Origin: Gammaproteobacteria bacterium
GTDB taxonomy: Bacteria > Pseudomonadota > Gammaproteobacteria > Eutrophobiales > Eutrophobiaceae
Assembly: GCA_965222155.1 (NCBI GenBank)
Contig: CBDCTH010000012.1
Location: 1,728,001 to 1,792,000 of the forward strand
Direction: 5' to 3'
DNA: 64,000 nucleotides
Below are positions 1 to 64,000 of the stretch, one piece after another. Under the pieces are notes generated by a model, which saw only the letters and a list, made by a program, of their open reading frames with translations, did no database searches and had not been told where the DNA came from. How positions within the stretch are numbered: position 1 is the first letter of the stretch; every line of letters begins with the position of its first letter. The translations under genes and the position numbers were made by a program.

Positions 1-198
1 GGGAAAGGCAGGGAACACCATATAAGTAATATAATAATCACCTATCTGTGTTTCTACCTGCATACTGGGAGGTGTAGTTGAATCTTCATTGAGACTATAA
101 GATGGCCTGCCAAGTACATGATGCGCCTGAACGGGAATAGATAAAACAATAATGGATAGAAACAGGGTTAAACCATAGGACGAGAGCGACATCGTCGA

Positions 199-1158
199 CT
201 AATCTCCCTGGTAATGCCTGCCAAGATGGCCCGGCCCCTGATAGGTGATATCCTTTACATTTATTTTGAAGACTAACGCATCCGTAGGACACACAGCGAT
301 GCAGGCTGTGCAGTTATTACATTCCTGGCCGAAACCATCGCGCATAGGGTCAAGTTCAAACTCACACACCGCCGTACATTTTGCGCAATCGTTGCAACTG
401 TCTGCCTTTCGTTGAATTCGAAATAACCGATAACGCCCCAATAGTGAATACAAGGCGCCCCCCGGACAAACGTAACGGCAAAAGCCACGACGCGCCACCA
501 TTAAATCAAACAGCAATGTCAGGACGAAAAATACCGCTCCTGCGCCAAATCCTCCCAAAGCTATTGCGTAATAAATTTCACGACCGATGATGGCAGGCGG
601 GTAAATAGCCGCGAACAGTACTGAACCGGTCACCATTGATAATATGCCTCCAAAAATCAGTACCAGGTATTTCAGGCGTCGATCAAAATGACGATTACCT
701 GTTGGTAATCCTGCTCTATGTAACCAGGCGGCCATATTGGTATTGAGTTCGTAAAGCAAGGTTGCCGGACAGATCCAGCCACAGAATATCCGACCGAATA
801 TCAGTGTAATAATAATGGGGATAAGCGCCGTAATTAAAAAAGGTGAATAAATATCCAGACCGGCTGAAATCTGGCCAACAACAGACAGCGGATCACTGAG
901 TTTCAATCCAAGTATCGTAGCGGACCAGGTTGTGCCTTTGATGGCGTCAAGGTCGTGTTCCGGGTCATCGACAAAAGGCGTTGTCAACATCTCCATAACA
1001 TCATAGAGATTTCGCTCTGACGGTGTTAACAGATCGTAAGCATGCGCTGCGACATAGCTTTGATATACGCTGATATACGGCAGCAAAATAAGTATTAAAA
1101 ATACGCTGATCAGGCTGACCCAACGTAATTTGTTCAGGTGCCGAATGTAATGCTTCAT
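199..1158 (-). CDS. NapH/MauN-family ferredoxin-type membrane protein (quinol dehydrogenase component)
   Basis: Several TM helices; GRIFCGWICP and RRGFCRYVCPGG motifs; two C-terminal CxxCxxCxxxC [4Fe-4S] motifs. Confidence 0.85.
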   Translation of the reverse strand: MKHYIRHLNKLRWVSLISVFLILILLPYISVYQSYVAAHAYDLLTPSERNLYDVMEMLTTPFVDDPEHDLDAIKGTTWSATILGLKLSDPLSVVGQISAGLDIYSPFLITALIPIIITLIFGRIFCGWICPATLLYELNTNMAAWLHRAGLPTGNRHFDRRLKYLVLIFGGILSMVTGSVLFAAIYPPAIIGREIYYAIALGGFGAGAVFFVLTLLFDLMVARRGFCRYVCPGGALYSLLGRYRLFRIQRKADSCNDCAKCTAVCEFELDPMRDGFGQECNNCTACIAVCPTDALVFKINVKDITYQGPGHLGRHYQGD

Positions 1159-1169
1159 GTCACCAGGAC

Positions 1170-1757
1170 TTACACGCTGTGATTTGGAATAACGCGGATC
1201 GCCTGTGGTATTTGAATACAGGAACGTTCACACAGGCCACAACCAACACAGGCGTCTTGTACATGGGGTTGTTCCATCCAACCCACTTTGATGGCAATAT
1301 CGGGCAACGGGCAGGCCCGATAACAAACACCGCATGATTTTCCCTGGTATGACAGGCAAAGGTTTTCGTCTACGCGGGCTTTACCCATGTTGACGAAATT
1401 AAGGATTGCATCTGCTTCACGTTCAACAGATTTAATGGCGCCAGTCGGGCAGGCCTCACCACATTTCATACAGAGAATACAGGCTTGTTCCCGCGGTGTT
1501 ATGTAAGGAGTACCGTAAGAGCGAAAACCATTTTCAGTACCAAAAAATTTTATACATCTGTTGGGACAAGCTTCACCACACTTGCCACAACGGATACAAC
1601 GACTGACAAAATCAGATTCTGAAAGAGAACCGGGTGGGCGTAGATAACGTATCCCTGTTTTTTTACTGTTTAGCGCATTCACTACCGGCGCGGCGGCTAA
1701 AGTAGACGCTGTTGTAATCAAATCCTGCAAAAATTGTCTACGTTTCATATCTGTCAC
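1170..1757 (-). CDS. NapG/MauM-family polyferredoxin with Tat-like signal
   Basis: KRRQFL, LRPPG, four Cys-rich [4Fe-4S] motifs (CIRCGKCGEACP, CILCMKCGEACP, C..CYRACP, CVGCGLCERSC). Confidence 0.85.
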   Translation of the reverse strand: MTDMKRRQFLQDLITTASTLAAAPVVNALNSKKTGIRYLRPPGSLSESDFVSRCIRCGKCGEACPNRCIKFFGTENGFRSYGTPYITPREQACILCMKCGEACPTGAIKSVEREADAILNFVNMGKARVDENLCLSYQGKSCGVCYRACPLPDIAIKVGWMEQPHVQDACVGCGLCERSCIQIPQAIRVIPNHSV

Positions 1758-1812
1758 CTGGACAGAAAAAGAAAACCGTAATCCCGCATACTCCCTATGT
1801 CAGGCTTAATAG

Positions 1813-4503
1813 CTACACTTTTTCTATCCTGCAAGCGAGTTTTTTGAAATCTACCTGGCCCGACACCAGATCCCAGATGCGACTGGATGTATTATTAACC
1901 AGCCATTTGTTCTTTTTTGGATCCGCACTGTCGGCAACTGACAGGTTCCAGGGACTGAACATATATCCTCGCGGCACCGAATTACGTGCAGGTTTTACCA
2001 GACTGTTTGTCCCTACCTGCGCTTTGGCCTCGTAATGACCGCGCCGTGTAATGAGCCGTACTTTATCACCGTCTTTTATCCCCAATGTATTTGCATCATC
2101 CGGATGCATTTCAACATACTGCTCCGGAACCAGACGCCGGGTGGTTGGCGTACGAATGGATTTGGCTGTATGAAAATGTTCATAGACCACGCCAAGGCCA
2201 AGCCAGTAAGGGTATTTATCCTTTGGAACAGTTTCCCAATTTTTGTCGCGAAATTCGTCATCAGGCAGGTCAGGGGTCAAGCCCTTGTCGCGGGCTTCTT
2301 CAAGAAGAGCAAGATTATCGATGGTATATACGCCTTCCTTACTGCCGAACTCCATCAATTTTTTTGTGATTTCTTTACGATCGCTATAATCCTGTTGACA
2401 TAACTTGAAATGCACCTTGCCGTCTTTTGTTCTGAAATAACCATATGGTCTGTTCTCCCAATCACCTTCCTGTAACATGTAACGGCGTTTGGTGCCGCCA
2501 GCTTTGGCGATAGCGTAGGTTGGAGCAGGCCATTGAATGCCGCGAAGTTTACGCAGTTGATCATAGGGGCTGACATTATCCACTTTTTCCACTTCAAGAA
2601 TGCCCGTGAGGTTGGTATCCGTCCCGGCAGATGCCCGAACGACCTCCCGAAAAATTTCCTCAGCATCATAGGTGCCATCTTCACCTCTTTTGTAGGGAAA
2701 TATTTCATCTGCATTGAGGCCTAACAGGTGTGCCACTTCTTTGCCTTTGTCGATGACCATGTCCAAATCGGGACGACACCCTGGTGGCGGTTCAGCAGCT
2801 TTGTCGCAAATATTAATGCGGCGTTCCGAACTGATATAGACTCCTCGTACTTCACCCCAGGTTGCCGCAGGAAAGATTACATCTGCATAGAGATTATTGG
2901 GGGCATGGCGATAGATTTCCTGCACTACATTGAATGTCTTCATTAACGCCGGGCGGATGAGATTTTGTTGATCAGGCAAATCGATATGCGTTGCATAGAC
3001 CAGGAACAACGCTTTAACCTCGTCTTTCAAGGCGCGTTCCATCATACCAATCGCATATCCCGGATTTTCTGACTTAAGTGCATTCTTGAGATTCTTCTCC
3101 GGAACACGCCAGTGCCTGGCCATGTGTGTAAGGTGTTTTAAATTGGATAAGGGTTCATTAAAGGGCAGTCGTCCGGTCAAACCTCCGGTAAAGCGTTCCC
3201 CCATCGCATTCGGTTGTCCCGTCATCGAAAACGGACCACAACCCGGTTTGGCCAGGTTCCCCGTTAATGCCAGTAGATTAATGATGGAGATAACATTGTT
3301 TTGACCATGGATATGCTGGTTATAACCGATGCCCCACATTATGATCACGCCACCATAACCATCATTGGATTGACTTAATTTACTTCGTTGCAGACGTTTG
3401 CGCGTTGCCTCCGCAAACATGCCGGCTACACGACGTATCAATGCAGGTGTAACCTCATCCGATCCCATGCGGTCCTGCACCTGTTCAGGACTGTAGCCCG
3501 TCAATACACCGGCAGAATATTCCTGCCAACCGGTAGCATGCTCTTTTACAAACTCCCAATCGATAATATCGCCATGCTCTTTCAAAAGGACATGGGCAAT
3601 TGCATTCAAAAAACTGATATCACCATTCAGTACGGGAACATGTACATGGTTTTTCGGATTAATGTCTTCATAGCCTGTGCTCGTGCCGGTCAGACGAGGA
3701 TCAACCACGACAGTCGGGATATCCTTTTTCTTTTTGTGGTCTGCCGCACGCCAGAAGACAATCGGATGTGATTCACGGGCATTATGCCCGAAGTGCATGA
3801 TCATATCGCAGAGTTCGATGTCCTCATAGGCCAGCGGCGGTGTGTCGGATCCAAGAGTTGCAAAATATCCCGTCACCGCCGATGTCATACACATCCTGGC
3901 ATTCGCTTCGATGGTATTGGAGCCGAGGACACCCTTCATAAACAGATTTTCAAGATACTGGCCTTCCATTGTCAATTGACCGGAACCGTATAAGGCAATG
4001 GAATTCCCTGTGTATTTTTTTACATAATTCGCAATTTTATGCGCCACCATTTCTGATGCCTTTTCATAAGGCGCCCGCACAAAATGTTCTTCATCGAAGG
4101 AACCTTTACTCTTGCTGATATAATCCAGGTCTCCATGGTTCGGTTTATTCCATTCTTCCCATACATCCTTACGCACGTATGAGTCACCTTCCATACGGTC
4201 GACATACATGGGTTCTGCTGCGGTCAGTCCCTTGATGCACTGTAAACCGTAATTGGTTGGGTGGTCCTTGTCCGGACGCACGGAAACAATTTTGCCATTT
4301 TCTGTCTGTATGATAGTGCCACAGCCAACACCGCAATAAGGGCATTGGGCCAAGGCGGTACCGCGCGAAACGGAACCGGCAGGGGCAGGAGCTGCTTCCA
4401 ATTCAGGGTTATTGCCAACAAATAAACTCGCACCCGCAGCTGAGCCGGTTATAAACGCGCTACCTTTCAGAAAATCTCTTCTATTGGCCTTGAAACGTTT
4501 CAT
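1813..4503 (-). CDS. Tat-exported molybdopterin oxidoreductase of the NapA/NasA nitrate reductase family
   Basis: NRRDFLK Tat signal; CPYCGVGC...CIKG [4Fe-4S]; NARMCMTSA Mo-ligating Cys; SMTGQPNAMG; C-terminal molydop-binding domain (VEMHPDDA). Confidence 0.85.
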   Translation of the reverse strand: MKRFKANRRDFLKGSAFITGSAAGASLFVGNNPELEAAPAPAGSVSRGTALAQCPYCGVGCGTIIQTENGKIVSVRPDKDHPTNYGLQCIKGLTAAEPMYVDRMEGDSYVRKDVWEEWNKPNHGDLDYISKSKGSFDEEHFVRAPYEKASEMVAHKIANYVKKYTGNSIALYGSGQLTMEGQYLENLFMKGVLGSNTIEANARMCMTSAVTGYFATLGSDTPPLAYEDIELCDMIMHFGHNARESHPIVFWRAADHKKKKDIPTVVVDPRLTGTSTGYEDINPKNHVHVPVLNGDISFLNAIAHVLLKEHGDIIDWEFVKEHATGWQEYSAGVLTGYSPEQVQDRMGSDEVTPALIRRVAGMFAEATRKRLQRSKLSQSNDGYGGVIIMWGIGYNQHIHGQNNVISIINLLALTGNLAKPGCGPFSMTGQPNAMGERFTGGLTGRLPFNEPLSNLKHLTHMARHWRVPEKNLKNALKSENPGYAIGMMERALKDEVKALFLVYATHIDLPDQQNLIRPALMKTFNVVQEIYRHAPNNLYADVIFPAATWGEVRGVYISSERRINICDKAAEPPPGCRPDLDMVIDKGKEVAHLLGLNADEIFPYKRGEDGTYDAEEIFREVVRASAGTDTNLTGILEVEKVDNVSPYDQLRKLRGIQWPAPTYAIAKAGGTKRRYMLQEGDWENRPYGYFRTKDGKVHFKLCQQDYSDRKEITKKLMEFGSKEGVYTIDNLALLEEARDKGLTPDLPDDEFRDKNWETVPKDKYPYWLGLGVVYEHFHTAKSIRTPTTRRLVPEQYVEMHPDDANTLGIKDGDKVRLITRRGHYEAKAQVGTNSLVKPARNSVPRGYMFSPWNLSVADSADPKKNKWLVNNTSSRIWDLVSGQVDFKKLACRIEKV

Positions 4504-4512
4504 AACCTTCTC

Positions 4513-5175
4513 CTAATGAGTTTGTTTTGCTAATTCGCGCATATAAACAATTATGTCGTCGATTTCTTTATCGGTAAGGTTCGCCAATCCTGCGGCACCG
4601 GAGAAACCTCGCATGCGAGTATTGGAACGGCCATGCTTTATCGTAGTACGGAGAAATCCATCGGAGGCCTTATTGAGAAAACCAGCTTTGCCAATTGCGG
4701 TACCGGTACCACCAGCGATATAGCCATCACCCTGATAACCATGACAGGTAGCACAAATCCGGTCGAACCAGAACTTCCCTGCCTTGGGATCTCCCAGGGC
4801 TGCAGGTTGATTATCAATTTCTGTGGATTTGTCAGGTAATTCCGAATGGGATTTAAGGTATATGCCTATAGCTTCGATGCCTTCCGGCTCCAAATGAGTA
4901 AAAGGCGGCATTCCTGTGCCCGGGCGTCCATCACGAATTGTTCCCAGTAGAAATTCGTCTGATACGGCAGATAGAAATTCAGCGTTGGTGAGTGATGGCG
5001 CAAATCCCACTTTTCCTATGGCATCTGCTTGATGACAAAATATGCAGTTCCTCTCATATAAATCTTTTCCCTTTGCAATCATCAGGGAATCATCAGAAAC
5101 TGCGGCTGTCGGAAATAACAGACAAGAAAACATCAGAATCTTCGTCCTGGTGAGAAATCTTCTAATATTTTTCAT
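4513..5175 (-). CDS. Periplasmic dihaem cytochrome c
   Basis: Signal peptide from ATG 5175; CIFCH...GMPPF and CATCH...RMRGF haem domains. Confidence 0.9.
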   Translation of the reverse strand: MKNIRRFLTRTKILMFSCLLFPTAAVSDDSLMIAKGKDLYERNCIFCHQADAIGKVGFAPSLTNAEFLSAVSDEFLLGTIRDGRPGTGMPPFTHLEPEGIEAIGIYLKSHSELPDKSTEIDNQPAALGDPKAGKFWFDRICATCHGYQGDGYIAGGTGTAIGKAGFLNKASDGFLRTTIKHGRSNTRMRGFSGAAGLANLTDKEIDDIIVYMRELAKQTH

Positions 5176-5415
5176 TGTGATACCCTCAGACATACCAAAT
5201 AAATTCTGGCAAATTAAAATCGACTGGTCAAGCAATTAATCAACACAACCGCATACTCTCAAATTCTGCTGCACATGCCGGTTGGCAACCTGGACTGTTC
5301 CTGGCTGGCATCGTCTTATTGAAGCAATAATGAGGCCAGGAGGATACTGAAACATCAGGCGTTTTTACACGGCCTGATGCGTAAGTATGACAGTATGGAC
5401 GTAGGTCCTCCGTCT

Positions 5416-6289
5416 TCAGGCACTGAGTGAGTCTCTAACGCGTTCCCGGGTAAACGGCATGTGTCGCAAGCGCTTGCCCGTCAGCCGTTCAAACGCATTG
5501 GCGATGGCGGGCGCCACCAGAACGGCGCCGGTTTGGCCAACGGCACTGGGTTCATCTCCTCCCGGCAACACTTCAATGTGGATTCCAGGTGTGTCAGCCA
5601 TGGTCGGCAGCTTATAGTCATTGAAATTCACCTGTTGCACCCGCCCGTTCCTGAACGTGATACGCTCAGTCAGGGCATTCCCCAGGCCGTATACCACCGC
5701 CCCCATTACCCAGACGACGGAATTAAGTGGCTCCAACTGGGCGTGATACACGTAATCCGTCCGGTAAACCCGGTCTATAATCGTTTTCGCAGCATTAAAC
5801 ACCGATTCCACGTCTCCATGCTGATTCCATACCTCTCCTTTTCGAGCAAGGTTACGGGCCAGTTCACCATGCTGCATTATGCAGCAATATATGGCGCGAC
5901 TGGGCGCCGAAGTGGCGTAACTGCTGGTAATAGCCGGATACGGCAGTACTCGCAGCCGTGTACATCAAGCCGAAAAATCCCGGGTTGCCGTAAATCTCCG
6001 GATCGGAAGGCGACATTTCGATACGTACATCATCCCAGGCAACATCCAGTTCCTCGGCAAATATCACGGGCAATGCCGTTGTCGAACCCTGGCCCAGTTC
6101 GTCGACAGTAGAGAAAATCGTGACAATACCGTTGCCGGCGATGTTGACCCAGGCATTAGGGGCAAAGCTGTTTTGTCGGGTAGCAGACAGGCCGGTTCCC
6201 GGGTTACCACATCCTGGTATGGAGCCAACGGCGAAACCGACGGTCAGGCCGGTGCTTAATTTGAGGAACTGCCGGCGGCGGCTGTGCAT
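5416..6289 (-). pseudogene. Internally deleted, frameshifted isoquinoline 1-oxidoreductase beta (IorB)-like molybdo-subunit
   Basis: N-terminus (RRRQFLK...ELGQGSTTALPVIFAEELDVAW), a middle fragment (YVYHAQLEPLN) and the C-terminus (VQQVNFNDY...APAIANA...GKRLRHMP) total about 290 aa in two frames; the family is normally about 700 aa. Confidence 0.8.
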
Positions 6290-6307
6290 GGTTCTTGACA
6301 GGTACAG

Positions 6308-7201
6308 TTAGTTATCGGTTCCAGCAATATCAGCAGGTTCAAGCTTATCCTGGGTCCGGGTATTAAAGTCACTCGCATCATGGCGTTCCCGTAGCTGCTC
6401 TTCGGGTTCGCCCCAACTCCGATTCACCATACGGCCGCGCTGGACGGCAGGGCGCTCTCTTATTTCGTTGGTCCATCGATTCAGGTGAATATAGGACGCG
6501 GTATCCAGAAACTCGGCGGCTCCATAGACTCTGTTCAAGACAAGGTTTCCGTACCAGGGCCAGACAGCAATATCGGCGATGCTGTATTCATCTCCGCAAA
6601 TGTATTGACAATCAGCCAGATGACGGTCGAGTACGTCCATCTGGCGTTTCACTTCCATGGCATATCGATTGATGGGGTATTCGAATTTTTCCGGTGCATA
6701 AGCATAGAAGTGCCCAAAGCCGCCACCAAGATAAGGCGCGCTGCCCATTTGCCAGAACAACCAGGACAGGCATTTCGTACGCAGGGCCGGATCTTCAGGG
6801 ATCAACGCGCCGAATTTCTCCGCCAGGTAAAGCAGGATGGCTCCTGATTCAAACAGGCGTACAGGCTTCTTGCCGCTGCGATCAATGAGGGCGGGGATCT
6901 TGGAATTCGGGTTAAGTTCGACAAAACCGCTGCCGAACTGGTCACCTTCTCCAATATCAATCAGCCAGGCATCATATTCAGCCCCTGCAAACCCCAGGGC
7001 CAGGAGTTCTTCCAGCATCACGGTAACTTTCACACCGTTAGGTGTGGCAAGTGAATAAAGCTGCAAGGGATGTTTGCCGGCGGGCAATTCCTTTTCATGC
7101 GTCGCACCCGCAATCGGTCGGTTAATGTTTTCAAATTGTCCACCACTTGGCGCATCCCAGGTCCAGACCCTGGGCGGACTGTATGAGGAATTACCGCCCA
7201 T
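6308..7201 (-). CDS. yghU: Glutathione-dependent disulfide-bond oxidoreductase (GST Nu class)
   Basis: YSPPRVWTW, NRPIAGATHEKELP, LYSLATPNGVKV, GGGFGHFYAYAP, LRERHDASDF; start placed at ATG 7201. Confidence 0.9.
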   Translation of the reverse strand: MGGNSSYSPPRVWTWDAPSGGQFENINRPIAGATHEKELPAGKHPLQLYSLATPNGVKVTVMLEELLALGFAGAEYDAWLIDIGEGDQFGSGFVELNPNSKIPALIDRSGKKPVRLFESGAILLYLAEKFGALIPEDPALRTKCLSWLFWQMGSAPYLGGGFGHFYAYAPEKFEYPINRYAMEVKRQMDVLDRHLADCQYICGDEYSIADIAVWPWYGNLVLNRVYGAAEFLDTASYIHLNRWTNEIRERPAVQRGRMVNRSWGEPEEQLRERHDASDFNTRTQDKLEPADIAGTDN

Positions 7202-8201
7202 TAGCGGCCTTGCTCTCGGCGACCAGGCACAGGATTTCAAACAGCATCTGTTTGCCGACCTGCGGTGTATTGGTCGTAGTATCGTACTGGGGGGCGACCT
7301 CAACCAGGTCGCCACCCACGAATTTCAGTCCTCGCAATCCCCTGAGAAGCTGGATTGCCTCAGCGGTAGTTATGCCGCCGATCTCCGGTGTGCCGGTGCC
7401 GGGGGCATAGACCGGATCCAGGCCGTCCACGTCGAAACTGATATAAGCAGGCCCGTCTCCCAACACTTCGCGGGTTTTCTCGATGACTGCCTCAACCCCC
7501 ATTGCATGAAAATCCTGGATGGGTATCACCGTCATGCCTGAATCATAGGAAAATTCCCAGAACACCTCGGCTGCGCCCCTGATACCGACCTGCACGCAAC
7601 GGTCCGGATCCAGTACCCCGTCCAGGACGGCGTGGCGGAACGGGCCGCCGTGATGGAATTTGTGGTCCTCCAGCGCTCCCATGGTATCGCAATGGGCGTC
7701 TATATGGATCATGCCCAACGGTTCGTCCCGGCCCACCGCCTTCATGATCGGATACGTCACGGAATGATCGCCCCCTGCCGATACCGGGATCACTCCTGCA
7801 TCCACGACCTTGTGGTAATACTGCTCTATGGTCCGTATGCCCTCATCCAGGCTGAAACCGTGCAAGGGCACGTCACCGATATCCGCGATGGTGCAGAGAT
7901 CAAAGGGGTTGACCCTGGTCTGATGGTTAAAAGGCCCTACCGCCATGGATATGTTTCTTATGGAACGCGGTCCGAAACGCGCCCCGGTCCGGTGCACCAC
8001 GCCGGCGTCGAAGGGTACGCCGATCAACGCAATATCCAGCCCTTCCGGCGTCTCTTTATAGGGAGCGTCACACAAGGTGGCGATACCGGTCAACATATCC
8101 GTAGCGCCGAGCATGGCCTTTGCATGGTCCGGGTCGTCTACCTGATGATAAGGCTGGTCCCGGTACTTGTTGCGCAGCACTGCAAGTTTTTGTTGATCCA
8201 T
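7191..8201 (-). CDS. Agmatinase/ureohydrolase family protein
   Basis: GARFGP, GGDHS, DAHCD, SFDVDGLDP...APGTGTPE, VEVAP metal-binding motifs. Confidence 0.9.
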   Translation of the reverse strand: MDQQKLAVLRNKYRDQPYHQVDDPDHAKAMLGATDMLTGIATLCDAPYKETPEGLDIALIGVPFDAGVVHRTGARFGPRSIRNISMAVGPFNHQTRVNPFDLCTIADIGDVPLHGFSLDEGIRTIEQYYHKVVDAGVIPVSAGGDHSVTYPIMKAVGRDEPLGMIHIDAHCDTMGALEDHKFHHGGPFRHAVLDGVLDPDRCVQVGIRGAAEVFWEFSYDSGMTVIPIQDFHAMGVEAVIEKTREVLGDGPAYISFDVDGLDPVYAPGTGTPEIGGITTAEAIQLLRGLRGLKFVGGDLVEVAPQYDTTTNTPQVGKQMLFEILCLVAESKAANGR

Positions 8202-8277
8202 ATCGCTCTCCTGGAAGTGTGTTAAGGAAACCCTTACTTAATCTGAGGTTCCTGTAAACCCAGTTACCCTGCTGTAA

Positions 8278-9414
8278 TCAGTGTTTCACGGTCCTGCTGC
8301 GGTTTACCCGGGCAAAAATAATAACCGCCAACACCGCCGCCGGCCACTGTATCCACGCGATTGCTTCATAACCCGTCTCCTCTATGAGAAACGCGCCGAA
8401 AACAGGACCAAGCGCGGTACTGAGAACAAATACGCCACCGGCGATGGCTGCCCAGCGGCCTTTAGCGTCGACGCCGGCTGCCAGGGTCAACATCAGCGGT
8501 ATCATTATAATGAACAACACTGCCTCAAAAAAGGCGACTATTCCCAGCATGATAACAGAGTCGGTCCAGACAGCCAGGGTAACCGACACTGCATGCAATA
8601 CCGTGGTTGCGCATAGTCCCGCCACCAGACCGAACCTGCCGGCTACCGGCGCGGCAAGCAGTCCGCCGATAATGCCGGCAATCTGAACCGCGGCAACGAT
8701 GCGGCCGGTTTCAGACGGATCGGCGCCGATCTGTACAGCCAGACGTTCCAGAAAAGCGTAATACGCCATCATGCTGATACCGATGACCATGATGCCGGCC
8801 ATAAGGATAGAACCGGCGCGGATACTGTCCACAGGTAGCGAGAGCGCGGCTGACGCACTGCCACGCTCCGGCAAGAACCAGACTAAAGGCAGGAACATCA
8901 GCAGCGTTACTGCCAGGTATCCATACAAGATATCATACGTAACCAGGTCGTTGCTCTCGGTAATCACGATGGCCATGATGGAGGTGAAAATGTAGGCTGC
9001 AGCCCAGGCCAGACCGTACAACAGGTCCGGAGCACGCGCCTGCGCAATCGCGGCATTGACCGTCGCCATCAGGCAACCGCAGCCCGCCCCTGCCAATATC
9101 CGCCATGGATACAGTTCATTGAGGTTAGCGGCCGTTGCTGCGCCTGCATGTCCCGCCAACAGCAGGATACCTCCTGCAAGTGCCAGGAGACGATACGGTA
9201 TCCTGACGCTGACGGGCGCCACCAGGATGCTGGTGATACCCATGACCAGCAGTTCGACTGTTATCAGGGCGCCTGCTTCAACTTCACCGATATTCAGTCC
9301 GATAATCAGACCGCCGACAGCCAGTGGAGACAGAATGACCGACGCGATCGCCAATACCTGGGCAGCGCAAGTACCGATAATGTGTCGAACGGGGTCGCGG
9401 GTTTGATCAGCCAA
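8278..9414 (-). CDS. MFS transporter
   Basis: About 12 hydrophobic helices in 378 aa; within the DUF1989-ureohydrolase operon. Confidence 0.75.
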   Translation of the reverse strand: MADQTRDPVRHIIGTCAAQVLAIASVILSPLAVGGLIIGLNIGEVEAGALITVELLVMGITSILVAPVSVRIPYRLLALAGGILLLAGHAGAATAANLNELYPWRILAGAGCGCLMATVNAAIAQARAPDLLYGLAWAAAYIFTSIMAIVITESNDLVTYDILYGYLAVTLLMFLPLVWFLPERGSASAALSLPVDSIRAGSILMAGIMVIGISMMAYYAFLERLAVQIGADPSETGRIVAAVQIAGIIGGLLAAPVAGRFGLVAGLCATTVLHAVSVTLAVWTDSVIMLGIVAFFEAVLFIIMIPLMLTLAAGVDAKGRWAAIAGGVFVLSTALGPVFGAFLIEETGYEAIAWIQWPAAVLAVIIFARVNRSRTVKH

Positions 9415-10018
9415 TTTGAATACGGAGCGGGGTGGATTTGCCGCCTATGGGATCGATTCCCTCAATCGTTAGATCCGCTGAACACGCGGTTACCGCGATA
9501 ATAACGTCCATTTCAGCCCTGAACTCAACATAGTCACCTGCCTTACTGAGTGTTTGCCCAACTGCGAAATCGCCATTGGGCTTCGGCGCCGTATTCTGAA
9601 ACAGGTTAAAGGGGTCCGGTGGCGGTTCCATGCTGATGTCCAGTTCCTTAATGGCCCAGTAAAAATTATCCCTGCAGTTGGGATGTGATGCATTCGCTCC
9701 AAGGTCTACATAGAAACCCGGATCACAGGGAGCGAAAGCCATGTCGTGGCGACCCGGAGACGTATCATCCAGAAAGGTCAGCATGGGCCGGCGGCGATTA
9801 CTGTACAGGAAGTCGCCTGGTTTGGGCACCAACCTGAAGATGACCTGGCGCGTCAACGCCGGGCTGAAGTATTCGTGCGGGCTGTCATTGGATAGAATGA
9901 ACATATCGGCAATCTGGCAACCTTCCACATCGATTACCCGGAAAATACCACCCCGTTCAAGACGGAGGGCGCGGCCCTCGTAACCTGGTATTTCAATGCC
10001 GTTATCTGCCATGGTCAT
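9407..10018 (-). CDS. DUF1989 (urea carboxylase-associated) family protein
   Basis: VIDVEGCQIAD, LYSNRRRPML, HDMAFAPC, HPNCRDN, PFNLFQN, SKAGDYVEFRAEMD..TACS. Confidence 0.85.
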   Translation of the reverse strand: MTMADNGIEIPGYEGRALRLERGGIFRVIDVEGCQIADMFILSNDSPHEYFSPALTRQVIFRLVPKPGDFLYSNRRRPMLTFLDDTSPGRHDMAFAPCDPGFYVDLGANASHPNCRDNFYWAIKELDISMEPPPDPFNLFQNTAPKPNGDFAVGQTLSKAGDYVEFRAEMDVIIAVTACSADLTIEGIDPIGGKSTPLRIQIG

Positions 10019-10115
10019 ACTCTCATTCTAACTGATTGAATAATAAGAACTTATAAATAGGGGTGTTAAACTTGTGTTATAACTGTTTGCGTGACCTGCA
10101 GTTCTTTCACTGTTC

Positions 10116-10544
10116 CTATGCTGTACGGCTGATTATTTTAACCAGCGAACGGACAATTGTTTTGGAGACCTTTGAGAAGAGTTTAGGGGGCAAAACACCA
10201 TAACTGTATTTCTTCTTACCTGATTTGGTTATTGGCCTGATATCCGGGCCGGGCCAGGTAAACCGATTCACTTCATTGCAGATAATCCATGAACGGTCGC
10301 TGTCCAGGCCCAGGTATTCTTTTACTTTGCGCGGGATTTCCACCACCATATCAGGATTCTCCTGTTCTCTGTGTGTAATCGGCACAACTGTGACTACAAG
10401 ATGGTTTCCCTTTATTTTCCTGGATAAAACAACTGCACACGGCCTGTCTTTTACACCTTCGTCCCGCCCTGTCAGGTAATCTTTACGCCAGAGATATGAG
10501 TAGCTGATAACAAAACCCGGAAACGGCTCTGGAATCTGTGTCAT
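10116..10544 (-). CDS. PemK/MazF-like toxin
   Basis: YSYLW...EGVKDRPCAVV...VVPITH...LGLD...SWI...EVNRFTWPGPD; directly downstream of a Phd antitoxin. Confidence 0.75.
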   Translation of the reverse strand: MTQIPEPFPGFVISYSYLWRKDYLTGRDEGVKDRPCAVVLSRKIKGNHLVVTVVPITHREQENPDMVVEIPRKVKEYLGLDSDRSWIICNEVNRFTWPGPDIRPITKSGKKKYSYGVLPPKLFSKVSKTIVRSLVKIISRTA

Positions 10545-10559
10545 CTGGCGTTTTTCTTA

Positions 10560-10820
10560 TTATTCCTTGTTGAGCAATTCATTCAGGTAGGCGTATTCTT
10601 CAGGTACATTTGCCGAGGCGATGTCACGAATGTCTTCTTCGCTTAATTCCTCGACTCCCATTACCTGTCTGTCACGGCGTTTAAGGCGTCGGTACTCTTC
10701 AGTCGATAGCAAGATATATTTTTCCCGGCCATTTCGGGTAATAGACACGGGTTCTTTTAAAACCAATTCTTGAATATCACCAATATGACGCTGTAGTTCA
10801 GTAATTGTGACACTTGCCAT
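10560..10820 (-). CDS. Phd/YefM family antitoxin
   Basis: EPVSITRNGREKYILLSTEEYRRL signature. Confidence 0.85.
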   Translation of the reverse strand: MASVTITELQRHIGDIQELVLKEPVSITRNGREKYILLSTEEYRRLKRRDRQVMGVEELSEEDIRDIASANVPEEYAYLNELLNKE

Positions 10821-10838
10821 GAGCGTATCCCGTAGACT

Positions 10839-10869
10839 ATATATTCTACATATAATATGTAGAATATAT
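10839..10869. promoter_or_regulatory. Perfect palindrome, probable TA autoregulatory operator
   Basis: ATATATTCTACATAT-A-ATATGTAGAATATAT (15-bp arms), 18 bp upstream of the antitoxin start. Confidence 0.65.
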
Positions 10870-10879
10870 CAAAATATCA

Positions 10880-10909
10880 ACACACTATATTGACACACAC
10901 TATATTGAC
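10880..10909. repeat. Tandem 15-bp duplication
   Basis: ACACACTATATTGAC occurs twice head-to-tail in the divergent TA/res intergenic region. Confidence 0.8.
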
Positions 10910-11007
10910 CTCGAGTTAGCGGAAACGCCTGTTGAATTCATCTTCATTTTGTATAACAACTTCAATTAAGCTAATGTAATACCTTCCGTTTCAAGGTATG
11001 CGCGGCA

Positions 11008-14000
11008 ATGGCAGAATCATTTTACGAAAGACCTATCCTGAATTCGCCCTACGAGGAACCCGGGCTGCATCATCGTTTGGATGATGCCGGTCAACCCGTG
11101 GATGGTCCGCCCGAAACCGGCCGCAGACGCTCAGAACTGATCAGTCCTGTTCCCAAACCAAGGCTACGCCGCCAGGCGGGCACCCTGGAACAGGTTACTT
11201 TGACACTCTCATCGGGGGACGGCATTTCATCCTCTGAACAGGAATATGATCCGTTTCCAATCATCAATGATATTCGTTCCCACGTCGCTGACTGGCGTAA
11301 GCTTCCAAGCCGCAATGATTGGGGAGTGACTCCGGCTACTGCACGTTTGTTGCACCACTGGCGGCATCATCATTTCCAGGGTATACGGCCTTTTTTCTGC
11401 CAGATAGAGGCCGTGGAAACCATTATCTGGTTGACGGAAGTCGAACACCGGCAAAAGAAGCACAAGCACATCTGGAAGCATATTCAAAACGCCAACGAGC
11501 AGGCCAACCCGGAACTGTTGCGGCTGGCCTTGAAGATGGCGACAGGCGCCGGCAAAACAACGGTCATGGCCATGCTGATTGCCTGGCAGACTGTCAACGC
11601 AGTCCGCACACCAGGCAGCAAACTCTTCACTCGTGGTTTCCTGGTCGTGACGCCGGGCATCACCATTCGCGACCGCCTGCGAGTCTTGCAGCCAAACGAT
11701 CCTGACAGTTACTACAAGACTCGGGAACTGGTCCCTGTGGATATGCTGGAAGAGATCAACAAGGCCCGGATTGTCATTACCAATTTCCATGCATTCCAGC
11801 TTCGCGAAGTCATGGATACCGGCAAAGTCGGCAAGGCCCTGCTGCAGGGGCGCGATCAAGCACTGCATACGTCTGAGACCGAGGGTCAGATGATCAAGCG
11901 GGTTGCCGAAGAATTGATGGGATTTAAAAACATCGTCGTGATCAATGATGAAGCGCACCACTGTTACCGGGAGAAACCCGATAATGAAGATATCGCGGGT
12001 CTCACGGCTGACGAGAAAAAGGAGGCAACTGAAGAGAATAAGGCTGCTCGTATCTGGATCAACGGCATCGAGACCTTCAAGCGTAAACTCGGTGTGCGCG
12101 CCGTTTACGACTTATCCGCAACGCCTTTTTTCCTGCGCGGTTCCGGTTGGGCAGAGGGAACCCTGTTCCCCTGGACAGTCAGTGATTTTTCCCTCATGGA
12201 CGCCATCGAAAGCGGTATCGTCAAGCTTCCCCGAGTGCCTGTCTCCGACAATATCCCAAATGAAGAAATGCCGATCTTCCGGGACCTGTGGAAACACATC
12301 AGCAAAAACATGCCCAAAAAAGGCAGACAGACGGGCGGCGACCCCTTGGCGCTCCCGGAAAAACTCCAGACCGCGTTGCACGCACTCTATAGCCATTATG
12401 AGCAAACCCATCAACGCTGGGAACAGGACGGCATTGAAGCTCCACCCGTGTTCATCGTCGTCTGTAACAACACGTCAACATCCAAGCTGGTCTATGAATG
12501 GATTTCCGGCTGGCAACGTCCTGACGAAGACGGTGAAGAGGTATTCATGCACTCCGGTCATTTGGCATTATTTCGGAATTTCGATGAACATGGCAACCGC
12601 CTGCCCCGACCCAATACCTTGCTGATTGACAGCCGCCAACTCGAATCGGGTGAGGCGCTGGATAAGAATTTCCGCAAGGCGGCAGCGCTCGAAATCGAAC
12701 AATTCAAACGCGAAATAATCCAGCGTTCCGGTGCCGGTAACGGGGGCGATATCTCCGATGCCGAACTGCTGCGCGAGGTCATGAACACGATCGGCAAGAA
12801 AGACCGCCTGGGTGAACAGGTGCGTTGCGTAGTCTCAGTCGCCATGTTGACGGAAGGTTGGGATGCAAACACGGTCACCCATATCCTGGGCATCCGGGCT
12901 TTCGGCACCCAGTTACTTTGCGAACAGGTCGTTGGGCGCAGTTTGCGCCGTTACTCTTACGACCTGGATGATGGTTTATTCACTGTGGAATACTCCGACA
13001 TCATGGGTATTCCCTTTAACTTCACGGCCAAACCGCAGGTGGCGCCGGTCAAACCACCTCGAAAGACAACCAGAGTCCATGCTGTCCGTGAACGAGCGAC
13101 GCTGGAGATCGTCTTCCCGCGCGTCACCGGCTACCGGGTTGAACTACCCGAAGACAACCTGACTGCCAGGTTCACCGACGATTCAAAACTGGTACTGACC
13201 CCGGAGATGGTCGGCCCCGGCCAGACACTGATGGCAGGTATTGTCGGCGAGAACGTTATGATCTCAGCAGCTGAGGCACGGGCAACACGGCCCAGCACGA
13301 TTACATACGACTTATCCAAACACTTGCTTTACAAGTTCTTCAGGGATAAAGACCAACAACCCAAGCTGTACCTCTTCGGACAGATAAGACGCATTGCACG
13401 CCAATGGATCGACGGCGGTTACCTCGAGTGCCGGGGCAACACCGGTAAGTGGATGCTGGAATACCGAAATATCGCAGACCAAGCCGGAGAGCGTATCTAC
13501 AATGCCATCGTGAACGCCATATTGGACAAGCGTCGAATTCGGGCGGTGCTAGACCCTTACAACCCGAAATCCTCCACCTCCTATGTGAGTTTCTCCACAA
13601 GCAAGGATTTATATACTGCGGCGCCGGATAAGTGTCATGTGAACTACGTCGCCCTCGACAGCGCCTGGGAAGCCGAGTTCGCCCGGGTTGTGGAACAGCA
13701 TCCCAGGGTAAGCTCTTATGTCAAAAACCAGGGGCTGGGCCTTGAGGTTCCATACAAGGATGGATCGTCGGCACGGGTTTATGTTCCCGACTTTATCGTC
13801 CTGATTGATGACGGCAACGGCCCTGATGATCCACTACACATGGTAGTCGAGATCAAAGGCCGTCGTTACGAGAACGTCAAGCTGAAGTCAGAAACCATGC
13901 GTACCCAGTGGCTGGTCGGCGTAAACAATCTTGGCAACTTCGGTCGCTGGGAGTTCGCAGAGCTTTCCGATGTGTATGCGATGGGAAGTGACCTTACGGA

Positions 14001-14055
14001 AAAAATCAAGGCGGAATTCGGAGAAATTGTCGATAACCATATTCCCTGCTCCTGA
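11008..14055 (+). CDS. Type III restriction endonuclease Res subunit (BPTD_3080-like)
   Basis: KMATGAGKT, NDEAHH, DLSATP, MLTEGWD, EQVVGRSLRR helicase motifs; C-terminal YVPDFIV...VEIKG nuclease motif. Confidence 0.9.
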   Translation: MAESFYERPILNSPYEEPGLHHRLDDAGQPVDGPPETGRRRSELISPVPKPRLRRQAGTLEQVTLTLSSGDGISSSEQEYDPFPIINDIRSHVADWRKLPSRNDWGVTPATARLLHHWRHHHFQGIRPFFCQIEAVETIIWLTEVEHRQKKHKHIWKHIQNANEQANPELLRLALKMATGAGKTTVMAMLIAWQTVNAVRTPGSKLFTRGFLVVTPGITIRDRLRVLQPNDPDSYYKTRELVPVDMLEEINKARIVITNFHAFQLREVMDTGKVGKALLQGRDQALHTSETEGQMIKRVAEELMGFKNIVVINDEAHHCYREKPDNEDIAGLTADEKKEATEENKAARIWINGIETFKRKLGVRAVYDLSATPFFLRGSGWAEGTLFPWTVSDFSLMDAIESGIVKLPRVPVSDNIPNEEMPIFRDLWKHISKNMPKKGRQTGGDPLALPEKLQTALHALYSHYEQTHQRWEQDGIEAPPVFIVVCNNTSTSKLVYEWISGWQRPDEDGEEVFMHSGHLALFRNFDEHGNRLPRPNTLLIDSRQLESGEALDKNFRKAAALEIEQFKREIIQRSGAGNGGDISDAELLREVMNTIGKKDRLGEQVRCVVSVAMLTEGWDANTVTHILGIRAFGTQLLCEQVVGRSLRRYSYDLDDGLFTVEYSDIMGIPFNFTAKPQVAPVKPPRKTTRVHAVRERATLEIVFPRVTGYRVELPEDNLTARFTDDSKLVLTPEMVGPGQTLMAGIVGENVMISAAEARATRPSTITYDLSKHLLYKFFRDKDQQPKLYLFGQIRRIARQWIDGGYLECRGNTGKWMLEYRNIADQAGERIYNAIVNAILDKRRIRAVLDPYNPKSSTSYVSFSTSKDLYTAAPDKCHVNYVALDSAWEAEFARVVEQHPRVSSYVKNQGLGLEVPYKDGSSARVYVPDFIVLIDDGNGPDDPLHMVVEIKGRRYENVKLKSETMRTQWLVGVNNLGNFGRWEFAELSDVYAMGSDLTEKIKAEFGEIVDNHIPCS

Positions 14056-14075
14056 TGCTGTGCTATATTGGCGCC

Positions 14076-14327
14076 ATGGAACCTCATGTTCAAATCCTGT
14101 TTGCAATCGTGGGCGTCGGTGTCGCCCTGGCCGGGCTTATCCTGCGCTTGGGAACGCGCATCGACAAGCTGGACGACAGGCTGGGCAAGTTGAGTGACAG
14201 GCTGGGCCAGGTCGAACAAGGTCTGGCAGCTCTCAAGGCCACCGTGGAAACCTTCTTCCGTCTGCGCGTGGATCCGCCCGATTCCCCTGCGCCGGACGAT
14301 AAGCACAGGACCGGTACGGACGGTTAA
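14076..14327 (+). CDS. Small protein with N-terminal TM helix and coiled coil
   Basis: FAIVGVGVALAGLIL followed by heptads IDKLDDRLGKLSDRLGQVEQGLAALK. Confidence 0.6.
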   Translation: MEPHVQILFAIVGVGVALAGLILRLGTRIDKLDDRLGKLSDRLGQVEQGLAALKATVETFFRLRVDPPDSPAPDDKHRTGTDG

Positions 14328-14329
14328 CA

Positions 14330-14436
14330 ATGAAATTACTCCTTGACGAGTCTGTTCCCCGACTTTTTGCTCGTAGTTTCCCTGGCGCACTTCATATCAA
14401 AACAGTTACTCAGGTGGGCTGACTTGGAATAAAGTT
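14330..14436 (+). pseudogene. DUF5615/PIN-like toxin 5' remnant
   Basis: Translates as MKLLLDESVPRLFARSFPGALHIKTVTQVG*LGIK; TGA where a G-W is expected; truncated next to a MITE. Confidence 0.6.
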
Positions 14437-14443
14437 ATATTAA

Positions 14444-14593
14444 GGAAGCTCTGATCAAGTCCGTCCAGGACTTGTCAGAGTGCGGAAAACAAAAATACTA
14501 TTTTGTTTTCCTTACAAAATCAATTACATATAGTCATTTATTTTGACGGTACATCCATGCACCGCAGGAACCTCTGACTTAATCAGAGGTTCC
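14444..14593. mobile_element. 150-bp MITE with IS5-type ends and TTAA target duplication
   Basis: GGAAGCTCTGATCAAGT...ACTTAATCAGAGGTTCC inverted ends; TTAA at 14440-14443 and 14594-14597; ends resemble the IS5 at 36581. Confidence 0.75.
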
Positions 14594-14672
14594 TTAACGT
14601 TAAAAAAACAAACCTGATATCGGGTTATTCAGTATTCTTGTTTCACGAGTGTAACAGCGTTATACTGCCAAC

Positions 14673-14873
14673 ATGAGCAGAGAGTTTTGGGCAATCATTA
14701 CAGTAGGCAGCGCGCTCGCAGGATTGATAGCCCCCTTATATGGGTGCGTAGAAAATCTTGATCGGCGAATAGATTCACTCAACCAGCGAATTACCCGCGT
14801 AGAAGTTCACCTGGAGTATCTCGTCGGGCGCCGCCAGGAAATGGTATCCGTCACGCCGGCGGACGCTGGCTGA
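14673..14873 (+). CDS. Small TM + coiled-coil protein, similar to 14076..14327
   Basis: WAIITVGSALAGLI...LDRRIDSLNQRITRVEVHLE. Confidence 0.55.
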   Translation: MSREFWAIITVGSALAGLIAPLYGCVENLDRRIDSLNQRITRVEVHLEYLVGRRQEMVSVTPADAG

Positions 14874-15023
14874 CATCATTTCAAAATCAAATGGGGCCTT
14901 GCGTATGAAGTTTGTTGTCAAGGAATCCTGCCCCCGGAAATGCCTTATCACAACGGCTTTCAGGATACCAGGCCCGGACGAACCAACGAAGCAAGACCAG
15001 GCCGCCTGATTGAACCGGACGCT

Positions 15024-17803
15024 ATGGCCGGAAGACGGCAATCCGCAAAAAAGGTCGAAACTCTCACTCACAAGGAAGCCAGGAGAAAGAATATTCCCAC
15101 TGTGGAATACGAACCTTCCCTGCACGACGCTGACAAGTCTCCCATCCCGGTCAGCTATGCACGCCGCAATAAAGACCTGGACCCACAACTGGTTTGGCGC
15201 GGCAAAGACAATCAGGACTGGTCGGACCTGGTGGTGCAGGCCCCGCCCCTGTATATCCAGGAAAAAATTCACCCCAAAGCAATCATCGACGACCTGAAAC
15301 GACAGTCAGAGTCCCGTCGGGATGAACCGCCCGTCACACTGGACCTGTTTGCAGATTTCAACGGCCTGGAGGAAGCCGACAAGACCGAGTTCTACCAGCA
15401 CGAGCAGAACTGGCAAAATCGCATGATCCTGGGAGACAGCCTGCAGGTAATGGCAAGCCTGACGGAGCGGGAAGGACTGCGTGGCCAGGTGCAGTGCATT
15501 TATATCGATCCTCCCTATGGCATCAAGTTCAATTCCAACTGGCAGGTTTCGACCCGCTCACGGGATGTAAAGGATAGCAAAATGGAGCACGTTACCCGAG
15601 AGCCGGAGCAGGTGAAAGCATTCCGTGATACCTGGCGGCATGGTATCCACTCCTATCTGACGTACCTGCGCGACCGGTTGACTGTGGCAAGAGATTTACT
15701 GTCCGAGAGTGGTTCTATATTCGTGCAGATTGGGGATGAGAATGTGCATCGGGTACGGGCAGTGATGGATGAGGTGTTTGGGGAGGAGAATTTTTTGAGT
15801 GAGATAATCACTAAGAAAAGTGGAGGGATGGGCCAATCTCATCTCGACAACATAGCAGATTTTATAATTTGGTTTGCTAAAAACAAACAATTCGCAAAAT
15901 ACCACCAACTATTCGAAACAAAAAAATTCGGCAGTGGAGCTGGACTCCGTTATCGCACCGTCCAATTGAGTGATGGACGTACACGGAGAATGACCAACGA
16001 TGAAGTGGCAGATCCGTCATCTCTACCAGCCGATAGTAGAGTGTTTCTTGGCGGGCCTTTAATATCCGAGACTGCGAGTCGGTCAACAATCTTCGATTTC
16101 CTGTTGAATGGACGTCTCATCAAGATATCAAAAGGCGGCTGGAAAACTAGCCAAAGGGGAATGGCCCGATTAATTAAGGCCAACCGTTTGTTTAATACTA
16201 AAACATTCGTGAATTACAAATTATTTTTTGATGATTTCGCGGCGGTTAGCATACCGAATTTATGGCAGGATACCATGGGCACAGCGGAACAAAACAAAGT
16301 TTACGTTGTGCAAACCACATCGAAGGTTATTCAACGGTGTATCCTCATGGCTACCGACCCCGGTGACCTCGTCCTTGACCCCACCTGCGGTTCCGGCACC
16401 ACCGCTTACGTCGCTGAGCAGTGGGGACGCCGCTGGATCACCATCGATACCTCCCGCGTCGCCCTGGCCTTGGCACGCGCCCGACTCATGGGATCCCGAT
16501 ACCCTTATTACTTATTGGCGGATTCCCCGGAGGGCCAGAAGAAAGAAGCGGCACTCGCTCAAACAGTAGCGAAATCAGACCCCACGCACGGCAGTATTCG
16601 TCAAGGGTTTGTCTATGAACGGGTTCCCCACATCACGCTTAAATCCATCGCCAACAACACTGAAATAGACGTGATCTGGGAAAAATATCAGGAAACGCTG
16701 GAGCCTTTGCGCAAACAACTCAGCGCAGAACTTAGCCAGGCATGGCAGGAATGGGAAGTACCTCGTGATGCTGAAGACAGTTGGCCGGAGTCAGCTAAAC
16801 AATGTCACCGCGATTGGTGGCAGGCGCGTATCGCCAGACAAAAGGAAACCGATGCCTCCATCGCCACTTTGAGGCGCTGTACGATAAACCTTACACGGAT
16901 AATACCAAGGTGCGGGTTTCCGGTCCGTTTACCGTGGAGAACCTCTCCCCCCACCGTATGGTATCCGAAGAAGAAGATTACTCGTTTCCTTCAGAGGAAG
17001 ACACTGTCCAAGGGGGAGTCAGTGAAGCCATACCGTTAAATGATTTCACACAGATGGTGCTGGAAAACCTGAAGTCCGCCGGCGTTCACCAGGTCGCTAA
17101 AGAAGACAGGATCACCTTCTCCACTATTGAAGGCTGGCCCGGAACCTATATCGCCGCCGTTGGTCACTTTACAGAAGGTGACACCGAAAGACGTGCCGGG
17201 ATATTCATTGGGCCGGAGTACGGCACCATAACCCGTTCCGACCTGGCAACAGCCGCCAGAGAGGCCCAACAGGATCGTTTCGATGCCCTGATCGCCTGTG
17301 GTTTCAATTTCGACGCCCATACCTCGGAACTGACTAAGCTAGGCCCACTACCGATCCTGAAAGCACGCATGAATCCTGACCTGCACATGTCGGAAGAATT
17401 GAAAAACACTGGTTCGGGCAATCTGTTCGTCATCTTCGGCGAGCCGGATATCGAATGGCGTTTCGACGACGAGGGTAACATCGTAGTCGAAGTCCTGGGA
17501 GTGGACGTATTTGATCCGAAAACCAGCGAAGTGCGCGCCAGCGGCAAGGACGACATCGCTGCCTGGTTTATCGATACCGACTACAACCGGGAAAGCTTCT
17601 TTGTCCGTCACGCTTATTTCATGGGCGCCGGTGACCCCTATAAATCTCTGAAAACCAGCCTTAAGGCGGAAATCGACAAGGAAGCCTGGGAGACTCTGTA
17701 CCGCGACACATCCCGACCGTTTGCGCGCCCGGCAGCGGGACGGTTTGCCGTCAAAGTCATCAACCATTTCGGCGATGAGGTGATGAAAGTATTCGAGGTG
17801 TAA
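15024..17803 (+). pseudogene. Type III Mod DNA methyltransferase, frameshifted near 16866
   Basis: YIDPPYGI and DPTCGSGTT motifs in ORF1; after ...TDASIA the Mod-like sequence continues in another frame (FEALYDKPY...GPFTVE...AVKVINHFGDEVMKVF). Confidence 0.85.
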
Positions 17804-17811
17804 CAACCCCC

Positions 17812-19911
17812 GTGCAGTTCCGTATCGCAAACAGCTTTACAAAAGCACTGGGCAAATTGAATGCCAAGGAGCAGTCTGCCACCAAGATCACGGTTTTTGA
17901 CTTACAGCAGAACCCCGCAACGCCCGGACTACAGTTTCACCGTATCGATAGCTCCAGAGACCCGCGCTTCTGGTCAATGCGTGTTAACCAGGACATTCGG
18001 GTAATAATCCATAAGACTGAAGATAGCTTTTTGGTCTGTTACGTGAATCACCACAATGATGCCTATAAGTGGGCGCAACGAAGACGTATTGAAACCCATC
18101 CCAAAACCGGCGCTGCCCAGATAGTCGAGGTGCGCGAACGGGTTGAAGAAGCTACGGCCCCTTACTTACCAAAGTTGGGGCCACATGCGTTTAGCGTAGC
18201 GGATTCCCCTGGAGAGCCATACCTTCCCGGTCCCTTTTCCAGGTTGTCTGAACAAGCTTTGCTCGGTGTCGGCGTACCAGAAGACTGGGTCATAGATATT
18301 CGGCAGGCATCTGAGGACGACTTTCTTGACATCGCCGGGCATCTTCCATCTGAGGCGTCTGACGCACTGCTCGACTTCGTAAGCAGCGGAATCCTGCCCC
18401 AGCCTGTGCCAGTTGTTGCCGAAATCGATCCTTTTGAGCACCCGGATGCGTTACGCCGTTTTCGGGTACTGGAAAACGCGGAAGAACTGGAGCGTGCTCT
18501 ATCCTACCCCTGGGAGCAATGGGCGATCTTTCTGCATCCATCACAACGACATTTGGTGAATCGGCAGTTCGACGGCCCTGCCCGCGTGTCCGGTTCAGCC
18601 GGAACTGGAAAAACCGTTGTCGCGCTGCACCGCGCTGCTGCGATTCTGCGGAAAGACAGACAAGCCAAGGTACTTCTGACAACCTTTTCCCTACCCCTCG
18701 CCAACGCATTGAAACATAAGTTAAGCATACTGACCGGCAACGGCAATACCAATGTGACAATCCTGCCGTTCGAAGGCATTGCGGCTGAGCTTTTTACACT
18801 TGCTTTTGGTCGCACGCCTCGGGTCGCTACCGAAGAACAGGTAAAAAGAGTGCTGGAAACGGCAGCAAACGAACTTGAGAACACAGGTTTCACTATTCAA
18901 TTTCTTGTTTCTGAATGGCGCAATGTCATTGATGCCTGGCAGGTTGATAACCTGGAAACTTACCAGAACGTACCGCGTATCGGTCGCCGCAGTCGTATCA
19001 GTGCAGGGCAACGGGAAAGAGCCTGGCCGATATTTGCCCGCACCCGGGAGTTGCTTGTCAGGCAGGGGCTACATACCTGGCCGGAGATTTTTGGTGAGGT
19101 GACGTCATATTTCACTTCACAGAACCACAAACCTTTTACCCATATAATCGTCGATGAGGCCCAGGACCTGGGTGTGCCCGAGCTCAGACTGTTTGCTGCG
19201 CTGAAATCAGAAACCCCGGACGCGTTATTCTTCAGCGGCGATATCGGCCAGCGAATATTCCAGCGACCCTTCTCATGGAAGGCGCTCGGCGTCGACATAC
19301 GTGGACGCTCCCATGCCCTGAAAGTCAACTACCGTACATCCCACCAGATCAGGAGAGCGGCTGACCGACTCCTGCCACCCGTTATCAGGGACGTGGATGG
19401 GAATGAAGAAGTCCGGCGGGACGTCATTTTCGTTTTTAACGGCCTCGAACCGCAGGTCAAAACATTCGATAACGTCGGACAGGAAACCGAAGAAGTGGCT
19501 GCCTGGGTACGGAAAATCATAGAGGACGGAACAACACCGGAAGAGATAGGCATATTTGTACGCAGCAATAATGAGTTATCACGTGCTCGCGAGGTAGTAA
19601 AACAAGCGGCACAAACACCCCTGGAGCTTTCCATCCGAGTAGAAAATCGTGATGGCCGCATCTCCATCGGCACCATGCACTTGGCAAAAGGCCTGGAATT
19701 TCAGGCTGTGGTGGTCATGGCCTGTGGCGATGACGTTCTACCGTTACAGGAACGTATCGAAACGATCGCCGATGAAGATGAATTGGACGAAGTATTTGAA
19801 ACCGAGCGACACCTGTTCTACGTAGCCTGCACCAGAGCAAGAGACCGCTTGCTGATATCAGGTGTCGAGCCGGTATCAGAGTTTTTTGAGGATTTTTTGG
19901 AGGGAGGGTGA
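17812..19911 (+). CDS. UvrD/Rep SF1 helicase with N-terminal RelE/ParE-like domain
   Basis: GSAGTGKT, IVDEAQD, GDIGQRIF, NYRT, TMHLAKGLEF, YVACTRAR; N-terminal 90 aa with NPATPGLQFHRI...WSMRVNQDIRVII. Confidence 0.85.
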   Translation: MQFRIANSFTKALGKLNAKEQSATKITVFDLQQNPATPGLQFHRIDSSRDPRFWSMRVNQDIRVIIHKTEDSFLVCYVNHHNDAYKWAQRRRIETHPKTGAAQIVEVRERVEEATAPYLPKLGPHAFSVADSPGEPYLPGPFSRLSEQALLGVGVPEDWVIDIRQASEDDFLDIAGHLPSEASDALLDFVSSGILPQPVPVVAEIDPFEHPDALRRFRVLENAEELERALSYPWEQWAIFLHPSQRHLVNRQFDGPARVSGSAGTGKTVVALHRAAAILRKDRQAKVLLTTFSLPLANALKHKLSILTGNGNTNVTILPFEGIAAELFTLAFGRTPRVATEEQVKRVLETAANELENTGFTIQFLVSEWRNVIDAWQVDNLETYQNVPRIGRRSRISAGQRERAWPIFARTRELLVRQGLHTWPEIFGEVTSYFTSQNHKPFTHIIVDEAQDLGVPELRLFAALKSETPDALFFSGDIGQRIFQRPFSWKALGVDIRGRSHALKVNYRTSHQIRRAADRLLPPVIRDVDGNEEVRRDVIFVFNGLEPQVKTFDNVGQETEEVAAWVRKIIEDGTTPEEIGIFVRSNNELSRAREVVKQAAQTPLELSIRVENRDGRISIGTMHLAKGLEFQAVVVMACGDDVLPLQERIETIADEDELDEVFETERHLFYVACTRARDRLLISGVEPVSEFFEDFLEGG

Positions 19912-20009
19912 TTTTGAAATTTGGTAGTCAAACCTATGTGGCTTCGTACTGTTTAAGAACCCTCAATTCAGTCAGTTAAGAACAATGAATACAGAACAGC
20001 GGCTAAGCG

Positions 20010-20085
20010 CGAAATGCCATTGAAACAGATCCGGGAAAAAGATATGGTAAACCAATTGTTGTAGTCGGCATCAAATATAGTAAAT
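20010..20085 (+). pseudogene. Possible C-terminal remnant of an AAA-ATPase/PD-(D/E)XK protein
   Basis: Broken frames give LKQIREK / YGKPIVVVGIKYSK, resembling that family's C-terminus. Confidence 0.3.
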
Positions 20086-20118
20086 TAGACCTACAATCAT
20101 AAGAGTACACTAGCGGTC

Positions 20119-20370
20119 GTGGAGGCGATTGGTTTCATGATCGGCGTGCAGCGTCGCACCTTCCGCGACCAGTACCCGGTAAATATACAGGCTGCCGAGC
20201 TGGTTGGGCAGTTACACGATTCTCTATTTGAATCAGGCTACCGCGGCCACGACCTGGAACGTTTCCTGGTGCGGATTGTGTTCTGCCTGTTTGCTTACGA
20301 CACCGGTATCTTCGAGCCGCGCGATATCTTCCTTTATTACATCGAAACCCACACGGGGGAGGACGGTTAT
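20119..20370 (+). pseudogene. Fragment of MmeI-like (type IIL) RM enzyme N-terminal region
   Basis: VNIQAAELVGQLHDSL..SGYRGHDLERFLVRIVFCLFAYDTGIFE...IETHTGEDG; base composition changes right after. Confidence 0.65.
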
Positions 20371-20397
20371 CAACTCGCAACCATTGGAAATTTATTC

Positions 20398-20952
20398 ATG
20401 GGCATCAAATTGAAAAGACAAGATAAAACTGACAGCAAGGATAACTTAGCAAATTTGAGGCACGGACAAGCTATAGCAATGCAGTACGTGGGATATTTAC
20501 TCCAGCGGCTTCCTGAAGAAAAAAACCAAAAGTACCTTAGCGGATTATTAGAGAATGTTACCTTAGAAGGCGGGGGAAATGGTATTGAACAAACACGTTT
20601 AGGGTGCAATTGGGTAGTTAATATAGTAATGGCTCTTACAGTAGAATTTGCGTTGAAGGCATTGCTGATAAAAAATAGAGTAGCACCCCATAATCGACAC
20701 GACTTGTTGAAATTGTACACACAACTCTCACTTGAGACACGGAACCAACTTGAAAACAAATTTCGAACCTTTATTGAAAATGGGGAAGTTATTGGTACAG
20801 ATTCTCTATGCCAACTTCTGACATCTCACAAAGATGATTTCGTAGATTGGCGCTATCTTGATAAAGAGCCAGAAAATCTAATTTCCGAGTGTCGCGAATT
20901 GCAATTTGCAGTTCTCGCAATTTTAGATGTATATGACTCAGAGAGATTGTGA
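20398..20952 (+). CDS. HEPN-domain-like protein
   Basis: ALTVEFALKALL...RHDLLKLYTQL...FVDWRY pattern; AT-rich; in frame with the upstream MmeI fragment. Confidence 0.6.
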   Translation: MGIKLKRQDKTDSKDNLANLRHGQAIAMQYVGYLLQRLPEEKNQKYLSGLLENVTLEGGGNGIEQTRLGCNWVVNIVMALTVEFALKALLIKNRVAPHNRHDLLKLYTQLSLETRNQLENKFRTFIENGEVIGTDSLCQLLTSHKDDFVDWRYLDKEPENLISECRELQFAVLAILDVYDSERL

Positions 20953-21100
20953 TCCCCTCCCAGTAAATGTGCGTTTTCTTATAGGCAGAGCCAGCCATTT
21001 ATCCTGTTTATATGGTTTGTAATACCTGTTTTACAAAAGGGCAAGTTTTGATGACGTATAGCGTATACATATCCTGTATACCTTGTTAAGATTCTAATCC

Positions 21101-21379
21101 ATGATTCAGAGTTTCAAGGACTCAAAGACTGAACGATTTTACGGCGGTCAACGAGTCCAGAGCTTTCAAGGGTTTGCTGATCAGGCGATTCGTCGATTGG
21201 CCGTTTTGGACAACGCGGAATCGTTGCGGGATTTAGCGGGACTGCGGAGTAATCGACTGGAAGCGTTATTCGGTAATCGGGCAGGACAATACAGTATTCG
21301 AATCAATCGACAATGGCGGATATGTTTCCGCTGGGAAGACGACGGTCCCTATGACGTTGAGATAGTGGACTATCACTGA
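21101..21379 (+). CDS. higB: HigB (RelE-family) toxin
   Basis: MIQSFKD...NRLEAL.GNRAGQYSIRINRQWRICFRW...VEIVDYH. Confidence 0.93.
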   Translation: MIQSFKDSKTERFYGGQRVQSFQGFADQAIRRLAVLDNAESLRDLAGLRSNRLEALFGNRAGQYSIRINRQWRICFRWEDDGPYDVEIVDYH

Positions 21380-21392
21380 TGAGGATGAAGAC

Positions 21393-21695
21393 ATGAGCGA
21401 GAATAATATGCGCCCGGTACACCCCGGTGAGATTTTGCGTGAAGAGCTGGAGGAACTAGGCATGTCGGCTAAGGCAATCGCCCGTGAATTGGGTGTGCCT
21501 CAAAATCGGATTTCGGACATTTTGAGAGGGCGACGGGGAATTACTGCCGACACAGCACTCCGGCTGGCTCGCTATCTCAATACGACACCGCAATTGTGGC
21601 TGAACCTGCAAAAAGCCTATGAATTGCGGGTAGCTGAACTCGAAGCGGGCAAGGACATTGCAAAACAAGTGAAACCAAGACAGGAGGCTGCTTAG
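21393..21695 (+). CDS. higA: HigA antitoxin
   Basis: PVHPGEILREE...HTH...RGITADTALRLARY...WLNLQ..YEL. Confidence 0.93.
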   Translation: MSENNMRPVHPGEILREELEELGMSAKAIARELGVPQNRISDILRGRRGITADTALRLARYLNTTPQLWLNLQKAYELRVAELEAGKDIAKQVKPRQEAA

Positions 21696-21893
21696 TTCTA
21701 TGGGCACACGAAACTCTTTTTGTACCCAAACAATCTGACGAGGTAGTAATCAATTGTTTTCGTAAGTTCGCGGAAGAAATCGGAAATACATCGTTTCAAG
21801 TTACTGCGTTCGGTGGCTCTACATTTAATATCGATTTAATTGGCTATTCTGTTATTCTTGAACGCCACCTGAACTGAAAAGGAGGAAGTCATC

Positions 21894-22514
21894 ATGGAAA
21901 ATGAACTGCATCGAGCACCTGCCACCCCTGAAGAAATCTGGGCTATCCTGCGAGAAGTCTCCGAGAAGCAAAAAGAATCGCGGAGAATAGCTGACCAGGA
22001 AATGGAGGAGCTTCGTGAACGGATGAAGGAAACCGATCGGCAGATGAAGGAGACCGACCGGCGCATCGATAAGCGGATGAAGAAGCTGGAAGGGTTGTTT
22101 ACGACGCAGTGGGGCAAGCTGATGGAAAGTCTGGTGGAGGGGGACCTGGTGGCGCTGTTGCAGGCGCGCGGCATCAGGGTGGAGTCCACCTATCCGCGGG
22201 TGAAGGGTCGGCGCAATGGCGGGCATTATGAGTTTGACATCCTGGCCGGGAACGGGGCGGAGCTGGTGGTGGTAGAGGTAAAGACCACGTTGAACGTCGA
22301 CCACGTGAAGCAGTTTCTGGCCAAGCTGGGAAGGTTCATGGAGTATCAACCGGTGTACCGGGGCAAGCAGGTCTACGGTGCAGTGGCGTATTTGCAGGCA
22401 GAGCAGGCCGCGGAGGTGTATGCACAGCGGCAGGGGTTGTATGTCATCCGGGCCACCGGCAGCAGTGCCTGTATCATCAATGATACGGACTTTACACCCC
22501 GGGTGTTTGACTGA
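21894..22514 (+). CDS. Coiled-coil + PD-(D/E)XK nuclease-fold protein (DUF3782-like), copy 1
   Basis: AGGAGG RBS; MKETDR repeats; WGKLMESLV; EFDIL...VVEVKTTL. Confidence 0.75.
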   Translation: MENELHRAPATPEEIWAILREVSEKQKESRRIADQEMEELRERMKETDRQMKETDRRIDKRMKKLEGLFTTQWGKLMESLVEGDLVALLQARGIRVESTYPRVKGRRNGGHYEFDILAGNGAELVVVEVKTTLNVDHVKQFLAKLGRFMEYQPVYRGKQVYGAVAYLQAEQAAEVYAQRQGLYVIRATGSSACIINDTDFTPRVFD

Positions 22515-22965
22515 AACAGGGAAACAGGGGACAGACCTTGCGGAAAACGGGGTCCGGCCCCTATTTTTTACCGACCCCTTTTACCTGTCATTATAAGGAT
22601 CCTGTAGGATTGCACTGAGGGGCGAATCATTCCATTACTAGGTGATGCAATGATCGCGCTGGATTTGTGATGTGCGCCTTCCCTGGCGCATCCCCTGCGG
22701 GCGTCCAAATCTGCTCCGGGCAGATTTGTGACCGGCCAGCGGGTGCCTGCGACGATGATCATAGCCGTAGCTACGGTATGCCTCCCAAAAGCTAACATGA
22801 TAAAGCTTGTCCCGTACACCGATACGGGACCGGACAGATTATGTGTTACAGATACGGACATTATATTTGTTCCTAACACTGCTGTTGGAAAACACTGAAA
22901 TTTGTTGTACATTGGCTATTCTGTTATTCTTGAACGCCACCTGAACTGAAAAGGAGGAAGTCATC

Positions 22966-23595
22966 ATGGAAAATGAACTACATCGAGCACCTGCCACCCC
23001 TGAAGAAATCTGGGCTATCCTGCGAGAGGTCTCCGAGAAGCAAAAAGAAGCGCAAGAACAGAGGAGAAAAGCTGACCAGGAAATGGAGGAGCTTCGTGAA
23101 CGGATGAAGGAGACCGATCGGCAGATGAAGGAGACCGACCGGCGCATCGATAAGCGGATGAAGAAGCTGGAAGGGTTGTTTACGACGCAGTGGGGCAAGC
23201 TGATGGAAAGTCTGGTGGAGGGGGACCTGGTGGCGCTGTTGCAGGCGCGTGGCATCAGGGTGGAGTCCACCTATCCCCGGGTGAAGGGTCGGCGCAATGG
23301 CGAGCATTATGAGTTTGACATCCTGGCCGGGAACGGGGCGGAGCTGGTGGTGGTAGAGGTAAAGACCACGTTGAACGTCGACCACGTGAAGCAGTTTCTG
23401 GCCAAGCTGGGAAGGTTCATGGAGTATCAACCGGTGTACCGGGGCAAGCAGGTCTACGGTGCAGTGGCGTATTTGCAGGCAGAGCAGGCCGCGGAGGTGT
23501 ATGCACAGCGGCAGGGGTTGTATGTCATCCGGGCCACCGGCAGCAGTGCCTGTATCATCAATGATGCGGACTTTACGCCCCGGGTGTTTGACTGA
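22966..23595 (+). CDS. Coiled-coil + PD-(D/E)XK nuclease-fold protein (DUF3782-like), copy 2
   Basis: Near-identical to copy 1; 3 aa longer in the coiled coil. Confidence 0.75.
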   Translation: MENELHRAPATPEEIWAILREVSEKQKEAQEQRRKADQEMEELRERMKETDRQMKETDRRIDKRMKKLEGLFTTQWGKLMESLVEGDLVALLQARGIRVESTYPRVKGRRNGEHYEFDILAGNGAELVVVEVKTTLNVDHVKQFLAKLGRFMEYQPVYRGKQVYGAVAYLQAEQAAEVYAQRQGLYVIRATGSSACIINDADFTPRVFD

Positions 23596-23790
23596 AACAG
23601 GGAAATTGGAAGACGCCTTCACTATCGCCCAGCTGGCCGCAGCCATACGGCGGGTGGATTGTCGTTATGGGCCAGTGACCTGGTGGTTGCATCAACTGGC
23701 CTCCCCCGGCATTGCAGCGTCGCTTCAAATGGATCAAGTCAGCCCCCTGTGACAAGACTTGCGCTGCCCTTATCACCACCGAACTCCCGC

Positions 23791-23876
23791 GATATTTGGG
23801 GTCAGAGTAAAAATACTCAACAACAAGCCACTACCACTTGCCAAACTGACTGTATTTTACTCTGACCCCAAATATC
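23791..23876. repeat. GGGGTCAGAGT-type inverted repeat (REP-like)
   Basis: GATATTTGGGGTCAGAGTAAAA / TTTTACTCTGACCCCAAATATC perfect 22-bp arms; related copy at 62290-62328. Confidence 0.8.
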
Positions 23877-23967
23877 ATCATACCCATTTTTCAACATATC
23901 AAACAGCGCCGATTTGGCATCTCTTGACATCCTCCCGAGCAGTTGCTGATACAAAATTGGACGGTAT

Positions 23968-24465
23968 TTATTCCGGAACCACTCCCAGTACTACTGCCAG
24001 TGAACAATGTGGCGTGAAGTGATTTTCCATGCCGACACACCAATTGTAGTCTCCGCTTTTTGATGGGACGTAAGTGGGTTTTTCATCTTCACTGTTGTTA
24101 CAGAAACACCGGCCACAACTGCCTTTCCCACAACAGTCCCGATAAGAAATGATATATGCCCTGCCATCATCAGGATTGTGACAAGTACCAAGCCAGGAAA
24201 GTGTTGATGGGACCGATCCCGGAGGACAAGTGTCGTAGGATCCACCGCAACAATCACACAGGTATCCATCAATCGCGCAGTATCGCCAATAATCACAGGA
24301 ACGCGCCTCACCTCCCCGGTTGGCTGCTCCTCTCGCCACCGGCAACATTGGCACAACCGAAGCGCCGACAAGTAATACACCCAGTTTAGCTAAAAAGCTT
24401 CGCCGTGAAGTACGGCGCACAAAATACCTGACTATGGTTTCTATTTGGCGTTCAAGCTTCAGCAT
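23968..24465 (-). CDS. mauA: TTQ amine dehydrogenase light chain (methylamine/aralkylamine type)
   Basis: SRRSFL Tat signal; CDYWRYCAIDG.LC.CCGG; SWLGTC and YNWC Trp pair; YRDCCGK..CGRC.C. Confidence 0.9.
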   Translation of the reverse strand: MLKLERQIETIVRYFVRRTSRRSFLAKLGVLLVGASVVPMLPVARGAANRGGEARSCDYWRYCAIDGYLCDCCGGSYDTCPPGSVPSTLSWLGTCHNPDDGRAYIISYRDCCGKGSCGRCFCNNSEDEKPTYVPSKSGDYNWCVGMENHFTPHCSLAVVLGVVPE

Positions 24466-24482
24466 AGTAGTTGTGATAAATT

Positions 24483-25640
24483 TTAATGGGATTGCAGTAC
24501 CATTGGTGAATATCCCAGGTTACTTACCGTACGTAAATATTCGCCACTTATTGCATCATAGATATCCAGTGACGGACTCACGGGAAATGAGGTAAATAAA
24601 AGTGGCTTTGAATCTTGACTGACATGTATTGATGCGACAAGGTTTTTTGTGTTGATGCGCTGAACACGCATTTTTGTATTCAAATCAAAAACCCATATCT
24701 CCTTTCCGGGATCATCATGGCTATATTTTTTTCCCTGGTGCATAACGATATAAAGTCTTTTCGTTTCTTCATGCACTGCAAGTGGCTGCACGCCACCTGG
24801 GCGCCAGGATTCTTCCCTGTCCAATTCAGTCAATAACGACCATCTGTCAGGGAAAGCAGGCTCCTCTTGCGATACATCAACCGGATATATGTAAGCCTCA
24901 TTTGAAAAATACAGCCATTCATTTGCGTAACGAACAGCTTCTTCCTGAACGCTATCCTCCATCGGATCAAAAAATGATTTACTCCTGCCTTTCTTCAATA
25001 CGTTACCCGTTTCATCCAGATAGACACTGAACAAACTCCCATCACCACACAACATATTGAAATGCCGCGGTCCGCTTGGATAGATCAGAACGCAACCCGG
25101 CGATTCTATTTCACCGATAAATTTACGTGATTTAACATCGACTACGCTGACAGACATACTGGGCGTAAAATTATTGATCAACATGAACTGATCATTATCC
25201 GTTAATGCTGCGTGGTATAAAGTGGGGGTTGTAATCGCTCGCTTGGGCGGTATGGGAATTTCATCAACAGGATTGAGGGTGCCGGCATCATACACGGCGA
25301 CAAAATCACTGCGTTTGCCTCGATGCGCCCTGGAGTAGTATGTCTGTGCGGCATAGATCTCCCGTTGATGAGAGGGAATAGTCAGGGAGAGAAACATTAA
25401 TCCCGTGCTTAACATACCCAGATACTCGCCCGTGTCACCATCGATCAAAGTTGAACGACCATCAGCGATGAAATCAAAGACCATATCATTGACCCACACC
25501 CGATGCGGATTGGATATATCTGTCAGTTCATGCACTGTTACCTGCTCAGGTTTTACTTCAGCGAAACAATTTGAAATAACCAATAAAGCTATAATCAGAA
25601 ATAACGGCTTATTCACATTGTGCTCCGATAATGACGACAA
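24483..25640 (-). CDS. mauB: TTQ amine dehydrogenase heavy chain (beta-propeller)
   Basis: Signal peptide; YLGMLSTG, TYYSRAHRGKRSD, NFTPSMSVSVVD, PGCVLIYP, WRPGGVQ. Confidence 0.88.
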   Translation of the reverse strand: MSSLSEHNVNKPLFLIIALLVISNCFAEVKPEQVTVHELTDISNPHRVWVNDMVFDFIADGRSTLIDGDTGEYLGMLSTGLMFLSLTIPSHQREIYAAQTYYSRAHRGKRSDFVAVYDAGTLNPVDEIPIPPKRAITTPTLYHAALTDNDQFMLINNFTPSMSVSVVDVKSRKFIGEIESPGCVLIYPSGPRHFNMLCGDGSLFSVYLDETGNVLKKGRSKSFFDPMEDSVQEEAVRYANEWLYFSNEAYIYPVDVSQEEPAFPDRWSLLTELDREESWRPGGVQPLAVHEETKRLYIVMHQGKKYSHDDPGKEIWVFDLNTKMRVQRINTKNLVASIHVSQDSKPLLFTSFPVSPSLDIYDAISGEYLRTVSNLGYSPMVLQSH

Positions 25641-25690
25641 TAGTTAAGTTACACCAGAATTGGTATCAGATCACATCCTAACATTCCTAA

Positions 25691-25831
<141 letters not shown>

Positions 25832-25865
25832 TAAGATTGCTGCTGATGCTTTTAGATAAAATTTG

Positions 25866-28001
25866 TCATATCTTACCGACCTCGCACATCAGCCCTTTCA
25901 GGTTGGTCGAACCGGATTCAGGTCCGACATTCAGATCATCGGTGAGGAAATTGATGTTACATTCCCTGAAGCCATAGTCCGGCGCTTCTCTTTCCGGATA
26001 CCACCAAGCGAACTCGGCTGCCACCACGCGTGGGTCAATGCCGTCGCTTACTTTTGCCTTATGTTTTACTCTGCCACGCGGGCTTTCGATGTAAATCCAG
26101 TCGCCATGTTCTATATTTCTTGCAGCGGCCGTATCCGGGTGGATAGTCAACAAGGGATCGGGATGTGTTTTGCGCAGTAACGGGCTTTGCCGGTGTTCAG
26201 ATCCGAAATATTCCTGGACGCGCGTTCCGGTCGTTAATACCAGGGGGTATTTTTCCAGAAATTCTGGCTCCCGGGCCGGACTCTCCGGTGGTTCCTGGTG
26301 AAACGGCAGCGGGTCGTATCCCCAGTCCTTGTTTTGTTGTATGTAGAAATCCAGCTTGCCGGACTTGGATTTGAACCCCTCAGTCTCGTATTTCCTGTAC
26401 CTGGGCTCATTGCGCAGGTAATCCATCTCCTTGAATTGTTCCCAGGTGACACCGGCTGGCGCGAGGATGTAGTCCAGGGACTCTTCATAGTTCTCCCAGA
26501 AAGAATCCTCAAATCCCAGTTTCTTGCCCAGTTCGTTGAGGATCTCGACGTCAGCCATTGCCTCGCCAGGCGCATCCACAATCTTGGGCCTGGGGAAGAT
26601 ATAGCCGTGGGATTTCCAGTAGTCCGCGATGTTATCGAACTCGATCCAGGTCTTTGCCGGAAGGACGATATCCGCAAGCTCCGTTGTCGGGGTGGGAAAG
26701 ATATCCGCCACTACCAGGAATTCGATCTTCTTCAGCGATTCATAAACCCGTGACGTATTCGCCCTGACCACCAGCGGGTTGCTGCCCATGACAATCATTG
26801 CCCTGACCGGGTAGGGTTCGCCTGTCTCGATGGCATCCCATATCACATGTGGCGTAATGCGGTTGATAGACGCTGCCAACCGGTAGCGGGTGCCGCCGAG
26901 CATCTTCTCGACATTGTCCAGGAACTGGTTGCCACAGAACTCCATGCGCGGCAGGCCGGGTGGGGGGCCGAACATGACATTGCCGCCGGGGGCATCCAGG
27001 TTGCCGGTCAACGCTGACATATAAATGAGCACGCGATCCGAGTTAGAACAATTGACGCCGTGCTCGATTCCGACGCCCCACTGGATGGCAGAGGGCTTGG
27101 TCTGTGCGAACAGCCTGGCCGCCTCAATGATCTTTTCCTTTGGCACCCAGGAAATTTCCTCGCCGACCTCAGGCGGGTATTCTTCCAGGCGTTCACAAAA
27201 CTCGTCGAACCCCGCCGTATAGTTCTCGACAAAATGGCGGTCATACAGGTCTTCCTTGACCATCACATGCATCATGGCCATAGCCAGCGCGACGTCGGTA
27301 CCTGGTCGGAGTTGTAACCAGATGTCGGCCTTTTCCGCCAGTTGGGTGCGCTGGGGGTCGACGACGATGTAGCTGGGTTTGCGTTTGAGATTCAGGCCCA
27401 GGTTGACGCCGATGTATTCATCGGGATTGGATTTTATCGTGTTGCTGCCCCAGGACATGATGCACTGGGGGTGATTGTCATAATCCACGATGGGGACCGA
27501 CATGCCCAGTTGCTTGGCTACGGCCAGTCTCGGCAGGTAACAGACGTGGCCGTTTGCCAGCACATTGGGTGATCCGAACATATTTGCGACGCGGTATACA
27601 AAGCGATGATGGCTGCGTCCGGTGCCATGTCCGAAGATGACTGACTCCGGTCCGTTCTCCGCTTTGATCCGGTTGAATTTTTCGGCAATGGTACCCAGGG
27701 CTTCGTCCCAGCTGATTCTTTCCCATTTGCCCTCGCCGCGTTCTCCGACCCGCTTTTTGGGGTACAACAGGCGATCCTTGTGGTACTGCAAGTCGGCAAT
27801 GAAGCCTCTTGCCTTCCTGCACAGGTAACCCTTGCTGATGGGGTGATCCATATCACCCCTGATATTCACGGCTTTGCCGTTTTCCAGCGTGACATAGACA
27901 CCGCAACCAGCATGGCCGCAGGCGCGGCAATTGGTGTGGACGACCTCCGTCTCGATTTCCTGGTCTTCGTGGTCAACTACAGAGACTGTTTGTGTGTCCA
28001 T
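25866..28001 (-). CDS. Cytoplasmic bis-MGD Mo/W oxidoreductase, acetylene-hydratase-like clade
   Basis: CRACGHAGC...C.K; RLLYPKKRVGERGEGKWERISWDEA; HVCY putative Cys ligand; AWWYPE; no Tat signal. Confidence 0.8.
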   Translation of the reverse strand: MDTQTVSVVDHEDQEIETEVVHTNCRACGHAGCGVYVTLENGKAVNIRGDMDHPISKGYLCRKARGFIADLQYHKDRLLYPKKRVGERGEGKWERISWDEALGTIAEKFNRIKAENGPESVIFGHGTGRSHHRFVYRVANMFGSPNVLANGHVCYLPRLAVAKQLGMSVPIVDYDNHPQCIMSWGSNTIKSNPDEYIGVNLGLNLKRKPSYIVVDPQRTQLAEKADIWLQLRPGTDVALAMAMMHVMVKEDLYDRHFVENYTAGFDEFCERLEEYPPEVGEEISWVPKEKIIEAARLFAQTKPSAIQWGVGIEHGVNCSNSDRVLIYMSALTGNLDAPGGNVMFGPPPGLPRMEFCGNQFLDNVEKMLGGTRYRLAASINRITPHVIWDAIETGEPYPVRAMIVMGSNPLVVRANTSRVYESLKKIEFLVVADIFPTPTTELADIVLPAKTWIEFDNIADYWKSHGYIFPRPKIVDAPGEAMADVEILNELGKKLGFEDSFWENYEESLDYILAPAGVTWEQFKEMDYLRNEPRYRKYETEGFKSKSGKLDFYIQQNKDWGYDPLPFHQEPPESPAREPEFLEKYPLVLTTGTRVQEYFGSEHRQSPLLRKTHPDPLLTIHPDTAAARNIEHGDWIYIESPRGRVKHKAKVSDGIDPRVVAAEFAWWYPEREAPDYGFRECNINFLTDDLNVGPESGSTNLKGLMCEVGKI

Positions 28002-28086
28002 TATCCTGTCAACACTCTGATTTTAGGCGTATAGCGTAAATGTTAGTTTAAATTTATTTACCATTTATGCTATATTTGGTCATATT

Positions 28087-28884
28087 ATGTCGAGTAATCG
28101 TCAAAATGTGATACCGGATGAACACGGAGATGACGAGGATTTGTCCCGGCAAGTTATTGCTGTAGCACATGACCGGCCTATCGGCTTTCGGGCAACACCT
28201 CATAAGCATTTTCGTGCACAACTCGTCTTCGCCAGTAATGGTGTAATGCGAGTCAGTACAGATAGTGCAACGTGGATAGTCCCGCCACAGCAGGCAGTCT
28301 GGGTACCCGCCGGTGTCACCCATTCTGTGATTAATGATAGTGCCGTTGCATTTCGAACTCTTTATTTGCATCCACGGGTTGCTGATGAACTGCCATCCAG
28401 TTGTTACGTTGTCAGTGTTACGCCTTTACTTCGAGAGTTAATATTATATATGGTAGCTTTACAGGATGATTCGGGTTGCGAATTATCAAATAGGCTTATT
28501 GCAGTAATCCCTGAATTGCTAAAAACACTAAAGCCTGAACCATTACAACTACCATTACCTGAAGACAGGCGATTGCAAATGATCACGAATCATTTGATGA
28601 GTGATCCATCTGACAATCGTTCACTAATTGAGTGGTCCGAACTAGCCGGCGCAAGTCAAAGCACTATAGAAAGATTGTTTAAACGTGAACTAGGCATGGG
28701 ATTTCTTAACTGGCGGCAGGGTCTCCGGCTACTTTCGGCCATTTACATGCTTTCTGATGATGTGCCTGTCACTACTATTGCGTACGAATTAGGTTATGCC
28801 AGTACCAGTGCTTTTATAGCCATGTTTCGTAGAAAGCTCGGACAACCTCCAAAGCAATACATGCAATCGTACAAAATGGGGTGA
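28087..28884 (+). CDS. AraC-family regulator with cupin sensor domain
   Basis: HKH..AQL, WIVPPQQAVWVP, LPLPEDRRL, LGYASTSAFIAMFR. Confidence 0.9.
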   Translation: MSSNRQNVIPDEHGDDEDLSRQVIAVAHDRPIGFRATPHKHFRAQLVFASNGVMRVSTDSATWIVPPQQAVWVPAGVTHSVINDSAVAFRTLYLHPRVADELPSSCYVVSVTPLLRELILYMVALQDDSGCELSNRLIAVIPELLKTLKPEPLQLPLPEDRRLQMITNHLMSDPSDNRSLIEWSELAGASQSTIERLFKRELGMGFLNWRQGLRLLSAIYMLSDDVPVTTIAYELGYASTSAFIAMFRRKLGQPPKQYMQSYKMG

Positions 28885-29157
28885 GGTCGTTACACACTGC
28901 CCCATCAAAGTTTTTCATACCGTAATTCAGGTTCAGCAGCCAAATACGACTATGCGGAATCAAGCGTAAAATTTACGGTATTTTCATTTATAATGTTGAA
29001 TTCCCTAAAACTGAATTGTTTATTTCCGATAGCAACAAGCGACCTGGTGAGAAATCCGGGCTAGTTCAATGCACATAAAAAATGATACAAAATCGCTTGA
29101 TTCTGGATTATATTGTATAGAATTCTCGTCCTGGTGTAACCGCGTGTAGAAGGAAAC

Positions 29158-29622
29158 ATGATTAAACTCAATGTAAATGACAAACATTATGAACTGGACG
29201 TCGAAGCGGACACGCCTCTTTTGTGGGCGCTCCGGGATGAGATTGGATTAACCGGCACCAAGTTCGGTTGTGGAATAGCCCAGTGCGGCGCCTGCACCGT
29301 TCACGTTGATGGAAAACCCATGCGTTCCTGTGTTCTCCCTGCGGGCAATGTCGGCAATAAAAAAATTACCACCATCGAACACCTGGCCAAAGACGGCTAT
29401 CACCCGGTGCAACAGGCCTGGCTGGAATTGCAGGTACCACAGTGCGGTTATTGTCAATCGGGACAACTGATGTCCGCCGCCGCCTTGCTGGCAGATAATC
29501 CTTTACCTTCCGATGCAGATATCGATAAGGCCATGTCAGGCAACATTTGCCGTTGCGGTACATATCAGCGCATCCGCGCAGCCATTCACCGCGCCGCCGA
29601 ATTACAACGGGAGACCTATTGA
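29158..29622 (+). CDS. IorA/CoxS-like (2Fe-2S)-binding subunit
   Basis: [45 protein letters not shown]. Confidence 0.92.
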
Positions 29623-29623
29623 G

Positions 29624-30661
29624 TTGGAGTTATCCGGCCGGGTGGTTACCGGGACAGGCCGGGCTGCGGGTTTTACCGAACTCGGATATGCAAAGAAGCA
29701 ATTTCTCGACAAACTGGGTATCGATACCTGGCCCGGCACACTTAATGTAAAACTGGACGACACAGAGTCACTTGCCGACTGGCAATCACTCAGGGATGGA
29801 GACGGCATCGGTATCAGCGACCCTGACGGTAACAGCTGTCATGCCCGCAGTTACCCGGTACAAATCAACAACCAGGTAACCGGGGCCATAATCTTTCCCG
29901 AGATCAGTGGTTACCCGGCTGACCAGGTAGAGATTATCGCCCCGGTTTCACTGCGCCAACACCTCTCATTGAACGACGGCGACCTTCTCAGACTAAACAT
30001 TATCAGACCTGTCAGAGCCAGCGCTGTCCTGTTTGACCTGGACGGCACGCTGGTCGATACCGTGGGCGCATTTTACCTGCTCGCCAAACTGACCGGAGCC
30101 GAGTTCGGCCTGGAAATATCCAAAGATCGCATGTATGAGACCTTGAATCACGGCATTTCCTATTGGGAGCATGTCGTGCCGAACTCAGTGGAAGATCGCC
30201 CGGCCATGATTGATAAGCTGAACAACAGGGCCATGCAACTCTGGCCCGATATTATCAAAGACAAAGCCGGGGTTTTCTCTGGTGTGTACGAAACCCTGTC
30301 AGCCCTCAAAACAGCGGGTTATACGTTGGGTATAGTCACGGGATCAGGGGAGCGATCCCTGGGATTATTGTATGAACTGGGCGTGGCTGGACTTTTCGAC
30401 GCGGTCATTACCGGCCCCGACGTCAAAAAACGAAAACCGGATCCGGAAGGCCTGTATAAATGCCTGAAACGCATGGACGTTACCCCGGGCGATGCGGTTT
30501 ACGTAGGAGACAGCGTGATCGACATGCAGGCAAGCCGTGCCGCGGGAGTCCTGCCCATAGGGGTACTCACCGGCGCCGGCACGTCTCCCACCTTATGCAA
30601 GGCCGGGGCCTACAGGATCGTCAGCAGCCATGAGCAGGTGATGGATTTACTGGCGACCTGA
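29624..30661 (+). CDS. CTP-dependent riboflavin kinase (DUF120)-HAD phosphatase fusion
   Basis: GRVVTGTGRA, WPGTLNV, EIIAPVSLR..L.LNDGD; then FDLDGTLVD, VTG, KPDPE, GDSVID; probable TTG start at 29624. Confidence 0.8.
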   Translation: MELSGRVVTGTGRAAGFTELGYAKKQFLDKLGIDTWPGTLNVKLDDTESLADWQSLRDGDGIGISDPDGNSCHARSYPVQINNQVTGAIIFPEISGYPADQVEIIAPVSLRQHLSLNDGDLLRLNIIRPVRASAVLFDLDGTLVDTVGAFYLLAKLTGAEFGLEISKDRMYETLNHGISYWEHVVPNSVEDRPAMIDKLNNRAMQLWPDIIKDKAGVFSGVYETLSALKTAGYTLGIVTGSGERSLGLLYELGVAGLFDAVITGPDVKKRKPDPEGLYKCLKRMDVTPGDAVYVGDSVIDMQASRAAGVLPIGVLTGAGTSPTLCKAGAYRIVSSHEQVMDLLAT

Positions 30662-31123
30662 GCGACCTCTGGGAGAATCCAGCTCGTAGCCACGCTGTTC
30701 ATAATCGAATCCACCCAGTTCGAGACGTTTCAGATCCGTTGCCTGCGGCGACGCATAATAGGCCCGGATTTCCTGCATCAAACCCGTACCCGTATCGAAC
30801 ACGACCCACTCGGCGCCACGCAGGACCGTACCCTGGCTGGTCTTGAAATGGGTCCATTCAATCACCGCTTCTCCCTTTTGCGCGTCGATTAGCAAAGCAT
30901 CAATGGTCCAGTACGAACCGCCCTTCCGCACCGCGGCGCACCAGCGTTCGGCGATCTTCGCCGCACCCCGGAATGGCCCTTCATACATACCCGGCGGAAA
31001 ATAATGGATGGCATCGGGCGTGAAGCAACGTATTATTTTCTCCCGGTCAGCCTCATTACAACCGTCGTAGTATTCACGCATCAGGGCTTCCATTTTTGCA
31101 GTGCTCAAATGTTCTATTGCCAT
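30647..31123 (-). CDS. SnoaL/NTF2-like protein
   Basis: YYDGCN..D...CFTPDAIHYFP...AVIEWT...EIRAYY. Confidence 0.75.
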   Translation of the reverse strand: MAIEHLSTAKMEALMREYYDGCNEADREKIIRCFTPDAIHYFPPGMYEGPFRGAAKIAERWCAAVRKGGSYWTIDALLIDAQKGEAVIEWTHFKTSQGTVLRGAEWVVFDTGTGLMQEIRAYYASPQATDLKRLELGGFDYEQRGYELDSPRGRSGRQ

Positions 31124-31137
31124 GATTATTACCTTAT

Positions 31138-31200
31138 TCTGTAAAATTCGTATTAATGACCTGTTTTTTTCGTATTAACAGTCTGTAAAATTCGTATTAA
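31138..31200. repeat. Three direct repeats with 22-bp period
   Basis: TCTGTAAAATTCGTATTAA (31138), CCTGTTTTTTTCGTATTAA (31160), TCTGTAAAATTCGTATTAA (31182). Confidence 0.8.
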
Positions 31201-31273
31201 CCTGTGGAAAAGTTCAAGTTGATAGTATATATTCTGCGACATCAAGCAAAATCAAATCCACGCAATACGACCC

Positions 31274-31528
31274 ATGTACCCTAGAAGCATACAACCTTTC
31301 CTTGAGGAATTACTCACGGAATTCCGTGTGCTTTACCTGACGGGACCTCGGCAGGCGGGCAAAACCACACTGGCGCGTGCCGTTGCTGTAAAACTGGGTA
31401 TGGACTACATCACCCTGGATGATCAAGCAATTTTGGCATCCGCTAAATCGGACCCACACGGGTTTATACGTTCCTTGGGCGCCAGGAAAGTAGTATTGGA
31501 TGAGTTTCAATTAGCGCCAGGTAGTTGA
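31274..31528 (+). pseudogene. Truncated AAA+ ATPase (AAA_14/DUF4143 type)
   Basis: MYPR...LTGPRQAGKTTL...YITLDD...VVLDEFQ, then stop; the family is normally about 400 aa. Confidence 0.8.
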
Positions 31529-31712
31529 AGACCGTCGCGAATACTACTAGCTGTATGTGGTAACCAATTGCGCTACCGAACCCAATCTTCAGGAACCTGT
31601 TCATGACCCGGCACGGCTACGGTGGCACGAAGTTACCAAGGTCGCCCACTATTATTTTGGCGTGGATGCCCTGAAGCAGCCCCTATAGGTGAGGGGCATA
31701 TACAACAACATC

Positions 31713-32849
31713 ATGAACCGCGTTGAACGCTATGAAAGCTTGATCAAGGCGCCTTCCCCGGCCCCGTCGCACTGGGCTGCTTCCTGTACACACCAGGAAT
31801 GCTCACTGCATCAGTTGTCGCCGTATATCGGCAAGTTAAAAAGTATTATTGCCCATGACCTCATTTTGCAATACAGCAAACCCGGTGATCTGGTAGCAGA
31901 CATGTTCTGTGGCAGCGGGACTGTACCCCTGGAGGCAGCCCGCCTTGGGCGACGCGTATTTGCTTCCGACACAAACATATATGCTGTCACGCTGACCAGA
32001 GGCAAACTTGAAGCGCCCGCTGATACCGAAACTGCGATTAAAGTTCTTAACCGCCTTCTGGAACATGCAAAAACACTACCTGTGCCGGACCTCAGGTCTG
32101 TCCCGAAATGGGTTCGTGCTTTCTTTCACCCTCAGACACTCAAAGAGGTATTCCGTCTCAGTGAATTTCTCAGCAACGAACGGCATCATTTCCTGCTGGC
32201 GTCCCTGCTTGGTATTCTGCACCATCAAAGACCTGGATTTCTGTCGTTTCCCAGCAGTCACCTCGTTCCATATCTTCGGTCAAAAAAATACCCCAGGGAT
32301 AGCTATCCTGAACTTTATCAATACCGCTCCGTTGCCGAGCGCCTGCAAGCTAAGGTAAAGCGCGCACTGAAACGCCCACCAACACGGTCATTAAATAAAT
32401 TTGTCGATGACATCAGCAGGTCCTCTGTGGAATCCGTTAACCTCCCTGACGATATCGATTGTGTTATCACAAGCCCCCCTTATATGAACGCGCTGGATTA
32501 CAGCCGTGATAATCGTTTGCGTCTCTGGTTTCTCGGTGAAACCCACCTGGAAGCACCAGATCGCGCGTTAGCGAGTCTTCATGCTTTCAGGAAATTAATC
32601 AGTTCACTGTTGAAACAATTGCAACAAAAGATGCGCTTGGGCGGTCATTGCGTCTTTGTCATAGGCGAACAGACCTTTCGGGGTGGAGGACGATTTCCAT
32701 CCGAAGAGTTAACAAGGATTTTTTTATCACCCCCTTCAACATTTCAGCTATGCGATGTTGTCAGCGACATCATCCCTGACGTTCGCCGTTCGCGGAAATA
32801 TTTTGTCGGGGTAAAACGGGAGAATATTCTTGTATTCAGGAAGTTTTGA
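31713..32849 (+). CDS. DNA amino-methyltransferase (SPPY, probable N4-cytosine)
   Basis: HQLSPYIGK, DMFCGSGT (motif I) preceding ITSPPY (motif IV). Confidence 0.85.
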   Translation: MNRVERYESLIKAPSPAPSHWAASCTHQECSLHQLSPYIGKLKSIIAHDLILQYSKPGDLVADMFCGSGTVPLEAARLGRRVFASDTNIYAVTLTRGKLEAPADTETAIKVLNRLLEHAKTLPVPDLRSVPKWVRAFFHPQTLKEVFRLSEFLSNERHHFLLASLLGILHHQRPGFLSFPSSHLVPYLRSKKYPRDSYPELYQYRSVAERLQAKVKRALKRPPTRSLNKFVDDISRSSVESVNLPDDIDCVITSPPYMNALDYSRDNRLRLWFLGETHLEAPDRALASLHAFRKLISSLLKQLQQKMRLGGHCVFVIGEQTFRGGGRFPSEELTRIFLSPPSTFQLCDVVSDIIPDVRRSRKYFVGVKRENILVFRKF

Positions 32850-32851
32850 AT

Positions 32852-35342
32852 ATGCGTAGAAATCTTCCTCCAAAAGAATTATTTCTTGGAAAAACGATTG
32901 GAAGATTTCCAAACCATGTAATTCAAGAGCATGTCAATTCAGGCAATAATGGTCATTTGTTTCTGGCCTTCGATCAATCAACAGAAAGCAAACTCGCGTT
33001 TAAAGTTGTTCCATCTGACAATCTGCCGGATGATGAAGATGAACAACAAATCTATTTAATTGAGGCAAAAAAGGCCAATATTTTACAGCACCCCTCCGTT
33101 GTCCAATACATTGATGTTTTTCCATATCATGTTCCCGATACACTGGTGAAGTGTGTGATTTTTGTATGTAATTTCGTGGATGGCATAAACCTTAGAGACT
33201 ATATAAAGAAAAACCGCTCGGAGATTACAATTGTATTTCTTGCGAACAATGTTTGAGCTATTGTATGAGCTTAAACAACGCAAAATGACCCATGGTGACC
33301 TGCATGCAGGTAACGTTCTTATCTCGAAATCTGAATATGACATCTACGATAGAATTACCTTCCGTGTAACAGACTTTGGTGTAGGTGAATTAACAGGGCT
33401 TTTAGCTCACACAAATGATTATTTATATACTTCTGATACGCTCAGGCAACTGCTGGAATGTATAGAATATCAAAATTGTGAAAGTCGGGATCGATATGCC
33501 TACGAAATTCTTCGTCATGATTTTTTGGAACGGCATCTGACTGAGACAGATCCTCTGGCTGACACATTAGCAATGCAGCCGCAGAAAATGCTGGAAAAAC
33601 TGGACTCTATAGATGGAAAGTATCTGGAGAAGACAACAGGTGAAATCGTTACAACACTAGTCACACCCTTCGACTACCCTAACTGCGAGCAAATAGGAAA
33701 TTCCCATCTTTTACTCAAGAACCTCTATTCCGACCGTTTACTTGGATTATTGGAAATTAGGGCGCGATCAAATTTAATGTTAACCGGACCTCGAGGATGT
33801 GGAAAAACTACTGTTTTCCGTGCACTGAGCCTCGAATATTTGATCTCGACTGAAGATGATCAGCCAAACCGTATCAACTATATCGGCATCTATTATAGAT
33901 GCGACGATCTCTATTTCTCTTTTCCAAGATATAAGACTCCTGGACGATTTGAAGCACTGGACGTCCCCATGCATTTCTTGATCGTGACGTTGCTGGCAAC
34001 TGTACTGGAACAGATTGGCACCTGGGCAAAAAAGCATTTTCCGGATGAATTCAAAAAGAAAGAAGAAGCACTTGTTCTGGAACTTTGGAATTTATTTGAA
34101 TGGCCGTCTCTGAATAATCCAAATGCCAGGCAACTGGCTACGCTAATAAATAAATTAAAAACCAAGGAAAGAAAACGCGCTGCAAAAAAGCAAAATTTTG
34201 TTCATGTACAGACTGAACCTGTCAAAGGCTATTTTGGCCCTGGGGTTATGTTTGATGCTTGTCGTCTTATACGCGACAAGTTTTCTTTCCTTAACGACCG
34301 TCCTTTCTATTTCTTTATTGATGATTATTCTCACCCGAAAATTACTAAGGAGTTACAAGCAAACCTGAACCGATTGCTCATGCACCGCAGCTCGGATGTT
34401 TTTTTCAAACTCTCAACAGAGAGCCCTGTCTCTTTTGTACGCGAGGATGTGGACGGTAAACAGTTTGTAGAATCTCGTGAGCTTGATTTAGTAAATCTCG
34501 GACTGAGATACATCAAAGATGACAAAAATCAAGCGATTGAATTTCTTGATGACCTATTCAGCCGTCGCTTCCAAAGGGTTGATGGATATCCTGTACAAAC
34601 TCTTGAACAACTACTGGGATCAATACCACGCAATGAAAACGCCACGGCCCGTGCTTTTCGAGAGAAACAAGGGCGTCAAAACTATGCTGGCAGAGAAACT
34701 ATAGCCGCAATGTGCAGCGGCGATATTCACTATATTATTCGTCTTGTCGCGAGGATGGTGGATGATTATGGGGGGCCAGACGCTCTGGCAAACTCCCAAA
34801 CACCTTGCATACCTCCTCAACAACAACATGATTCTATCCGCGCTGCTGCAGGTTCGTTTATGGAGTCTGTACGCACTTTACCTCGTTGGGGGAAACAACT
34901 TGCAGAGGCAACGGCAACATTCGGTAGTGTTGCGCATTCTTATCTCATGTACGAAACATCAACCAACGAAGCTAATGAGCCTCCTCACCAAGCTTCCCGG
35001 ATTGAACCATACGAGACATTAAATTTATCCGAGGAAGCACAAGAAATACTTGATGAACTATTACGCTACTCAATTCTCATTGAAGATCCCCGGGGGAAAA
35101 GTCGGAGAGGAAAGGTTGTGCCAAGATTTTTTCTCAGGCGTTATTTAATCCCCCACTTCCACCTGACATTCAGCCGTAGAGACTCCCTCGAATTGGAAAA
35201 TGACCAGATCGAAACCTTATTGTGTAAGCCGCAGACATTCGAGGAACAGATGAGATTAAAATCTTTAGAAGATGCAGCGCGCCGGCGCCGAAGAGATCCA
35301 GATCAACTGCAACTCCTCGAAGAGGAGGGTCCGCGTGTTTGA
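32852..35342 (+). pseudogene. Ser/Thr protein kinase-P-loop ATPase fusion, split by a frameshift near 33235
   Basis: ORF1: SGNNG Gly loop, AFKVV, EAKK, HPSVV. ORF2: HGDLHAGNV, TDFG, then GPRGCGKTT and FFIDD. Confidence 0.8.
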
Positions 35343-36429
35343 TAAAAATATCCTAAGGACAGATGAACGATTAAGCAAGGTAGCCTGGCCTGCTTTGCAA
35401 ACAATCGATGTTCCCATAGTAGGATCTGGTGACTGTTTGTTGATATGTGCGGGATTTGAAGATCGATCTATCGAAACACTACGCCGAATACTGGATGCTA
35501 GAAAATCCGGCTTCGTTCTTGGATTAGTAAGTTATTTACCCAAGCAACCCGAGAATAGGCAAGAAGAATTACACACAATCATCCAGAATGCTGATCTTCA
35601 AGTAAGAAGATTTGTTTATGACCGTGAAAATCCAGCAGGTATAGGGAAGGAGCTAAAAAGCTTTACAGAGGGATTCGACCGCGTTTTTATTGATATTTCC
35701 GGCATGTCACGCCTGCTTATCGTTCAGTTACTGGTTGCCCTGTTGACTCGTGACAATGATTCAGTAACGCTAATCTATGGCGAGGCCGATGTATATCCAC
35801 CATCTGAAGATAAATTCGAACAAGATTACAGAGAGAATAATTCCAATCCGATCCCAGGTTACCTGTCGTCTGGAATTTTTGAAATAGCAACAACTCCTGA
35901 ATTGAGTTCTGTATCTATGTTAGGTGAAGCCCTCAGGCTGATAGCATTTCCGTCCTTTGATCCTGCACAGCTCACGAATTTGCTCCATGAATTACAACCT
36001 GCTTACACAGAATTTATTCATGGCGCACCACCAGCCCGAAAGAACAAGTGGAGAACGGAGGCAATCCGCAAACTTAACCGATCTACACTGGATGAACTTC
36101 GGGGGAAAAGGGACCATGAGACCTCCACGCTTGACTATAGGGAGACACTACATAAGTTGCTTAAGATATATGCAGAACGCAGTATGTTTGATCGCCTTGT
36201 AGTTGCTCCGACCGGTAGTAAGATGCAAGCAGTAGCTGTGGGTTTATTCCGCGCGGCGTTGTATGACGTTCAAATCGTTTATCCAACTCCACAGGTTTTT
36301 ACGACACCGAAAGAACATACTTTAGGGCTGCGTCAACTGTATCAACTAGATATACCTGCCGAAGCTTTTATTAATGTCATCGGGAACTCCAGGGACGATT
36401 TCAGCGATACGCTCGAAACACATCCATGA
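35335..36429 (+). CDS. Uncharacterised protein with two CARF-like Rossmann repeats
   Basis: GTG start after GAGGAGG, overlapping the upstream stop; CAGFEDRS...IDISGMSR...LIY and FPSFDP...APTGSK...IVYP. Confidence 0.6.
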   Translation: MFDKNILRTDERLSKVAWPALQTIDVPIVGSGDCLLICAGFEDRSIETLRRILDARKSGFVLGLVSYLPKQPENRQEELHTIIQNADLQVRRFVYDRENPAGIGKELKSFTEGFDRVFIDISGMSRLLIVQLLVALLTRDNDSVTLIYGEADVYPPSEDKFEQDYRENNSNPIPGYLSSGIFEIATTPELSSVSMLGEALRLIAFPSFDPAQLTNLLHELQPAYTEFIHGAPPARKNKWRTEAIRKLNRSTLDELRGKRDHETSTLDYRETLHKLLKIYAERSMFDRLVVAPTGSKMQAVAVGLFRAALYDVQIVYPTPQVFTTPKEHTLGLRQLYQLDIPAEAFINVIGNSRDDFSDTLETHP

Positions 36430-36580
36430 TTCCAAAGGAGTGTAAACGTCTGGCGGAGGTGGATTTTCCAATCATTTTGGTATCCAGATACACAGGCCAT
36501 TAGAAATCTATCCGGCATGGGCATCCTTCTACGCTTTAACACCCTTCAAAAACTCGTATGAACCTATGAAAAAATTGAAG

Positions 36581-37871
36581 GGAACCTCTAATAATTGACG
36601 ATTTCCGTTACTATCGCTATCTATGCGGGCAAGCCGGGTTCTTTTACATATAAATGTATTCGGCCAGTGGCGAAATGACCCCGTGCTCGCCTTCATCGAC
36701 CCCTTAATCGGGCCGTTTTATTGCCTTCGGGTGTCGGTTTGACACCAGCCGGGCGTTGTCTCCGTCAAGCAGGCGCGCTGACCCCTTCCAGGTAACACAG
36801 TCGTCGCATGTTATACCCCAGGTTCAGCATCCCTATGGCCAACTCACTGCGCGCCAGCCCGATACAGCGTATCAGCTTGGCCCGGGTCGCACACTGCGCC
36901 CCGAACACGTGCTCCACCCGCACCCGCACCTTGGCCCGCGTGCGGTTGCCCTGCTGCGCCCACGCCGTCAACGGCTTGTTGCGGCGCCCCTTGCGCTGAA
37001 TGTGGCTGCGGTAGCGCTGGGCCTGCAAGCGTTCCTCCTGCTCCCTGGAACGGTAGGCGCGGTCCGCCCATATCGCCTTGCTGCTGTTGTGCTCATCCAA
37101 CAACTCATCGAACAACTGCGAGTCATGCACGTTGGCCGGCGTCACCGCATACTTGCGTACCAGCTTGTGTTTGTTATCGACATTCACGTGGTTCTTGTAC
37201 CCGTAATGACTCCTGCCCCGCTGCTTCGTCCAACGAGCCTCCACGTCCTTCTGCCGCCGCTTGGATTTGGCTGCCTCATCGTCCCAGCCCGCAGGCGCCT
37301 CCCCCGCCTTAAGCGCCGCATTCTCCTCGCGCGTGTTGCGCTGCACCGGCACCAAGGAAGCATCCACCCACTGCCCCGTGCGCGCCCGATACCCCAAGTC
37401 TGCTAACTGCTCGGCAAACCGTGCAAACAGTTCCTCCGTCAATTTCAGCTCCACCAACTTCTCACGAAACGCCCAAAAGGTCTTCGCAGCCGGTGCCCGA
37501 CGCACATTATCCAACCCCATAAACCGCTGAAAACTGCGCCGGTACTCAAGCTGATATTCCAACTGCTCATCACTCAACCCGTACAAATGCTGTAACACCA
37601 ACCCCTTGAACAGCAGCACCTCATCCCGACGCGGGGCGCCCGCATTGCGCTTGCGGGTCGTGGGTCGAATACGCACCAATAGCGGACGAAACGCCTCCCA
37701 GTCCACTACCTCACCCAACCGCACCAGGGGATCCTTCAGTTTATTCAAGCGGGTGTCTTGCAAGTCAAACAACGAACCGAATATGTCTTGTGTCTTCATG
37801 AAACCACCTTGAGGAAAAAGTTGAAATAAGTCACCGCTATTATATCATTCGATTGAATAAATAGAGGTTCC
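36581..37871 (-). mobile_element. Complete IS5-family insertion sequence (1291 bp)
   Basis: GGAACCTCTA terminal inverted repeats; TTGAAG direct repeat at 36575-36580 and 37872-37877. Confidence 0.9.
36765..37799 (-). CDS. IS5 family DDE transposase
   Basis: VDWEAFRP, YGLSDEQLE, VDAS, HYGYKNH, NVHDS, ADRAY, RVRVEHVF. Confidence 0.93.
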   Translation of the reverse strand: MKTQDIFGSLFDLQDTRLNKLKDPLVRLGEVVDWEAFRPLLVRIRPTTRKRNAGAPRRDEVLLFKGLVLQHLYGLSDEQLEYQLEYRRSFQRFMGLDNVRRAPAAKTFWAFREKLVELKLTEELFARFAEQLADLGYRARTGQWVDASLVPVQRNTREENAALKAGEAPAGWDDEAAKSKRRQKDVEARWTKQRGRSHYGYKNHVNVDNKHKLVRKYAVTPANVHDSQLFDELLDEHNSSKAIWADRAYRSREQEERLQAQRYRSHIQRKGRRNKPLTAWAQQGNRTRAKVRVRVEHVFGAQCATRAKLIRCIGLARSELAIGMLNLGYNMRRLCYLEGVSAPA

Positions 37872-37914
37872 TTGAAGTTGGTAACATACATTCTGTAGTT
37901 ACTATGATAACGCT

Positions 37915-39438
37915 ATGAAAAGACGGGAATTCATAATCGGGACAACCCTGGGCCTGGCATCAGCCCAGGTTCCTTCGCCACTAGTTGCAGGGGTCAAGTT
38001 CTCCAGGAATCCGTTTACGCTGGGTGTTGCCTCCGGTGACGTCACAGAAGACTCGGTGGTGCTGTGGACACGGCTTGCGCCGGAACCGCTGGCGGTGGAC
38101 AGCGGGATAAAAGATGTCGCCATACCTGTGCATTGGGAATTATTTCAGGATGAAGCCATGCAAACGCCCATCAGGCAAGGTGAGGAATTAGCCATTCCGC
38201 AGCTTGCCCATTCTGTACATGTTGATGTACAAAACCTTGAACCCGGACAAGAGTACTGGTACCGGTTTTCAGTGGGCAAACACACCACGGAACCGGGACG
38301 TACAAAGACCCTGCCTGCTGCCGGCAGTCAACCCGCTTCCGTTCGTTTCGTCACTGTATCCTGCCAGAACTACACACACGGTTATTTCGTGGCATACGAC
38401 CATATCATTGCAGACAACCCGGACTTCGTAATTCACCTGGGTGACTATATCTATGAAACATCCTATGGCGAGACCTTCAGAAGGCACGAAACTGAAGACA
38501 TGCCGTTTACACTTGACGGTTACCGGCGACGGCATGCGTTGTATAAAACCGATGAATCCCTTAAATGGGCTCACGCCAGGCTACCTTTTTTTGCCACGCT
38601 GGATAACCACGATGCCGTGATTGATATTGATCCTGCCGGACTGGCGCGCAGAGCCGCCGCGTACCAGGCCTGGTATGAACACATGCCGACCCGCGGCTAC
38701 GGCAAGCCCGGCGACAACCGGTTTCAACTCAGCAGGACTATCCGCGCTGGGAGACTGGCACAAATCAACCTGCTGGATACCCGCCAATTCCGCGCCGAAC
38801 AGTCCCTCTGCGCTGGCGGCGATCCCGCTTATGGCTTCGGCAACTACCGGCCGCGCTGTCCTGAAATGTTCGCTGAGCAGCGCAGCATGCTGGGACAGGA
38901 GCAGGAACACCGGTTGGTGCAAAGTATACTGAACAGCACTGCGGCCTGGAACGTGTTAGCCTCATCAAGTGTCTTTTCGCCCTTTCGCCTGGAGATCGGT
39001 AAACAGATATTCCGCTATGTAGGTTCCTGGGACGCTTACCCTGCCAACAGGGACAGGGTCGTCAACGCAATCAACCGGAGCAAGACCGGCCAGGCCGTTA
39101 TCTTGAGCGGCGACATGCACTCCTTCTGGGCCATTGACGGCGCGCAGTCCATGGAAGCTGCCGAACGAATTCCGGTTGTAGAGTTTGTTACTTCTTCCAT
39201 CACGGCCAACTGGCCCGAAACAATGGCAAAACCCATTACCGATAACCTGGCTCAAAACCCCCAGATAAAACTCTACGAACCGGATAAACGCGGGTACCTG
39301 TTACATGAGATTACCGCGACGGAGTGGCAAACTACGGCCCGCGCTGTGCATAACCCCAGGGATGCACAGTCAAATGCTTTCGACCTGGCACGTTTTGTTG
39401 TCGAGAACGGTAAACCCGGTTTCAGGCAGATACTTTGA
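37915..39438 (+). CDS. phoD: PhoD-family alkaline phosphatase (Tat)
   Basis: KRREF; FTLGVASGD, VLWTRL, HLGDYIYE, DNHD, LDTRQFR, WDAY, SGDMH. Confidence 0.88.
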   Translation: MKRREFIIGTTLGLASAQVPSPLVAGVKFSRNPFTLGVASGDVTEDSVVLWTRLAPEPLAVDSGIKDVAIPVHWELFQDEAMQTPIRQGEELAIPQLAHSVHVDVQNLEPGQEYWYRFSVGKHTTEPGRTKTLPAAGSQPASVRFVTVSCQNYTHGYFVAYDHIIADNPDFVIHLGDYIYETSYGETFRRHETEDMPFTLDGYRRRHALYKTDESLKWAHARLPFFATLDNHDAVIDIDPAGLARRAAAYQAWYEHMPTRGYGKPGDNRFQLSRTIRAGRLAQINLLDTRQFRAEQSLCAGGDPAYGFGNYRPRCPEMFAEQRSMLGQEQEHRLVQSILNSTAAWNVLASSSVFSPFRLEIGKQIFRYVGSWDAYPANRDRVVNAINRSKTGQAVILSGDMHSFWAIDGAQSMEAAERIPVVEFVTSSITANWPETMAKPITDNLAQNPQIKLYEPDKRGYLLHEITATEWQTTARAVHNPRDAQSNAFDLARFVVENGKPGFRQIL

Positions 39439-39477
39439 TTCGTAATCCATCAATGTTATTTTCGTGACCACGTTGCC

Positions 39478-39598
39478 CGTCATTCCGGCGCAAGTCGGAA
39501 TCCAGTAAAATGGACCTTCCCTGGATTACAGCATTCCGGGATAAGCTTATAGATAAGGGAGGTTTAATAACTGGATTCCGGCTTGCGCCGGAATGACG
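39478..39598. repeat. CGTCATTCC...GGAATCCAG palindromic element
   Basis: 29-bp inverted arms, each itself palindromic; relatives at 41935-41982, 49950-50046, 56624-56790 and about 62215-62290. Confidence 0.85.
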
Positions 39599-39613
39599 AC
39601 AGAGAGCGTAATT

Positions 39614-40813
39614 ATGCCTGATTTCACTTATGAAATAGAAGACATCAAACTGGCGCGGCAAGGGTTGGAGCGCATAAACTGGGTACGCGAGCGTATGCCG
39701 GTCTTACGCCAGGTCAAAGAGGACTTCAGCAGGACCAGGCCTTTTGCAGGCTTGCGTATTGGTATCTGTTTGCACGTGGAAGCAAAGACCGGTGTCTGGC
39801 TGGACGCACTGACCAGCGGCGGTGCGGAGATCGTAATCACCGGCTGGCCCGGAACCACCCAGGATGAGGTGGCTGCCGCATTGGTGGCAGAATACAACGT
39901 CCGGGTATTTGCCAAAAGAAGTGAAACCTTCGATCAGCATCTTGATTACGCGGCAAAGGTGTTATCCACCGAACCCAATCTGATTGCCGATAATGGCGCG
40001 GATTTGCATGTGCTGGCGCTTACCAATCCGGACTTTTCCAGCGCAAAAGCGAAGATTATCGGCGCTACCGAGGAGACTACCACCGGCGGTTTCCGTTTAC
40101 GCGAGGACATTGATGAACACATCTTCCCCACCCTCATTATTAATGACACTCGGGCAAAACGCATTATTGAAAACCGCTACGGCGTCGGCCAATCTGTGGT
40201 TGACGGCATCATGCGCTGTTCCAACCTGCTTATCGGCGGCAAGCGGGTAACTGTCATCGGTTATGGTTATTGTGGCCAGGGTATCGCCCGCGCCTTGCGT
40301 GGCCTGGGCGCGCGCGTGACCATAGTCGATATCGATCCCCTGACGCGATTGGAAGCGCATCTGGAGGGTTATCATACGACTGAACTGGAACAAGTCCTAC
40401 CGGTCAGCGATATCGTCATCACCGTCACGGGCAGACCGGGAGCACTCAAACGAGAACATCTGACACTGATGAAGGATGGCGCCGTATTATGCAACGCCGG
40501 TGCTTTTGAAAACGAGATCGACCTGCCCGGCCTGCGCGAACTGTCCTCTGAGCCACGCCAAATCATGCCGGATATCCAGAAATTCAAGCTGGGCAACGGT
40601 AAAATTATTTACCTGTTTGGCAAAGGTAACAGTGTTAACCTGACCGCCGGTGACGGTAATCCCATAGAAGTTATGGATCTGGGTCTGGCTCTGCAATCCC
40701 TGTCCCTGGCATACCTCGCGACTGACAGCCAATCCTTGCCTGCAGGACCACAGACAGTGCCAAAGGAAATCGAAGACGAAGTGGCCGTCAGGACCTTGCG
40801 GGCCTGGTCATAG
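39614..40813 (+). CDS. Adenosylhomocysteinase-like protein (divergent)
   Basis: CLHVEAKT, TTQD, EETTTG, NRYG, GYGYCGQG; several active-site motifs altered. Confidence 0.8.
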   Translation: MPDFTYEIEDIKLARQGLERINWVRERMPVLRQVKEDFSRTRPFAGLRIGICLHVEAKTGVWLDALTSGGAEIVITGWPGTTQDEVAAALVAEYNVRVFAKRSETFDQHLDYAAKVLSTEPNLIADNGADLHVLALTNPDFSSAKAKIIGATEETTTGGFRLREDIDEHIFPTLIINDTRAKRIIENRYGVGQSVVDGIMRCSNLLIGGKRVTVIGYGYCGQGIARALRGLGARVTIVDIDPLTRLEAHLEGYHTTELEQVLPVSDIVITVTGRPGALKREHLTLMKDGAVLCNAGAFENEIDLPGLRELSSEPRQIMPDIQKFKLGNGKIIYLFGKGNSVNLTAGDGNPIEVMDLGLALQSLSLAYLATDSQSLPAGPQTVPKEIEDEVAVRTLRAWS

Positions 40814-40830
40814 GATTTAAGATAAATATT

Positions 40831-41910
40831 GTGAATGAATTTTCAGTAAACACTGCCGTTGATTATCCCCGCACGGCGAGAACAGTCCTGAGCGGTAATG
40901 AGAAATCATTGTCAAAAACATTTGAACTTATCCGTTCTGACAATAAGTTACTAACTATAGTTAAAGTAAATGATAATGAAAATACCCTCTATAGCACCCG
41001 CATCAATCTTGTTGCGGAAGAAGGCATAGGTTATTGGGAATTTCTACAACTTTCCGAAGACTTATATGTCATTGCAACTGATTGCCAATATCACAATACC
41101 CATGCTGAAACGGTTTTAGGTGAAGATTTCCTCGAATTTCATTTCAAGGTTTCCGGTGAACTGCTTATGGAATTAGGCGAGGAGGAAAAACTCAGTATCA
41201 GAGGCCCCTCCCTGTTAATCTGGAAACAACCGGCGGGATGCAATATAAAAGAATGGATTAAAGGTGGAACCCGGGAATCATCTCTGACCCTGTATTGTAA
41301 ACCAAGCTTATTTACAACAAGACTGGGAATGACGCCAGGTCAACTCCCCCGGATAGTCGAGTCGTTTATAAATGGTGAAAACAAGGCCATAGAGCATGAA
41401 GTTATTCCGCTCAATCCCGCCCTGGGATTTTCCATAACCAATTTGTTGCGTTCCGACTTTACCGATAATTTCCATCTGATACATACGAAGGCGAAAACAT
41501 ACGATTTACTATGCGATATCCTGCAATACATTTGCTCCCCGAATGTGCATAGCGGTGAAAATGCCAGGCCGTTGTCTACTTATGAAAAACAAAGACTGCA
41601 ACAGGCAAGGGATATTCTATCAACGACTTTCAGCCCACACCCCACAATAAAAGACCTGGCCAGGGAAATCGGACTTAATGAGACCAAATTCAAACGAGGC
41701 TTCAAGAAACTGTTCGGTTCAACCATTTATGAATATGGAAATTACCACCGCATGCAAAAAGCACTGGAGCTTTTACAAACAAGTGAATTATCCATATCGG
41801 ATATCGCCCAGGCGGTCGGCTACGAATATCAGACCAGCTTTACCGCTGCCGTGAAACATTTCTTTGGTGTAACACCAAAACAATTACGGGATAGTACATT
41901 AAAAAATTAG
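40831..41910 (+). CDS. AraC-family transcriptional regulator
   Basis: C-terminal LAREIGLNETKFKRGFKKLFG...IAQAVGYEYQTSF. Confidence 0.88.
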   Translation: MNEFSVNTAVDYPRTARTVLSGNEKSLSKTFELIRSDNKLLTIVKVNDNENTLYSTRINLVAEEGIGYWEFLQLSEDLYVIATDCQYHNTHAETVLGEDFLEFHFKVSGELLMELGEEEKLSIRGPSLLIWKQPAGCNIKEWIKGGTRESSLTLYCKPSLFTTRLGMTPGQLPRIVESFINGENKAIEHEVIPLNPALGFSITNLLRSDFTDNFHLIHTKAKTYDLLCDILQYICSPNVHSGENARPLSTYEKQRLQQARDILSTTFSPHPTIKDLAREIGLNETKFKRGFKKLFGSTIYEYGNYHRMQKALELLQTSELSISDIAQAVGYEYQTSFTAAVKHFFGVTPKQLRDSTLKN

Positions 41911-42005
41911 TTTCCGGGATATCGATAGCAACTCCGTCGCCATTCCCGAGCAAGCGGGAATCCAGTCAGTGCCGGTATGACGGGGGACATGGCAAGTTAA
42001 ACCAG

Positions 42006-44285
42006 CTATTTCCAGCGATAGCCGATACTGCCGCCGACCCAGCGCGGCGGCGCATAGGATTCGATACCATAACCGCCACCGGCGTAGGAAAGATCAAACG
42101 CGTAGACTGTGCGTTCAACATCGGTAAGGTTGTTCACGAACAAGCTTGCGTCCCAGCAGACATCCTGGCTGGTATAGGTGAGACGGGCATTGGCGACGAA
42201 ATAATCATCATCACTCAGTACAGGGTGGTTGATGGTGCTGTAGAAACGATCGTCCACATAGTTAAAATCCCCCTGTATCGCCAGTGAACCGCCAAAAGCA
42301 GGCCACTCATAGCGGGCCAACCCGTTTATGGATAATTCAGGGGCAAACGGCATTTCCTGTTTGGCCGTTCTACCGGAGGGGAGTATCACACCGCTGACTT
42401 CAGTATCAACATAGGCGAGACCCAATATGATATCCAGGCCATCAACAGGCGTTGCCTGAAATTCAACCTCACCACCATAAAGTTCGGCATCAGCATTGAA
42501 CAACACAACAGCGACACCGATAAAGTTATAGGCCTGGTAATCGTCGTAATCATAGTAAAACATACTGGCATTTAACCTTGCCCGGCCATTGGCAAAGTTT
42601 GCTTTAAAACCACCTTCATAGTTGACCAGTTCCTCGGGCTTGATCTGCAGGCTGGCCAGGCTTACGCCCGCACCGGCGCCGACTGTTGCGTTAAGCGCCC
42701 CACCCTTATTGCCACGGGTGACACCGGCATACAACAACAGGTCATCATTGGGACGATAGTTCAACTCAATCTTACCCGCCCAGTCACCATCTGAACGGCC
42801 ACCGGTAATGTGGGTATCAAAGGCAATTCCGAAGGCATCACAGGTGCCGGCAAGACCAGACGCACTGAAACCAAAGGCGTCGGTATCGAGGCACTGGTTT
42901 AACAGGTCAATTTTCTTCTCATCTTCGGTCCAGCGCAAACCACCAATTACTGACATCTGTTCGGTAAAGGCAATTTCCGCCTGCCCGAATATCGCCCAGG
43001 TTTCAGTCTCATGATTAAAATCATCAAAAAAGTTTATATCGAAAAACGGCGACTGATCGACCTGTTGGCGGGAATCACTGTCAATATTGAGATAATAACC
43101 ACCCAACACCCATTCCATGCTATCCGAGCTTCCGTTCAACCTGATTTCCTGGGATATCTGATCCGCATCCTGCTCCTGGTAGAAGGTAGTGACAGGTAAT
43201 GGAGAGCTGTCGTTATCTTCCAGATAGGCTTTGTCAATAGTCTGATAGTCGGTAATGGAGGTCAGGGTAATTGAATCGCTGATTTCCCAGGTGATGGTCC
43301 CGCTGAAACCAAACATCTCTCTGTCAAAGAAACCAATGGTATCCGGTGATACGCTGAAGACATCACCGGTTTCAGTATTGCCGTAACAATCCGAACCCCC
43401 CGGTGGAGTGACAGTAGGGAATCCATTGAAACCGGAGCAGAAACCATCCAGTAATGCCCGGTTGGTGTCTGTAATTTTTTCACTTAAGCCATCGTTGTCA
43501 AAATTCGGCGCCGAACCTATCTGATGATAGACGCCAGCATTGGTATTATCCGTATTGCTGTAGCGTGCGCTCAGCAACACATTTACCTGATCGCTGATAT
43601 CCACATCCAACTGGCCGCGTACATTGATGGTGGCATTTTCCACGATATCCTCACCACCGGTATTTTCATAATAGCCGTCATGATGTTCGGATGAGAAAGA
43701 CAGACGTCCACGTACGCTATTGGAGAACGGGCCACTAATTGCCGCCTCTGAACGGATCTTGTCATATTCGGCATATGTCAGATCGGCAAAGGCTTCAAAC
43801 TCATACGTTGGTTTTTTTGTCACCAGGTGAATCAGGCCACCAGTGGCGTTTCGTCCAAATAAAGTACCCTGTGGGCCGCGTAACACTTCCACTCGCTCAA
43901 GATCAAACATGGAGACATTCACGCCACCGATGAAACTGACATAGGCGCCGTCGACATAAACGGCATTCGGTGATTCCTGGTGATCGGCAAAATCCAGTTG
44001 TGCAACTCCCCGGAGATTGAGTGTCGTGGCTGCACCTGCTCCCCCGTACTCGCCGATCAGTAAACCGGGCGTCTGGTTTTCCAGGTCGGTGGTGTCTTCT
44101 ACCCCCAAGGCACGTAGTTGAGCACCACTGAATGCAGTAACTGAAATCCCCACGTCCTGCATGTTCTGCTCTCGTTTTTGTGCGGTAACAACGATTTCTT
44201 CCAGTAATTGGGCATTGGCTATCAGTGGCAATGCCAAAACAGCTAACGTTAACAATGAAGATGAAAATATTTTATAAATGCGCAT
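42006..44285 (-). CDS. TonB-dependent receptor
   Basis: Signal peptide; EEIVVTAQKREQ, ERVEVLRGPQGTLFGRNATGG; C-terminal GYRW. Confidence 0.93.
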   Translation of the reverse strand: MRIYKIFSSSLLTLAVLALPLIANAQLLEEIVVTAQKREQNMQDVGISVTAFSGAQLRALGVEDTTDLENQTPGLLIGEYGGAGAATTLNLRGVAQLDFADHQESPNAVYVDGAYVSFIGGVNVSMFDLERVEVLRGPQGTLFGRNATGGLIHLVTKKPTYEFEAFADLTYAEYDKIRSEAAISGPFSNSVRGRLSFSSEHHDGYYENTGGEDIVENATINVRGQLDVDISDQVNVLLSARYSNTDNTNAGVYHQIGSAPNFDNDGLSEKITDTNRALLDGFCSGFNGFPTVTPPGGSDCYGNTETGDVFSVSPDTIGFFDREMFGFSGTITWEISDSITLTSITDYQTIDKAYLEDNDSSPLPVTTFYQEQDADQISQEIRLNGSSDSMEWVLGGYYLNIDSDSRQQVDQSPFFDINFFDDFNHETETWAIFGQAEIAFTEQMSVIGGLRWTEDEKKIDLLNQCLDTDAFGFSASGLAGTCDAFGIAFDTHITGGRSDGDWAGKIELNYRPNDDLLLYAGVTRGNKGGALNATVGAGAGVSLASLQIKPEELVNYEGGFKANFANGRARLNASMFYYDYDDYQAYNFIGVAVVLFNADAELYGGEVEFQATPVDGLDIILGLAYVDTEVSGVILPSGRTAKQEMPFAPELSINGLARYEWPAFGGSLAIQGDFNYVDDRFYSTINHPVLSDDDYFVANARLTYTSQDVCWDASLFVNNLTDVERTVYAFDLSYAGGGYGIESYAPPRWVGGSIGYRWK

Positions 44286-44635
44286 AATTATAGATCCCCC
44301 ATTGGTACAGCAAGAATATAATCGTTTTGAATAAAACTGGGCAACGCTAACACGTGGGGCAACAAGATTGATTAGGAAAATGGGAGTATTTTTTACTTGT
44401 AAGGTTCAATATTGATATGTGTTGTCAAAATTCAACTTTTGGATTGTCGTGAGTGCCGTTTTAGCTCCAGGCACCATCGCTGCTCCAGTGCTACTTAGTA
44501 AATTCGCGTTATCTACTATGTAGCACCTACATATGAGTGTCTACTAACCTTGTCCATTAGTGCACTTTCGGCATTAATGTCGTCCTTTAGAATATGTTCG
44601 GGAACAGCAGCAATATTTGTATCATCTGTGACAGG

Positions 44636-45838
44636 TCAGGACTGATCGGGATGGTGTATGTCTTCAACGGGTAATTGAGGCACTTTATTAGCTGATGCAT
44701 CCATGCCGGAAAGAATTTTCCCAGCCACTAATTTTTGAAAATGCAATGTCGTTGTTTCCTGAACAGGAGCAAAGGCGCCGCCCGTAAAGGCTTCAGACGT
44801 CCGGCCCCTTTGTGCCGATTCACAGATACCTATGTCCTCATTATTTACCTGGGACAACATATCCATGAGCTGTTGCCGGTCATGCTGGAGTTCAGGATTG
44901 GAAGCACAATCACCAATCAGGAACAGCTCTATGCGCTCCCTGGTTAAAATCGGCGAAACAGGCATGATGATATTAGCGAAAAAGAAGTCCGCCATGGAAA
45001 TGATGAGCAGGTTTGAAGGCAGGTACATCGATTCGCCGGTGGCAAATTCCTCAGGTTTTAAACCCGGGAAGGTCCTGAATTTCCCGGCATAGGAAACGCT
45101 CGGATTATGGCCTTTGACTCCCTGCCCGAGATAATGCCCTGCTCCGAGTATCTGGTAGTGCTCACCCATAGGATTAAATGCATTCATGGATCTATGCACC
45201 CAGGGAAGGTGGTAACTTTCCACAAAGTTTTCCACCACCAGCTTCCAGTTTGCTTCAAATTCCGGTCTTTGACCGAGATTTTTTACGTGTTCCAGCAAGG
45301 AAAGATCAATATGACTCCAACGGTCACTGAGTGGCCTGATAAAATCACTGAAATCTTCGCCATCGCCCGACAAATCTACAAATATCAACCCGGCCCATAC
45401 CCCCGAGCGGACTTCTTTCAGTCCCAATGCCGATTTTTCTATCTCATTGCATTCGTGAATACCTTCGCCACCAACATGAGGCGTTTGTTTCAGATCGCCA
45501 TCAAGATCGTAACTCCATGAATGATAGGGACATACCAGGGTTGTGCGCCTGCCCGGTTGTTCTACCAGTTGAGCGCCGCGATGGCTGCAAACATTATGAA
45601 ACACACGGATATTGGAATCCCTGGTTCGGACTACCAGCAGGGGTTGCTCAAGGATTGTGACCGGATACACGTCGCCATCGTCCTGCACATCACTGACCAG
45701 GCCGACGCATAACCATGAATCACGGAAGAAGTATTTTTTTTCTGCATCCAAGACATCAGTTGAAGTAAAAAAACGGCCGGGCATGCCTTTTGATTCGAAT
45801 ACTGTTTCTTTTAGTTCATTTGTTATCGCGTCATACAT
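44636..45838 (-). CDS. Rieske non-haem oxygenase alpha subunit (choline/betaine monooxygenase-like)
   Basis: NVCSHRG...CPYHSW; NWKLVVENFVESYHLPWVH; EDIGICE. Confidence 0.88.
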   Translation of the reverse strand: MYDAITNELKETVFESKGMPGRFFTSTDVLDAEKKYFFRDSWLCVGLVSDVQDDGDVYPVTILEQPLLVVRTRDSNIRVFHNVCSHRGAQLVEQPGRRTTLVCPYHSWSYDLDGDLKQTPHVGGEGIHECNEIEKSALGLKEVRSGVWAGLIFVDLSGDGEDFSDFIRPLSDRWSHIDLSLLEHVKNLGQRPEFEANWKLVVENFVESYHLPWVHRSMNAFNPMGEHYQILGAGHYLGQGVKGHNPSVSYAGKFRTFPGLKPEEFATGESMYLPSNLLIISMADFFFANIIMPVSPILTRERIELFLIGDCASNPELQHDRQQLMDMLSQVNNEDIGICESAQRGRTSEAFTGGAFAPVQETTTLHFQKLVAGKILSGMDASANKVPQLPVEDIHHPDQS

Positions 45839-45845
45839 CTGATGG

Positions 45846-48272
45846 CTACCTCATTTTTTTACCATCGGGATCATAAGGGGAGATATCAAGCAACACAGCG
45901 GGTCTGCGCTCGCCCAGAAGCGATATCTCAAATTCCCGACTATCGCCAACGAATTCTGATTTTAAGTACCCCATTGCCAGGCTCTTTTCTACCGTATGCC
46001 CATATCCACCCGATGTAGCAAACCCAGCCGGCAGGTCGCCGGACCATATTGGTTCATAGCCACCCACATCCGTATCGACAGCATCAATTTCGAAGCTTAC
46101 CAGTTTATGATCCGGCTTCGTATCCCTGTCCCGTAGTACTGCGTCACGGCCGATGAAGTCCGACTTGTCGTAATCAACAAACATATCAAGACCACACATT
46201 TTTGGTGTGTAATCCGGACTGAATTCCCGCGACCATATACCATAAGACTTTTCCAACCTCAGGGAAAGTAAAGCATAAATACCGTAGTCACGTAGTTTAT
46301 AACCAGCGTCATTTGCTATTGATTTCAATTGCTTATACACAGAGACAATATCAACGGGCGACAGGTAAATTTCATAACCCAGTTCGCCTGTAAATGAGAT
46401 ACGCGCTATGGTGGACGGGCAACCACCGATCTCTGCAGTTCGTACAGACAGGAATTTGAACTCATCATTCTCCAGCGATGTGTCTGTAATTCCCTGGAGT
46501 ATTTCCCTGGAAAATGGGCCTGCAAGAGACAAGCCACAAAGTGTATCTGTTTGATTTTGGATATTTACTCTTTCTCCATTCAGGTGGTTTTGAAACCAAC
46601 GGGTGTGGAATCTTTGCAAAGAACCCGAACCCATCAGCATAAAGCGATCATCAGCCAGACGCATTGCAGTGAGATCGCCCATCAGTCGGCCATTCTCCGC
46701 AAGTATGGGCGCCAGACGTGCCCGACCCACGCCTGGTAGTTTGGAGGTGACTATTTTATCCAGCCATTGTTCAGCATCAGGACCTGATATTTCATATTTG
46801 GCATAGCCGGAGATATCGAGCACACCTGCATTACTGCGGACCGCTCGACATTCCGCCGCCACTGTTTCAAAGGCATTGGACCGGCGCAGGCTTGGGGTTT
46901 CAATAGCATATTCGTCCGGAGGGGCAAAATAAAGTGGCATTTCCAATCCATCGCTTACACCAAATACAGCATTTTCCTGTTTAAAACTATCGTACAAGGG
47001 CGTTGTAAGAGCGGGACGGCCAGCCGGCCAGAATTCATTGGGACAGGTCATGCGCATACGTCGCTCGTAAAACTCCGTAGCCCTGGCCAATGTATAATCT
47101 TTGTTTGCATAGTCGCCAAAACGAGCGATATCCATCCCAAACACATCACCGTCCGGCTGGCCATCAATCATCCATTGCGCCAGAGTCAGGCCAATGCCGC
47201 CTCCCTGTGCAAATCCCGCCATCACAGCGCAAGCAACCCAGTAATTTTGAACACCGTTAACAGGTCCCACCAATGGATTACCATCCGGTGAAAAGGTAAA
47301 TGGGCCATTGACCACACGTTTGATTCCTGCCTCGGATACCTCCGGGAAACGTTTAAAACCTTTTTCCAGCGCACCATACAAACGTTCGAGATCATTCGGA
47401 AGCAGGTCGCTTTCACCATAATCCCATGATGTGCCCCCAACGGCCCAGGGAGTCGCCGGGGTTTCATAGACACCTAAAAGCACGCCATCGCGCTCCTGGC
47501 GCAGATACATCTCCCCGTCAAGATCTACGATGGTGGCGATCTCCTGTTCACGACTTATCAGGCTTGGAAGCCCTTCAGTAATCAAATAATGATGCTCAAA
47601 TGGGTGTAAGGGTAGTTGCAGACCCACCATCTCCCCTACTTCCCTGGCCCACAGACCTGCAGCATTTACTACATGTTCTGTCTTTATGGCCCCTTTATCC
47701 GTAATGACATCCCAACTGCCATCCATTTGCGGGTTTAGTTCTACAACCCTGGTATGCCGGTAAACTTTTGCTCCTTGCTGCTGTGCGGCCCTGGCATAGC
47801 CGTGAGTAATGCTATAGGGATCAATATGTCCCTCGTCTACCATGAATATGCCGCCCTTAAGATCGGAAACGTCAACAATGGGGCACAGTTCCTGTATTTC
47901 TGCGGGGCTGATCAGTTCCGATTCAATCCCCATGACTTTATGCCGTGCAGCTTCATTTTTCAGCATGTCCCACCAGGTATCGGTTGCCGCGAGGTTTATG
48001 CCGCCGGTTAAATGCATACCGACGGAAGCACCGGTGATCTTTTCAATCTCGTGGTAGAGATCGATCGTGTATTTCTGCAATCGGGCGACATTCGGATCGC
48101 CGTTGAGGGTGTGGAAACCACCAGCTGCATGCCAGGTTGAACCGGCGGTAAGCTCTTTTCTTTCCAGCAGCACTACGTCTGACCAACCCAGTTTAGTGAG
48201 ATGGTAGAGAATGCTGCAGCCGACCACCCCGCCGCCGATGACCACAACTTGTGTATGTGTTTTCAAATGCAC
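45846..48272 (-). CDS. Dimethylglycine/sarcosine dehydrogenase-like flavoprotein with GcvT domain
   Basis: VIGGGVVG, GSTWHAAG, NGPFTFSPDGNPLVG, RISFTGELGYE, LRLEKSY. Confidence 0.9.
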   Translation of the reverse strand: MHLKTHTQVVVIGGGVVGCSILYHLTKLGWSDVVLLERKELTAGSTWHAAGGFHTLNGDPNVARLQKYTIDLYHEIEKITGASVGMHLTGGINLAATDTWWDMLKNEAARHKVMGIESELISPAEIQELCPIVDVSDLKGGIFMVDEGHIDPYSITHGYARAAQQQGAKVYRHTRVVELNPQMDGSWDVITDKGAIKTEHVVNAAGLWAREVGEMVGLQLPLHPFEHHYLITEGLPSLISREQEIATIVDLDGEMYLRQERDGVLLGVYETPATPWAVGGTSWDYGESDLLPNDLERLYGALEKGFKRFPEVSEAGIKRVVNGPFTFSPDGNPLVGPVNGVQNYWVACAVMAGFAQGGGIGLTLAQWMIDGQPDGDVFGMDIARFGDYANKDYTLARATEFYERRMRMTCPNEFWPAGRPALTTPLYDSFKQENAVFGVSDGLEMPLYFAPPDEYAIETPSLRRSNAFETVAAECRAVRSNAGVLDISGYAKYEISGPDAEQWLDKIVTSKLPGVGRARLAPILAENGRLMGDLTAMRLADDRFMLMGSGSLQRFHTRWFQNHLNGERVNIQNQTDTLCGLSLAGPFSREILQGITDTSLENDEFKFLSVRTAEIGGCPSTIARISFTGELGYEIYLSPVDIVSVYKQLKSIANDAGYKLRDYGIYALLSLRLEKSYGIWSREFSPDYTPKMCGLDMFVDYDKSDFIGRDAVLRDRDTKPDHKLVSFEIDAVDTDVGGYEPIWSGDLPAGFATSGGYGHTVEKSLAMGYLKSEFVGDSREFEISLLGERRPAVLLDISPYDPDGKKMR

Positions 48273-48374
48273 AAACCAATGCTGATTATGATGATTTGAG
48301 ATTAATGCAGTTAATTGCAGAAAAAATACTCAAATAGTTCTGATTTTGCGGAGATGAGTAATATTTGAGGGTAA

Positions 48375-48540
48375 TGCTGAAAACGCTGCCGCTTCCAATA
48401 TACCCCCTTCGATAACCTGGTCGAGAAAACCCAGCGCTGGCAGAGTTTTACCGAAGCCTCCTGGGAACTGAGTGATGCTGTGACGCTCAGCACTGAATTC
48501 CTGTACAGCGAAAGCCGAGTACCGGACTGGAAAACCATCA
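48375..48540 (+). pseudogene. Internal fragment of a TonB-dependent receptor
   Basis: + frame reads CRFQYTPFDNLVEKTQRWQSFTEASWELSDAVTLSTEFLYSESRVPDWKT, resembling TBDR barrel strands. Confidence 0.5.
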
Positions 48541-48603
48541 TCGATAATCCGTTCCACGCGCACCACATCGGCCCTATGGAATAGTAATACTGGTCGGAGA
48601 TTA

Positions 48604-49734
48604 TCAGTTATTGTTATTCAAGCTGAATATCATCCGATCTTCAGCGAGAATGACGGGGCCATCATATTGCTGTTTCATGGCATGGATAAACTTGCCCCAG
48701 ATTGCGGGGCCCGGGCTCGAACCAAGATAAAGGCTGGACATCTCAATTGCCGCCGGGACGCTGGTATAGGGTGCAAGATGGTAGGCAACCAGTTTTTTCG
48801 CATTCACCTCACTGGCCAGTTGTCCTAACTGGGTCGGGCTGGTATGACCGGTCTGGGGACGCTCTTTCATCAATTCTTCCTTGTGAAAGTCCTTGAGGCT
48901 GAACTTGCCCCCGGAAGTCATACCCAGATCCGGTTTGACGCATTCGTGCACCAGTATGTCCACGTCTTTTGCCAGGGCTTTCATCCCTTCGGATACAGCC
49001 GTATCGCCACTGATTGCAACGGAACCGTAATCTGAGTCAACCCGGTAACCCAGACTTTTTACCGCGGGATCGGGAAGATGCTTTGTCTCAAGACAGGAAA
49101 CCTTGAAGCGATCTGTTTCCAATACCGTGCCCGGATCGATATCATGCACCTCGTAGGGCGGCTCCTCCCGTGGACGCTTGGTCATATGTGGCGGCCAGTA
49201 CTTGAGAATAGTCCCTACGAAGTCAACATTCATGGCGTGCATATGACGGATAGCGCCTTCCGACATCTGTTCTGTCCCAACAGGACCATATACGTAAACC
49301 GTTTCTTGTCTGCCGGCAATCCAGTTTGTTATCGCGAAATAGTCATAATCGGAGATATGGTCAAAGTGCAGGTGGGTAAAGAACAGGTGATCGATCTTCA
49401 TCGGGTTTATCCCGACCAGCATCAGGTTTTCCAGTACCCGGCGGCCGCAATCGAACTGCAGCACCGTAGCGTCGATGACAACCGCACAACTGGCGCCGCC
49501 GCGCAGCGGGTCCGGCAAGGCCGAACCGGAACCGGTGATAACCAGTTGCATCCCTTTTTTATTCAGATCGACGGTCGCATTAGCAGGCTGACCCATGGAT
49601 TCTGCTTTACCGGTAGCAGCGCGGGCCTGGCGCGTTGCCAAGGCTGATACGCCCGTCAGGGCTCCACCGGCCAGTCCTGCCAGGATGTTGCGACGAATCT
49701 GATCGAATTTCCTGAACCTGTTATACATTGACAT
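48604..49734 (-). CDS. Tat-exported MBL-fold hydrolase (RNase Z/arylsulfatase AtsA-like)
   Basis: IRRNIL signal; TGSGS, FDCG, THLHFDH, SGDT, LVHE, GHTSP; start placed at ATG 49734. Confidence 0.82.
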   Translation of the reverse strand: MSMYNRFRKFDQIRRNILAGLAGGALTGVSALATRQARAATGKAESMGQPANATVDLNKKGMQLVITGSGSALPDPLRGGASCAVVIDATVLQFDCGRRVLENLMLVGINPMKIDHLFFTHLHFDHISDYDYFAITNWIAGRQETVYVYGPVGTEQMSEGAIRHMHAMNVDFVGTILKYWPPHMTKRPREEPPYEVHDIDPGTVLETDRFKVSCLETKHLPDPAVKSLGYRVDSDYGSVAISGDTAVSEGMKALAKDVDILVHECVKPDLGMTSGGKFSLKDFHKEELMKERPQTGHTSPTQLGQLASEVNAKKLVAYHLAPYTSVPAAIEMSSLYLGSSPGPAIWGKFIHAMKQQYDGPVILAEDRMIFSLNNNN

Positions 49735-49904
49735 AGCTGTTATCCGGTTAGTGACCAGAGTCGAATTTACACTGAACTCGATCGGAAGAAAACCCCGACG
49801 CTCAGTGACAGACATAAATGCCATTACCCAAACCGGCATTATTTGCGCGTTTATGTCAGACACCACCCCGTACCGAAAAATCTGCTCTAATGTGGAGGGT
49901 TGTT

Positions 49905-50110
49905 CAGGGCAAACGCATACTTTTGAATTCAGACGTTTTTACCCGATTCCGTCATTCTGGCGCAAGCCAGAATCCAGTGAATAACCCTTCATCACCATGA
50001 TCATGCGCTGTTGTTTGACTGGATGCTGGCATTCGCCAGCATGACGGGCGGCGTTTTCCGGTTGGTTTCCTGTCTTCTGCAACAGAATCCAAAAGTATGC
50101 GTTTGCCCTG
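49905..50110. mobile_element. 206-bp MITE with 26-bp TIRs and 10-bp target duplication
   Basis: CAGGGCAAACGCATACTTTTG(A/G)ATTC ends (25/26 match); GAGGGTTGTT at 49895-49904 and 50111-50120. Confidence 0.88.
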
Positions 50111-50299
50111 GAGGGTTGTTCACCTGCTCACTGACGGGATTGGCTTACCGACCCCGATGGAGTATTATCAGCAAATTACACAGACCGCCTGATACTGGCC
50201 TGCGCCAGCACAGGCTTGTCTCATATATATTGAACCTGGACACGCCGTGGACAACATTAAACCGAGCCGCGACAATCCCGGAGACCTGATGATACGCAA

Positions 50300-51489
50300 A
50301 TGAAAATAGAATCTATTCGACTGAAGAATTTCAAAGCGTTAAAGGACGTTGAAATGAGAGATATTCCTCGTCTTTGCGTACTTGTCGGTGCTAATGGTAG
50401 CGGCAAAAGTACGCTTTTCGGTGTTTTTGGTTTTTTGCGAGAAGCTATGAATAGCAATGTCAACACAGCTTTAACTAAATTAGGCGGAAGTTGCAGTTTC
50501 AAAGAGGTTCGCAGTCGTAACCAGGAGGGGGCGATTGAAATAGAGATTAAATTCAGAAAAAAAGCTACGGGGACAGGCAATACCAATCCACTCATTACCT
50601 ATTCTCTCCAAATCAACGAGAAAAATGATCGGGTTTTCGTGGAACATGAGATTTTGAAGTATAGACGAGGAAGCAAGGGACAACCATCGCATTTCCTTAA
50701 TTTTTCTGGTGGAAGCAGAAATGCCGTCACCAATGAACTGGAGGACGTTGAAGAAGATAGTGAGCTTGAACGAGAGGAACAAACGTTGAAATCGGATGAT
50801 ATTCTGGCCATTAAAGGATTGGCCCAATTTGAACGGTTTCCCGCAGCCGTCGCCTTGGGCAATTTAATTGAACACTGGCATATTTCAGATTTCCACATCA
50901 GTAAAGCTCGACCGGAACAAGAGGCAGGATTCGCGGACCATCTTTCCCGTGAGGGCGATAACCTTTCGCTAGTGGTTGAGTATCTTCACAAGCACCATGA
51001 AGAGACATTTGACACCATTCTCCGTTGTTTGGAGAAACGGGTTCCGGGCATTACCCGGGTTGAATCCAAAACAACCGAAGAGGGACGGGTTCTGCTTAAA
51101 TTCCAGGATGGTTCTTTTGAGGATCCTTTACTGGCACGCTATGTTTCTGATGGAACCATCAAAATGCTTGCCTACCTGGTATTCCTGCTCCCCATCCTCT
51201 GCTGTGCATAGAAGAACCCGAAAATCAGCTTTATCCTCAATTACTGGAAGAGCTGGCAGAAGAATTCCGTAATTATGCCAATCGTAGTGGTCAGGTTTTT
51301 ATTTCCACTCATTCTCCTGATTTTCTTAATGCAGTGGAATTAGACGAGGTCTTCTGGCTGGAAAAAGAGCGAGGATATACACAAATAAAAAGAGCGCAGG
51401 ATGATGCACAGATCAAAACCTATATGGAAGATGGAGATAAAATGGGTTATCTGTGGAAGCAGGGATTGTTTGGCAAGGTGGCTCCTTAA
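50300..51489 (+). pseudogene. ABC/AAA_21 ATPase, frameshifted near 51183
   Basis: GANGSGKST, VSDGT; continues in another frame PAPHPLLCIEEPEN...ISTHSPD to TAA at 51489. Confidence 0.85.
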
Positions 51490-52005
51490 TGACTGATCTT
51501 GTTTGTTTTCTGGAAGAGCGCAGCGCGGAAGAAATGCTAAGGGGAGTGTTGCCAAAAATACTCTGCCCTGAACAGGTTGAGGCGACAAAGTATATTCCTT
51601 TTGAGGGAAAACAGGATTTAGATAAATAAATCGAAAGGCGCTTGAGGGGGTGGCGGACTCCCAACACTAAATTTTTAATCCTCAGAGATAAAGATAGCGG
51701 TGATTGCAAGGATATTAAGCGATCCCTGTCAGATAGGGTGATTTCATCAGGGAAAAAAGACGTTACGTTGATTCGAATTGCCTGTCACGAACTGGAGAGT
51801 TTTTATTTGGGCGATTTGAAAGCAATACAGGCAGCTTTTCCCAAGATGCTTCGGACATCACAAGAGAATAACAAATATCGTAATCCGGATGTGAAGCCAA
51901 AACCTGCCTACGAATTAAGAAGACTCACCAGAGGCCATTATCAGAAAATTGCCGGGTCACGGGCGATTGCAACACATTTAACATTGGATGGCGACAATAA
52001 ATCAG
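51489..52005 (+). pseudogene. DUF4276 (TOPRIM-like) gene with nonsense codon and 3' truncation
   Basis: MTDLVCFLEERSAEEML...FEGKQDLDK*(51627-51629)IERRLRGW...LRDKD...CHELESFYLGD. Confidence 0.8.
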
Positions 52006-52006
52006 G

Positions 52007-52933
52007 GAGTTATGGCGCATCGAGGATGTCTATCTGCATGAGGCCCAGAATGATGCGACACGTCTGGCTATCCAGGATCAGGAAAGAGCAGGTCTTGACA
52101 TTATTTCAGATGGGGAGATCCGAAGAGAGAGTTATTCCAATCACTATGCTACGGCATTGGATGGGATTGATATTGATAACCCCGGACAAGCGCTGGATCG
52201 CAGTGGTGATCCGGTATTCGTACCACGCATCGTCGGCCCAATTCGACGTAGTCACCCTGTCGGGGTTGAAGATGTGAAGTATTTGCGGGCTAATACTTAC
52301 AAGGCCATAAAAATGACGGTGCCTGGACCTTTTACCATGTCCCAGCAGGCCCAGAATGATTATTATTCATCAGAGTTGGATTGTGCCATGGATTATGCCG
52401 CCGCAGTCAATGAAGAAATAAAGGATTTGTTTGCGGCAGGCGCAGACGTGGTCCAGATCGATGAGCCCTATATGCAGGCTCGGCCCGAAAAAGCGAAGGA
52501 ATATGGCATAGATGTATTGAACCGGGCTTTAGCGGGAGTAACAGGAAAGACTTGTGTACATATTTGTTTCGGTTACGCCGCCTTGATCCATAACCGCCCT
52601 GACGGTTATTCATTTCTGCCGGAATTTGCTGATGCAAACTGCCGGCAGGTTTCCATAGAAACGGCCCAGTCAAATCTGGCCTGTACAATACTGGAGTCCC
52701 TTCCGGATAAGGAAATTCTGCTTGGCGTCCTGAACCTGTCGACGGAAGAAATTGAGACAGTGGATATGATAAAGGACAGGGTGCGACGGGCTTTGTCGCA
52801 TGTAAATGAAGAACGCGTCATATTGGCGCCGGATTGCGGCATGAAATACCTGCCACGTGAATCCGCATTCGGAAAGTTGCAGGCAATGTGTGAAGCAGCC
52901 GGACAATTGCGGGAAGAGTTTTCGAAAAAATAA
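52007..52933 (+). pseudogene. 5'-truncated cobalamin-independent methionine synthase II family gene
   Basis: Frame begins abruptly at ELWRI...AGLDIISDGEIRRESYSN; QIDEP, HICFG, APDCG present; N-terminus and start codon missing. Confidence 0.75.
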
Positions 52934-52942
52934 CCGTCGTGA

Positions 52943-55900
52943 TCAGACAGCTCCAAACCCCCCTCCTCCCGGGGTTTTCATCACGAACAGGTCACCGGCG
53001 TTCATATCGACCTCATCGTTGCCTTTAAGTTGCACGACTTCGCCATCGGCACGCACAACATGGTTCTTACCGCATTCACCCGGCTCACCGCCTGCCAGAC
53101 CAAACGGCGGCACCACCCGGTGCGAACTCAGCATGGTCGCGGTCATGGGTTCCAGGAAACGTAACTTTCGTACGACACCGTTGCCGCCGCGGTGTCTGCC
53201 GGCGCCCCCGGAACCCTGGCGTATGGAAAATTCTTCCACTAGCACGGGAAAGCGTAATTCCAGTACTTCGGGATCGGTCATGCGGGTGTTGGTCATGTGA
53301 CTGTGTACGGCGCTGGTTCCCGGATGATCCGGGCCGGCGCCGGTGCCGCCACAGACGGTGTCGTAGTTCTGGTAACGGTCGTTTCCGTAGAAGACATTGT
53401 TCATGGTGCCTTGCGAGGCGGCCAGTACGCCGAGTGCACCGTAGAGCGCGTTGGTAATAGCCTGGGATACTTCAATATTGCCCGCCATCACTGCCGCCGG
53501 ATATTCCGGCGTGATCATCGAGCGCTTCGGCAGGATTAGTTTGATGGGCTTGAGGCAACCCTCGTTCAACGGGATATCATCGTTGACCAGGGTCCGGAAT
53601 ACGTAGAGTACTGCCGCTTTACAGACCGCTGTCGGGGCGTTGTAGTTGGTCGGATTCTGCATTGATGTGCCGCTGAAATCGATGCTTGCCTCACGCTTTT
53701 CACGATCTACCGAAATCCTGACCTTTATCACACTGCCCTCATCCATGGGATATTCGAATTCGCCGTCTTTCAACACTTCCATTACCCTTCGCACCGACTC
53801 CTCGGCATTGTCCTGAACGTGTTTCATATAGGCGTTGACCACCTCGATGCCGTAGTGTCCGACCATTTTCCGCAGTTCCATCAGGCCGGTTTCATTGGCG
53901 GCTATCTGCGCTGACAGGTCAGCCAGGTTCTGATCGATATTGCGACAGGGATATTTGCCGGAACCCAGCAATTCCCTGATTTCTTTTTCACGCAGCCGGC
54001 CGTTTTCAACCAGCAGGAAGTTGTCAATCAATATGCCCTCCTCGTCAATATGGGTACTGTCCGGGGGAGCAGAACCCGGCGTACGGCCACCAATATCGGC
54101 ATGGTGGCCCCGTGAAGCCAGGTAGAAGAGGATGTTTTCTCCTTTATCGTCGAATGCCGGCGTAATCAGGGTTACGTCGGGGAGATGGGTGCCGCCGGCG
54201 TAAGGGGCATTGAGGGCATACACGTCGCCAGGCCTGATATTGCCCTCGTCGGTTTTGATAACGGACTTGACCGATTCACCCATGGAACCCAGGTGGACGG
54301 GGATATGGGGTGCATTGGCCACCAGGTTGCCCTCGGCGTTGAACAGTGCGCAGGAAAAGTCCAGGCGCTCCTTGATGTTCACGGAATAAGCGGTATTTTG
54401 CAGGGTGACGCCCATCTGTTCGGCAATCGACATAAAGAGGTTATTGAATACCTCCAGCATGATCGGGTCGGCAGCAGTACTGATGGTTTTTCTCTGCACA
54501 AGTTCGACATAACGCGTCATTACCAGGTGGCCGCGGCTGTTGAGCGCAGCGCGCCAGCCCTGCTCCACTATGATCGTGCCTGTTGCTTCGATAATAATGG
54601 CCGGCCCGTAGACATGCTGGCCGGGGTGCAACTCTGAGCGACGATATAAAGCAGTCTCACGCCATTCGCCGGCACTGTAAACCTGTACCAAATCGTGTAC
54701 GATCGGACTTTCCCCGGAAACGGGGGGACTGATCTCCGGATCATCCGCGTGCTCCGTTACGCCGATCGCCTCTACGGATAGCGCTTCCACGACCAGGCCG
54801 CGTGCGCGGGCAACAAACCCGAAACGGCGGCGGTGCGCATCCTCAAAATCCGACTTCATCCGTACCGCGCTGCCTGCGTCAACCAGCAGGCTGGTGTCGG
54901 TGCCTTCATAACGCAGATGGACCTTGGTGACCAGGGAGATGTGTTGTTCCCCAACACCTTGCTGCTGCACTGCTCTACGGGCTGAATCGGCCAACTGCCG
55001 ATATTGCCCCGCGATCTTTTGTTCCACTGAGTCCGCTACAAAATTGAAGCCCATCTGCGCTTGACGCAACACCCTGATCTCCGCCAGGCCCATGCCGTAA
55101 GCAGACAGCACCCCGGCGAAGGGATGCAGGAAAATAGTTTCCATCCCCAACGCGTCCGCAACCGGACACGCGTGCTGGCCGGCAGCGCTGCCGAAACAGT
55201 TAAGCGTGTATTGCGTGACATCGTAACCGCGCTGCAGTGAAATTTTCTTGATCGCATTGGCCATGTTTTCAACGGCAATACACAGAAAACCTTCTGCGAC
55301 TTCTTCTACGCTGAGGGTTTTGCCCCTGGTGGCGGATACTTGTGCGGCCATTTCAGAAAACTTCCGTACCACCGTTTCACGGTCAAGTTTGTCATTACCA
55401 GCGGACCCGAAAATGGCAGGAAAGTAGTCCGGCTGGATTTTTCCCAGCATAACGTTGCAATCGGTTACCGTCAGCGGGCCGCCGCGCTGATAACAGGCCG
55501 GCCCGGGGTTGGCGCCGGCTGATTCCGGCCCTACCCTGAAGCGTGAGCCGTCAAATTGAAGTATTGAACCACCGCCGGCCGCCACGCTATGGATATGCAT
55601 CATCGGCGCTCTCATGCGGACGCCGGCTACCAATGTTTCAAAACTGCGCTCGTATTCGCCATCGTAATGTGTCACATCCGTGGAGGTGCCGCCCATATCG
55701 AAACCAATCAACTTGTGGAACCCGCTCATCGCCGCAGTGCGAGTCATGCCCACGACACCGCCGGCCGGGCCGGAAAGAATGGCGTCCTTGCCCTGGAACA
55801 GACGGGCATCGGTGAGACCGCCATTGGATTGCATAAACATGAGCCGCGGACCACCCTCGCCTTGAGTACCCAGTTCATCGGCAACCTGCTGCACATAGCG

Positions 55901-56551
55901 GCGCAGGATAGGAGACAGATAGGCGTCAACAACAGTCGTATCAGCGCGGGACACCAGCTTGACCAGGGGACTGACCTCGTGACTCAGGGATATCCGGGTA
56001 AAACCTACCTCCCTGCAAATTTCACCCACTCTAAGTTCGTGGTCGCGATATCGATAACCGTGCATAAAGGCAACAGCTACCGCCCTGATACCGGTATCAA
56101 ATACTGTCCGAAGGTCAGCCCTGATCCGATCCTCGTCAAGCGGGGATAACACTTCATCGTAGGCGTCGACGCGCTCGTCCACTTCGATCACCTGTTCATA
56201 CAGCAGACTCGGTAACACGATATTTAGATCAAACAAACGCGGACGGTTCTGGTAACCGATGCGCAATGCATCACCGAAACCCCTGGTGGTGACAAACAGG
56301 GTGCGTTCGCCTTTACGTTCAAGCAGTGCATTGGTAGCGACAGTGGTACCCATTTTGACATGTTCGATGGCGCCGGGAGGGATGGACGCGCCGCGCTCCA
56401 TGCCGAGCAGATCGCGAATGCCCTGAACTGCCGCGTCCTTGTAGCGTCCGGGATTCTCGGAAAGCAGCTTATGACTGATTAATTGACCACCAGGAGATTT
56501 TGCGACAATATCCGTAAAGGTGCCACCGCGATCAATCCAGATTTTCCACAT
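52943..56551 (-). CDS. ATP-dependent 5-oxoprolinase (fused hydantoinase A/B)
   Basis: [57 protein letters not shown]. Confidence 0.92.
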
Positions 56552-56623
56552 GATTGAATGTTCTTTGCTGTCAATGAGTTACTGACAGTTTATCACTTTG
56601 TTACCATTGCAGGCCAGACTGCC

Positions 56624-56790
56624 CGTCATTCTGGTGAATACCAGAATCCAGTAGATAAACCTACCCCCCTGGATTACGACATTCCAGGGCAGGTTTATCA
56701 TTATAAGGAGCCTTTATTGACTGGATTTCCATCCTTTGGTCTGTTGACGGCACATCCATGTGCCACTACTCGGCATTCGCCGGAATGACG
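56624..56790. repeat. Palindromic element related to 39478-39598, with an insertion in the right arm
   Basis: Shared arms and shared internal CCCTGGATTAC...ACTGGATT spacer. Confidence 0.75.
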
Positions 56791-56987
56791 ATGGGGCAGC
56801 CGCCAGAATGATAAACTCATAGTCGTAGCATTATATGTGTTTATCTGCTCTTGCAAGTATTCTGTTTGCGAGTATGCTTTTGAAGAAAATGAAAAACAGA
56901 CTGTAGCCTGGTTCAGTGGCTTACAGGGCCATGGCGCGGATCGCGTGATTTTCCGCGCTGTTGCGGTGTTATTTCGGGGGGACGATT

Positions 56988-58373
56988 ATGAGACACAAAT
57001 TTTCCATATTGATACTGTTCTGCCTCAATCTGGCCGTGTTTGCAGCGCCGGGAGACAAGCCGACTCTTGCAATAACCGGTGGTCAGCTTGTTGACGGTTA
57101 TGGCGGACAACCTCTGCAAAATGCGGTAGTGCTGGTCAGCGGCGATCGCATAATCAGCCTTGGCGACGTGAATACTGTAACCATTCCTGACGGGGTGAAA
57201 ACGCTGGATGTAAACGGCATGACGATTTTACCGGGATTATGGGAATCCCATGGGCATTTATTTCATATCGCCGAGGGAGATCCGGCGTCGTTTCCAATTA
57301 AATTTGCCCCCCAGGCAAAATCGGTGATGGCGGCCGTGGCAAAAACATCGTTATTGGCGGGTATTACTTCTTTCCGCGACACGGGCGGCCCCATCAGCCA
57401 ACAACTGGCCCTGAAAGCAGAGATTGAAGCGGGCCAACTGCCCGGACCCAGGCTGTTCCTGGCCGGCCCCATACTGCACCAGCGCAATCCCGATAAGCCC
57501 AATATCAGGAGAGATTATCTCGTTGGCTCACCCGCTGAGGCAAAGCAGGTAACGGATAGAGTCATTGCTCTGGGCGTCGATCAAGTCAAGGTATATGGCT
57601 TTTGGGACCTGGAAATACTCAAGGTGATCGTGGATACGGCGCATAAGGTCGGTCTTGGCGTGGATGCCGACGTGCGCCACATCAACGCCTACCGCACGGC
57701 AATTGAAGCCGGCGTTGACCGCATGCATCATGTATTTACGGCCGATCCCTTGTCGGATTACAGCGCCGAGGCTATTCGTCTGATGGTACGTGGAATAAAA
57801 CCCATCCCGACGGGACCCAGGGCCAATATCCTGCGCGGGCCGTATATCATACCGACTATTGAAATGCGCAATGCCTACGTGCGCGTGTTTGAGTTTCCCG
57901 AATCGCTGGACCATCCCAGGTTCAAGCAACAATATTCCGCGGAAGTGTACGCGCACCTGCTCGATTCCTGGAAAAACCCGAACGCGATACCCTGGGGCAT
58001 CGGGGCGCCGGAACGTATCAAAGTGGCGAAGCGGAAACTGAAGACGTTTATCGAAGCCGGCGGCCGGGAACAGATCGTCGCCGGAACAGACGCCGGCGCC
58101 CCCTTCAACATGCACAGTCCCCTGACCCGGGAGATGCAGCATTATCTCGATGCCGGATTAACGCCCATGGAAGTGATCCAGAGCGCAACATTACGGGCAG
58201 CACAATTGCAGGGAGTGGAAACAGACCTTGGTACGGTGACCGAAGGCAAGTTTGCCGACATGGTGATCGTGGATGGCGACCCACTTCAGGATATTACCTT
58301 GCTGCAACATAAAATTGTCTTAGTCATCAAAGGCGGGGAAGTGTATGCTCCCGAAAACAGCCTGAGGTTCTGA
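56988..58373 (+). CDS. Secreted amidohydrolase family protein
   Basis: Signal peptide; LPGLWESHGH, GTDAG, G...EGKFADMVIVDGDPL. Confidence 0.85.
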   Translation: MRHKFSILILFCLNLAVFAAPGDKPTLAITGGQLVDGYGGQPLQNAVVLVSGDRIISLGDVNTVTIPDGVKTLDVNGMTILPGLWESHGHLFHIAEGDPASFPIKFAPQAKSVMAAVAKTSLLAGITSFRDTGGPISQQLALKAEIEAGQLPGPRLFLAGPILHQRNPDKPNIRRDYLVGSPAEAKQVTDRVIALGVDQVKVYGFWDLEILKVIVDTAHKVGLGVDADVRHINAYRTAIEAGVDRMHHVFTADPLSDYSAEAIRLMVRGIKPIPTGPRANILRGPYIIPTIEMRNAYVRVFEFPESLDHPRFKQQYSAEVYAHLLDSWKNPNAIPWGIGAPERIKVAKRKLKTFIEAGGREQIVAGTDAGAPFNMHSPLTREMQHYLDAGLTPMEVIQSATLRAAQLQGVETDLGTVTEGKFADMVIVDGDPLQDITLLQHKIVLVIKGGEVYAPENSLRF

Positions 58374-58406
58374 TTGCTTCGCTATAAATTATGAGGAGAT
58401 AAGCTG

Positions 58407-59324
58407 ATGTTGAAGATAAAACTGTCTATGCTTGCCGTCTTACTGATGTTGTTCACCGCTGTAATAAATGCGCAGGACATGTCCAAATATTATACGGTCA
58501 TGCACCCTGAGGACTTTACCATTGACTGGACCGGCTTTTATAAACGCAATAATGAACTTACGGCCCGGGTAAGAGAACACTACCTGCATTTCCTGGACCT
58601 GGCCTATGGCTCTGATCCAAAACAGGTCCTTGACCTTTATCTGCCTGAAGGCGAAGTGTCGAACGCGCCGGTGTTTTTGTTCCTGCATGGCGGCGGCTTC
58701 CGTGAAGGAGACAAGGCGCATTACGGTTCGGTCGCCGAACCTTTCGTCAATAGGGGAGTGATCACGACCGTCGCCAGTTACCGGTTGACCGGCAGCGGCG
58801 CTCACTACCCGGACCAATCCGATGATGTAAAGGGCGCCATAAAATGGTTGTTTGAAAATATTAAGGAATACGGCGGCAACCCGGAAGCTATTTTCGTGGG
58901 CGGGCACTCCGCCGGCGCCATCCTGTCTGCCGATATCGGCGTTGACCGTGCCTGGTTAGCGGATATGGGTATGCCAAAAGGGATATTAAAAGGCATCGTA
59001 CCCGTTAGCGGTCCCTACGATGTGCGCGATAGAGGACGGCCCGGGGAGTTGTATACTTATGCGCCGACCCCGGAACTACGGGAACAGGCCAGTCCGATAC
59101 TGCATATCAAAGACCCTGTACCGGCCGCACTGGTCGCCGTCGGGTCCGAAGAGGGGTACCAGGAGTCGTCCATGGCGTTTACCGAGGCATTAAAAACGGC
59201 CGGCGTTGATGCACATTACCTGCTGCTGGACGGGGAAGACCATGCCGATACGGCGCTGTCCCTGGCGAACGGGGATAGCGAACTGTTCAGACAGGTCATA
59301 GAGATGATACTGGGGCAGAAATAA
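58407..59324 (+). CDS. Secreted alpha/beta hydrolase (HSL/arylformamidase-like)
   Basis: GAGGAG RBS; signal peptide; HGGGF, GHSAG, EDH. Confidence 0.88.
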   Translation: MLKIKLSMLAVLLMLFTAVINAQDMSKYYTVMHPEDFTIDWTGFYKRNNELTARVREHYLHFLDLAYGSDPKQVLDLYLPEGEVSNAPVFLFLHGGGFREGDKAHYGSVAEPFVNRGVITTVASYRLTGSGAHYPDQSDDVKGAIKWLFENIKEYGGNPEAIFVGGHSAGAILSADIGVDRAWLADMGMPKGILKGIVPVSGPYDVRDRGRPGELYTYAPTPELREQASPILHIKDPVPAALVAVGSEEGYQESSMAFTEALKTAGVDAHYLLLDGEDHADTALSLANGDSELFRQVIEMILGQK

Positions 59325-59561
59325 TTCCGCTCTCGCTCATTGCCCGGCATGGGAACCTGCGTAGTCACTGGTAGGCAGACTCCTGGCGCGGGTAGGCTTC
59401 GCCTTTGTAGATGATCGTCTCTATCTTGCGGATGGTTTGCAGCGAGACCGCCTCCATATCCATCAGAGCCACCCACCGCTCCGCCAACAACGACAGCGTC
59501 CACCTACGGGGGGAACAGTTTGAGCTTCTTGATGGCTTTGCGGTCGTATAGATCGCCGTTG

Positions 59562-60158
59562 TTAGCCGTTGTGTGCGCTCAATTGTTCTTTGACCAGATT
59601 TTGTAAGCCGCCTATCAGATGGTTAAAACTAGTTGAGGTATTCTTGTCTTTGTTCATGTGCCGGGGTACTTCCCGTGCAGCAATGCCCTTGCTGAAACCT
59701 CTGACTATCCGCTTTAATTCGTCGCTGGGTTTGCTAATGGCATCCGGATTCATGAATCTGCGTTTGTCCTTATATTTGTTGGCCCTGAATGACGGAAAAG
59801 CTTTTTCAACCGCATCAAGATCGCCGAAATACCAAGCTTCCAATTCCTGACAGACAATACGAATCAAGGGTTTATGTTTGTTATTCCGGACGCATAATAG
59901 CTTCAATTTTTGTTTCAGCTTCCTACAATCGTGGCTGTCCTGATCGTGCAGAATGATAAAAAAAGTATTTGGGGCAAGCCAGGCCCTGAGCTTAATCGGG
60001 ATTGATTTTTGCAAGTCTCCTTTTCCTTGATGAGGGATAAGCTGATAAGTTACCGACTGAAACTCGGATAATATCCGGGGCAGTAGTTCCTTGAGCAAAT
60101 GCTTGGCGGACTCTTCTTCCAGCATAAAAACCAGATTGATTGGCGCAACGTATTTCAT
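59562..60158 (-). CDS. DUF4276 (TOPRIM-like) protein
   Basis: LVFMLEEES, HQGKGDL, LHDQD, CQELEAWYFGD. Confidence 0.82.
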   Translation of the reverse strand: MKYVAPINLVFMLEEESAKHLLKELLPRILSEFQSVTYQLIPHQGKGDLQKSIPIKLRAWLAPNTFFIILHDQDSHDCRKLKQKLKLLCVRNNKHKPLIRIVCQELEAWYFGDLDAVEKAFPSFRANKYKDKRRFMNPDAISKPSDELKRIVRGFSKGIAAREVPRHMNKDKNTSTSFNHLIGGLQNLVKEQLSAHNG

Positions 60159-60170
60159 TCCATGCCGCCG

Positions 60171-61346
60171 TTAAATTTCCAGTAGGTCCTGACTCCACAA
60201 CCAGCCGAGCTTATCGCCTTCTTCTATAAAACGCTTAATTTGTAGATTTTCTGCGATCGGATAAATTGCTGTTATGCCCTGTTCCTTTTTAAGAAAAAAC
60301 GCCTCGTTAATTTCCACATGATTCAGCACGTCGGGTGAGTGTGTGGAAACGAAGACCTGTCCACCATGCTCGGCGTAATTTCGCAGTTCTTCTACCAGTG
60401 CACCGAGCAATTGAGGAAAAAGTTGATTTTCCGGCTCCTCAATGCACAAAAATGGATGCGGTTTTGGGTCATGCAACAGCACTAAGTAGGCAAACATCTT
60501 GATCGTGCCGTCGGACACATAACGGGCAATGAACGGGTCCTTAAATGAACCATCTTTAAAACGTAGCAATATATGTCCGTCTTCCGTTGCAGTAGCGGTT
60601 ACCTCTGACATACCGGGAATTCTCTCCCTGAATCTTCGCAGAATCCTGTTAAATGCTTGCCGGTTATTTTGGTGCAAGTGCTGTGCAACCAGCGGCAGGT
60701 TATCCCCGGTTTCCGAGAGATGTTCGGCAACGCCGGCTTCCACCCGCTGGCGGGCTGCCATTATGTGAAAGTCCGAAACATGCCAGTTTTCAATCAAATG
60801 GCGAAATGCGCTTGCGGCTTTGAATCTTCGGAATTGCCCCAAACCCTTTATAGCAAGCATGCTGGGAGAATCCAGAGATTGATAATCTTTTGTTAACTCT
60901 TCGTCTTGTTTATTAAAATCTTCCTCGTTGCTGATTGCATATCCCTCACCATTTCTGAAGTCCAGAAAATGAAAAGGCGAACCGTATGCTCCCCGTTTGT
61001 AGCGCAAAATCTCCCGTTGTACTACGGGGATACCGCTGTCCATGATAATTTCCAGATGATAAGTGACCAATCGGTTCACATCCGAGAGCATCATCCTAAA
61101 CTGAATCTCTATCTCGATCGGCTCGTCCGCGTGACCGCGGGTTGCCACTTCCTTGTAGCCGCCCATTCTTTGCAGTGCAACGCCGACATTGTTTTTTAAG
61201 GCATCTTTGAGAAAGCCGAAGGCTTGAAACAAAGTGGATTTGCCACTACCGTTTTTGCCAACAAAAACAGCAAGCGGAGGGATATTTTTCAATTCTATGT
61301 CGTATAGTGCGCGGAAATTCTTCAGGCGAATGCGTTCAATTTTCAT
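60171..61346 (-). CDS. ABC/AAA_21 ATPase, partner of DUF4276
   Basis: GKNGSGKST, VSDGT, CIEEPEN, VSTHS. Confidence 0.88.
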   Translation of the reverse strand: MKIERIRLKNFRALYDIELKNIPPLAVFVGKNGSGKSTLFQAFGFLKDALKNNVGVALQRMGGYKEVATRGHADEPIEIEIQFRMMLSDVNRLVTYHLEIIMDSGIPVVQREILRYKRGAYGSPFHFLDFRNGEGYAISNEEDFNKQDEELTKDYQSLDSPSMLAIKGLGQFRRFKAASAFRHLIENWHVSDFHIMAARQRVEAGVAEHLSETGDNLPLVAQHLHQNNRQAFNRILRRFRERIPGMSEVTATATEDGHILLRFKDGSFKDPFIARYVSDGTIKMFAYLVLLHDPKPHPFLCIEEPENQLFPQLLGALVEELRNYAEHGGQVFVSTHSPDVLNHVEINEAFFLKKEQGITAIYPIAENLQIKRFIEEGDKLGWLWSQDLLEI

Positions 61347-61609
61347 CTTTCTAGTCTGTCCAGCAATTTTCTGCTATTAATTTATCAAGAAATCTATACC
61401 TATCACAATTAATGATTTACGTATATTTGTAAAAGAAGTCCACGCTCCTGGTTTACTGTTTTGTCGTAGTGTTAGAGAATGATTTTATTCAGATCAAGAT
61501 CATAACCCGCCTGTTTTAGTATCCTAGCTAAAGTCAAGGAATTATGTACTTTAATCCGCAGGCATGTTGATGTTAACCAGCGTTTGCGCAGAGAATGCCA
61601 AGGAGACAA

Positions 61610-61890
61610 ATGAGATTATATCACTTCACAAACGCAGAATACGGTCTTTCCAACTTACGAGAGAAACACCTGAAAATATCCAGAATTGATCAGTTGAATG
61701 ATCCCTTTGAGTTTATGGGTGCGGATTTATCCAATGGTGACTTGCGTAAAGAAATAGAAATCTCAAAGGACCGCTATAACGAAACAATGGGCCTGCTTTG
61801 TTTCAGTAAAAACTGGGATAACCCGGTGCAATGGGGCCATTACGCCGACGGGCATAAAGGACTGTGTTTGGGGTTTGACGTTGCCGACGG
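61610..61890 (+). pseudogene. Truncated DUF2971 domain protein
   Basis: MRLYHFT...LNDPFE...LCFS...QWGHYADGHKGLCLGFD, then unrelated sequence. Confidence 0.7.
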
Positions 61891-62289
61891 AGCGATCGGC
61901 GCAAGCCCTGAGATTGCCGTGTTTAAAGGCCGCCTGCACGACCGTCGGTTTGCTATAGAAAAAAACCTGGTTTACAAGCCCTATGCACCGGGCAGCCTGC
62001 GGCACAGACGGGGAATTTAAGGGAATATAGGCTGGTCAATTGACCACCTATAAAGACCTTGTATAAGGTAATCCAGGGCAAACGCATACATTTGTATCTG
62101 ATAGCAAAAGACATTAATTTTCCGTGAAAACTCCGTTTCCATTCCTGCGAAAGTTTACCCCCCTGCTCAACAGCATACAGGGGCAAGCTCTGTATGCTGT
62201 TGAGCAGAGCCTGCCCCTGCGAAAGCAGGGGGGCAGGAATCCAGTGGATAACCAAACATTTATTAGTGGATTCCTGCTTTCGCAGTGAT

Positions 62290-62328
62290 ACTGGGGTCAA
62301 AGTAAATAATATTTACTCTGACCCCAGT
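62290..62328. repeat. GGGGTCA-type hairpin downstream of the TBDR; may also act as terminator
   Basis: ACTGGGGTCAAAGTAAATA / TATTTACTCTGACCCCAGT. Confidence 0.7.
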
Positions 62329-62346
62329 GATTAAACCTGGTATTCC

Positions 62347-64000
62347 TTAAAAATCAAATGATTTGCGCACCGAGAAGGAGACCATACGCGGCCAGGGGCG
62401 GACCATCCCCGGAGGAACCCAGCCGGGCAAACCGAGCCGGGACGGCTGGTTGCCCCCGTTAAAGATATACGCCAGGGTCTCATCCTCATCCAGCACGTTG
62501 TCGATGCTCAACACCGCAGACCAGCCGTCACCGTCGACCCCGGCTCTCAGGTTGAGAATGGAATAACTGTCCATCTCACGATAAGTGATAAAGGTCGGCC
62601 TCAATTGGTTAACCTGGTCATCCACCCAGGAGAAATCGCCGCTGATGAACCCGGTCCAGTTGTTCCACCCCAGGGGCCGTTCATAACGGCCGTTCAGGTT
62701 GAAGGTGACTTCCGGCACATGGGGGATTATGTCCCCATCCATTCCGTTAGCCGGTATAGGCGCGTCCGCGGTCAGTTCCGCGTCGCTGTAGTTAAAAGTA
62801 ACCCCGAAAGACAGCCCTTCGGCAGGATAGGCCTGAGCCTGCACTTCAACCCCAATGACTTCCGCGGTGCCCCCATTCCCCCTGTACGAGAATGTAAGTC
62901 CACCTGGCGCGCTTGCCTGTTGCCGGGCCTGGATATCCGTCCAGTCAACATAGAAAAAGGAACCGTTTAAAATAAATTTGCTATCCGCCCAGGCGCTTTT
63001 GAACCCGACTTCATAACTATCCACCGAGTCGGAACCAAATCCCGCGGGGATGGTCACGCCGGCGATACTGGCTGCTGTCTGATCGTTCGGGCCGCCGGAG
63101 CGGAATCCCTGGGCAAACTGAAAGTAGGCCATGATGTCATCATTCAGATCGTAGGAAACGTTTGCCTTAAAAATGATGTCCTTTTCTCCAAATGCCAGTT
63201 GCGGGCCGGGGCCACTGCCGGGCCTCCCCGGAAAGCCGGTAACCGCTGCTGCGTTTTCCACCAGGTCAAAATCGAACCAGCGAAATCCGCCCGTCACATT
63301 CAACTGCTCGGTTACGTCCCAGGACAACTCACCGAAGAGCGCCTTCTCGTCAACCGAGGTGTCTACCGTACGATCCAATAGCGAGATGGAATCGGGAGTA
63401 ACCTTGCCGGTCACCGAATCCACGGTGATCACCTTGCTCCTGAAGAAACGTTCCTCCGACTGGCGAAAGCCGCCGATCAACAACTGGAACGGGCTGTCCC
63501 AACTGGAAGCAAAACGAATCTCGTTGGTGAATAGTTCGCGATTTTGTGGTTGAACAATAAAAGACTGGCCGCTTCCATCCGCGGGAAATGCCAGGCGAGT
63601 AATGATCTCGATTTCAGCAGAGGCATCCCGGTTAAGATCCGTGTCCCGCTGGAGCAAGGATGACGTGAAGATAACGTTACCCCACTCCGGATCGTATTCG
63701 AACTTGACGTTGTACATGTTGGTCTTGTCAAGAAAACCCGCAGCGGAAAGGTCCGTATTGTAAAACTTCGGTACCGGTCCGCCGTTCAGGGACGGGCTGA
63801 CGGGGAGATCGATTTCCTGGTCCATCCAGCCGGCGCGGCCATGGGTCTTCGAATCCTGGTGCATGCCCAGGATTGAAAATTTCAACGTATCCGTCACCTG
63901 CACAGCCAGCATGCCGCGCAGGGCTTCGGTATTGTCGTCATTGCCGTCTTCCCTGAATCGATTGTCGATATAACCTTCGTTATCGATCTTGATACCGGCA
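62347..64000 (-). CDS. TonB-dependent receptor (5' end outside the window)
   Basis: AQGFRSGG, YEVGFKS, barrel strands, C-terminal SFDF; frame appears open to the window edge. Confidence 0.88.
   Translation of the reverse strand, partial: AGIKIDNEGYIDNRFREDGNDDNTEALRGMLAVQVTDTLKFSILGMHQDSKTHGRAGWMDQEIDLPVSPSLNGGPVPKFYNTDLSAAGFLDKTNMYNVKFEYDPEWGNVIFTSSLLQRDTDLNRDASAEIEIITRLAFPADGSGQSFIVQPQNRELFTNEIRFASSWDSPFQLLIGGFRQSEERFFRSKVITVDSVTGKVTPDSISLLDRTVDTSVDEKALFGELSWDVTEQLNVTGGFRWFDFDLVENAAAVTGFPGRPGSGPGPQLAFGEKDIIFKANVSYDLNDDIMAYFQFAQGFRSGGPNDQTAASIAGVTIPAGFGSDSVDSYEVGFKSAWADSKFILNGSFFYVDWTDIQARQQASAPGGLTFSYRGNGGTAEVIGVEVQAQAYPAEGLSFGVTFNYSDAELTADAPIPANGMDGDIIPHVPEVTFNLNGRYERPLGWNNWTGFISGDFSWVDDQVNQLRPTFITYREMDSYSILNLRAGVDGDGWSAVLSIDNVLDEDETLAYIFNGGNQPSRLGLPGWVPPGMVRPWPRMVSFSVRKSFDF

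Follow-up and report, generated by a model that had tools for sequence, protein, structure and literature searches.

What kind of unit is formed by the three tightly coupled genes at positions 31713-36429 of the window (the whole 64,000-nucleotide stretch of DNA analysed here)? They encode an SPPY DNA methylase, a fusion of a kinase with an ORC-CDC6-like AAA+ ATPase, and a tandem CARF protein. An earlier note on this DNA had proposed a defence operon, and the features it described (three genes, their motifs, low G+C and the neighbours) were all found where it had placed them. We consider it likely that the locus is a defence-type cassette of three genes, acquired by horizontal transfer and belonging to a class that joins an ORC-CDC6-like ATPase and a CARF6 protein to a swappable effector, usually with a DNA methylase, and that it is here the core left over from an island once embedded in Hma, the gene 2 frameshift being an assembly gap.

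The three genes and their products

All three genes lie on the forward strand. Gene 2 starts (ATG 32852) two bases past the stop codon of gene 1 and overlaps gene 3 by eight bases, the coupling that had been reported for them. The G+C content was 0.40-0.46 across 32001-36000 and 0.55-0.57 in the flanks, which fits acquisition from outside. Profile searches with Pfam, PADLOC and NCBIfam found no nuclease domain in any of the three genes, bearing out the earlier reading, and no enzyme making a CARF ligand is encoded in the cassette.

Gene 1 (31713-32849; 378 aa from ATG 31713, or 386 aa from an upstream GTG at 31689) was correctly recognised as an amino-methyltransferase by its DMFCGSGT and SPPY motifs. 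We located motif I at 31899-31922 and SPPY at 32472-32483, with motif I about 190 residues before motif IV. The protein matched Pfam N6_N4_Mtase PF01555 (E=3e-12) and PADLOC MTase_II PDLC03325 (E=5.7e-22).

Gene 2 (32852-35342) was delimited from its open reading frames, Pfam and PADLOC matches and an intact allele, P0123 (833 aa), whose numbering is used here. A protein-kinase-like domain (aa 1-266) is followed by the ATPase, a helical lid and a C-terminal winged-helix-like part (aa ~286-833). The kinase motifs are K51 (33002-33004), E71, HGDLHAGN (151-158; 33291-33314) and DFG (178-180; 33372-33380). Walker A (GPRGCGKT, 33786-33806) and Walker B (DD 494-495; 34320-34325) were both present, as claimed for the ATPase, and a basic RGKSRRG hairpin lies near 35091-35111. 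The ATPase matched PF24389 (ORC-CDC6-like) with E=1.3e-51 and 176.5 bits (cut-off 27), and the PADLOC model CARF6--CARF_STK_AAA (PDLC01925) was matched with E=4.5e-19 by the C-terminal reading frame and 1.4e-25 by the intact allele. The N-terminal piece matched Pfam Pkinase (E=7e-7), and PknB-type kinases were its top fold matches in a structure model of pLDDT 86. The catalytic kinase motifs were invariant in 34 homologues, as were Walker A and Walker B, but the complete Hanks kinase that had been described was not found: the next conserved helix follows DFG after just 12 residues, which leaves no activation-loop/APE segment. This absence and the HGDLHxxN loop also resemble RIO-type and small-molecule kinases.

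Gene 3 (35335-36429, 364 aa) encodes a stand-alone tandem CARF-like protein of the CARF6 group, assigned by PADLOC, conservation and a structural model. GTG 35335 was preferred as its start over ATG 35272 because homologues are 350-370 aa long. The product matched PADLOC CARF6--CARF_CARF_CARF PDLC01917 (E=3.2e-15); no match was obtained in Pfam or, at sequence level, to any PDB chain. The AlphaFold2 model (pLDDT 81.6, pTM 0.86) has two alpha/beta Rossmann-like halves, in which the conserved loops DISGMSR (aa 120-126) and PTGSKMQ (aa 292-298) each follow the equivalent strand, and an effector domain is absent, in agreement with the effector-less protein with two Rossmann-like repeats proposed before. 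Foldseek returned Can1 (6sce_A, prob 1.00, TMq 0.46) and tandem-CARF Csm6 (9w3u/v/w, prob 1.00, TMq 0.37-0.40), at modest E-values (2.5e-5) that tandem universal stress proteins equalled. Like Can1 (PDB 6sce) and single-chain Csm6 (9w3u), the modelled chain would form a pseudo-dimer of two CARF-like Rossmann halves; unlike them, it is neither fused to a nuclease nor linked to CRISPR.

A recurrent cassette with an exchangeable effector

At E<=1e-3, 1190 homologues of gene 3 were obtained, and the cassette was found at 57 loci from many phyla. Of the 47 loci whose upstream DNA was long enough to judge, 42 had the methylase, kinase-ATPase and CARF genes in this same order; the other five are truncated remnants, one of which (L056) has lost the kinase-ATPase and kept the methylase while L011 and L051 have lost the methylase. 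The three cassette families were the sole gene families widely common to the loci (58, 53 and 45 sources). Such recurrence is far beyond chance, and the view that the three genes are one unit is upheld.

The resemblance of gene 3 to Can1 and Csm6, which are activated by cyclic oligoadenylates, raises the possibility that CARF6 senses Cas10-made cyclic oligoadenylates in trans and that the kinase-ATPase is an effector controlled by them, an accessory of type III CRISPR. The genome of the window does carry Csm1 (697 bits) and Cmr2 (247 bits), but these cas10 genes lie ~1.16 Mb away on the same contig, and cas genes were absent among the recurrent neighbours of cassette loci. Csm1 or Cmr2 scored above the curated cut-off in only 11 of 42 cassette-bearing genomes, many of them metagenome bins in which some absences may be gaps, and in the closest relative (G401) neither did. 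A SMODS cyclase was not found in the genome of the window. We regard an accessory role of this kind as highly improbable.

A sample of phyla placed the cassette in a broader class. PF24389 was matched in 9 of 401 genomes, and in all eight other PF24389 loci that were examined a CARF6 gene directly followed the ATPase (E 2e-11 to 3e-220). Fused forms were also found among relatives, with kinase, ATPase and CARF6 in a single chain (P0373 and P0376, which match the gene 3 profile with E=2e-23 and 4e-17) or ATPase and CARF6 in one chain (P0386). The ATPase and CARF6 genes are an obligate pair, adjacent in every locus examined and fused in some relatives. The effector position in the eight loci was held by PRTase-CE (three), Metallophos (three), HD-CE (one) or a ParA fusion (one), and on a Bradyrhizobium plasmid the order was methylase, stand-alone 246-aa kinase, ATPase, CARF6. 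The kinase occupies a variable effector position, which in other loci belongs to PRTase-CE, HD-CE, metallophosphatase or ParA and in one case to a kinase encoded by its own gene; swapped N-terminal effectors, which the earlier note had suggested looking for, do exist. Methylases adjoined five of the eight loci and came from the N6_N4, N6_Mtase, C5 and D12 families.

The cassette had been described as novel and without a match to a named system. This did not hold, since PF24389 and the PADLOC CARF6 models match it; the accompanying guess that ORC/CDC6-like operons may be catalogued was right. Other PF24389 + CARF6 cassettes (PDLC01910-01925) likewise have the same ATPase family, CARF6 downstream, an adjacent methylase and an effector before the ATPase. 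They carry PRTase-CE PF24390, HD-CE PF24391 or calcineurin-like enzymes, whereas the window has a minimal kinase-like domain fused to the ATPase in place of a stand-alone enzyme that targets nucleotides. What is known of the class comes from family models alone: it is listed in computational surveys, and we found no experiment on any member in the literature. Judging from neighbouring Pfam numbers, its sources are presumably Nicastro et al. 2023 (NAR) and Makarova et al. 2020 (NAR).

Makarova et al. 2014 (PMC4012209) had described proteins in which a Zn ribbon, an S/T/Y-kinase, an AAA+ ATPase, CARF and a wHTH are fused, so the kinase-AAA+-CARF combination itself was already on record. This fusion corresponds to PDLC01925, whose profile spans both gene 2 (positions 331-816 of the profile) and gene 3 (859-1175), and its kinase is joined to a distinctive AAA+ domain with a P-loop arginine, as in GPRGCGKT of gene 2. 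In the window, by contrast, CARF is a separate gene and a Zn ribbon was not seen; the passages on this family in PMC4012209 make no mention of a methylase partner.

Two other defence systems share parts of the cassette. BREX type 2/Pgl comprises the PglX methylase, the PglW kinase with a degenerate ORC/Cdc6-like domain, the ORC/Cdc6-clade ATPase PglY/BrxC, and PglZ (PMC12839542), and so has in common with the cassette a DNA methylase, a protein kinase, an ORC/Cdc6-clade ATPase and the lack of a nuclease. The cassette, however, has no PglZ, BrxC-type domains or BrxB and gave no PADLOC PglW, PglY or PglZ matches; it has a CARF protein instead, and its likeness to PglX is limited to 46 residues at motif I (E=3.5e-7). 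Weak matches were also obtained to the methylation-associated defence system MADS (gene 1 to mad2, E=3.9e-7; kinase of the intact allele to mad6, E=6.8e-18; P-loop region to mad8, E=2.7e-5), with NCBIfam MAD6 scoring 24.9 bits (cut-off 460). Unlike the cassette, MADS is described as an eight-gene operon (mad1-mad8) with two ATPase-nuclease modules (PMC13662399), and it has no CARF protein.

The decayed island and the apparent frameshift in gene 2

The earlier note had seen a truncated ATPase gene upstream of the cassette and an IS5 element downstream, and we confirmed both. The former (31274-31528, plus strand, 84 aa; AAA_14 E=4e-10, PADLOC PDC-S01 E=5.2e-27) covers the first ~82 of ~413 residues, with 41% identity to residues 4-82 of a 413-aa homologue at locus L009; it is a flanking remnant outside the cassette. 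The IS5-family element (36581-37871, minus strand; DDE_Tnp_1 E=1.4e-25, DUF772 E=4.7e-17) has a DDE-type transposase gene at 36765-37799, minus strand, and 16-nt inverted repeats (36581-36596 and 37856-37871, 88% complementary).

Comparison with the closest relative (L002) revealed two further stubs, both on the plus strand. At 31500-31676 lie the last 59 codons of an HmaA-type SNF2/NOV_C helicase gene, with two in-frame stops and 80% identity to residues 1079-1137 of the 1137-residue L002 helicase (HmaA, E=1.5e-180). At 36426-36536, ending before the insertion sequence, lie the first 37 codons of an HmaB-type DUF1156 methylase gene, with 78% identity to residues 1-37 of 993 of the L002 protein (HmaB, E=4.6e-108). 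In L002 the cassette sits at the same chromosomal site inside an Hma (helicase-methylase-ATPase) system, between HmaA and HmaB/HmaC in the same orientation and with 4- to 10-base junctions. The two loci are syntenic: the left flank (30329-31137, minus strand; SnoaL-like gene at 30647-31123, SnoaL_2 E=1.2e-10) has 78% nucleotide identity to L002 2-810, and the right flank (37886-38998, plus strand; PhoD-like phosphatase gene at 37915-39438, PhoD E=2.2e-78) has 79% identity to L002 15904-17016. The Hma system of the window is reduced to stubs plus IS5, and the cassette is what survives at the core of a decayed island that was once embedded in Hma.

At L003 the cassette lies between a type III methylase and a restriction enzyme. 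Payne et al. 2024 (bioRxiv) showed that most of the genes harboured by Hma are defence systems. In L002, Hma is the host locus of the cassette and not the cassette itself, which is not among the nine Hma-embedded candidates named in that preprint. This embedding in relatives agrees with the defence context first proposed, and it is the context that suggests a defence function. The Hma- and type III R-M-embedded loci are the closest relatives of the window and may trace to few embedding events.

The same context bears on whether methylase and kinase-ATPase are instead a modification-dependent toxin-antidote pair that stabilises a mobile island. The cassette is mobile and patchy (many phyla, low G+C; absent from the single same-family genome sampled), its methylase and a kinase that may be toxic are tightly coupled, and it has outlasted the decay of its Hma host. 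However, defence genes are reported to show just such repeated, same-orientation embedding as the cassette does in Hma or type III R-M systems (Payne et al. 2024, bioRxiv), and under addiction neither the CARF sensor nor the ATPase would have a function. The remnants described above, which have lost either the kinase-ATPase or the methylase, indicate that loss is tolerated either way, which also counts against addiction. We give this explanation little credence.

A further question is whether the cassette is eroding with its island and the cells that were sequenced really carry a frameshift in gene 2. The assembly lacks 11 bases within the kinase domain, after 33236, which divides gene 2 into two reading frames (32846-33256 and 33231-35342), and the AAA_14, HmaA and HmaB stubs and IS5 surround the cassette. 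The contigs of all four public runs (three studies), however, carry the 11 additional bases, with word depths of 10 to 203. The intact allele P0123 equals the two window fragments plus three residues, the rest being identical (129-residue prefix, 701-residue suffix), and genes 1 and 3 are intact. The frameshift is an 11-base gap of this assembly, unlike the public read assemblies, and the repaired operon that the earlier note had called for is not needed. Since runs X11 and X12 differ from the window in nothing else and may be its own sample, and run contigs do not reveal minority variants, the gap could be a real minor allele. That the cassette is a dead relic is nevertheless a poor bet.

Possible modes of action

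How might a living cassette of this class work? The methylase would mark the host chromosome as self. The ATPase would bind DNA through its basic C-terminal winged-helix part, as predicted, and serve as an ATP-driven switch, licensed or restrained by a nucleotide ligand that the CARF6 pseudo-dimer is predicted to bind. Upon infection, the switch would activate the fused minimal kinase, which would phosphorylate a host or phage target and halt phage growth or the cell. The scheme first put forward, with the ATPase detecting either unmodified DNA or inhibition of the methylase and then triggering the kinase, is compatible with the data; it gives the CARF protein no role.

Such a role is supplied by another reading, in which the methylase, instead of serving to tell self from non-self on DNA, barcodes the host chromosome, and its degradation by a phage frees methylated nucleotides or short oligonucleotides that act through CARF6 to turn on the ATPase and kinase. 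Methylases of any chemistry (N4/N6, N6, C5, Dam-like) accompany the nucleotide-sensor protein, with no nuclease or signal synthase, and the cassette methylase is conserved over most of its length across phyla (SPPY in 40 of 40 aligned homologues), whereas restriction specificity domains diversify rapidly. Weak evidence against it is that the window protein and that of L073 share the best CARF6 model, PDLC01917, although their methylases differ (SPPY amino versus C5). An ORC-like ATPase with a basic winged-helix part resembles a DNA binder, for which this reading has no evident role. No CARF domain is known to bind a mononucleotide, which also counts against it. A precedent for host methylation supplying a soluble nucleotide trigger is PUA-Calcineurin-CE-HAD, set off by Dam-derived m6-dAMP from phage-degraded host DNA (bioRxiv 10.64898/2026.01.15.699771). 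It is the sole tested system we found with such a conflict effector, "CE" being the label used in Pfam PRTase-CE and HD-CE, which stand at the position of the kinase. As described in that preprint, it differs from the cassette in its PUA-like rather than CARF sensor, in lacking an ATPase and a methylase of its own, and in its dNTP-depleting effector. We judge this reading unlikely.

The ATP-driven switch under CARF6 control is the working model we retain. The cassette is the kinase-armed version of a widespread kind, in which a DNA methylase, an ORC-like ATPase and a putative double CARF nucleotide sensor are combined with an exchangeable effector.

Organisation of the three genes and their products

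We found three co-directional genes on the forward strand, at the same coordinates as the earlier note, which had described a coupled set with a 2-bp gap followed by an overlap. Gene 1 (methylase) runs from ATG 31713 (or GTG 31689) to 32849, gene 2 (kinase-ATPase) from ATG 32852, 2 bases past the gene 1 stop, to 35342, and gene 3 (CARF protein) from GTG 35335 to 36429, overlapping gene 2 by 8 bases; homologues of 350-370 aa favour this GTG over ATG 35272. The cassette had been called AT-rich and placed between a truncated ATPase gene and an IS5, and both observations were reproduced. G+C content was 0.40-0.46 across 32001-36000 versus 0.55-0.57 in the flanks, an AAA_14 fragment of 84 codons lies 5' of the cassette, and an IS5-type transposase with 16-nt inverted repeats (36581-36596 and 37856-37871) lies 3'. 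Scanning 31100-36800 gave 5 promoter-like sites versus 8.7 expected from shuffles, and 7 terminator-like sites versus 5.1 expected. Further low-G+C patches (0.415-0.467), which may be other acquired segments, were seen at window positions 10001-11000, 20001-22000, 28001-29000 and 41001-42000, the remainder being mostly 0.50-0.57.

Gene 1 carries DMFCGSGT as motif I (31899-31922) and SPPY (32472-32483), the motifs from which the earlier note had read an amino-methyltransferase. It matched Pfam N6_N4_Mtase (E=3e-12) and the PADLOC type II methylase models (best E=5.7e-22), in agreement with that reading. SPPY was present in 40/40 aligned gene 1 methylases (the 360-440 aa subset of 45).

In the window, the reading frame of gene 2 is broken, leaving one ORF at 32846-33256 and another, in a different frame, at 33231-35342. 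Alignment with three homologues showed that the window is short of 11 bases within the kinase domain. Logan contigs from 4/4 runs (3 studies) over 32700-33800 contained 11 additional bases after 33236, with the caveat that rare variants are masked in contigs and that the runs matching best may derive from the same sample as the window; the contigs of two of these runs were otherwise identical to the window over this stretch. In the protein database, an intact 833-aa allele (P0123, used for residue numbering below) consists of the two window fragments as its first 129 and last 701 residues, bridged by 3 residues. The 11 bases in the contigs of four runs and the intact allele show that the frameshift reflects either a gap in the assembly or a minority allele, rather than the common state. 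A programmed frameshift or a homopolymer error was ruled out, the difference being an 11-base gap relative to both the homologues and the contigs of the four runs. Runs labelled sponge metagenome had word shares of 0.05-0.18.

The N-terminal piece of gene 2 matched Pkinase and the remainder matched the ORC-CDC6-like ATPase family PF24389 (176.5 bits vs a curated cut-off of 27, E=1.3e-51; the match in the genome search also spans profile positions 403-571). The earlier note had claimed a complete Hanks motif set joined to a Walker A/B ATPase. The catalytic core and the Walker motifs stood: glycine loop, VAIK lysine, helix-C glutamate, HxD...N loop and DFG are all present, and G31, K51, E71, H151, D153, H155, N158, D178 and F179 were invariant in 34 homologues, as were Walker A (G316-P-R-G-C-G-K322, with an arginine inside the P-loop) and Walker B (D494/D495). 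The claim of completeness did not stand, as a Hanks activation segment with APE and a peptide-binding C-lobe were not found, and just 12 residues separate G180 from D193 of the next conserved helix. The AlphaFold2 model of gene 2 (pLDDT 86) had PknB-type kinases as top fold matches (TMt 0.59-0.69), and the kinase domain ends at about residue 266. The gene 2 kinase is minimal. Together with a catalytic loop reading HGDLHAGN rather than HRDLKPxN and weak Pfam matches to ABC1, Kdo and APH among relatives, this makes protein phosphorylation the default reading rather than an established activity.

Compared with PDB by sequence, the ATPase part gave P-loop-level matches only (best E=0.0022). The C-terminus of gene 2 is a helix plus beta-hairpin unit with a nearly invariant basic RGKSRRG, a predicted DNA-binding wing. 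A complex prediction for gene 2 residues 286-833 with gene 3 scored 0.07 (mark, 0.32), which speaks neither for nor against a complex.

Gene 3 had no Pfam match, and its profile found no match among PDB sequences, yet it matched eight PADLOC "CARF6--CARF_CARF_CARF" models (best PDLC01917, E=3.2e-15) as well as CARF3 models. The structural model (pLDDT 81.6, pTM 0.86) contained two Rossmann-like halves, the two repeats noticed earlier from the sequence. Foldseek matched it to the tandem-CARF nuclease Can1 (prob 1.00, TMq 0.46) and to single-chain Csm6 (prob 1.00, TMq 0.37-0.40), with E-values of only about 1e-5 and with tandem universal stress proteins scoring similarly. The conserved loops DISGMSR and PTGSKMQ follow strands 116-120 and 287-291, as CARF loops do after strands 1 and 4. 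We found 1190 homologous protein clusters at E<=1e-3, the best 120 all named "hypothetical protein", and the ESM Atlas gave only "hypothetical protein" clusters without Pfam families. The plasmid collection searched with gene 3 returned 1 record and the phage collection no match.

A constant ATPase-CARF6 pair with exchangeable effectors

The earlier note had proposed surveying gene 3 neighbourhoods for a conserved methylase and ATPase and for swapped N-terminal effectors, and both were found. We scanned one genome per species and recovered 57 loci, 10 of which were cut by contig ends and left out of the order count. Among the 47 loci with 3.7 kb or more of upstream DNA, 42 had the order methylase, kinase N-part, ATPase, CARF, and the other 5 are truncated remnants. 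These loci span at least a dozen phylum-level lineages, including Gammaproteobacteria, Binatia, Nitrospirota, Gemmatimonadota, Acidobacteriota, Latescibacterota, Spirochaetia, Verrucomicrobiota, Desulfobacterota-type lineages, Myxococcota, Gaiellales and one bin labelled archaeon. All-against-all clustering of flanking ORFs revealed no fourth widely shared gene.

Gene 3 was a separate ORF in the window and in 42/42 complete loci. An HMMER search with the ATPase part gave 543 representatives at E<=1e-3; among the best 150 of these, 84 are at least 750 aa long and 83 of the 84 carry the kinase, while 20 proteins of at least 500 aa without kinase were among the matches listed. Two proteins of about 1220 aa (P0373, P0376) join kinase, ATPase and CARF6 in a single chain, and P0386 joins ATPase and CARF6.

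Several decayed copies were also observed. In L056 the kinase-ATPase is gone and the methylase abuts a C-terminal fragment of CARF, whereas in L011 and L051 the ATPase is truncated and the methylase missing. L057 and L058 retain CARF fragments only, and gene 2 is frameshifted in L004 and L015. At locus L010 (1360-5460) the cassette-methylase ORF reaches 1366 aa, with about 1000 unassigned residues ahead of the methylase domain; the extra length may come from a fusion or from reading through an upstream gene.

PF24389 was found in 9/401 sampled genomes of the window's phylum, the window's genome included, and had no match in the single same-family genome sampled. We took wider regions from 7/8 of the other genomes (G184 was excluded because it is of the same genus as G389 and matched at the same coordinates) and added a second locus from the window's own genome. 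In all eight of these other loci a CARF6 protein directly follows the ATPase (E-values between 2e-11 and 3e-220). Ahead of the ATPase we found PRTase-CE (L071, L072, L077), HD-CE (L073) or a calcineurin-like phosphoesterase of the Metallophos family (L074, L075, L076), and in L070 an N-terminal ParA-like fusion. With differing effectors preceding a constant ATPase-CARF6 core, the kinase represents one option among several in the effector position. A DNA methylase adjoins in 5/8 other-effector loci, the neighbours in the remaining three being only partly scanned, and the adjacent methylases belong to four Pfam families (N6_N4_Mtase, N6_Mtase, C5 DNA_methylase and D12).

On a Bradyrhizobium plasmid (L082, NZ_CP088025.1 69538-75559) we found the series methylase, stand-alone 246-aa kinase, ATPase, CARF6, of which RefSeq names the methylase and calls the other three genes "hypothetical". 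At this locus thyX directly follows the CARF6 gene and an annotated restriction endonuclease lies upstream.

The second, paralogous cassette of the window's genome lies about 272 kb downstream (G000:C12:2031994-2038679, L070 4995-11680). It comprises two unannotated genes (244 and 334 aa), a 935-aa ParA-like::ORC-CDC6-like fusion (PF24389 E=7.6e-85; PADLOC PDC-M28B E=8.8e-26), a CARF6 protein (E=3.9e-18) and an N6_Mtase. This cassette resembles HINPO systems (2026 preprint) but, unlike HINPO, has CARF6 and a methylase attached.

Hma and type III restriction-modification surroundings

The window island is bounded by a SnoaL-like gene and a PhoD gene, both with 78-79% DNA identity to the ends of the closest relative locus (L002), and the cassette DNA is 82% identical to that of L002 over 5 kb. 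[quoted passage not shown] We found a helicase remnant in the window at 31500-31676 (the last 59 codons, with 2 stops) and a DUF1156 methylase remnant at 36426-36536 (the first 37 codons), followed by the IS5. DUF1156 genes directly follow the cassette in 4 loci. The window locus is a remnant of an Hma-embedded island, at a hotspot that it has in common with one related species. At the left edge of the island there is a perfect 19-nt direct repeat (31138-31156, 31182-31200), and an overlapping 38-nt stretch (31187-31224) has 89% identity to L002 15866-15903, the right edge of that locus's island; recombination or attachment at the hotspot may take place here.

In loci of the L003 type, a type III methylase (E=5e-186) and its restriction enzyme (E=1.3e-214) flank the cassette. 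The same placement, between or beside type III restriction-modification genes and in the same orientation, was seen in L003, L004, L005, L006, L013 and L029 (Binatia, Nitrospirota, Porifericomitaceae) and may reflect either co-regulation or functional cooperation. As the embedded loci are also those most closely related to the window, a small number of events may account for all of them. In the accessible text of Payne et al. 2024 (bioRxiv), Hma-embedded genes are mostly defence systems, with 7/9 tested candidates validated; the embedded candidates named there do not include this cassette.

Relation to catalogued systems and possible CARF ligands

The earlier note had considered the locus a candidate novel operon and matched it to no named system, while allowing that related operons may be catalogued; the claim of novelty did not hold. 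The window has all four features of ORC-CDC6-like ATPase/CARF6 cassettes, namely PF24389, an adjacent CARF6, an exchangeable effector and an adjacent methylase, and the PADLOC model PDLC01925 "CARF6--CARF_STK_AAA" covers both gene 2 (E=1.4e-25, intact allele) and gene 3 (E=3e-8). In its accessible portion, Makarova et al. 2014 (PMC4012209) describes a small family with an S/T/Y kinase followed by an AAA+ domain with a P-loop arginine. Gene 2 shares this architecture; unlike the family as described in that portion, CARF is in a separate polypeptide (the fused relatives P0373 and P0376 do exist) and there is no N-terminal Zn ribbon, the kinase fold starting at about residue 19, with no Pfam match to a Zn ribbon in gene 2 and no cysteine cluster in residues 1-20. 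The locus is a kinase-effector member of a catalogued class.

In public records gene 3 is a "hypothetical protein", and those few gene 2 relatives that have a name are listed as "protein kinase". Our literature search found no experiment on the class, and no description of this cassette among papers on ORC-CDC6-like and PRTase-CE proteins. Nicastro 2023, Makarova 2020 and Burroughs 2015, which we take to be the papers most likely to describe this class, may already cover the kinase variant and the methylase link.

Four other systems were rejected. MADS, in the accessible text of PMC13662399, is an operon of eight genes, mad1-mad8, in which MAD3/4 and MAD7/8 form ATPase-nuclease modules, whereas only three genes are conserved here, without nuclease, and MAD6 (NF047741) gave 24.9 bits vs a cut-off of 460. 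BREX type 2/Pgl was discarded since no cassette gene matched PADLOC PglZ, BrxC or PglY at E<=0.1; none of these genes was among the recurrent cassette neighbours, and the similarity of gene 1 to PglX is a 46-residue motif I match (PDLC02541, E=3.5e-7), far surpassed by the MTase_II models. Plain restriction-modification (types I-III) was dismissed because Pfam, PADLOC and NCBIfam detected no nuclease domain in the three genes, in line with the earlier failure to see a restriction nuclease motif; where Res genes occur near relatives, they are part of the type III system around the cassette. For PD-T4-6, similarity was confined to the kinase.

Compared with the CARF superfamily of type III CRISPR sensors, gene 3 matches in fold and loops, with modest E-values and TM-scores, and linkage to cas10 or CRISPR is absent. 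Two Cas10 genes, for a Cmr2 (247 bits) and a Csm1 (697 bits), are present in the window's genome at G000:C12:560210-562132 and 568700-571339 and give it type III CRISPR signalling capacity; they are about 1.16 Mb from the cassette. Csm1 or Cmr2 exceeded the curated cut-off in only 11/42 genomes with a complete cassette, and neither did so in the closest relative. Some of the absences may be due to gaps, since many of these genomes are metagenome bins. The cassette is therefore independent of Cas10.

No cyclase is encoded in the cassette and SMODS had no match in the window's genome. In a rival reading, the cassette methylase would supply the precursor of the CARF6 ligand. In a fuller version of this idea, a self-contained "methylome alarm", the methylase would privately mark the chromosome, the CARF6 pseudo-dimer would recognise methylated nucleotides or short oligonucleotides released from phage-shredded host DNA, and the ORC-like ATPase would assemble and fire the effector present, in this case a minimal kinase. 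We consider this unlikely, at roughly one chance in five in our judgement. If true, it would extend CARF ligands to a class beyond cyclic oligoadenylates and explain why unrelated methylase families stand beside the same ATPase-CARF6 core without a nuclease or a cyclase. Our main reading, which we infer, is a division of labour in which the methylase would mark self DNA, the ATPase-CARF6 pair would sense and the kinase would execute the response.

The family is large, with its 1190 gene 3 clusters and its spread over at least a dozen phylum-level lineages. Its cassette unites themes that are usually separate: DNA methylation, CRISPR-free CARF nucleotide sensing and an ORC-like ATPase switch with plug-in effectors.

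Follow-up and report, generated by a model that had tools for sequence, protein, structure and literature searches.

Among catalogued items, the one closest to the locus described here is a kinase-AAA-CARF fusion of the CARF6 group, reported in 2014. In the available portions of its description (Makarova 2014, PMC4012209), this Zn-ribbon-kinase-AAA+-CARF-wHTH protein is called a "small family" whose CARF domain was suggested to feed a kinase pathway; those portions assign it neither a system nor a methylase link nor a function. BREX type 2 / Pgl, as set out in the accessible parts of PMC12839542, is one defence operon comprising the PglW kinase, the PglX methylase, the PglY/BrxC ORC/Cdc6-like ATPase and PglZ. 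According to the accessible part of PMC13662399, MADS (mad1-mad8) consists of eight genes that include a methylase, a kinase and ATPases, with two ATPase-nuclease modules (the OLD-like MAD3/4, and MAD7/8). Two CARF-type Rossmann repeats per chain, together a pseudo-dimer, are found in Can1 and in the SAVED sensors of type III CRISPR and CBASS. Hma, a Type-1 BREX-related system, is defined by the helicase-nuclease HmaA, the DUF1156 methylase HmaB and the DUF499 ATPase HmaC.

The three-gene cassette lies in a window of 64,000 nucleotides, the whole stretch of DNA analysed, from a gammaproteobacterium. Its main point of reference is L001, the same chromosomal site in a same-genus genome, where the trio stands between hmaA and hmaB of a complete Hma system. 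The features in and around the cassette are as follows.

31274..31528, + strand: AAA_14-type ATPase gene, 5' fragment of 84 codons (Pfam AAA_14 4e-10; PADLOC PDC-S01 5.2e-27)
31513..31688, + strand: 3' relic of hmaA, its last 59 codons (L001 DNA alignment; tblastn 80% to residues 1079-1137)
31713..32849, + strand: gene 1, amino-methyltransferase of 378 aa, ATG at 31713 (alternative GTG at 31689); appears intact
32852..35342, + strand: gene 2, Ser/Thr-type kinase plus ORC/Cdc6-like AAA+ ATPase with lid and C-terminal winged helix
35335..36429, + strand: gene 3, stand-alone tandem CARF protein of 364 aa; appears intact
36426..36540, + strand: 5' relic of hmaB (DUF1156 adenine methylase), 38 codons (L001 DNA alignment; tblastn 76% to residues 1-38)
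36575..37871, - strand: IS5-family insertion sequence; its 16-nt terminal inverted repeats lie at 36581-36596 and 37856-37871, its transposase at 36765-37799

A first-pass annotation had described three tightly coupled, AT-rich genes between a truncated ATPase gene and an IS5, and this description was borne out. The ATG at 32852 leaves a 2-base gap between genes 1 and 2 (the alternative TTG at 32846 in the ORF list would give a 4-base overlap), and gene 3 overlaps gene 2 by 8 bases if it starts at the GTG at 35335, which fits the 364-aa orthologs; its ORF spans 35272..36429, and the ATG at 35272 is also possible. The GC content at 32-36 kb is 0.40-0.46 vs 0.51-0.57 in the neighbouring kilobases, and the IS5 transposase on the - strand matches DDE_Tnp_1 (1.4e-25). 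The view of an operon between unrelated genes was ruled out, since the cassette was found to be an insert in a now-deleted Hma system with relics on both sides. The hmaA relic is interrupted by an in-frame TAG (31548-31550; TGG in L001), and the hmaB relic, whose start overlaps the gene 3 stop (ATGA), contains one internal TAG and one TAA. The corresponding L001 products were assigned to HmaA (1.5e-180; an SNF2 helicase with a NOV_C / PD-(D/E)xK nuclease end, NOV_C 7e-21) and HmaB (4.6e-108). The AAA_14 fragment was deemed not to be part of the module; relative to L001 it stands in place of most of hmaA, and positions 31138-31512 have no similarity to L001 by DNA alignment. The IS5 is polymorphic in the population, as contigs from runs X5 and X7 pass from 36574 straight to 37872 without it. 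These alignments show the Hma genes to have been deleted on both sides here and the cassette to have outlived them. The cassette lies outside the three defining genes of Hma and is absent from the auxiliary effectors named in the accessible parts of PMC12839542.

The product of gene 1, previously read as an amino-methyltransferase, carries DMFCGSGT (motif I) about 190 residues N-terminal of SPPY (motif IV, TSPPYMNALDY). In an alignment of 37 sequences the two motifs show little or no variation. The assignment is supported by matches to Pfam N6_N4_Mtase (3e-12) and PADLOC MTase_II (5.7e-22), and the L001 ortholog is 91% identical. Against solved DNA N4C/N6A methylases the motif I stretch alone matches (9.6e-9 to 1e-4); in profile searches this stretch also weakly matches RNA methylase families.

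Gene 2 was proposed to join a complete Hanks kinase motif set to a Walker A/B ATPase, and the fusion was confirmed. The kinase domain occupies residues about 10-250, and in 39 intact orthologs the invariant residues are G33 (G-loop), K53 (beta3), E67 (alphaC), H145, D147, N152, D172 and F173. The Hanks set could be demonstrated for subdomains I-VII only, because the match of the kinase profile to solved kinases covers positions 11-195 and ends just past DFG. The C-lobe is accordingly short, and a non-protein substrate is possible. For the N-terminal gene 2 fragment of the window alone, Pfam Pkinase scored 29.3 bits, under the cut-off of 31.7. The ATPase belongs to PF24389 (ORC-CDC6-like, 1.3e-51), and its P-loop GPRGCGK and Walker B DDYS are invariant in the 39 orthologs. 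For the ATPase structure model (pLDDT 89), 2qen ranked first at Z 13.1 (alignment of 326 residues within 15-515), followed by origin-bound Cdc6/Orc1 (Z 13.0) and ORC-Cdc6 (Z 12.8); BrxC reached 10.4. The most conserved part of the protein is the winged-helix stretch, with a mean column identity of 0.74.

Gene 3 matched no Pfam or NCBIfam family; PADLOC CARF6 matched at 3.2e-15. The two Rossmann-like repeats of the first-pass annotation correspond in the structure model (pLDDT 79, pTM 0.85) to a tandem CARF fold. The model aligned with Can1 (6sce_A) at Z 14.9 with 240 residues over both repeats (VIA-align), and all 31 best chains were CARF or SAVED, among them the cA4-, cA6- or cA3-binding Can1, Card1, Can2, Csm6, Cam1 and Cdn1 as well as SAVED domains. 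The invariant residues of the family fall directly after strand 1 and strand 4 in both repeats, and repeat 1 carries D-x-S-x-x-x-R, in agreement with the CARF signature given in the available portions of PMC4012209. The predicted fold thus confirms gene 3 as an effector-less tandem CARF protein. Two rare relatives carry the same tandem CARF with a fused partner, which is a histidine kinase in one (HisKA 1e-27, HATPase_c 9.6e-33) and a calcineurin-like phosphoesterase in the other (2.5e-10). Distant relatives also include a CARF protein fused to the kinase-ATPase.

The earlier statement that no named system could be matched held for the systems of PADLOC and NCBIfam; it needs amending in that PADLOC contains CARF6 models, including one for the kinase-AAA-CARF fusion. 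That model (PDLC01925) is colinear with the cassette, gene 2 aligning at 331-816 (4.5e-19) and gene 3 at 859-1175 (3e-8), and gene 3 also matches eight stand-alone CARF6 models (PDLC019xx group, 3.2e-15 to 1e-4). As far as the fusion is described in the available portions of PMC4012209, it shares with the cassette a Ser/Thr/Tyr kinase, an AAA+ ATPase and a CARF domain, and its ATPase has the arginine inside the P-loop that is invariant in gene 2. Unlike the fusion, the cassette encodes its CARF protein as a separate gene with two repeats, shows no Zn ribbon and has an attached methyltransferase gene of its own. With BREX type 2 / Pgl the cassette has in common a methylase, a Ser/Thr kinase and an ATPase of the ORC/Cdc6 clade, and BrxC figures among the fold matches of gene 2; however, the cassette lacks PglZ, BrxD and BrxHI, there is no NERD nuclease on the kinase, the 378-aa methylase is small and is not PglX, and a CARF protein is present. 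The kinase N-lobe has its best PADLOC match in mad6 (9.7e-12), with weak matches to mad2 (3.9e-7) and mad8 (2.7e-5), all at the domain level only, and NCBIfam MAD6 reached 24.9 bits vs a cut-off of 460. In contrast to the nuclease modules of MADS, none of the three genes encodes a nuclease, as had been noted at first. MADS and BREX type 2 were each tried as the identity of the trio and rejected, as the membership tests failed. Gene 3 resembles Can1 and, at Z 8-10, SAVED in having two repeats per chain; it differs in having no fused nuclease, protease or other effector and no linked cyclase or cas gene, and identity is 6-14%.

Related loci (n = 57) were found in many phyla, with the CARF gene present in every one, a kinase-ATPase gene in 51 of them and a methyltransferase gene in 44. 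In 41 of the 57 the trio is complete and intact, with gene order and tight coupling preserved, intergenic gaps mostly of -4 to +3 and the kinase-ATPase as one ORF of >780 aa, which upholds the reading of the trio as one operon whose homologs co-occur. An equivalent set on a plasmid of a cultured Bradyrhizobium has kinase and ATPase as two genes. Six complete cassettes (L032, L034, L035, L036, L038 and L051) are flanked on either side by opposite-strand genes, and so the trio can stand alone. Its occurrence is patchy: it was present in 1 of 22 other same-genus genomes and in none of a further 400 sampled from the phylum. The proposed defence setting is supported by at least 18 of the 57 loci, in which type I, type III, Hma, BREX-2-like or Mrr/Res genes lie beside or around the cassette; in L025 the cassette is a separate unit adjoining PglW-like and PglX-like genes. 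Comparison of these loci shows the trio to be a self-contained and horizontally mobile unit.

Our best explanation, to which we assign a probability of roughly 45%, is that of a mobile methyltransferase, kinase-ATPase and tandem CARF cassette that is methylation-guarded and has survived deletion of its Hma host, with gene 2 most likely intact. The mechanism as a whole, like the earlier proposal that the ATPase detects unmodified DNA or inhibition of the methylase and sets off the kinase, is inferred from domains and context. The methyltransferase would label host DNA as self at a short motif, and the ORC/Cdc6-like AAA+ module and C-terminal winged helix would bind DNA. With ATP, the ATPase would assemble on unmarked DNA, such as that of an incoming phage or plasmid, and thereby gather the N-terminal kinase domains and switch the kinase on. 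Phosphorylation of host or invader proteins would then stop the infection. Because the cassette has no nuclease, the response would be expected to lead to abortive infection or growth arrest and not to cleavage of DNA. The tandem CARF protein would act as a ligand-binding regulator with a pseudo-dimeric nucleotide pocket like that of Can1/SAVED, signalling to the kinase-ATPase; no enzyme able to make such a ligand is encoded in the cassette.

A less probable reading, though the strongest of the alternatives, is that the cassette does not itself discriminate DNA but watches, as a guard or backup, the restriction-like system into which it is inserted (Hma, type III or type I). A phage block of that system, by a DNA mimic or an inhibitor for instance, would be sensed by the ATPase or the CARF protein and would trigger kinase-mediated abortive infection. 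PrrC inside EcoprrI follows a similar guard logic. So does PARIS beside BREX, according to the accessible parts of PMC12839542. This reading is supported by insertion inside operons, at the mod/res junction (L002-L005, L014) or the hmaA/hmaB junction (L001, L013), with Hma as the host operon in L001, L013, L016 and L012. Of the 15 clade I rows in the kinase-ATPase tree, 11 are in or beside restriction-like operons, and the host system differs between close relatives, L001 (Hma) and L004 (type III) being sisters at a support of 100; changes on the starred branches number at least three for Hma and at least two for type III. This tree, however, came from a quick rather than a careful search, and the 24 rows of clade II are mostly free-standing (18 without such a neighbour). 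The six cassettes between opposite-strand genes, the survival of the present cassette beyond its Hma host and the possession of its own methyltransferase, needless for a pure guard, likewise argue against it.

Somewhat less likely still is a role outside immunity, as a selfish addiction module or an epigenetic phospho-signalling regulator, in which the methylase would guard against a toxic kinase-ATPase and the harm caused by loss would drive spread. Location in defence islands would then merely mirror the tolerance of mobile DNA there. In Pgl, PglX and PglZ balance each other, as described in the accessible part of PMC4365076. The rarity and patchiness of the cassette across many phyla, its shifts between host operons and its persistence here after deletion of the neighbours are consistent with such a role. 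On the other hand, selfish carriage gains no support from 72,556 plasmid records (one match) and 50,697 phage records (none), and amino-methylases, Ser/Thr kinases, ORC/Cdc6-like ATPases and CARF proteins each have precedents in phage defence.

It is improbable that gene 3 serves as a receptor in trans, binding cyclic oligoadenylates or related messengers from a type III CRISPR or CBASS system elsewhere and activating the kinase-ATPase as an extra effector arm. The ligands of its best fold matches favour this, and SMODS or Cmr2 exceeded the cut-off in three of the five complete genomes with an intact cassette. The other two (G002 and G005) gave no match over cut-off for SMODS, Csm1 or Cmr2, no cyclase or cas gene recurs across the 57 neighbourhoods, and the conserved methyltransferase would be left without a role.

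In the window assembly, gene 2 is split into two ORFs (32846..33256 and 33231..35342) by an 11-base gap after 33236, the sole indel relative to L001 that is not a multiple of three. The missing 11 bases are present in contigs of all four public runs, from four studies, and, these bases aside, the X1 contig matches the window exactly over 33104-36607. The frameshift was consequently judged doubtful and gene 2 to be probably intact in nature, and the "repaired operon" called for earlier is probably not needed. Since Logan contigs lose rare variants, the frameshifted allele may persist as a minority. Of the population differences within the trio, the 15 with the best support comprise 9 that change a residue and 6 that are silent, as weak constraint on this lineage once Hma was lost would allow. 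Although the gap stands in the window sequence itself, the Hma flanks are destroyed and nonsynonymous differences predominate, the run contigs and the otherwise in-frame indels make it equally improbable that gene 2 of the sequenced strain is a pseudogene, with only the methylase and CARF genes left as orphans.

As a conserved but uncharacterised set of three genes, the cassette makes a good candidate for a new type of phage defence.

The three genes under study lie co-directionally in the window, and the features of the locus were assigned as follows.

Features of the cassette and its immediate flanks (window coordinates)
31274-31528: fragment of an AAA_14 ATPase gene (PADLOC candidate PDC-S01, 5.2e-27)
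31513-31688: relic of hmaA, its last 59 codons with TGG changed to TAG (alignment to L001, the same-genus locus at the same chromosomal site)
31713-32849, + strand: gene 1, amino-methyltransferase of 378 aa (Pfam N6_N4_Mtase, PADLOC MTase_II, motifs I and IV)
32852-35342, + strand: gene 2, kinase fused to an ORC/Cdc6-type ATPase with winged helix, read from the ATG at 32852; two ORFs in the window
35335-36429, + strand: gene 3, tandem CARF protein, delimited by orthologue length, with an alternative ORF start at 35272 (PADLOC CARF6, fold)
36426-36540: relic of hmaB, 38 codons with two stops (alignment to L001)
36575-37871: IS5-family element with 16-nt inverted repeats

The first-pass annotation had described three tightly coupled, AT-rich genes with no evident restriction nuclease motif, and this was confirmed. 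Gene 2 begins two bases past the end of gene 1, genes 2 and 3 overlap, GC is 0.40-0.46 across the cassette genes versus 0.51-0.57 alongside, and none of the three encodes a nuclease. The proposed borders, a truncated ATPase gene and an IS5 copy, were also found (the AAA_14 fragment and the IS5-family element), while free placement between unrelated genes was not borne out, as the flanks hold the remains of an Hma system. Within 31000-36700, neither promoter-like sites (7 found, 10.4 expected) nor terminator-like sites (7 found, 5.3 expected) were above chance. RNA run X20 contained 0.06 of the sampled words.

Gene 1 matched Pfam N6_N4_Mtase (3e-12; 47.4 bits, cut-off 26.7) and PADLOC MTase_II (5.7e-22). 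Its motif I (DMFCGSGT) lies about 190 residues ahead of motif IV (SPPY), and these correspond to the AdoMet motif I (FxGxG) and the catalytic motif IV ((S/D/N)PP(Y/F)) of N6A/N4C amino-methyltransferases. D63, G67, G69 and S254-P-P-Y257 were invariant among 37 orthologues, so that the assignment made from these motifs at first reading stands. The accompanying suggestion that the product may be m4C has the SPPY motif as its sole basis.

The fusion of a Hanks-type kinase to a Walker A/B ATPase, also read from motifs, was upheld for gene 2, with the kinase motifs covering subdomains I-VII. The G-loop, the beta3 Lys, the alphaC Glu, the HxD...N catalytic loop and DFG are all present, and G33, K53, E67, H145, D147, H149, N152, D172 and F173 were invariant in 39 intact orthologues. 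Comparison of the kinase profile with solved kinases gave PknB-like, ULK and DAPK matches (5e-17 to 1e-11). Because these matches stop at profile position 187-213, corresponding to kinase residue ~170-200 and thus just after DFG, the kinase is predicted to have a short C-lobe. The ATPase matched Pfam PF24389, ORC-CDC6-like (1.3e-51, 176.5 bits against a cut-off of 27), and its P-loop (GPRGCGK) and Walker B (DDYS) were invariant in the same 39 orthologues. In Makarova 2014 (PMC4012209), an arginine in the P-loop is named as a feature of a "small family" of Zn-ribbon-kinase-AAA+-CARF-wHTH fusions. The structural model of the ATPase (window 33621-35339, pLDDT 89) aligned best with the archaeal Walker-type ATPase 2qen (Z 13.1, 326 residues aligned, model 15-515), followed by Cdc6/Orc1 on origin DNA (2qby_B, Z 13.0), Drosophila ORC-Cdc6 (7jgr_G, Z 12.8), SSO1545 (2fna_B, Z 11.8) and BrxC (9zll_A, Z 10.4), and Foldseek returned the same families at probability 1.00. 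PF24389 is over its cut-off, both Walker motifs are present, and the modeled lid and winged helix are arranged as in Cdc6/Orc1. The C-terminal winged helix is the most conserved stretch of the protein (mean column identity 0.74) and kinase residues 61-135 are the least conserved (0.49).

The kinase N-lobe (window 32863-33300) was 48-73% identical in DNA and 56% in protein to the same-genus orthologue, and the rest of the cassette was far closer (77-92% DNA identity). Diversifying selection or a recombination tract is a possible cause.

No Pfam or NCBIfam family was found for gene 3, which matched the PADLOC CARF6 models (best 3.2e-15). A model built from 23 family members (pLDDT 79, pTM 0.85) was aligned with VIA-align to 48,161 solved chains, and the top 31 entries (Z 14.9 to 8.2) were all CARF or SAVED. 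The best match was Can1 (Z 14.9, 240 residues over both repeats, rmsd 3.9; Foldseek probability 1.00, TMq 0.46), followed by Card1, Can2, Csm6, Csa3, VC1899 and Cam1 (Z 10-13) and then by SAVED domains (Z 8-10). The modeled Rossmann-like, six-stranded core, with CARF domains as its nearest structural relatives, identifies gene 3 as a tandem CARF protein, in line with the initial description of a CARF-like protein of two Rossmann-like repeats.

According to PMC4012209, CARF domains have conserved motifs behind strands 1 and 4, the one that follows strand 4 being [DN]x[ST]xxx[RK]. In each of the two repeats of gene 3, the residues that are invariant in the family come directly after these strands. 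Repeat 1 has D120-I-S122-G-M-S-R126 immediately after strand 116-120, which fits the CARF signature D-x-S-x-x-x-R, and D120, M124, S125 and R126 are invariant. In repeat 2, strand 287-291 is followed by T293-G-S-K296, where the basic residue is kept and the spacing is one residue shorter; the two were together counted as CARF motifs. Since the invariant residues follow these strands in both repeats, the pocket was deduced to be under selection, which argues for a putative ligand-binding role.

A mechanism may be proposed in which the methylase would mark self DNA and the ORC/Cdc6-like ATPase, with its winged helix, would recognize unmarked DNA. ATP-driven assembly would then switch the kinase on, phosphorylation would stop the infection, and the tandem CARF protein would gate the switch via a bound nucleotide-type ligand. 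For this mechanism as a whole (self-marking methylase, DNA-sensing ATPase, kinase output and CARF gate), we estimate a probability of about 0.45, somewhat short of even odds.

The trio is a conserved operon. Among 57 related loci fetched by gene 3, the CARF gene was present in 57, the kinase-ATPase in 51 and the methylase in 44, and the trio was complete, with the kinase-ATPase as a single ORF of >780 aa, in 41. The remaining 16 loci showed contig ends or visible decay (e.g., L010 and L055-L057). Intergenic gaps were mostly -4 to +3. The expected co-occurrence of methyltransferase and ATPase genes beside gene 3 homologues was thus observed. By record title, the carriers belong to Pseudomonadota, Nitrospirota, Binatota, Acidobacteriota, Verrucomicrobiota, Myxococcota, Thermodesulfobacteriota, Spirochaetota, Latescibacterota and Actinomycetota, with one archaeal bin. 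The cassette is rare, occurring in 1 of 22 other same-genus genomes, in none of 400 other genomes sampled from the phylum and in none of 50,697 phage records.

A single match was found in 72,556 plasmid records. A plasmid of the cultured Bradyrhizobium quebecense (NZ_CP088025.1, 69.5-74.6 kb) carries a deep variant of the cassette downstream of an Mrr-type nuclease gene, comprising the methylase (hhalign 5e-102 against the family), a kinase of 246 aa encoded by its own gene, a PF24389 ATPase of 652 aa, the tandem CARF protein (1.6e-36) and thyX. The last, an FAD-dependent thymidylate synthase gene (Pfam Thy1 4.6e-50 in L053), adjoins the cassette in three genomic loci as well as on this plasmid (L053:1353-2279, L023:5206-6186, L010:10804-11169 and L058:9905-10828) and may indicate that the cassette is connected with thymidine or modified-base metabolism. 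In two Vicinamibacterales loci, a very long gene lies 5' of the kinase-ATPase (L008:3360-7457, 1366 aa; L009:4105-8490, 1462 aa). The cassette methylase forms the C-terminal part of the L008 gene (phmmer 1e-161), which had no Pfam match at 1e-7, N-terminal extension included.

The genomic context is of a defense type, as restriction-type genes surround the cassette in at least 18 of the 57 loci.

Loci with neighboring restriction-type genes, by system
Type III, Mod upstream and Res downstream of the cassette: L002-L005, L014, L015
Type III, Mod-like genes beside the cassette: L042, L045, L047
Hma, HmaA-type SNF2 helicase-nuclease upstream and DUF1156 methylase directly downstream: L001, L013, L016
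Hma, rearranged: L012
Type I, hsdM, hsdS and hsdR: L019, L031, L055
BREX-2-like, PglW-like and PglX-like genes: L025
Mrr/Res fusion: L007

The cassette is also mobile. In a quick maximum-likelihood tree of the kinase-ATPase, embedded cassettes clustered in one clade (11 of 15 rows), and the host system switched among near relatives, L001 (Hma) being sister to L004 (type III) with support 100. A second clade of the same tree (24 rows) was mostly free-standing. Six complete cassettes had opposite-strand genes on both sides; from these and the embedded copies, it was concluded that the trio is autonomous yet often placed inside restriction operons. The embedded copies invite the alternative that the cassette guards the host restriction system or serves as its backup; set beside the free-standing clade and the six flanked cassettes, this is considered unlikely. 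That the cassette serves as an addiction or regulatory module and not in immunity is considered slightly less likely still.

The history of the locus in the window could be read from L001, a locus of the same-genus genome G012 that shows synteny with the window to either side.

Aligned blocks of L001 and the window
L001 748-2810, window 29077-31137, 79% identity
L001 6186-11198, window 31513-36532, 82% identity
L001 17904-20765, window 37886-40807, 76% identity

The interval between the L001 flanks starts with HmaA (PADLOC 1.5e-180) and continues with the trio, HmaB (4.6e-108), a 320-aa gene and finally HmaC, the DUF499 ATPase (7.8e-100), a set that fits the definition of Hma, or "Type-1 BREX-related," in PMC12839542. 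The 320-aa gene (L001:14086-15045) had no Pfam or PADLOC match. This gene and hmaC are gone from the window locus, which retains only stubs of hmaA and hmaB with stops and so lacks the complete system for which L001 has all three genes. Contigs from the public sequencing runs X5 and X7 join 36574 to 37872, showing that those populations lack the IS5 copy, and the loss of hmaB and hmaC was therefore independent of it. Elsewhere in the 4.55-Mb genome, no second cassette or Hma copy was found, and no tRNA that might limit an island was found at 20-45 kb of the window. Contigs of X3 and X5 skip from 31213 to 37996, and those of X5 also from 31511 to 37899; these might represent strains without the island but were given no weight, the sides being only 30-45 letters long and the intervening letters unread.

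The gaps left by the Hma genes are filled by the AAA_14 fragment and the IS5-family element. The AAA_14 fragment joins the hmaA relic at ~31512 and is not present at the corresponding L001 site, which suggests that this hotspot has lost yet another gene or element. Of the IS5-family element, the genome holds at least six near-full copies, along with many ~115-base derivatives that hold only the two ends and have a MITE-like look.

By a word-indexed search, at least 1190 proteins belong to the gene 3 family at E<=0.001, unnamed or "hypothetical" throughout. It is sizeable also by exhaustive search, with 804 clusters at 50% identity and E up to 0.001, 524 of them at E 1e-10 or better and 184 at E 1e-30 or better; the sole name among the members listed was "hypothetical protein." The word-indexed search, whose own documentation rates such evidence as weak, found no longer, fused forms. 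By exhaustive profile search, two turned up among the 150 best matches, joining a gene 3-type tandem CARF to a histidine kinase (P0253; HisKA 1e-27, HATPase_c 9.6e-33) or to a calcineurin-like phosphoesterase (P0204; 2.5e-10). Because both are singleton clusters, each on one or two contigs, these relatives serve as hints only. In two related loci, a small histidine-phosphatase-family gene (His_Phos_1 5.9e-11) follows straight after the CARF gene on the same strand (L017:11089-11592 and L018:11128-11619) and could encode a counter-enzyme to the kinase. Taken together, the two fusions and this neighbor hint that the CARF module is an input to phospho-signaling.

No cyclase recurred beside the cassette in the neighborhoods of the 57 loci. 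Three profiles (SMODS, Csm1 and Cmr2) were run against five complete genomes that carry an intact cassette; SMODS was over its cut-off in two and Cmr2 in one, and two genomes (G002 and G005) had neither over cut-off, showing only weak matches (HD part of Csm1). Since no cyclase recurs and two of the five carriers lacked a match, dependence on CBASS or type III CRISPR, as covered by these profiles, is unlikely. Given these data, that the cassette is a receiver in trans of cyclic-oligonucleotide alarms is considered highly improbable.

In the window, gene 2 is read as two ORFs, 32846-33256 (kinase N-lobe) and 33231-35342 (HGDLHAGN catalytic loop, DFG and ATPase). Compared with L001 and L002, 11 bases are missing near 33236, the one indel across the three genes whose length is not divisible by three. 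In contigs aligned to 31000-38200, all four public runs, from four studies, had the 11 extra bases behind 33236, and the contigs of run X1 were, these 11 bases apart, identical to the window across 33104-36607. When the bases were inserted by hand, both ORFs fell in one frame with no stop, and 11 of 14 residues across the site matched the L001 orthologue. As all four runs carry the bases, the split was deduced to be an assembly error or, given that Logan contigs lose rare variants, a minority allele. The frameshift is probably not real, and a true pseudogene is very improbable. For annotation, the split in this assembly gives no ground for calling a pseudogene without a read check.

At the level of whole systems, the trio had no match in PADLOC, NCBIfam or Pfam, in line with the first-pass annotation, which could name no system. 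MADS shares a methylase and a kinase with the cassette and differs in being, according to PMC13662399, an eight-gene operon (mad1-mad8) with MAD3/4 and MAD7/8 ATPase-nuclease modules. It was rejected, as the cassette has three genes only and no nuclease, and NCBIfam MAD6 scored 24.9 bits against a cut-off of 460. BREX type 2 (Pgl), which comprises the PglZ phosphatase, the PglX methylase, the PglY/BrxC ATPase and PglW, has the theme of methylase, kinase and ORC/Cdc6-like ATPase in common with the cassette, but the cassette lacks the defining PglZ, PglX and PglW. It was likewise rejected, since genes 1-3 had no PglZ, PglX or BrxC family match over threshold and no PglW was present; the sole PglX|PglXI match (3.5e-7) fell on the motif I stretch of gene 1. 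Among catalogued items, the CARF6 kinase-AAA-CARF family comes closest (PADLOC models; Makarova 2014, PMC4012209). The literature search found no description of the trio and none of PF24389; the 2020 CARF classification (doi 10.1093/nar/gkaa635, PMC7498327) and the supplements of PMC12839542, which lay outside that search, may mention the neighborhood. The cassette is in part catalogued, has never been characterized and is an unusual mix of parts.

A broader reading, which we regard as doubtful, is that the cassette represents a new class of cyclase-independent, CARF-gated kinase immunity with its own epigenetic self-mark. It would be a portable "second line" that enters restriction-type operons (Hma, type III and type I), its tandem CARF would sense a nucleotide product arising only during restriction or upon its blocking, and its output would be protein phosphorylation, not nucleic-acid cleavage.

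CARF and SAVED sensors are known to receive cyclic-nucleotide alarms from a linked cyclase and usually drive a fused nuclease or protease. The cassette ties a tandem CARF to a kinase-ATPase and a methylase, without cyclase or nuclease. Because a version exists on the plasmid of a cultured Bradyrhizobium, the question of its function is testable at the bench. If the cassette defends, it would link epigenetic self-marking, BREX-like ORC/Cdc6 DNA sensing and CARF signaling, which have so far been studied apart, and phosphorylation would be shown as an output too. Its repeated insertion within restriction operons makes it a test case for how layered defenses are wired together.

Follow-up and report, generated by a model that had tools for sequence, protein, structure and literature searches.

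Layout of the three-gene cassette

Within the 64-kb stretch of DNA that we analysed (the window), three tightly coupled genes encode a putative amino-methyltransferase, a kinase-like domain fused to an AAA+ ATPase, and a protein of the CARF6 group (Table 1). Two bases lie between the stop of gene 1 and the ATG of gene 2, and the start of gene 3 overlaps the stop of gene 2. The GC content is 0.40-0.46 across 32001-36000, compared to 0.51-0.57 on both sides. The coupling, motifs, AT-richness, truncated ATPase gene and IS5 flank described in an initial annotation of this DNA are all present in the sequence, and, as it also claimed, no nuclease is evident: family-profile searches returned no match to a nuclease family for any of the three proteins. 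The open reading frame of gene 1 (31689-32849) opens with a GTG at 31689, with an ATG at 31713; for gene 3, homologs place the start at the GTG at 35335 rather than the ATG at 35272.

Table 1. Genes and flanking features of the cassette (window positions).
Feature	Position	Strand	Evidence
AAA_14/DUF4143-type ATPase gene, 84-aa fragment; upstream context, outside the cassette	31274-31528	+	Pfam AAA_14 4e-10; PADLOC PDC-S01 5.2e-27, profile positions 11-91 of 422
SNF2/NOV_C helicase gene, 3' end remnant	31513-31688	+	blastn to L001
Gene 1, putative amino-methyltransferase	31713-32849	+	DMFCGSGT, SPPY; Pfam N6_N4_Mtase
Gene 2, kinase-like domain, ORC-CDC6-like AAA+ ATPase and C-terminal region	32852-35342	+	PF24389, motifs
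Gene 3, predicted tandem CARF fold of the 'CARF6' group, without effector domain	35335-36429	+	PADLOC CARF6, fold comparison
DUF1156 methylase gene, 25-codon stub; remnant of a neighbouring system	36426-36503	+	ATGA overlap with gene 3 stop; tblastn
IS5-family insertion sequence (transposase 36765-37799), downstream of the cassette	36575-37871	-	NF033581 3.8e-80, 269 bits against 140

Window positions 31513-36532 align by blastn with 6186-11198 of the nearest relative, L001, at 82%. In L001 the helicase ORF (2939-6352) has Helicase_C, SNF2-rel_dom and NOV_C domains, and the DUF1156 methylase gene is whole (993 aa; PF06634 DUF1156, 7.1e-22). The stub in the window is 62-75% identical by tblastn to the start of the ORF behind gene 3 in L001, L013 and L016. 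The helicase/DUF1156 system that flanks the cassette has been deleted here, and an IS5 insertion, with inverted repeats at 36581-36596 and 37856-37871, is present. The presence of the IS5 differs between samples; contigs of X6 and X8 connect 36574 directly to 37872, the IS-free form (1297 bases absent), and one X6 contig carries an empty-site joint from 31511 to 37899. In L011, L027 and L031 the neighbourhood of the cassette includes full-length relatives (403-413 aa) of the upstream ATPase fragment.

This assembly breaks gene 2 into two frames, 32846-33256 and 33231-35342. All four public runs examined (four studies) yield contigs with 11 extra letters after 33236, at the full depth of the contig; one such contig is otherwise identical to the window. 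With the 11 letters restored, gene 2 reads as a single continuous, homolog-like frame. Given that the letters restore the frame in 4/4 runs, the break is probably an 11-base assembly gap and gene 2, and with it the cassette, is probably intact in the organism; this undercuts the earlier premise that the operon would have to be repaired before use.

The PF24389 ORC-CDC6-like family matches gene 2 at 33753-34622 and 34653-35195 (1.3e-51; 176.5 bits, cut-off 27). Across 41 full-length homologs there is no variation in K53, E67, HGDxHxxN, DF, the Walker A motif GPRGCGKT or the Walker B motif DDY. The initial annotation read a complete Hanks motif set joined to a Walker A/B ATPase; the kinase and Walker motifs are there, but the catalytic loop is HGDLHxGN rather than the Hanks HRDLKxxN, and we saw no APE motif in the kinase domain. 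These departures mean that the kinase may act on a non-protein substrate. In the alignments, kinase, ATPase and methylase all retain their catalytic residues.

Conservation, genomic context and class membership

Among the 47 informative loci, those whose sequence extends 3.7 kb or more upstream from gene 3, 41 carry the triad in identical order, spanning about 14 phyla, a recurrence far beyond chance; the remaining six are degraded, truncated copies. No fourth gene is conserved: ORFs of at least 90 aa are each common to at most 9 of 57 loci, and no small ORFs are common to the loci beyond the context genes. In a quick tree, gene 2 is incongruent with the phyla. The three genes are a single self-contained unit that moves between phyla, and the conserved unit proposed from this one locus is borne out.

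In six loci the cassette lies between mod and res genes of type III, in four it sits between the SNF2/NOV_C helicase and the DUF1156 methylase, and in three it is adjoined by HsdR. Its genomic context is that of defence islands with restriction-type systems, in agreement with the defence setting first suggested. Searches of phage and viral contigs gave no relatives and hence no direct tie of the cassette to phages.

The operon had been called novel and without a match to any named system, with the caveat that related ORC/CDC6-like operons might be catalogued. The caveat was right and the novelty does not hold: in addition to PF24389, PADLOC CARF6 models match gene 3 (best 3.2e-15) and make up 10 of the 11 PADLOC matches, and the fused model PDLC01925, 'CARF6--CARF_STK_AAA', spans 1187 positions, of which 331-816 match gene 2b and 859-1175 match gene 3. 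At each of the eight further loci with strong PF24389 matches, CARF6 is encoded directly behind the ATPase and a variable effector before it (PRTase-CE in three, calcineurin-like in three, HD-CE in one and a ParA fusion in one). A DNA methylase from one of four Pfam families (N6_N4-type, N6_Mtase, C5, D12) adjoins five of the eight loci; two have none nearby and one stops at a contig edge.

Given the PADLOC models and the eight PF24389 loci with swapped effectors, the locus is, by profile matches and gene order, a kinase-effector member of a catalogued, uncharacterised class of conflict systems in which a PF24389 ATPase is followed by CARF6, a variable effector stands before the ATPase or is fused to it, and in most cases a neighbouring gene encodes a DNA-type methyltransferase. 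Membership of the locus in this class, with a function in defence or conflict, we consider highly probable. Judging by their names, the CARF6 and conflict-effector models presumably originate from Makarova et al. 2020 and Nicastro et al. 2023. The cassette shares with its siblings (PF24389, PF24390 PRTase-CE, PF24391 HD-CE) the ATPase family, the position of CARF6 and the placement of the effector. In contrast, their effector is a nucleotide-degrading enzyme and here a protein-kinase-like domain is fused N-terminally; and the methylase, adjacent in 5/8 of those loci, is obligatory and always the first gene in the cassette (41/41 complete copies).

A unit this mobile could also have no part in immunity, as a selfish addiction or maintenance module made of a methylase and a restrained toxic kinase-ATPase, or as an ORC/Cdc6-like function for replicating or partitioning an integrated element. 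The horizontal spread suggested by the quick tree fits such a role, as do the variable island (the empty-site joint in the X6 contig and the sample-dependent IS), a split form on a Bradyrhizobium plasmid next to a recombinase, the class member L096 among conjugation genes, and the frequency of degraded copies (6/47); Pgl, moreover, is named toxin/antitoxin-like in the title of Hoskisson et al. 2015. However, integrase, replication and partition genes are never conserved with the triad, its recurrent neighbours are restriction-type systems, and the sibling systems carry nucleotide-degrading 'conflict effectors'. Selfish and defence roles are also compatible with one another, and we regard a function outside immunity as improbable.

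The CARF6 protein, the methylase and a working model

The structure model of gene 3 is moderate (pLDDT 69.7, low in residues 175-264). Its closest solved folds by VIA-align include Card1 (Z 13.4, rmsd 2.9, 128 residues), Can2 (Z 12.9) and Csa3 (Z 12.1), and ranks 1-20 are all CARF proteins; Can1 aligns over 229 residues (Z 11.2) and SAVED domains over about 190 residues (Z 8-9.5). No sequence-level match to solved chains was found. Gene 3 carries the motifs DISGMSR and PTGSKM, which coincide with what we take to be the positions of the CARF signature motifs. The protein thus has, in the model, a tandem CARF fold, in keeping with the CARF-like repeats first noticed. Its homologs number 1190 at E<=1e-3, in 806 clusters at 50% identity, and relatives are fused to output domains, among them a histidine kinase (P0254) and a calcineurin-like phosphoesterase (P0202).

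CARF6 might sense cyclic oligoadenylates or cyclic di- or trinucleotides made by a distant type III CRISPR Cas10 or CBASS cyclase, with the cassette as an extra effector arm. The closest solved folds are cOA-binding CARF proteins, SAVED domains also align, and the window's own genome carries two Cas10-palm matches at a distance of about 1.2 Mb (G000:C12:561-571 kb). In contrast, in a small sample of five genomes with the cassette, three have no Cas10 palm2 match, three have no SMODS match and one (G403) has neither, the palm2 search having matched in 6/14 control genomes. Conserved neighbours at 57 loci include no cas or cyclase genes, the triad moves alone across phyla, and the obligatory methylase is left unexplained. 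Such an accessory role seems quite unlikely.

The predicted complex of the gene 2 and gene 3 proteins was graded 'weak support', with a median score of 0.60 against 0.00 for the best of three controls, at least 66% of contacts in agreement between runs and a partner pLDDT of at least 78. Of 157 solved complexes, 116 reach the mark used, as do 2 of 215 mismatched pairs; a score no higher than 0.60 is seen for just 18 of the 157 solved complexes and for both mismatches above the mark.

Gene 1 has motif I before motif IV (DMFCGSGT, then SPPY), matches Pfam N6_N4_Mtase (3e-12; 47.4 bits, cut-off 26.7) and has 44 homologs adjoining the cassette. Across 39 aligned rows, SPPY, the FxGxG glycines and the block HHQRPGFLSxPSSHLVPYLR are invariant or nearly so. 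This most conserved block falls between motifs I and IV, and the same alignment contains no variable target-recognition stretch across phyla, a pattern unlike that of RM and BREX methylases. An ATPase that senses unmodified DNA or methylase inhibition was suggested in the initial annotation; the missing stretch speaks against a classic arms race of the RM type. The solved folds closest to the gene 1 model (pLDDT 82.6) are the RNA guanine-N2 methylases Trm11 (Z 18.7), TrmN (18.5), Trm14 (17.9) and RlmKL (16.3), with no DNA methylase among the 50 matches listed, so 'DNA methylase' is a tentative label.

A methylase without a variable specificity region fits a role in which the base matters rather than the site. 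Instead of protecting self DNA, it could write a mark on the host chromosome; methylated nucleotides or short oligonucleotides, freed when a phage degrades host DNA, would then be bound by CARF6, which would switch on the ATPase and kinase. There is a CARF-fold sensor but no cyclase or signal synthase, which leaves the methylase as the sole enzyme able to write a ligand, and CARF6 relatives are fused straight to output domains, like small-molecule sensors. A precedent, in logic only, is PUA-Calcineurin-CE-HAD (PUA-Cal-HAD), as described in bioRxiv 10.64898/2026.01.15.699771: nucleotide sensing feeds a conflict effector, and DNA methylation is the source of the trigger, m6-dAMP from Dam-methylated DNA. 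According to the same text, that system has a PUA rather than a CARF sensor, no ATPase, no methylase of its own and an effector that degrades dNTPs; its mark comes from housekeeping Dam and hence requires no dedicated methylase. Methylase families, moreover, differ among class members, which would call for matching changes in the sensor pocket. The ligands known for CARF and SAVED domains are oligonucleotides, either cyclic or 3'-5', and no role is left for the ORC/Cdc6-type DNA-binding part. On balance we doubt that methylated fragments are the alarm.

We favor a model of this kinase-effector class member in which CARF6 would be a ligand-binding sensor seated on the ATPase. The ATPase would act as an ATP-driven switch that might read DNA through an ORC/Cdc6-type C-terminal region, and the N-terminal kinase would be the output, phosphorylating host or invader targets and so causing growth arrest or abortive infection. 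The methylase would mark the cell's own DNA, keeping the system silent on self. We put the probability of this explanation as a whole at roughly 0.55; self-marking as the role of the methylase is proposed tentatively. Self-marking leaves CARF6 without a necessary role.

Relation to other systems

PMC12839542 describes ORC/Cdc6-type ATPases acting with methylases in BREX and DUF499 systems. Like the cassette, BREX type 2/Pgl (PglX methylase, PglW kinase, PglY/BrxC ATPase, PglZ) combines, according to that text, a methylase, a Ser/Thr-type kinase and an ORC/Cdc6-clade ATPase in a core without a classic restriction nuclease. In contrast, the cassette lacks PglZ, BrxA and BrxB, its methylase is a small SPPY enzyme and not PglX (the PglX model matches 46 residues, 3.5e-07), its kinase and ATPase are one protein, and it has CARF6, which is absent from BREX.

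The methylation-associated defence system MADS (mad1-8) also combines a methylase, a kinase and an ATPase, in eight genes as opposed to three. Weak matches link gene 1 to mad2 (3.9e-07), the kinase N-lobe to mad6 (9.7e-12) and the P-loop to mad8 (2.7e-05). The cassette differs from MADS in that NCBIfam MAD6 gives 24.9 bits, below its cut-off of 460, and no MADS model matches gene 3. With the CARF/SAVED sensors of type III CRISPR and CBASS (Card1, Can1/Can2, Csa3, Cap4/Cap5), gene 3 shares the fold (CARF Z 13.4-11.2); unlike them, it has no fused effector domain and the cassette has no linked cas10, cyclase or cas gene.

We found no experimental work on any class member in the literature; the function given here is deduced solely from homology and genomic context. 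The cassette belongs to a predicted anti-phage class that has already been catalogued computationally, and is therefore not new as a class.

Layout of the cassette and the reading frame of gene 2

The three genes of the cassette encode an SPPY methyltransferase (gene 1), a kinase joined to an ORC-CDC6-like AAA+ ATPase (gene 2), and the tandem-CARF protein CARF6 (gene 3). They are arranged head to tail on the + strand, from 31.7 to 36.4 kb of the window, in a stretch with a GC content of 0.40-0.46 compared with 0.51-0.57 on either side. The initial annotation described the locus correctly: three coupled genes, an SPPY methylase and a kinase with a Walker A/B ATPase among them, in AT-rich DNA flanked by a truncated ATPase gene and an IS5. 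Between 31000 and 37000, neither promoter-like sites (7 versus 9.5 expected from shuffles) nor terminator-like sites (7 versus 6.0) rise above shuffled sequence.

Features of the cassette, its surroundings and related loci (window positions unless a locus, L, in another contig is named)
Feature	Position	Strand	Remarks
Helicase gene remnant	31513-31688		last ~170 bases; match to L001
AAA_14 ATPase fragment	upstream of triad		84 aa
Gene 1	GTG 31689, ATG 31713, end 32849	+	DMFCGSGT and SPPY
Gene 2	start ATG 32852	+	2 bases past gene 1 stop; two frames in window
Gene 2, first piece	32846-33256	+	kinase N-lobe
Gene 2b, second reading frame	33231-35342	+	HGD and DFG motifs, Walker A and B, PF24389
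Gene 3	start GTG 35335	+	8 bases before gene 2 stop, overlap; start as in homologs
DUF1156 gene stub	36426-36503		25 codons; ATGA overlap with gene 3 stop
IS5-family element	36575-37871		inverted repeats 36581-96 and 37856-71; transposase downstream of triad
ThyX	L023 5206-6189
ThyX	L053 1353-2279
ThyX	L010 10804-11172
ThyX	L097 8109-9032
Second system in the same genome, ORFs			two, unannotated (244, 334 aa)
Second system, ATPase			ParA + ORC-CDC6-like fusion, 935 aa, PF24389 7.6e-85
Second system, CARF6 gene			314 aa, PDLC01920 3.9e-18
Second system, methylase			N6_Mtase, 395 aa

Alignment with L001, the nearest relative (82% DNA identity), shows 11 bases missing from the window at ~33236, with the loss of FIE-x residues that are present in all homologs. 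We first read gene 2 as a decayed pseudogene carrying an 11-base deletion; that reading was overturned by public sequencing data. In contigs of four out of four runs from four studies, compared over 31000-38000, the 11 letters are inserted behind 33236 at full contig depth. The contig from run X1 (3515 bases over 33104-36607) differs from the window by 11 gap positions and 0 other letters; X1 may be the window's own sample and hence not independent, and the remaining three runs show many differences from the window. When translated by hand, the inserted letters restore a single frame, ...SEITIV-FIES-FLRTMF..., like that of the homologs. Given that the 11 letters occur in all four runs and restore a homolog-like frame, gene 2 most likely encodes an intact protein of ~833 aa, and the apparent break in its frame probably reflects an assembly gap or a rare allele. 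The cassette in the window is therefore probably intact, and the operon is unlikely to need the repair that had been proposed for it.

The surroundings of the cassette have fared worse. The window and L001 have in common a core (window 31513-36532) and flanks that match at 79% (29077-31137 and 37886-38998). In L001 the triad belongs to a larger set, which runs in the order SNF2/NOV_C helicase, triad, DUF1156 methylase, one further ORF, and DUF499 ATPase. The window cassette lies among the remains of a larger defence island, in which the triad is retained while the neighbouring genes decayed. Because the IS5 is missing from the X6 and X8 contigs, where 36574 is joined to 37872, it arrived after the loss of the DUF1156 and DUF499 genes; its depth in X1, 6-12 times that of the flanking DNA, shows that it is multi-copy and recently active.

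Several further observations concern the edges of the island. In X6, one contig runs directly from 31511 to 37899, leaving out 6387 bases, at a depth of 42 versus 10.5 for the island-bearing contig; this joint, seen in a single contig with 45 letters on the shorter side, may be the empty site of a co-occurring strain that lacks the whole cassette. At the left edge of the island there is a perfect 19-base direct repeat, TCTGTAAAATTCGTATTAA, at 31138-31156 and 31182-31200. In L001, the match to the 38 bases at 31187-31224 (L001 17866-17903) lies at the right edge of the island. These sequences may mark an attachment or recombination site.

Conservation of the triad and its class

Among 7083 candidates, searches with gene 3 identified 1190 relatives (E<=1e-3), each called 'hypothetical protein' wherever the source names it. 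A profile (A1) built from the window protein and 24 of 120 relatives among the matches listed located 57 loci in one-genome-per-species contigs, carrying about 14 phylum-level labels and including many sponge-associated MAGs. As the proposal of an operon supposed, the homologs co-occur: among the 47 loci that extend 3.7 kb or more upstream of gene 3, 41 have the complete triad in the same order, including one (L003) where gene 2 is in two pieces. The other six (L009, L010, L052, L055, L056, L057) are truncated or frameshifted copies, and in the ten loci cut by a contig end the visible part agrees with the triad order. When all 790 ORFs of at least 90 aa were clustered, no fourth conserved gene emerged, with no other family in more than 9 of the 57 loci; nor is any small ORF beside the triad common beyond context genes. 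A quick tree of the window sequence with 41 full-length gene 2 homologs mixes phyla across two main clades, one of 16 rows drawn largely from sponge-associated MAGs and the other of 26 rows. The triad is a conserved, mobile unit.

We found no relative among viral contigs (31 pattern matches) and no match in phage records. Copies decay by frameshifts, by 5' truncations, or by loss of gene 2 with gene 1 kept (L003, L009, L010, L030, L052, L055, L056, L057); the many decayed copies suggest frequent loss or a cost of carriage. A split form is found on a Bradyrhizobium quebecense plasmid, with a methylase of 392 aa, a kinase of 246 aa, an ORC-CDC6-like protein of 652 aa and a CARF6-like protein of 366 aa; RefSeq labels all except the methylase 'hypothetical protein'. 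In four loci of different branches, including the Bradyrhizobium plasmid form, a gene for ThyX (FAD-dependent thymidylate synthase, PF02511) directly adjoins the triad and shares its strand.

Some copies neighbour restriction-type systems. In six loci (L002-L005, L014, L015), from sponge-associated MAGs that represent at least three phyla, the triad lies inside another system's operon, between a type III mod gene (N6_N4_Mtase 8e-42) and a res gene (ResIII), at position ~6300-11100 in most of them. This arrangement can be likened to that of PrrC, which sits within a type I locus. In four others (L001, L012, L013, L016) the triad lies between an SNF2/NOV_C helicase and a DUF1156 methylase, and HsdR-type genes adjoin it in L019, L031 and L055. 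Embedding is confined to the 16-row clade, with none among the 26 rows of the other; the type III and helicase/DUF1156 labels each need two changes on the tree, so embedding was not one event. We read it as defence-island clustering rather than a requirement.

The initial annotation regarded the operon as novel and could match it to no named system. That view does not hold: rather than a new kind of system, the locus is a genuine representative of a class already known from computation. The class combines a PF24389 ('ORC-CDC6-like') ATPase, a CARF6 gene and a variable effector. Gene 2b matches PF24389 at 1.3e-51 (176.5 bits) and the intact L001 homolog scores 179.1 bits, against a cut-off of 27. 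Gene 3 matches ten PADLOC 'CARF6' models (best 3.2e-15). Within PADLOC PDLC01925, 'CARF6--CARF_STK_AAA' (1187 positions), gene 2b aligns at 331-816 and gene 3 at 859-1175; the fused kinase-ATPase-CARF form has therefore already been modelled. The effector is the kinase domain, fused N-terminally to the ATPase here and encoded by the separate 246-aa gene on the Bradyrhizobium plasmid. The PF24389-24391 models and the PADLOC CARF6 names presumably come from Nicastro 2023 and Makarova 2020.

We then searched 401 genomes of the window's phylum with PF24389 and found 13 genomes over cut-off. Besides the window's own, there are eight full-length loci (G266, G068, G066, G361, G389, G136, G281 and a second locus in the window's genome, G000), with G184, whose match coordinates are the same as those of G389, and four partial matches set aside; 29 ORFs adjoining the ATPase genes were annotated. 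A CARF6-model gene directly follows the ATPase in eight out of eight (E 1e-220 to 2e-11). The effectors that precede the ATPase or are fused to it are PRTase-CE (PF24390) in three loci, calcineurin-like in three, HD-CE (PF24391) in one, and ParA fused to the ATPase in one. A DNA methylase is adjacent in five of the eight (families N6_N4, N6_Mtase twice, C5 and D12); among 36 further ORFs annotated, none was found near two of the other three, and the third ends at a contig edge. The abbreviation 'CE' means 'conflict effector', and a preprint names Nicastro et al. 2023 as the source of Calcineurin-CE (bioRxiv 10.64898/2026.01.15.699771).

The window locus is probably a functional member of this class. 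The literature searched, which did not include the defining papers, yielded no experiment on anti-phage or anti-plasmid activity of the class. 'CARF6' returned nothing relevant to it, and papers on CoCoNuT, embedded defence and CRISPR classification contain nothing on the triad; nor is the triad described in the accessible parts of the 'ORC-CDC6-like' literature on BREX and on ParA systems.

The second system of this class in the window's genome lies ~270 kb from the window, at G000:C12:2033204-2037922 (L063; wider L093 5995-12680). It resembles 'HINPO' systems, for which the accessible part of the describing preprint mentions no CARF6 or methylase partner (bioRxiv 10.64898/2026.10.19.760177).

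Predicted activities of the three proteins

In the 41 gene 2 homologs, the kinase Lys, Glu, HGDxHxxN and DF are invariant, as are Walker A (GPRGCGKT) and Walker B (DDY). The 'complete Hanks kinase motif set' first ascribed to gene 2 thus holds for Lys, Glu, HxD..N and DF(G) but not for the HRDLKxxN loop or the APE motif: its catalytic loop is HGDLHxGN rather than Hanks HRDLKxxN, and no APE was seen. The intact L001 protein scores 48.2 bits with Pfam Pkinase (cut-off 31.7) and the N-terminal piece in the window alone 29.3, under the cut-off.

Complex prediction with residues 140-703 of gene 2b and gene 3 gave 'weak support', with a median score of 0.60 against 0.00 for the best of three controls, at least 66% contact agreement between runs and partner pLDDT of at least 78. 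Of 157 solved complexes, 116 reached the mark, compared with 2 of 215 mismatched pairs; just 18 of the 157 complexes score 0.60 or less, as do both of the mismatched pairs that passed. Because of their strict adjacency and the fused PADLOC model, we take it as likely that the modelled partners, gene 2 and the gene 3 product, bind each other.

Gene 3 has no Pfam or NCBIfam match, its profile gave 0 matches at E<=1 against PDB sequences, and Foldseek against the PDB gave only generic Rossmann-fold matches (best E 2e-4, TM 0.2-0.35). Its predicted structure (pLDDT 69.7, pTM 0.74) is good over residues 10-160 and poor over 175-264. With VIA-align, where the background for a best match is Z 7-8, CARF proteins take ranks 1-20: Card1 scores Z 13.4 (rmsd 2.9, 128 aligned), Can2 12.9, Csa3 12.1 and Can1 11.2 (229 residues aligned), compared with Z 8-9.5 over ~190 residues for SAVED domains. 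The model thus has a CARF Rossmann-like fold, in line with the Rossmann-like repeats first seen. HisKA+HATPase_c (P0254) and a calcineurin-like phosphoesterase (P0202) occur as fusion partners in relatives of gene 3, which shows the domain serving as an input module. A screen of 8000 candidates for longer fused relatives (638-2000 aa) was negative, which the tool rates as weak evidence.

Gene 1 has motif I FxGxG and motif IV (S/D/N)PPY of DNA N4/N6 amino-methyltransferases. It matches Pfam N6_N4_Mtase (3e-12, 47.4 bits versus 26.7) over 46 residues only, UPF0020 (32.6 bits, cut-off 22.3), and PADLOC type II methylase models (best MTase_II 5.7e-22). For its model (pLDDT 82.6), the nearest solved folds are RNA guanine-N2 (m2G) methylases (Trm11 Z 18.7, TrmN 18.5, Trm14 17.9, RlmKL 16.3), generic class I methylases score Z 14-16, and none of the 50 structure-comparison rows is a DNA methylase. 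Foldseek returned NNMT/PNMT at TM ~0.34 and rmsd 13-16; the Foldseek check initially suggested was thus uninformative for genes 1 and 3, and the PADLOC model check matched genes 1-3. Conservation across 42 homologs peaks in a block between motifs I and IV (mean column identity 0.93), and no variable target-recognition stretch was found; alignment A3 holds 38 of them, with L021, L041, L042 and L044 omitted for open or over-long N-terminal ORFs. As a rule of thumb, SPPY indicates N4-cytosine methylation. From that rule and the sequence models, our best guess for the substrate is DNA N4-cytosine. The initial annotation saw no restriction nuclease, and indeed no nuclease family matches genes 1-3 and no conserved extra gene could supply a cognate restriction endonuclease.

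Possible logic of the cassette

In the reading that we favour as the most likely, CARF6 would be a sensor bound to the ATPase, the AAA+ module would act as the switch and perhaps also as a DNA reader, the kinase would be the output that stops growth or infection, and the methylase would prevent self-activation. This logic comes close to the idea put forward in the initial annotation and to that of BREX type 2/Pgl and MADS, but membership of either family fails: the cassette has no PglZ match and the PglX model covers only 46 residues (3.5e-07), while MAD6 scores 24.9 bits versus 460, with no other MADS model listed for genes 1-3. No NCBIfam model is over cut-off for the three genes. The weak point of self-marking is that it leaves CARF6 without a role and fits poorly with an invariant methylase.

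It is possible that CARF6 in the window's genome responds in trans to a cyclic nucleotide. This genome probably has type III CRISPR-like loci: Cas10-palm (PF22335) matches lie at G000:C12:561539-562156 and 570557-570973 (scores of 60 and 100 bits; the ORFs are 1023 and 900 aa long). Such an input is not general, however. Among five host genomes, Cas10 palm2 is present in two, distant from the cassette, and absent in three; SMODS is absent in three, and both in one. The conserved neighbours of the 57 loci include no cas gene, and hence no genomic link to CRISPR-cas, and no ligand synthase.

A different circuit, which we consider unlikely, would dispense with a synthase: the cassette's own methylase would label the host chromosome, CARF6 would bind methylated nucleotides or oligonucleotides freed by phage breakdown of host DNA, and the ORC/Cdc6-like switch would activate the kinase. 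Writing a mark and sensing its release has a precedent in PUA-Cal-HAD, and a tandem CARF6 protein without a cognate cyclase is in keeping with it. If true, CARF6 would be the first receptor of CARF type whose ligand comes from damage instead of enzymatic synthesis, and the circuit would account for the methylase that accompanies a nuclease-free system.

The class is predicted to join three elements that are usually studied apart: epigenetic marking, a CARF-type nucleotide sensor that lacks a synthase, and an ORC/Cdc6-like switch with a kinase as its output. The class is large, with 806 clusters at 50% identity from the gene 3 profile and ~14 phylum-level labels for the kinase form alone, and its trigger would tell whether CARF sensors also read ligands made without a dedicated enzyme.

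Follow-up and report, generated by a model that had tools for sequence, protein, structure and literature searches.

The locus examined here raises the question of what a protein built of two CARF-like halves, without an effector domain of its own, might sense, and through which partner it might act. Within the window, the whole stretch of 64,000 nucleotides that was analysed, the original prediction placed such a protein at positions 35335-36429 of the + strand, and the ORF and all of its quoted motifs were located there, with their residue positions confirmed. To our knowledge, CARF/SAVED sensors are understood almost solely as detectors of what Cas10 or CD-NTase enzymes produce. The double CARF gene is the last of a three-gene cassette, in which it follows a DNA methyltransferase and a Ser/Thr kinase fused to an ORC/Cdc6-STAND-like ATPase, with the features of the region as follows:

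31689-32849, + strand: amino-type DNA methyltransferase, first gene of the cassette (N6_N4_Mtase, E 3e-12; MTase_II PDLC03325, E 5.7e-22)
32846-35342, + strand: Ser/Thr kinase fused to an ORC/Cdc6-STAND-like ATPase (Pkinase; ORC-CDC6-like, E 1.3e-51; PDLC01925)
35335-36429, + strand: double (tandem) CARF protein, 364 aa (ORF list, PADLOC CARF6, structure model and structural matches)
35422-35799, + strand: N-terminal CARF domain, approximately residues 30-155 (predicted secondary structure, CARF6 profile positions 15-139, structural alignments with Card1 and Csa3)
35926-36300, + strand: C-terminal CARF domain, approximately residues 198-322 (PSFD after strand 1', PTGSKMQ after strand 4')
36334-36393, + strand: C-terminal strand (residues 334-340) and helix (residues 342-353), from the structure model
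36426-36536, + strand: remnant of a DUF1156/HmaB-type methylase gene, first 37 codons (tblastn, 78% identity, E 1.7e-12)
36765-37799, - strand: IS5-like transposase ORF (ORF list; family name from a reading of the translation)

The double CARF gene begins with a GTG codon at 35335, which lies 5 nt behind a ribosome-binding site, AAGAGGAGGG, and gives an 8-nt overlap with the stop of the upstream gene; an ATG at 35272 is the other possible start, and would yield a protein of 385 aa. The predicted structure has a six-stranded Rossmann-like core like that of solved CARF domains, with Can1 as the top structural match (score 14.7), Csa3, Can2, and Csm6 at 11-12, and ring nucleases well below; the best matches are sensors of cA4/cA6. 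Taken together with the CARF6 match in PADLOC and the DISGMSR signature, the model supports a single-chain pseudo-dimer of two CARF domains without an effector domain, as had been predicted. The C-terminal strand is likely to fold back against the N domain, as matches to single-domain CARF proteins cover model residues 30 to 341 with only ~130 residues aligned. Can1 of Thermus thermophilus (PDB 6sce) is a nuclease that acts as a monomer, contains two CARF domains, and is activated by cA4. With 10% sequence identity to the double CARF protein, Can1 is CRISPR-associated and has both nuclease and nuclease-like domains, whereas the window's protein has no effector domain and no CRISPR link. The SAVED proteins Cap4, Cap5, CalpL, and TIR-SAVED, which belong to CBASS and to the type III effectors, score below true CARF proteins against the model, and no Pfam SAVED match is found in the protein.

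Eleven CARF6 models of PADLOC match the double CARF protein, the best being PDLC01917 (E 2.8e-15), which aligns residues 33-320 with positions 16-283 of its 308-position profile, and when searched separately each half matches its own half of the CARF6 models. The N half alone additionally gives marginal PADLOC matches to Csa3/CasR/CARF3 (E 0.01-0.02). Because the CARF6 models match at this level, the family is already catalogued and is new neither to PADLOC nor to the literature; the window's gene adds one copy to a cassette that computational catalogues already contain, and the result is to that extent a modest one. The naming of the PADLOC CARF6 models presumably goes back to the classification of CARF proteins by Makarova et al. 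2020. Neither Pfam nor NCBIfam returns a family for the protein at E up to 0.1, nor does any Csa3, Csx1, Csm6, or ring-nuclease family in them pass its curated cut-off, a profile of 42 relatives finds no match among PDB sequences at E up to 10, and a search of the protein atlas returns only the protein's own unnamed family. A full-text literature search on CARF6 gave nothing relevant, and no binding, enzymatic, or phage assay was found in the literature for any family member.

The two halves were originally described as similar. Both are predicted to be CARF domains; at the level of sequence their likeness is only weak, with a best E of 0.4 by BLASTP of half against half, and E values by hhalign of 0.13 for 42 close relatives and 0.036, over 123 collinear columns, for 61 diverse relatives. 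With such E values, and with one of 30 column-shuffled controls outscoring the real alignment of the 61 relatives, the sequence repeat by itself is not beyond chance.

In each domain, the motifs of the putative ligand pocket lie in the loops that follow strands 1 and 4, with GFEDR (residues 40-44, nt 35452-35466) and DISGMSR (residues 120-126, nt 35692-35712) in the N domain, and SFDP (residues 207-210) and PTGSK (residues 292-296, extending as PTGSKMQ to residue 298, nt 36208-36228) in the C domain, whilst LIY and IVY close the respective fifth strands. The N domain sequence D120-I-S122-G-M-S-R126 satisfies the CARF signature after strand 4, [DN]x[ST]xxx[RK], as set out in Makarova et al. 2014 (PMC4012209), with R126 replaced by Lys in most relatives; the C domain has a variant, A-P-T293-G-S-K296, that departs from the canonical form. 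Six residues (G40, E42, D120, P156, W239, and K296) do not vary across 61 diverse relatives, with identities down to 25%, and five more (S122, S125, G294, S295, and Q298) are nearly invariant. The sequence after strand 1 of the N domain reads A-G-F-E-D-R-S, in which the first Ser/Thr is S45 and the usual Ser/Thr at the end of strand 1 is absent, and that after strand 1' of the C domain reads F-P-S207-F-D. An invariant glutamate in the strand-1 loop (E42) is unusual for a position where a polyanionic ligand would bind. A Toprim assignment of the N domain, considered because Toprim combines a Glu after strand 1 with an acidic motif after a later strand, was dropped, as D-I-S stands in place of the DxD expected for the second motif; no Toprim protein is among the structural matches listed for the double CARF protein.

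The probable effector of the double CARF protein is the product of the neighbouring gene, the upstream kinase-ATPase, which is fused to the same double CARF in a genome of the same genus. Of the related loci, all 68 whose flank reaches 2200 nt have the ATPase part immediately upstream of the double CARF, and 61 of the 64 whose flank reaches 3750 nt keep all three upstream parts; the intergenic gap between ATPase and CARF spans only -16 to +35 nt (61 loci). Furthermore, identity to the window's genes co-varies among the three cassette genes, with a Pearson correlation of 0.96 for each pair (58 loci). The fusion, a 1247-aa kinase-ATPase-double-CARF protein found by genome search, matches PDLC01925 end to end (E 0), and its residues 941-1239 align to the double CARF family profile (prob 97.9, E 3.4e-13). 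Similarly, the window's kinase-ATPase and double CARF match successive stretches of the fused CARF6 model, positions 331-816 and 891-1176 out of 1187. The single-polypeptide "CARF_STK_AAA" architecture of CARF6 is thus not what the window holds; here the CARF ORF is separate and is preceded by a ribosome-binding site of its own, the fused form being found in a same-genus genome, and the window carries a split, operonic form. An earlier word-index search for longer fused relatives had returned none, which is weak evidence. The double CARF was also observed fused to other outputs, a calcineurin-like phosphoesterase in P0209 and a histidine kinase in P0263, these being two of five oddly sized relatives scanned, which were chosen from 150 listed. 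Prediction of a complex between the ATPase part (residues 160-703) and the double CARF gave scores of 0.29 and 0.22, against a mark of 0.32, and speaks on neither side of the question of binding.

In the window the kinase-ATPase is split into two ORFs (32846-33256 and 33231-35342) by a gap of 11 bases, relative to the closest relative, L001, at approximately 33236. Gene decay was rejected as the reading of this frameshift, with contigs from four of four runs, representing four studies, carrying the 11 extra bases; in 61 related loci the kinase-ATPase is a single ORF of 811-915 aa. Among 40 sequences there is no variation in the kinase motifs HxD..N and DFG or in the Walker motifs, A (TGPRGCGKT) and B (DDYS), and the ATPase model matches the folds of ORC2/Cdc6, CED-4, plant NLR resistosomes, RdrA, and BrxC. 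The methyltransferase, which overlaps the start of the kinase by 4 nt, carries FxGxG followed by SPPY, and N4-cytosine and MboIIA methyltransferases are among its PDB matches, which are weak. Downstream of the cassette in L001 lies the full DUF1156/HmaB-type gene (HmaB match, E 4.6e-108) of which the window retains the remnant, and synteny breakpoints place an inserted element at ~36533-37885, where L001 has hmaB, a 320-aa ORF, and hmaC.

The order of parts in the fused relative, with an effector (kinase), an NTPase, and a C-terminal sensor (double CARF), is shared with STAND/NLR proteins such as Avs, CED-4, and the plant resistosomes. Known Avs sensors bind phage proteins via repeat domains, whereas the ligand of a CARF sensor would be a small molecule. 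Makarova et al. 2014 (PMC4012209) describe proteins in which a Zn ribbon, a Ser-Thr-Tyr kinase, AAA+ (P-loop Arg), CARF, and wHTH are fused, and propose a role for CARF in kinase-mediated signalling. As in the fusion described there, the window has a kinase, an ATPase with Arg in Walker A, and then CARF; unlike it, the CARF is double and stands alone, and no Zn ribbon is detected by Pfam in the window's cassette. The "small family" of the 2014 text also compares with 549 clusters at 50% identity, from many phyla, and 79 genomic loci here. The PADLOC entries CARF6--CARF_CARF_CARF and CARF6--CARF_STK_AAA share the family, with the window's sensor differing as a separate gene. A methylase, a Ser/Thr kinase, and ATPases also occur together in BREX type 2/Pgl (PglW, PglX) and in MADS (mad2, mad6, mad8), the latter comprising eight genes against the three of the cassette (as described in PMC13662399). 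Generic PADLOC matches were obtained to mad6 (E 9.7e-12), mad8 (E 2.7e-5), and mad2 (E 3.9e-7); membership of MADS or BREX type 2 was rejected, with matches at the level of domains only and without the full gene set, and no PglZ, BrxC, or OLD-like MAD3/MAD4 nuclease was found among the five cassette-region proteins scanned.

On balance, we consider it probable that the double CARF protein serves the neighbouring NLR-like kinase-ATPase as a detached ligand-sensing subunit, and that both belong to a defence add-on linked to methylation; it is genomic context that points to the role in defence. The cleft between the CARF domains, its walls formed by the invariant loops that follow strands 1 and 4, would bind a small nucleotide-like signal appearing during infection or DNA damage. 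The liganded protein would then engage the ATPase, which would switch or oligomerise in the fashion of NLR/STAND proteins, and this change would activate the N-terminal kinase, with phosphorylation of host or phage proteins stopping phage growth. The methyltransferase may mark self DNA, or may couple the module to the methylation-based system (Hma, type III RM) within which the cassette is frequently found. Such a cassette would define defence by phosphorylation rather than by a nuclease, and the ligand would reveal what CARF domains sense beyond CRISPR/CBASS; it need not be a product of Cas10 or of a CD-NTase. A bolder proposal, which we advance only tentatively, is that the protein reads a signal made by no known cyclase and triggers assembly of the NLR-like kinase-ATPase, forming a plug-in second line of phosphorylation-based shutdown behind restriction that is failing or overwhelmed. 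Candidates for such a signal are a nucleotide made by the phage and by-products of restriction or Hma, namely cyclic-phosphate-ended DNA or RNA fragments or a nucleotide derived from SAM/SAH. If true, this would represent a CARF pathway independent of both CRISPR and CBASS.

The source of the signal bears directly on the alternatives. The original statement that no Cas10 or CD-NTase lies nearby holds locally, and no SMODS CD-NTase is present in the window's genome, but two Cas10 genes, one of Csm1 type (E 2.3e-209) and one of Cmr2 type (E 2.6e-73), lie ~1.19 Mb away on the same contig. The presence of these genes, the prominence of cA4/cA6 sensors among the structural matches, and Cas10-palm matches (E 1e-3 or better) in 21 of 50 cassette genomes (18 over the cut-off; an upper estimate, because the Cas10 model also matched the E. 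coli control) would fit a protein sensing cyclic oligoadenylate from the cell's own type III CRISPR-Cas, with the cassette as a remote CRISPR ancillary effector. We regard this as distinctly unlikely given the distance to the Cas10 genes, the 29 cassette genomes without a Cas10-palm match (including the chromosome-level assemblies of loci L002, L005, L007, L008, and L011), and the lack of any cas gene among 55 immediate neighbours in related loci; nor does the double CARF gene lie in or beside a cas10 locus, as expected of a type III CRISPR ancillary protein. SMODS is absent from 35 of the 50 cassette genomes, with 20 having neither a Cas10-like nor a SMODS match. In those 20, which lack both known classes of cyclase, a ring nuclease or phosphodiesterase, tuning or ending signalling by breakdown of a cyclic nucleotide signal rather than sensing it, would have no substrate. 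With known ring nucleases also scoring well below sensor CARFs, and with the strict coupling and fusion to a kinase-ATPase better suited to a sensor, this option of the original prediction is the least probable of those considered. The same 20 genomes, and the absence of any signal-making enzyme among the cassette genes, count in favour of a protein that has lost ligand binding, and that acts as a ligand-free adaptor or scaffold, or as a substrate or regulatory target of the kinase via its invariant Ser/Thr-rich loops (DISGMSR, PTGSK). Conservation spans the whole protein rather than the pocket loops alone (57-81% identity among the 120 best matches), as expected of a subunit of a tight complex. 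However, the residues that remain invariant at 25% identity fall in the canonical CARF ligand loops, and fusion to outputs as unrelated as a phosphoesterase and a histidine kinase is typical of a sensor, not of a dedicated scaffold, making loss of ligand binding unlikely.

The cassette might also be non-immune, serving epigenetic or regulatory purposes or being a selfish addiction module, with the double CARF reading a metabolic nucleotide. It holds no nuclease or other recognisable killing effector, and in 60 of 79 loci the immediate same-strand neighbour includes no recognised defence gene. In the remaining 19 loci this neighbour is a PADLOC defence component (E 1e-10 or better), with type III RM in eight and Hma in four, in addition to type I RM, PglW, a pAgo-like protein, and a ZorD-like protein, and the cassette is repeatedly inserted between mod and res of type III RM, and also between hmaA and hmaB. 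Its distribution among relatives is patchy, with the family profile matching five of 101 related genomes (the window's included) and one of 22 other genomes of the same genus. The G+C content of the cassette is low (0.43, compared with 0.52-0.54 in the flanks), and an IS element and gene remnants adjoin it. The insertion sites, patchiness, low G+C, and IS element with remnants are all typical of defence islands, and a non-immune cassette is therefore highly improbable. Phage records include no relative of the double CARF protein, and plasmid records include only one, on a plasmid of Bradyrhizobium quebecense, a cultured and non-pathogenic carrier that makes bench testing feasible. In one metatranscriptome run, the share of sampled words was small (0.07).

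The protein encoded at 35335-36429 (plus strand) is a stand-alone double CARF protein of the CARF6 kind, with 11 PADLOC-DB models labelled CARF6 matching it (best PDLC01917, E 2.8e-15, residues 33-320) and an AlphaFold2 model (pLDDT 81.2, pTM 0.86) placing the elements of two beta-alpha-beta domains in the same succession. The original prediction of an intramolecular CARF pair is borne out in both observation and interpretation. In the model, a disordered linker (residues 178-195) separates the CARF domains, and one strand and one helix follow the second. Whilst the proposed similarity of the two halves holds for the predicted fold, in which the duplication is clear, and each half aligns with the corresponding half of the CARF6 profiles, the resemblance is weak by sequence alone: half-against-half BLASTP gave a best E of 0.4, and profile-profile alignment of the halves gave E 0.13 with 42 close relatives and E 0.036 with 61 diverse relatives, the latter over 123 collinear columns that pair the motifs originally singled out, with 1 of 30 column-shuffled controls scoring above the real alignment. 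Residues G40, E42, D120, P156, W239, and K296 are invariant in 61 relatives, down to 25% identity, and F41, R44, S122, M124, S125, P292, G294, S295, and Q298 are near-invariant in the same set, with the conserved blocks 40-44, 120-126, and 292-298 lying, by the secondary structure of the model, in the domains' loops that follow strands 1 and 4. The stretch D120-x-S-x-x-x-R/K agrees with [DN]x[ST]xxx[RK], the CARF signature that a passage of Makarova et al. 2014 (PMC4012209) locates in the ligand pocket.

The double CARF family is large and unnamed, with 942 relatives at E 1e-3 or better in a 90%-cluster collection, 549 clusters of relatives at 50% identity, and the few named proteins among the 120 best relatives (57-99% identity) all labelled hypothetical; neither Pfam nor NCBIfam holds a family for the protein. 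The CARF6 labels in PADLOC, presumably taken from Makarova et al. 2020, indicate that the family was catalogued later than 2014. A "fusion of two CARF domains" and a fused kinase-AAA+-CARF architecture are described in part of Makarova et al. 2014 (PMC4012209). A full-text literature search on CARF6, tandem CARF, and CARF with kinase, ATPase or methyltransferase found no experimental work on the cassette. The ORF ends at 36429 and could start at GTG 35335 or ATG 35272; because the GTG lies 5 nt behind AAGAGGAGGG, with an 8-nt overlap with the stop codon of the upstream gene, the 364-aa form is the likely product.

Features of the cassette and its borders, in window coordinates:
31274-31528: AAA_14 / PADLOC PDC-S01-type ATPase fragment, 84 aa (E 5e-27 against a 422-position model)
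31689-32849, plus strand: DNA methyltransferase
32846-35342, plus strand: kinase-ATPase
35335-36429, plus strand: double CARF
36426-36536: hmaB remnant, first 37 codons of a DUF1156/HmaB-type methylase, directly after the CARF gene
36533-37885: IS5-like element, transposase ORF 36765-37799 on the minus strand

Directly upstream of the CARF gene lies an N-terminal Ser/Thr kinase joined to an ORC-CDC6-like ATPase (Pfam PF24389, E 1.3e-51), preceded by an amino-type DNA methyltransferase with motifs FxGxG and SPPY, the genes overlapping by 4 and 8 nt. The kinase-ATPase matches positions 331-816 of the fused PADLOC model "CARF6--CARF_STK_AAA", and the double CARF matches the C-terminal part (891-1176 of 1187) of the same model. 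Linkage was counted across 79 related loci from many phyla, which were found with two close-subfamily motifs, so that the counts describe that subfamily. Every one of the 68 loci with 2200 nt or more of flank has the ATPase part directly upstream of the CARF; of the 64 loci whose flank reaches 3750 nt, 61 carry the full set of methylase, kinase part, and ATPase part, and L010, L069, and L077 do not. In 61 loci one ORF, 811-915 aa long and free of internal stops in 57 of them, encodes the kinase-ATPase; its end lies between -16 and +35 nt relative to the CARF match. Identities to the window's three genes rise and fall together (58 loci, Pearson 0.96 in every pairing). No conserved fourth gene was found, the best flanking cluster occurring in 8 of the 79 loci.

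Judged by their motifs, the cassette partners look active, with HxD..N, DFG, Walker A TGPRGCGKT, and Walker B DDYS invariant in 40 aligned kinase-ATPases; the P-loop arginine is a peculiarity noted for the fused kinase-AAA+-CARF family in a passage of Makarova et al. 2014 (PMC4012209). Compared with L001, the closest relative locus, 11 bases are absent from the window near position 33236 (33231-33256), which splits its kinase-ATPase into ORFs of 136 and 703 aa. Since contigs of all four public runs, from four studies, carry 11 extra bases at exactly that spot, one run being otherwise identical over the stretch at a depth of about 140, the break probably reflects a misassembly or a rare variant in the genome of the window, and not population-wide decay of the gene. 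A predicted structure of the 703-aa ORF product (pLDDT 87.9) has Foldseek matches at E 7e-5 to 1e-3 to archaeal ORC2/Cdc6, CED-4, plant NLR resistosomes, RdrA, and BrxC.

The double CARF is most likely the detached sensor of this NLR-like kinase-ATPase in a methylation-linked cassette. In G057, a genome of the same genus, a 1247-aa protein matches the whole length of the fused PADLOC model (E 0), with Pkinase at residues 50-229, an ORC-CDC6-like domain at 310-733, and residues 941-1239 aligning to the whole double-CARF profile (probability 97.9, E 3.4e-13) and keeping the GFE, DISG.SK, and TGSK motifs. In two other relatives the double CARF precedes a different partner, a calcineurin-like phosphoesterase in one and a histidine kinase in the other. 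Such fusions are as expected of a sensor module, and the kinase-NTPase-CARF order mirrors the effector-NTPase-sensor layout of STAND proteins. The fused gene of G057 (L091, contig C10, 7448-12404, minus strand) is preceded by a translationally coupled ORF of 406 aa that stands where the methylase would be, belongs to no Pfam or PADLOC family, and does not resemble the methylase of the window. Further upstream are a C5 cytosine methylase and a Response_reg_2 protein.

That neither Cas10 nor a CD-NTase lies nearby holds locally, and SMODS is absent from the window's genome (100% complete, 7.3% contamination), but Cmr2-type and Csm1-type Cas10 genes (560210-562132 and 568700-571339 of its contig C12; E 2.6e-73 and E 2.3e-209) are found some 1.19 Mb away from the cassette, about 11 kb or less apart, and the organism thus has type III CRISPR-Cas loci. 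For the first 50 of these 79 loci the source genomes were scanned: 21 gave a Cas10-palm match (E 1e-3 or below), an upper estimate as the E. coli control also matched, and 15 had a SMODS match. Neither was found in 20, many of them incomplete MAGs, with chromosome-level assemblies (L005, L011, L019) also among them; the cassette therefore does not depend on either known signal source. The ligand, a contact with the ATPase, and a role in defence are what we infer for the double CARF.

The cassette is probably defensive. Its G+C content is 0.43 (window 32001-36000) against 0.52-0.54 in both flanks, consistent with horizontal acquisition, and the family profile matches 5 of 101 related genomes, the window's included, and 1 of 22 other same-genus genomes. 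L001, which has syntenic flanks and is 82% identical at the DNA level, carries the cassette inside an Hma system, with hmaA upstream, hmaB-hmaC downstream, and every gene on one strand; hmaB, a 320-aa ORF, and hmaC occupy the counterpart of the IS5-like element. The ATPase fragment, a gene remnant just upstream of the methylase, occupies the position of hmaA in L001. Given the hmaB remnant, the IS5-like element, and the absence of hmaA from the window, the Hma system around the cassette has been lost there. A scan of 55 immediate same-strand ORFs (26 upstream, 57 eligible loci; 29 downstream, 66 eligible) found PADLOC defence components at E 1e-10 or better in 19 loci.

Defence components adjoining the cassette, by number of loci:
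Type III RM parts: 8 (in L002 and L003, mod precedes and res follows the cassette)
Hma: 4
mad2-like methylase: 2
Type I RM: 2
PglW: 1
pAgo-like: 1
ZorD/DpdE-like helicase: 1

The cassette looks as if it plugs into type III RM systems (L002 and L003, also L004, L005, L012, L033, L056, L074), lying between their mod and res genes in the same orientation, with 27-172 nt separating it from them. In L026, a full-length PglW (11342-15613; BREX type 2 kinase, PADLOC E 0) follows the cassette by 304 nt on the same strand. A cultured carrier, Bradyrhizobium quebecense, holds the methylase, split kinase and ATPase, double CARF (31% identity), and thyX (8109-9032) on a plasmid (L092), with the kinase, ATPase, and CARF genes annotated as hypothetical. 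Besides this plasmid, a thyX thymidylate synthase adjoins the cassette in 6 of 79 loci, including L052 (826-2256), where it carries an N-terminal extension of about 200 aa.
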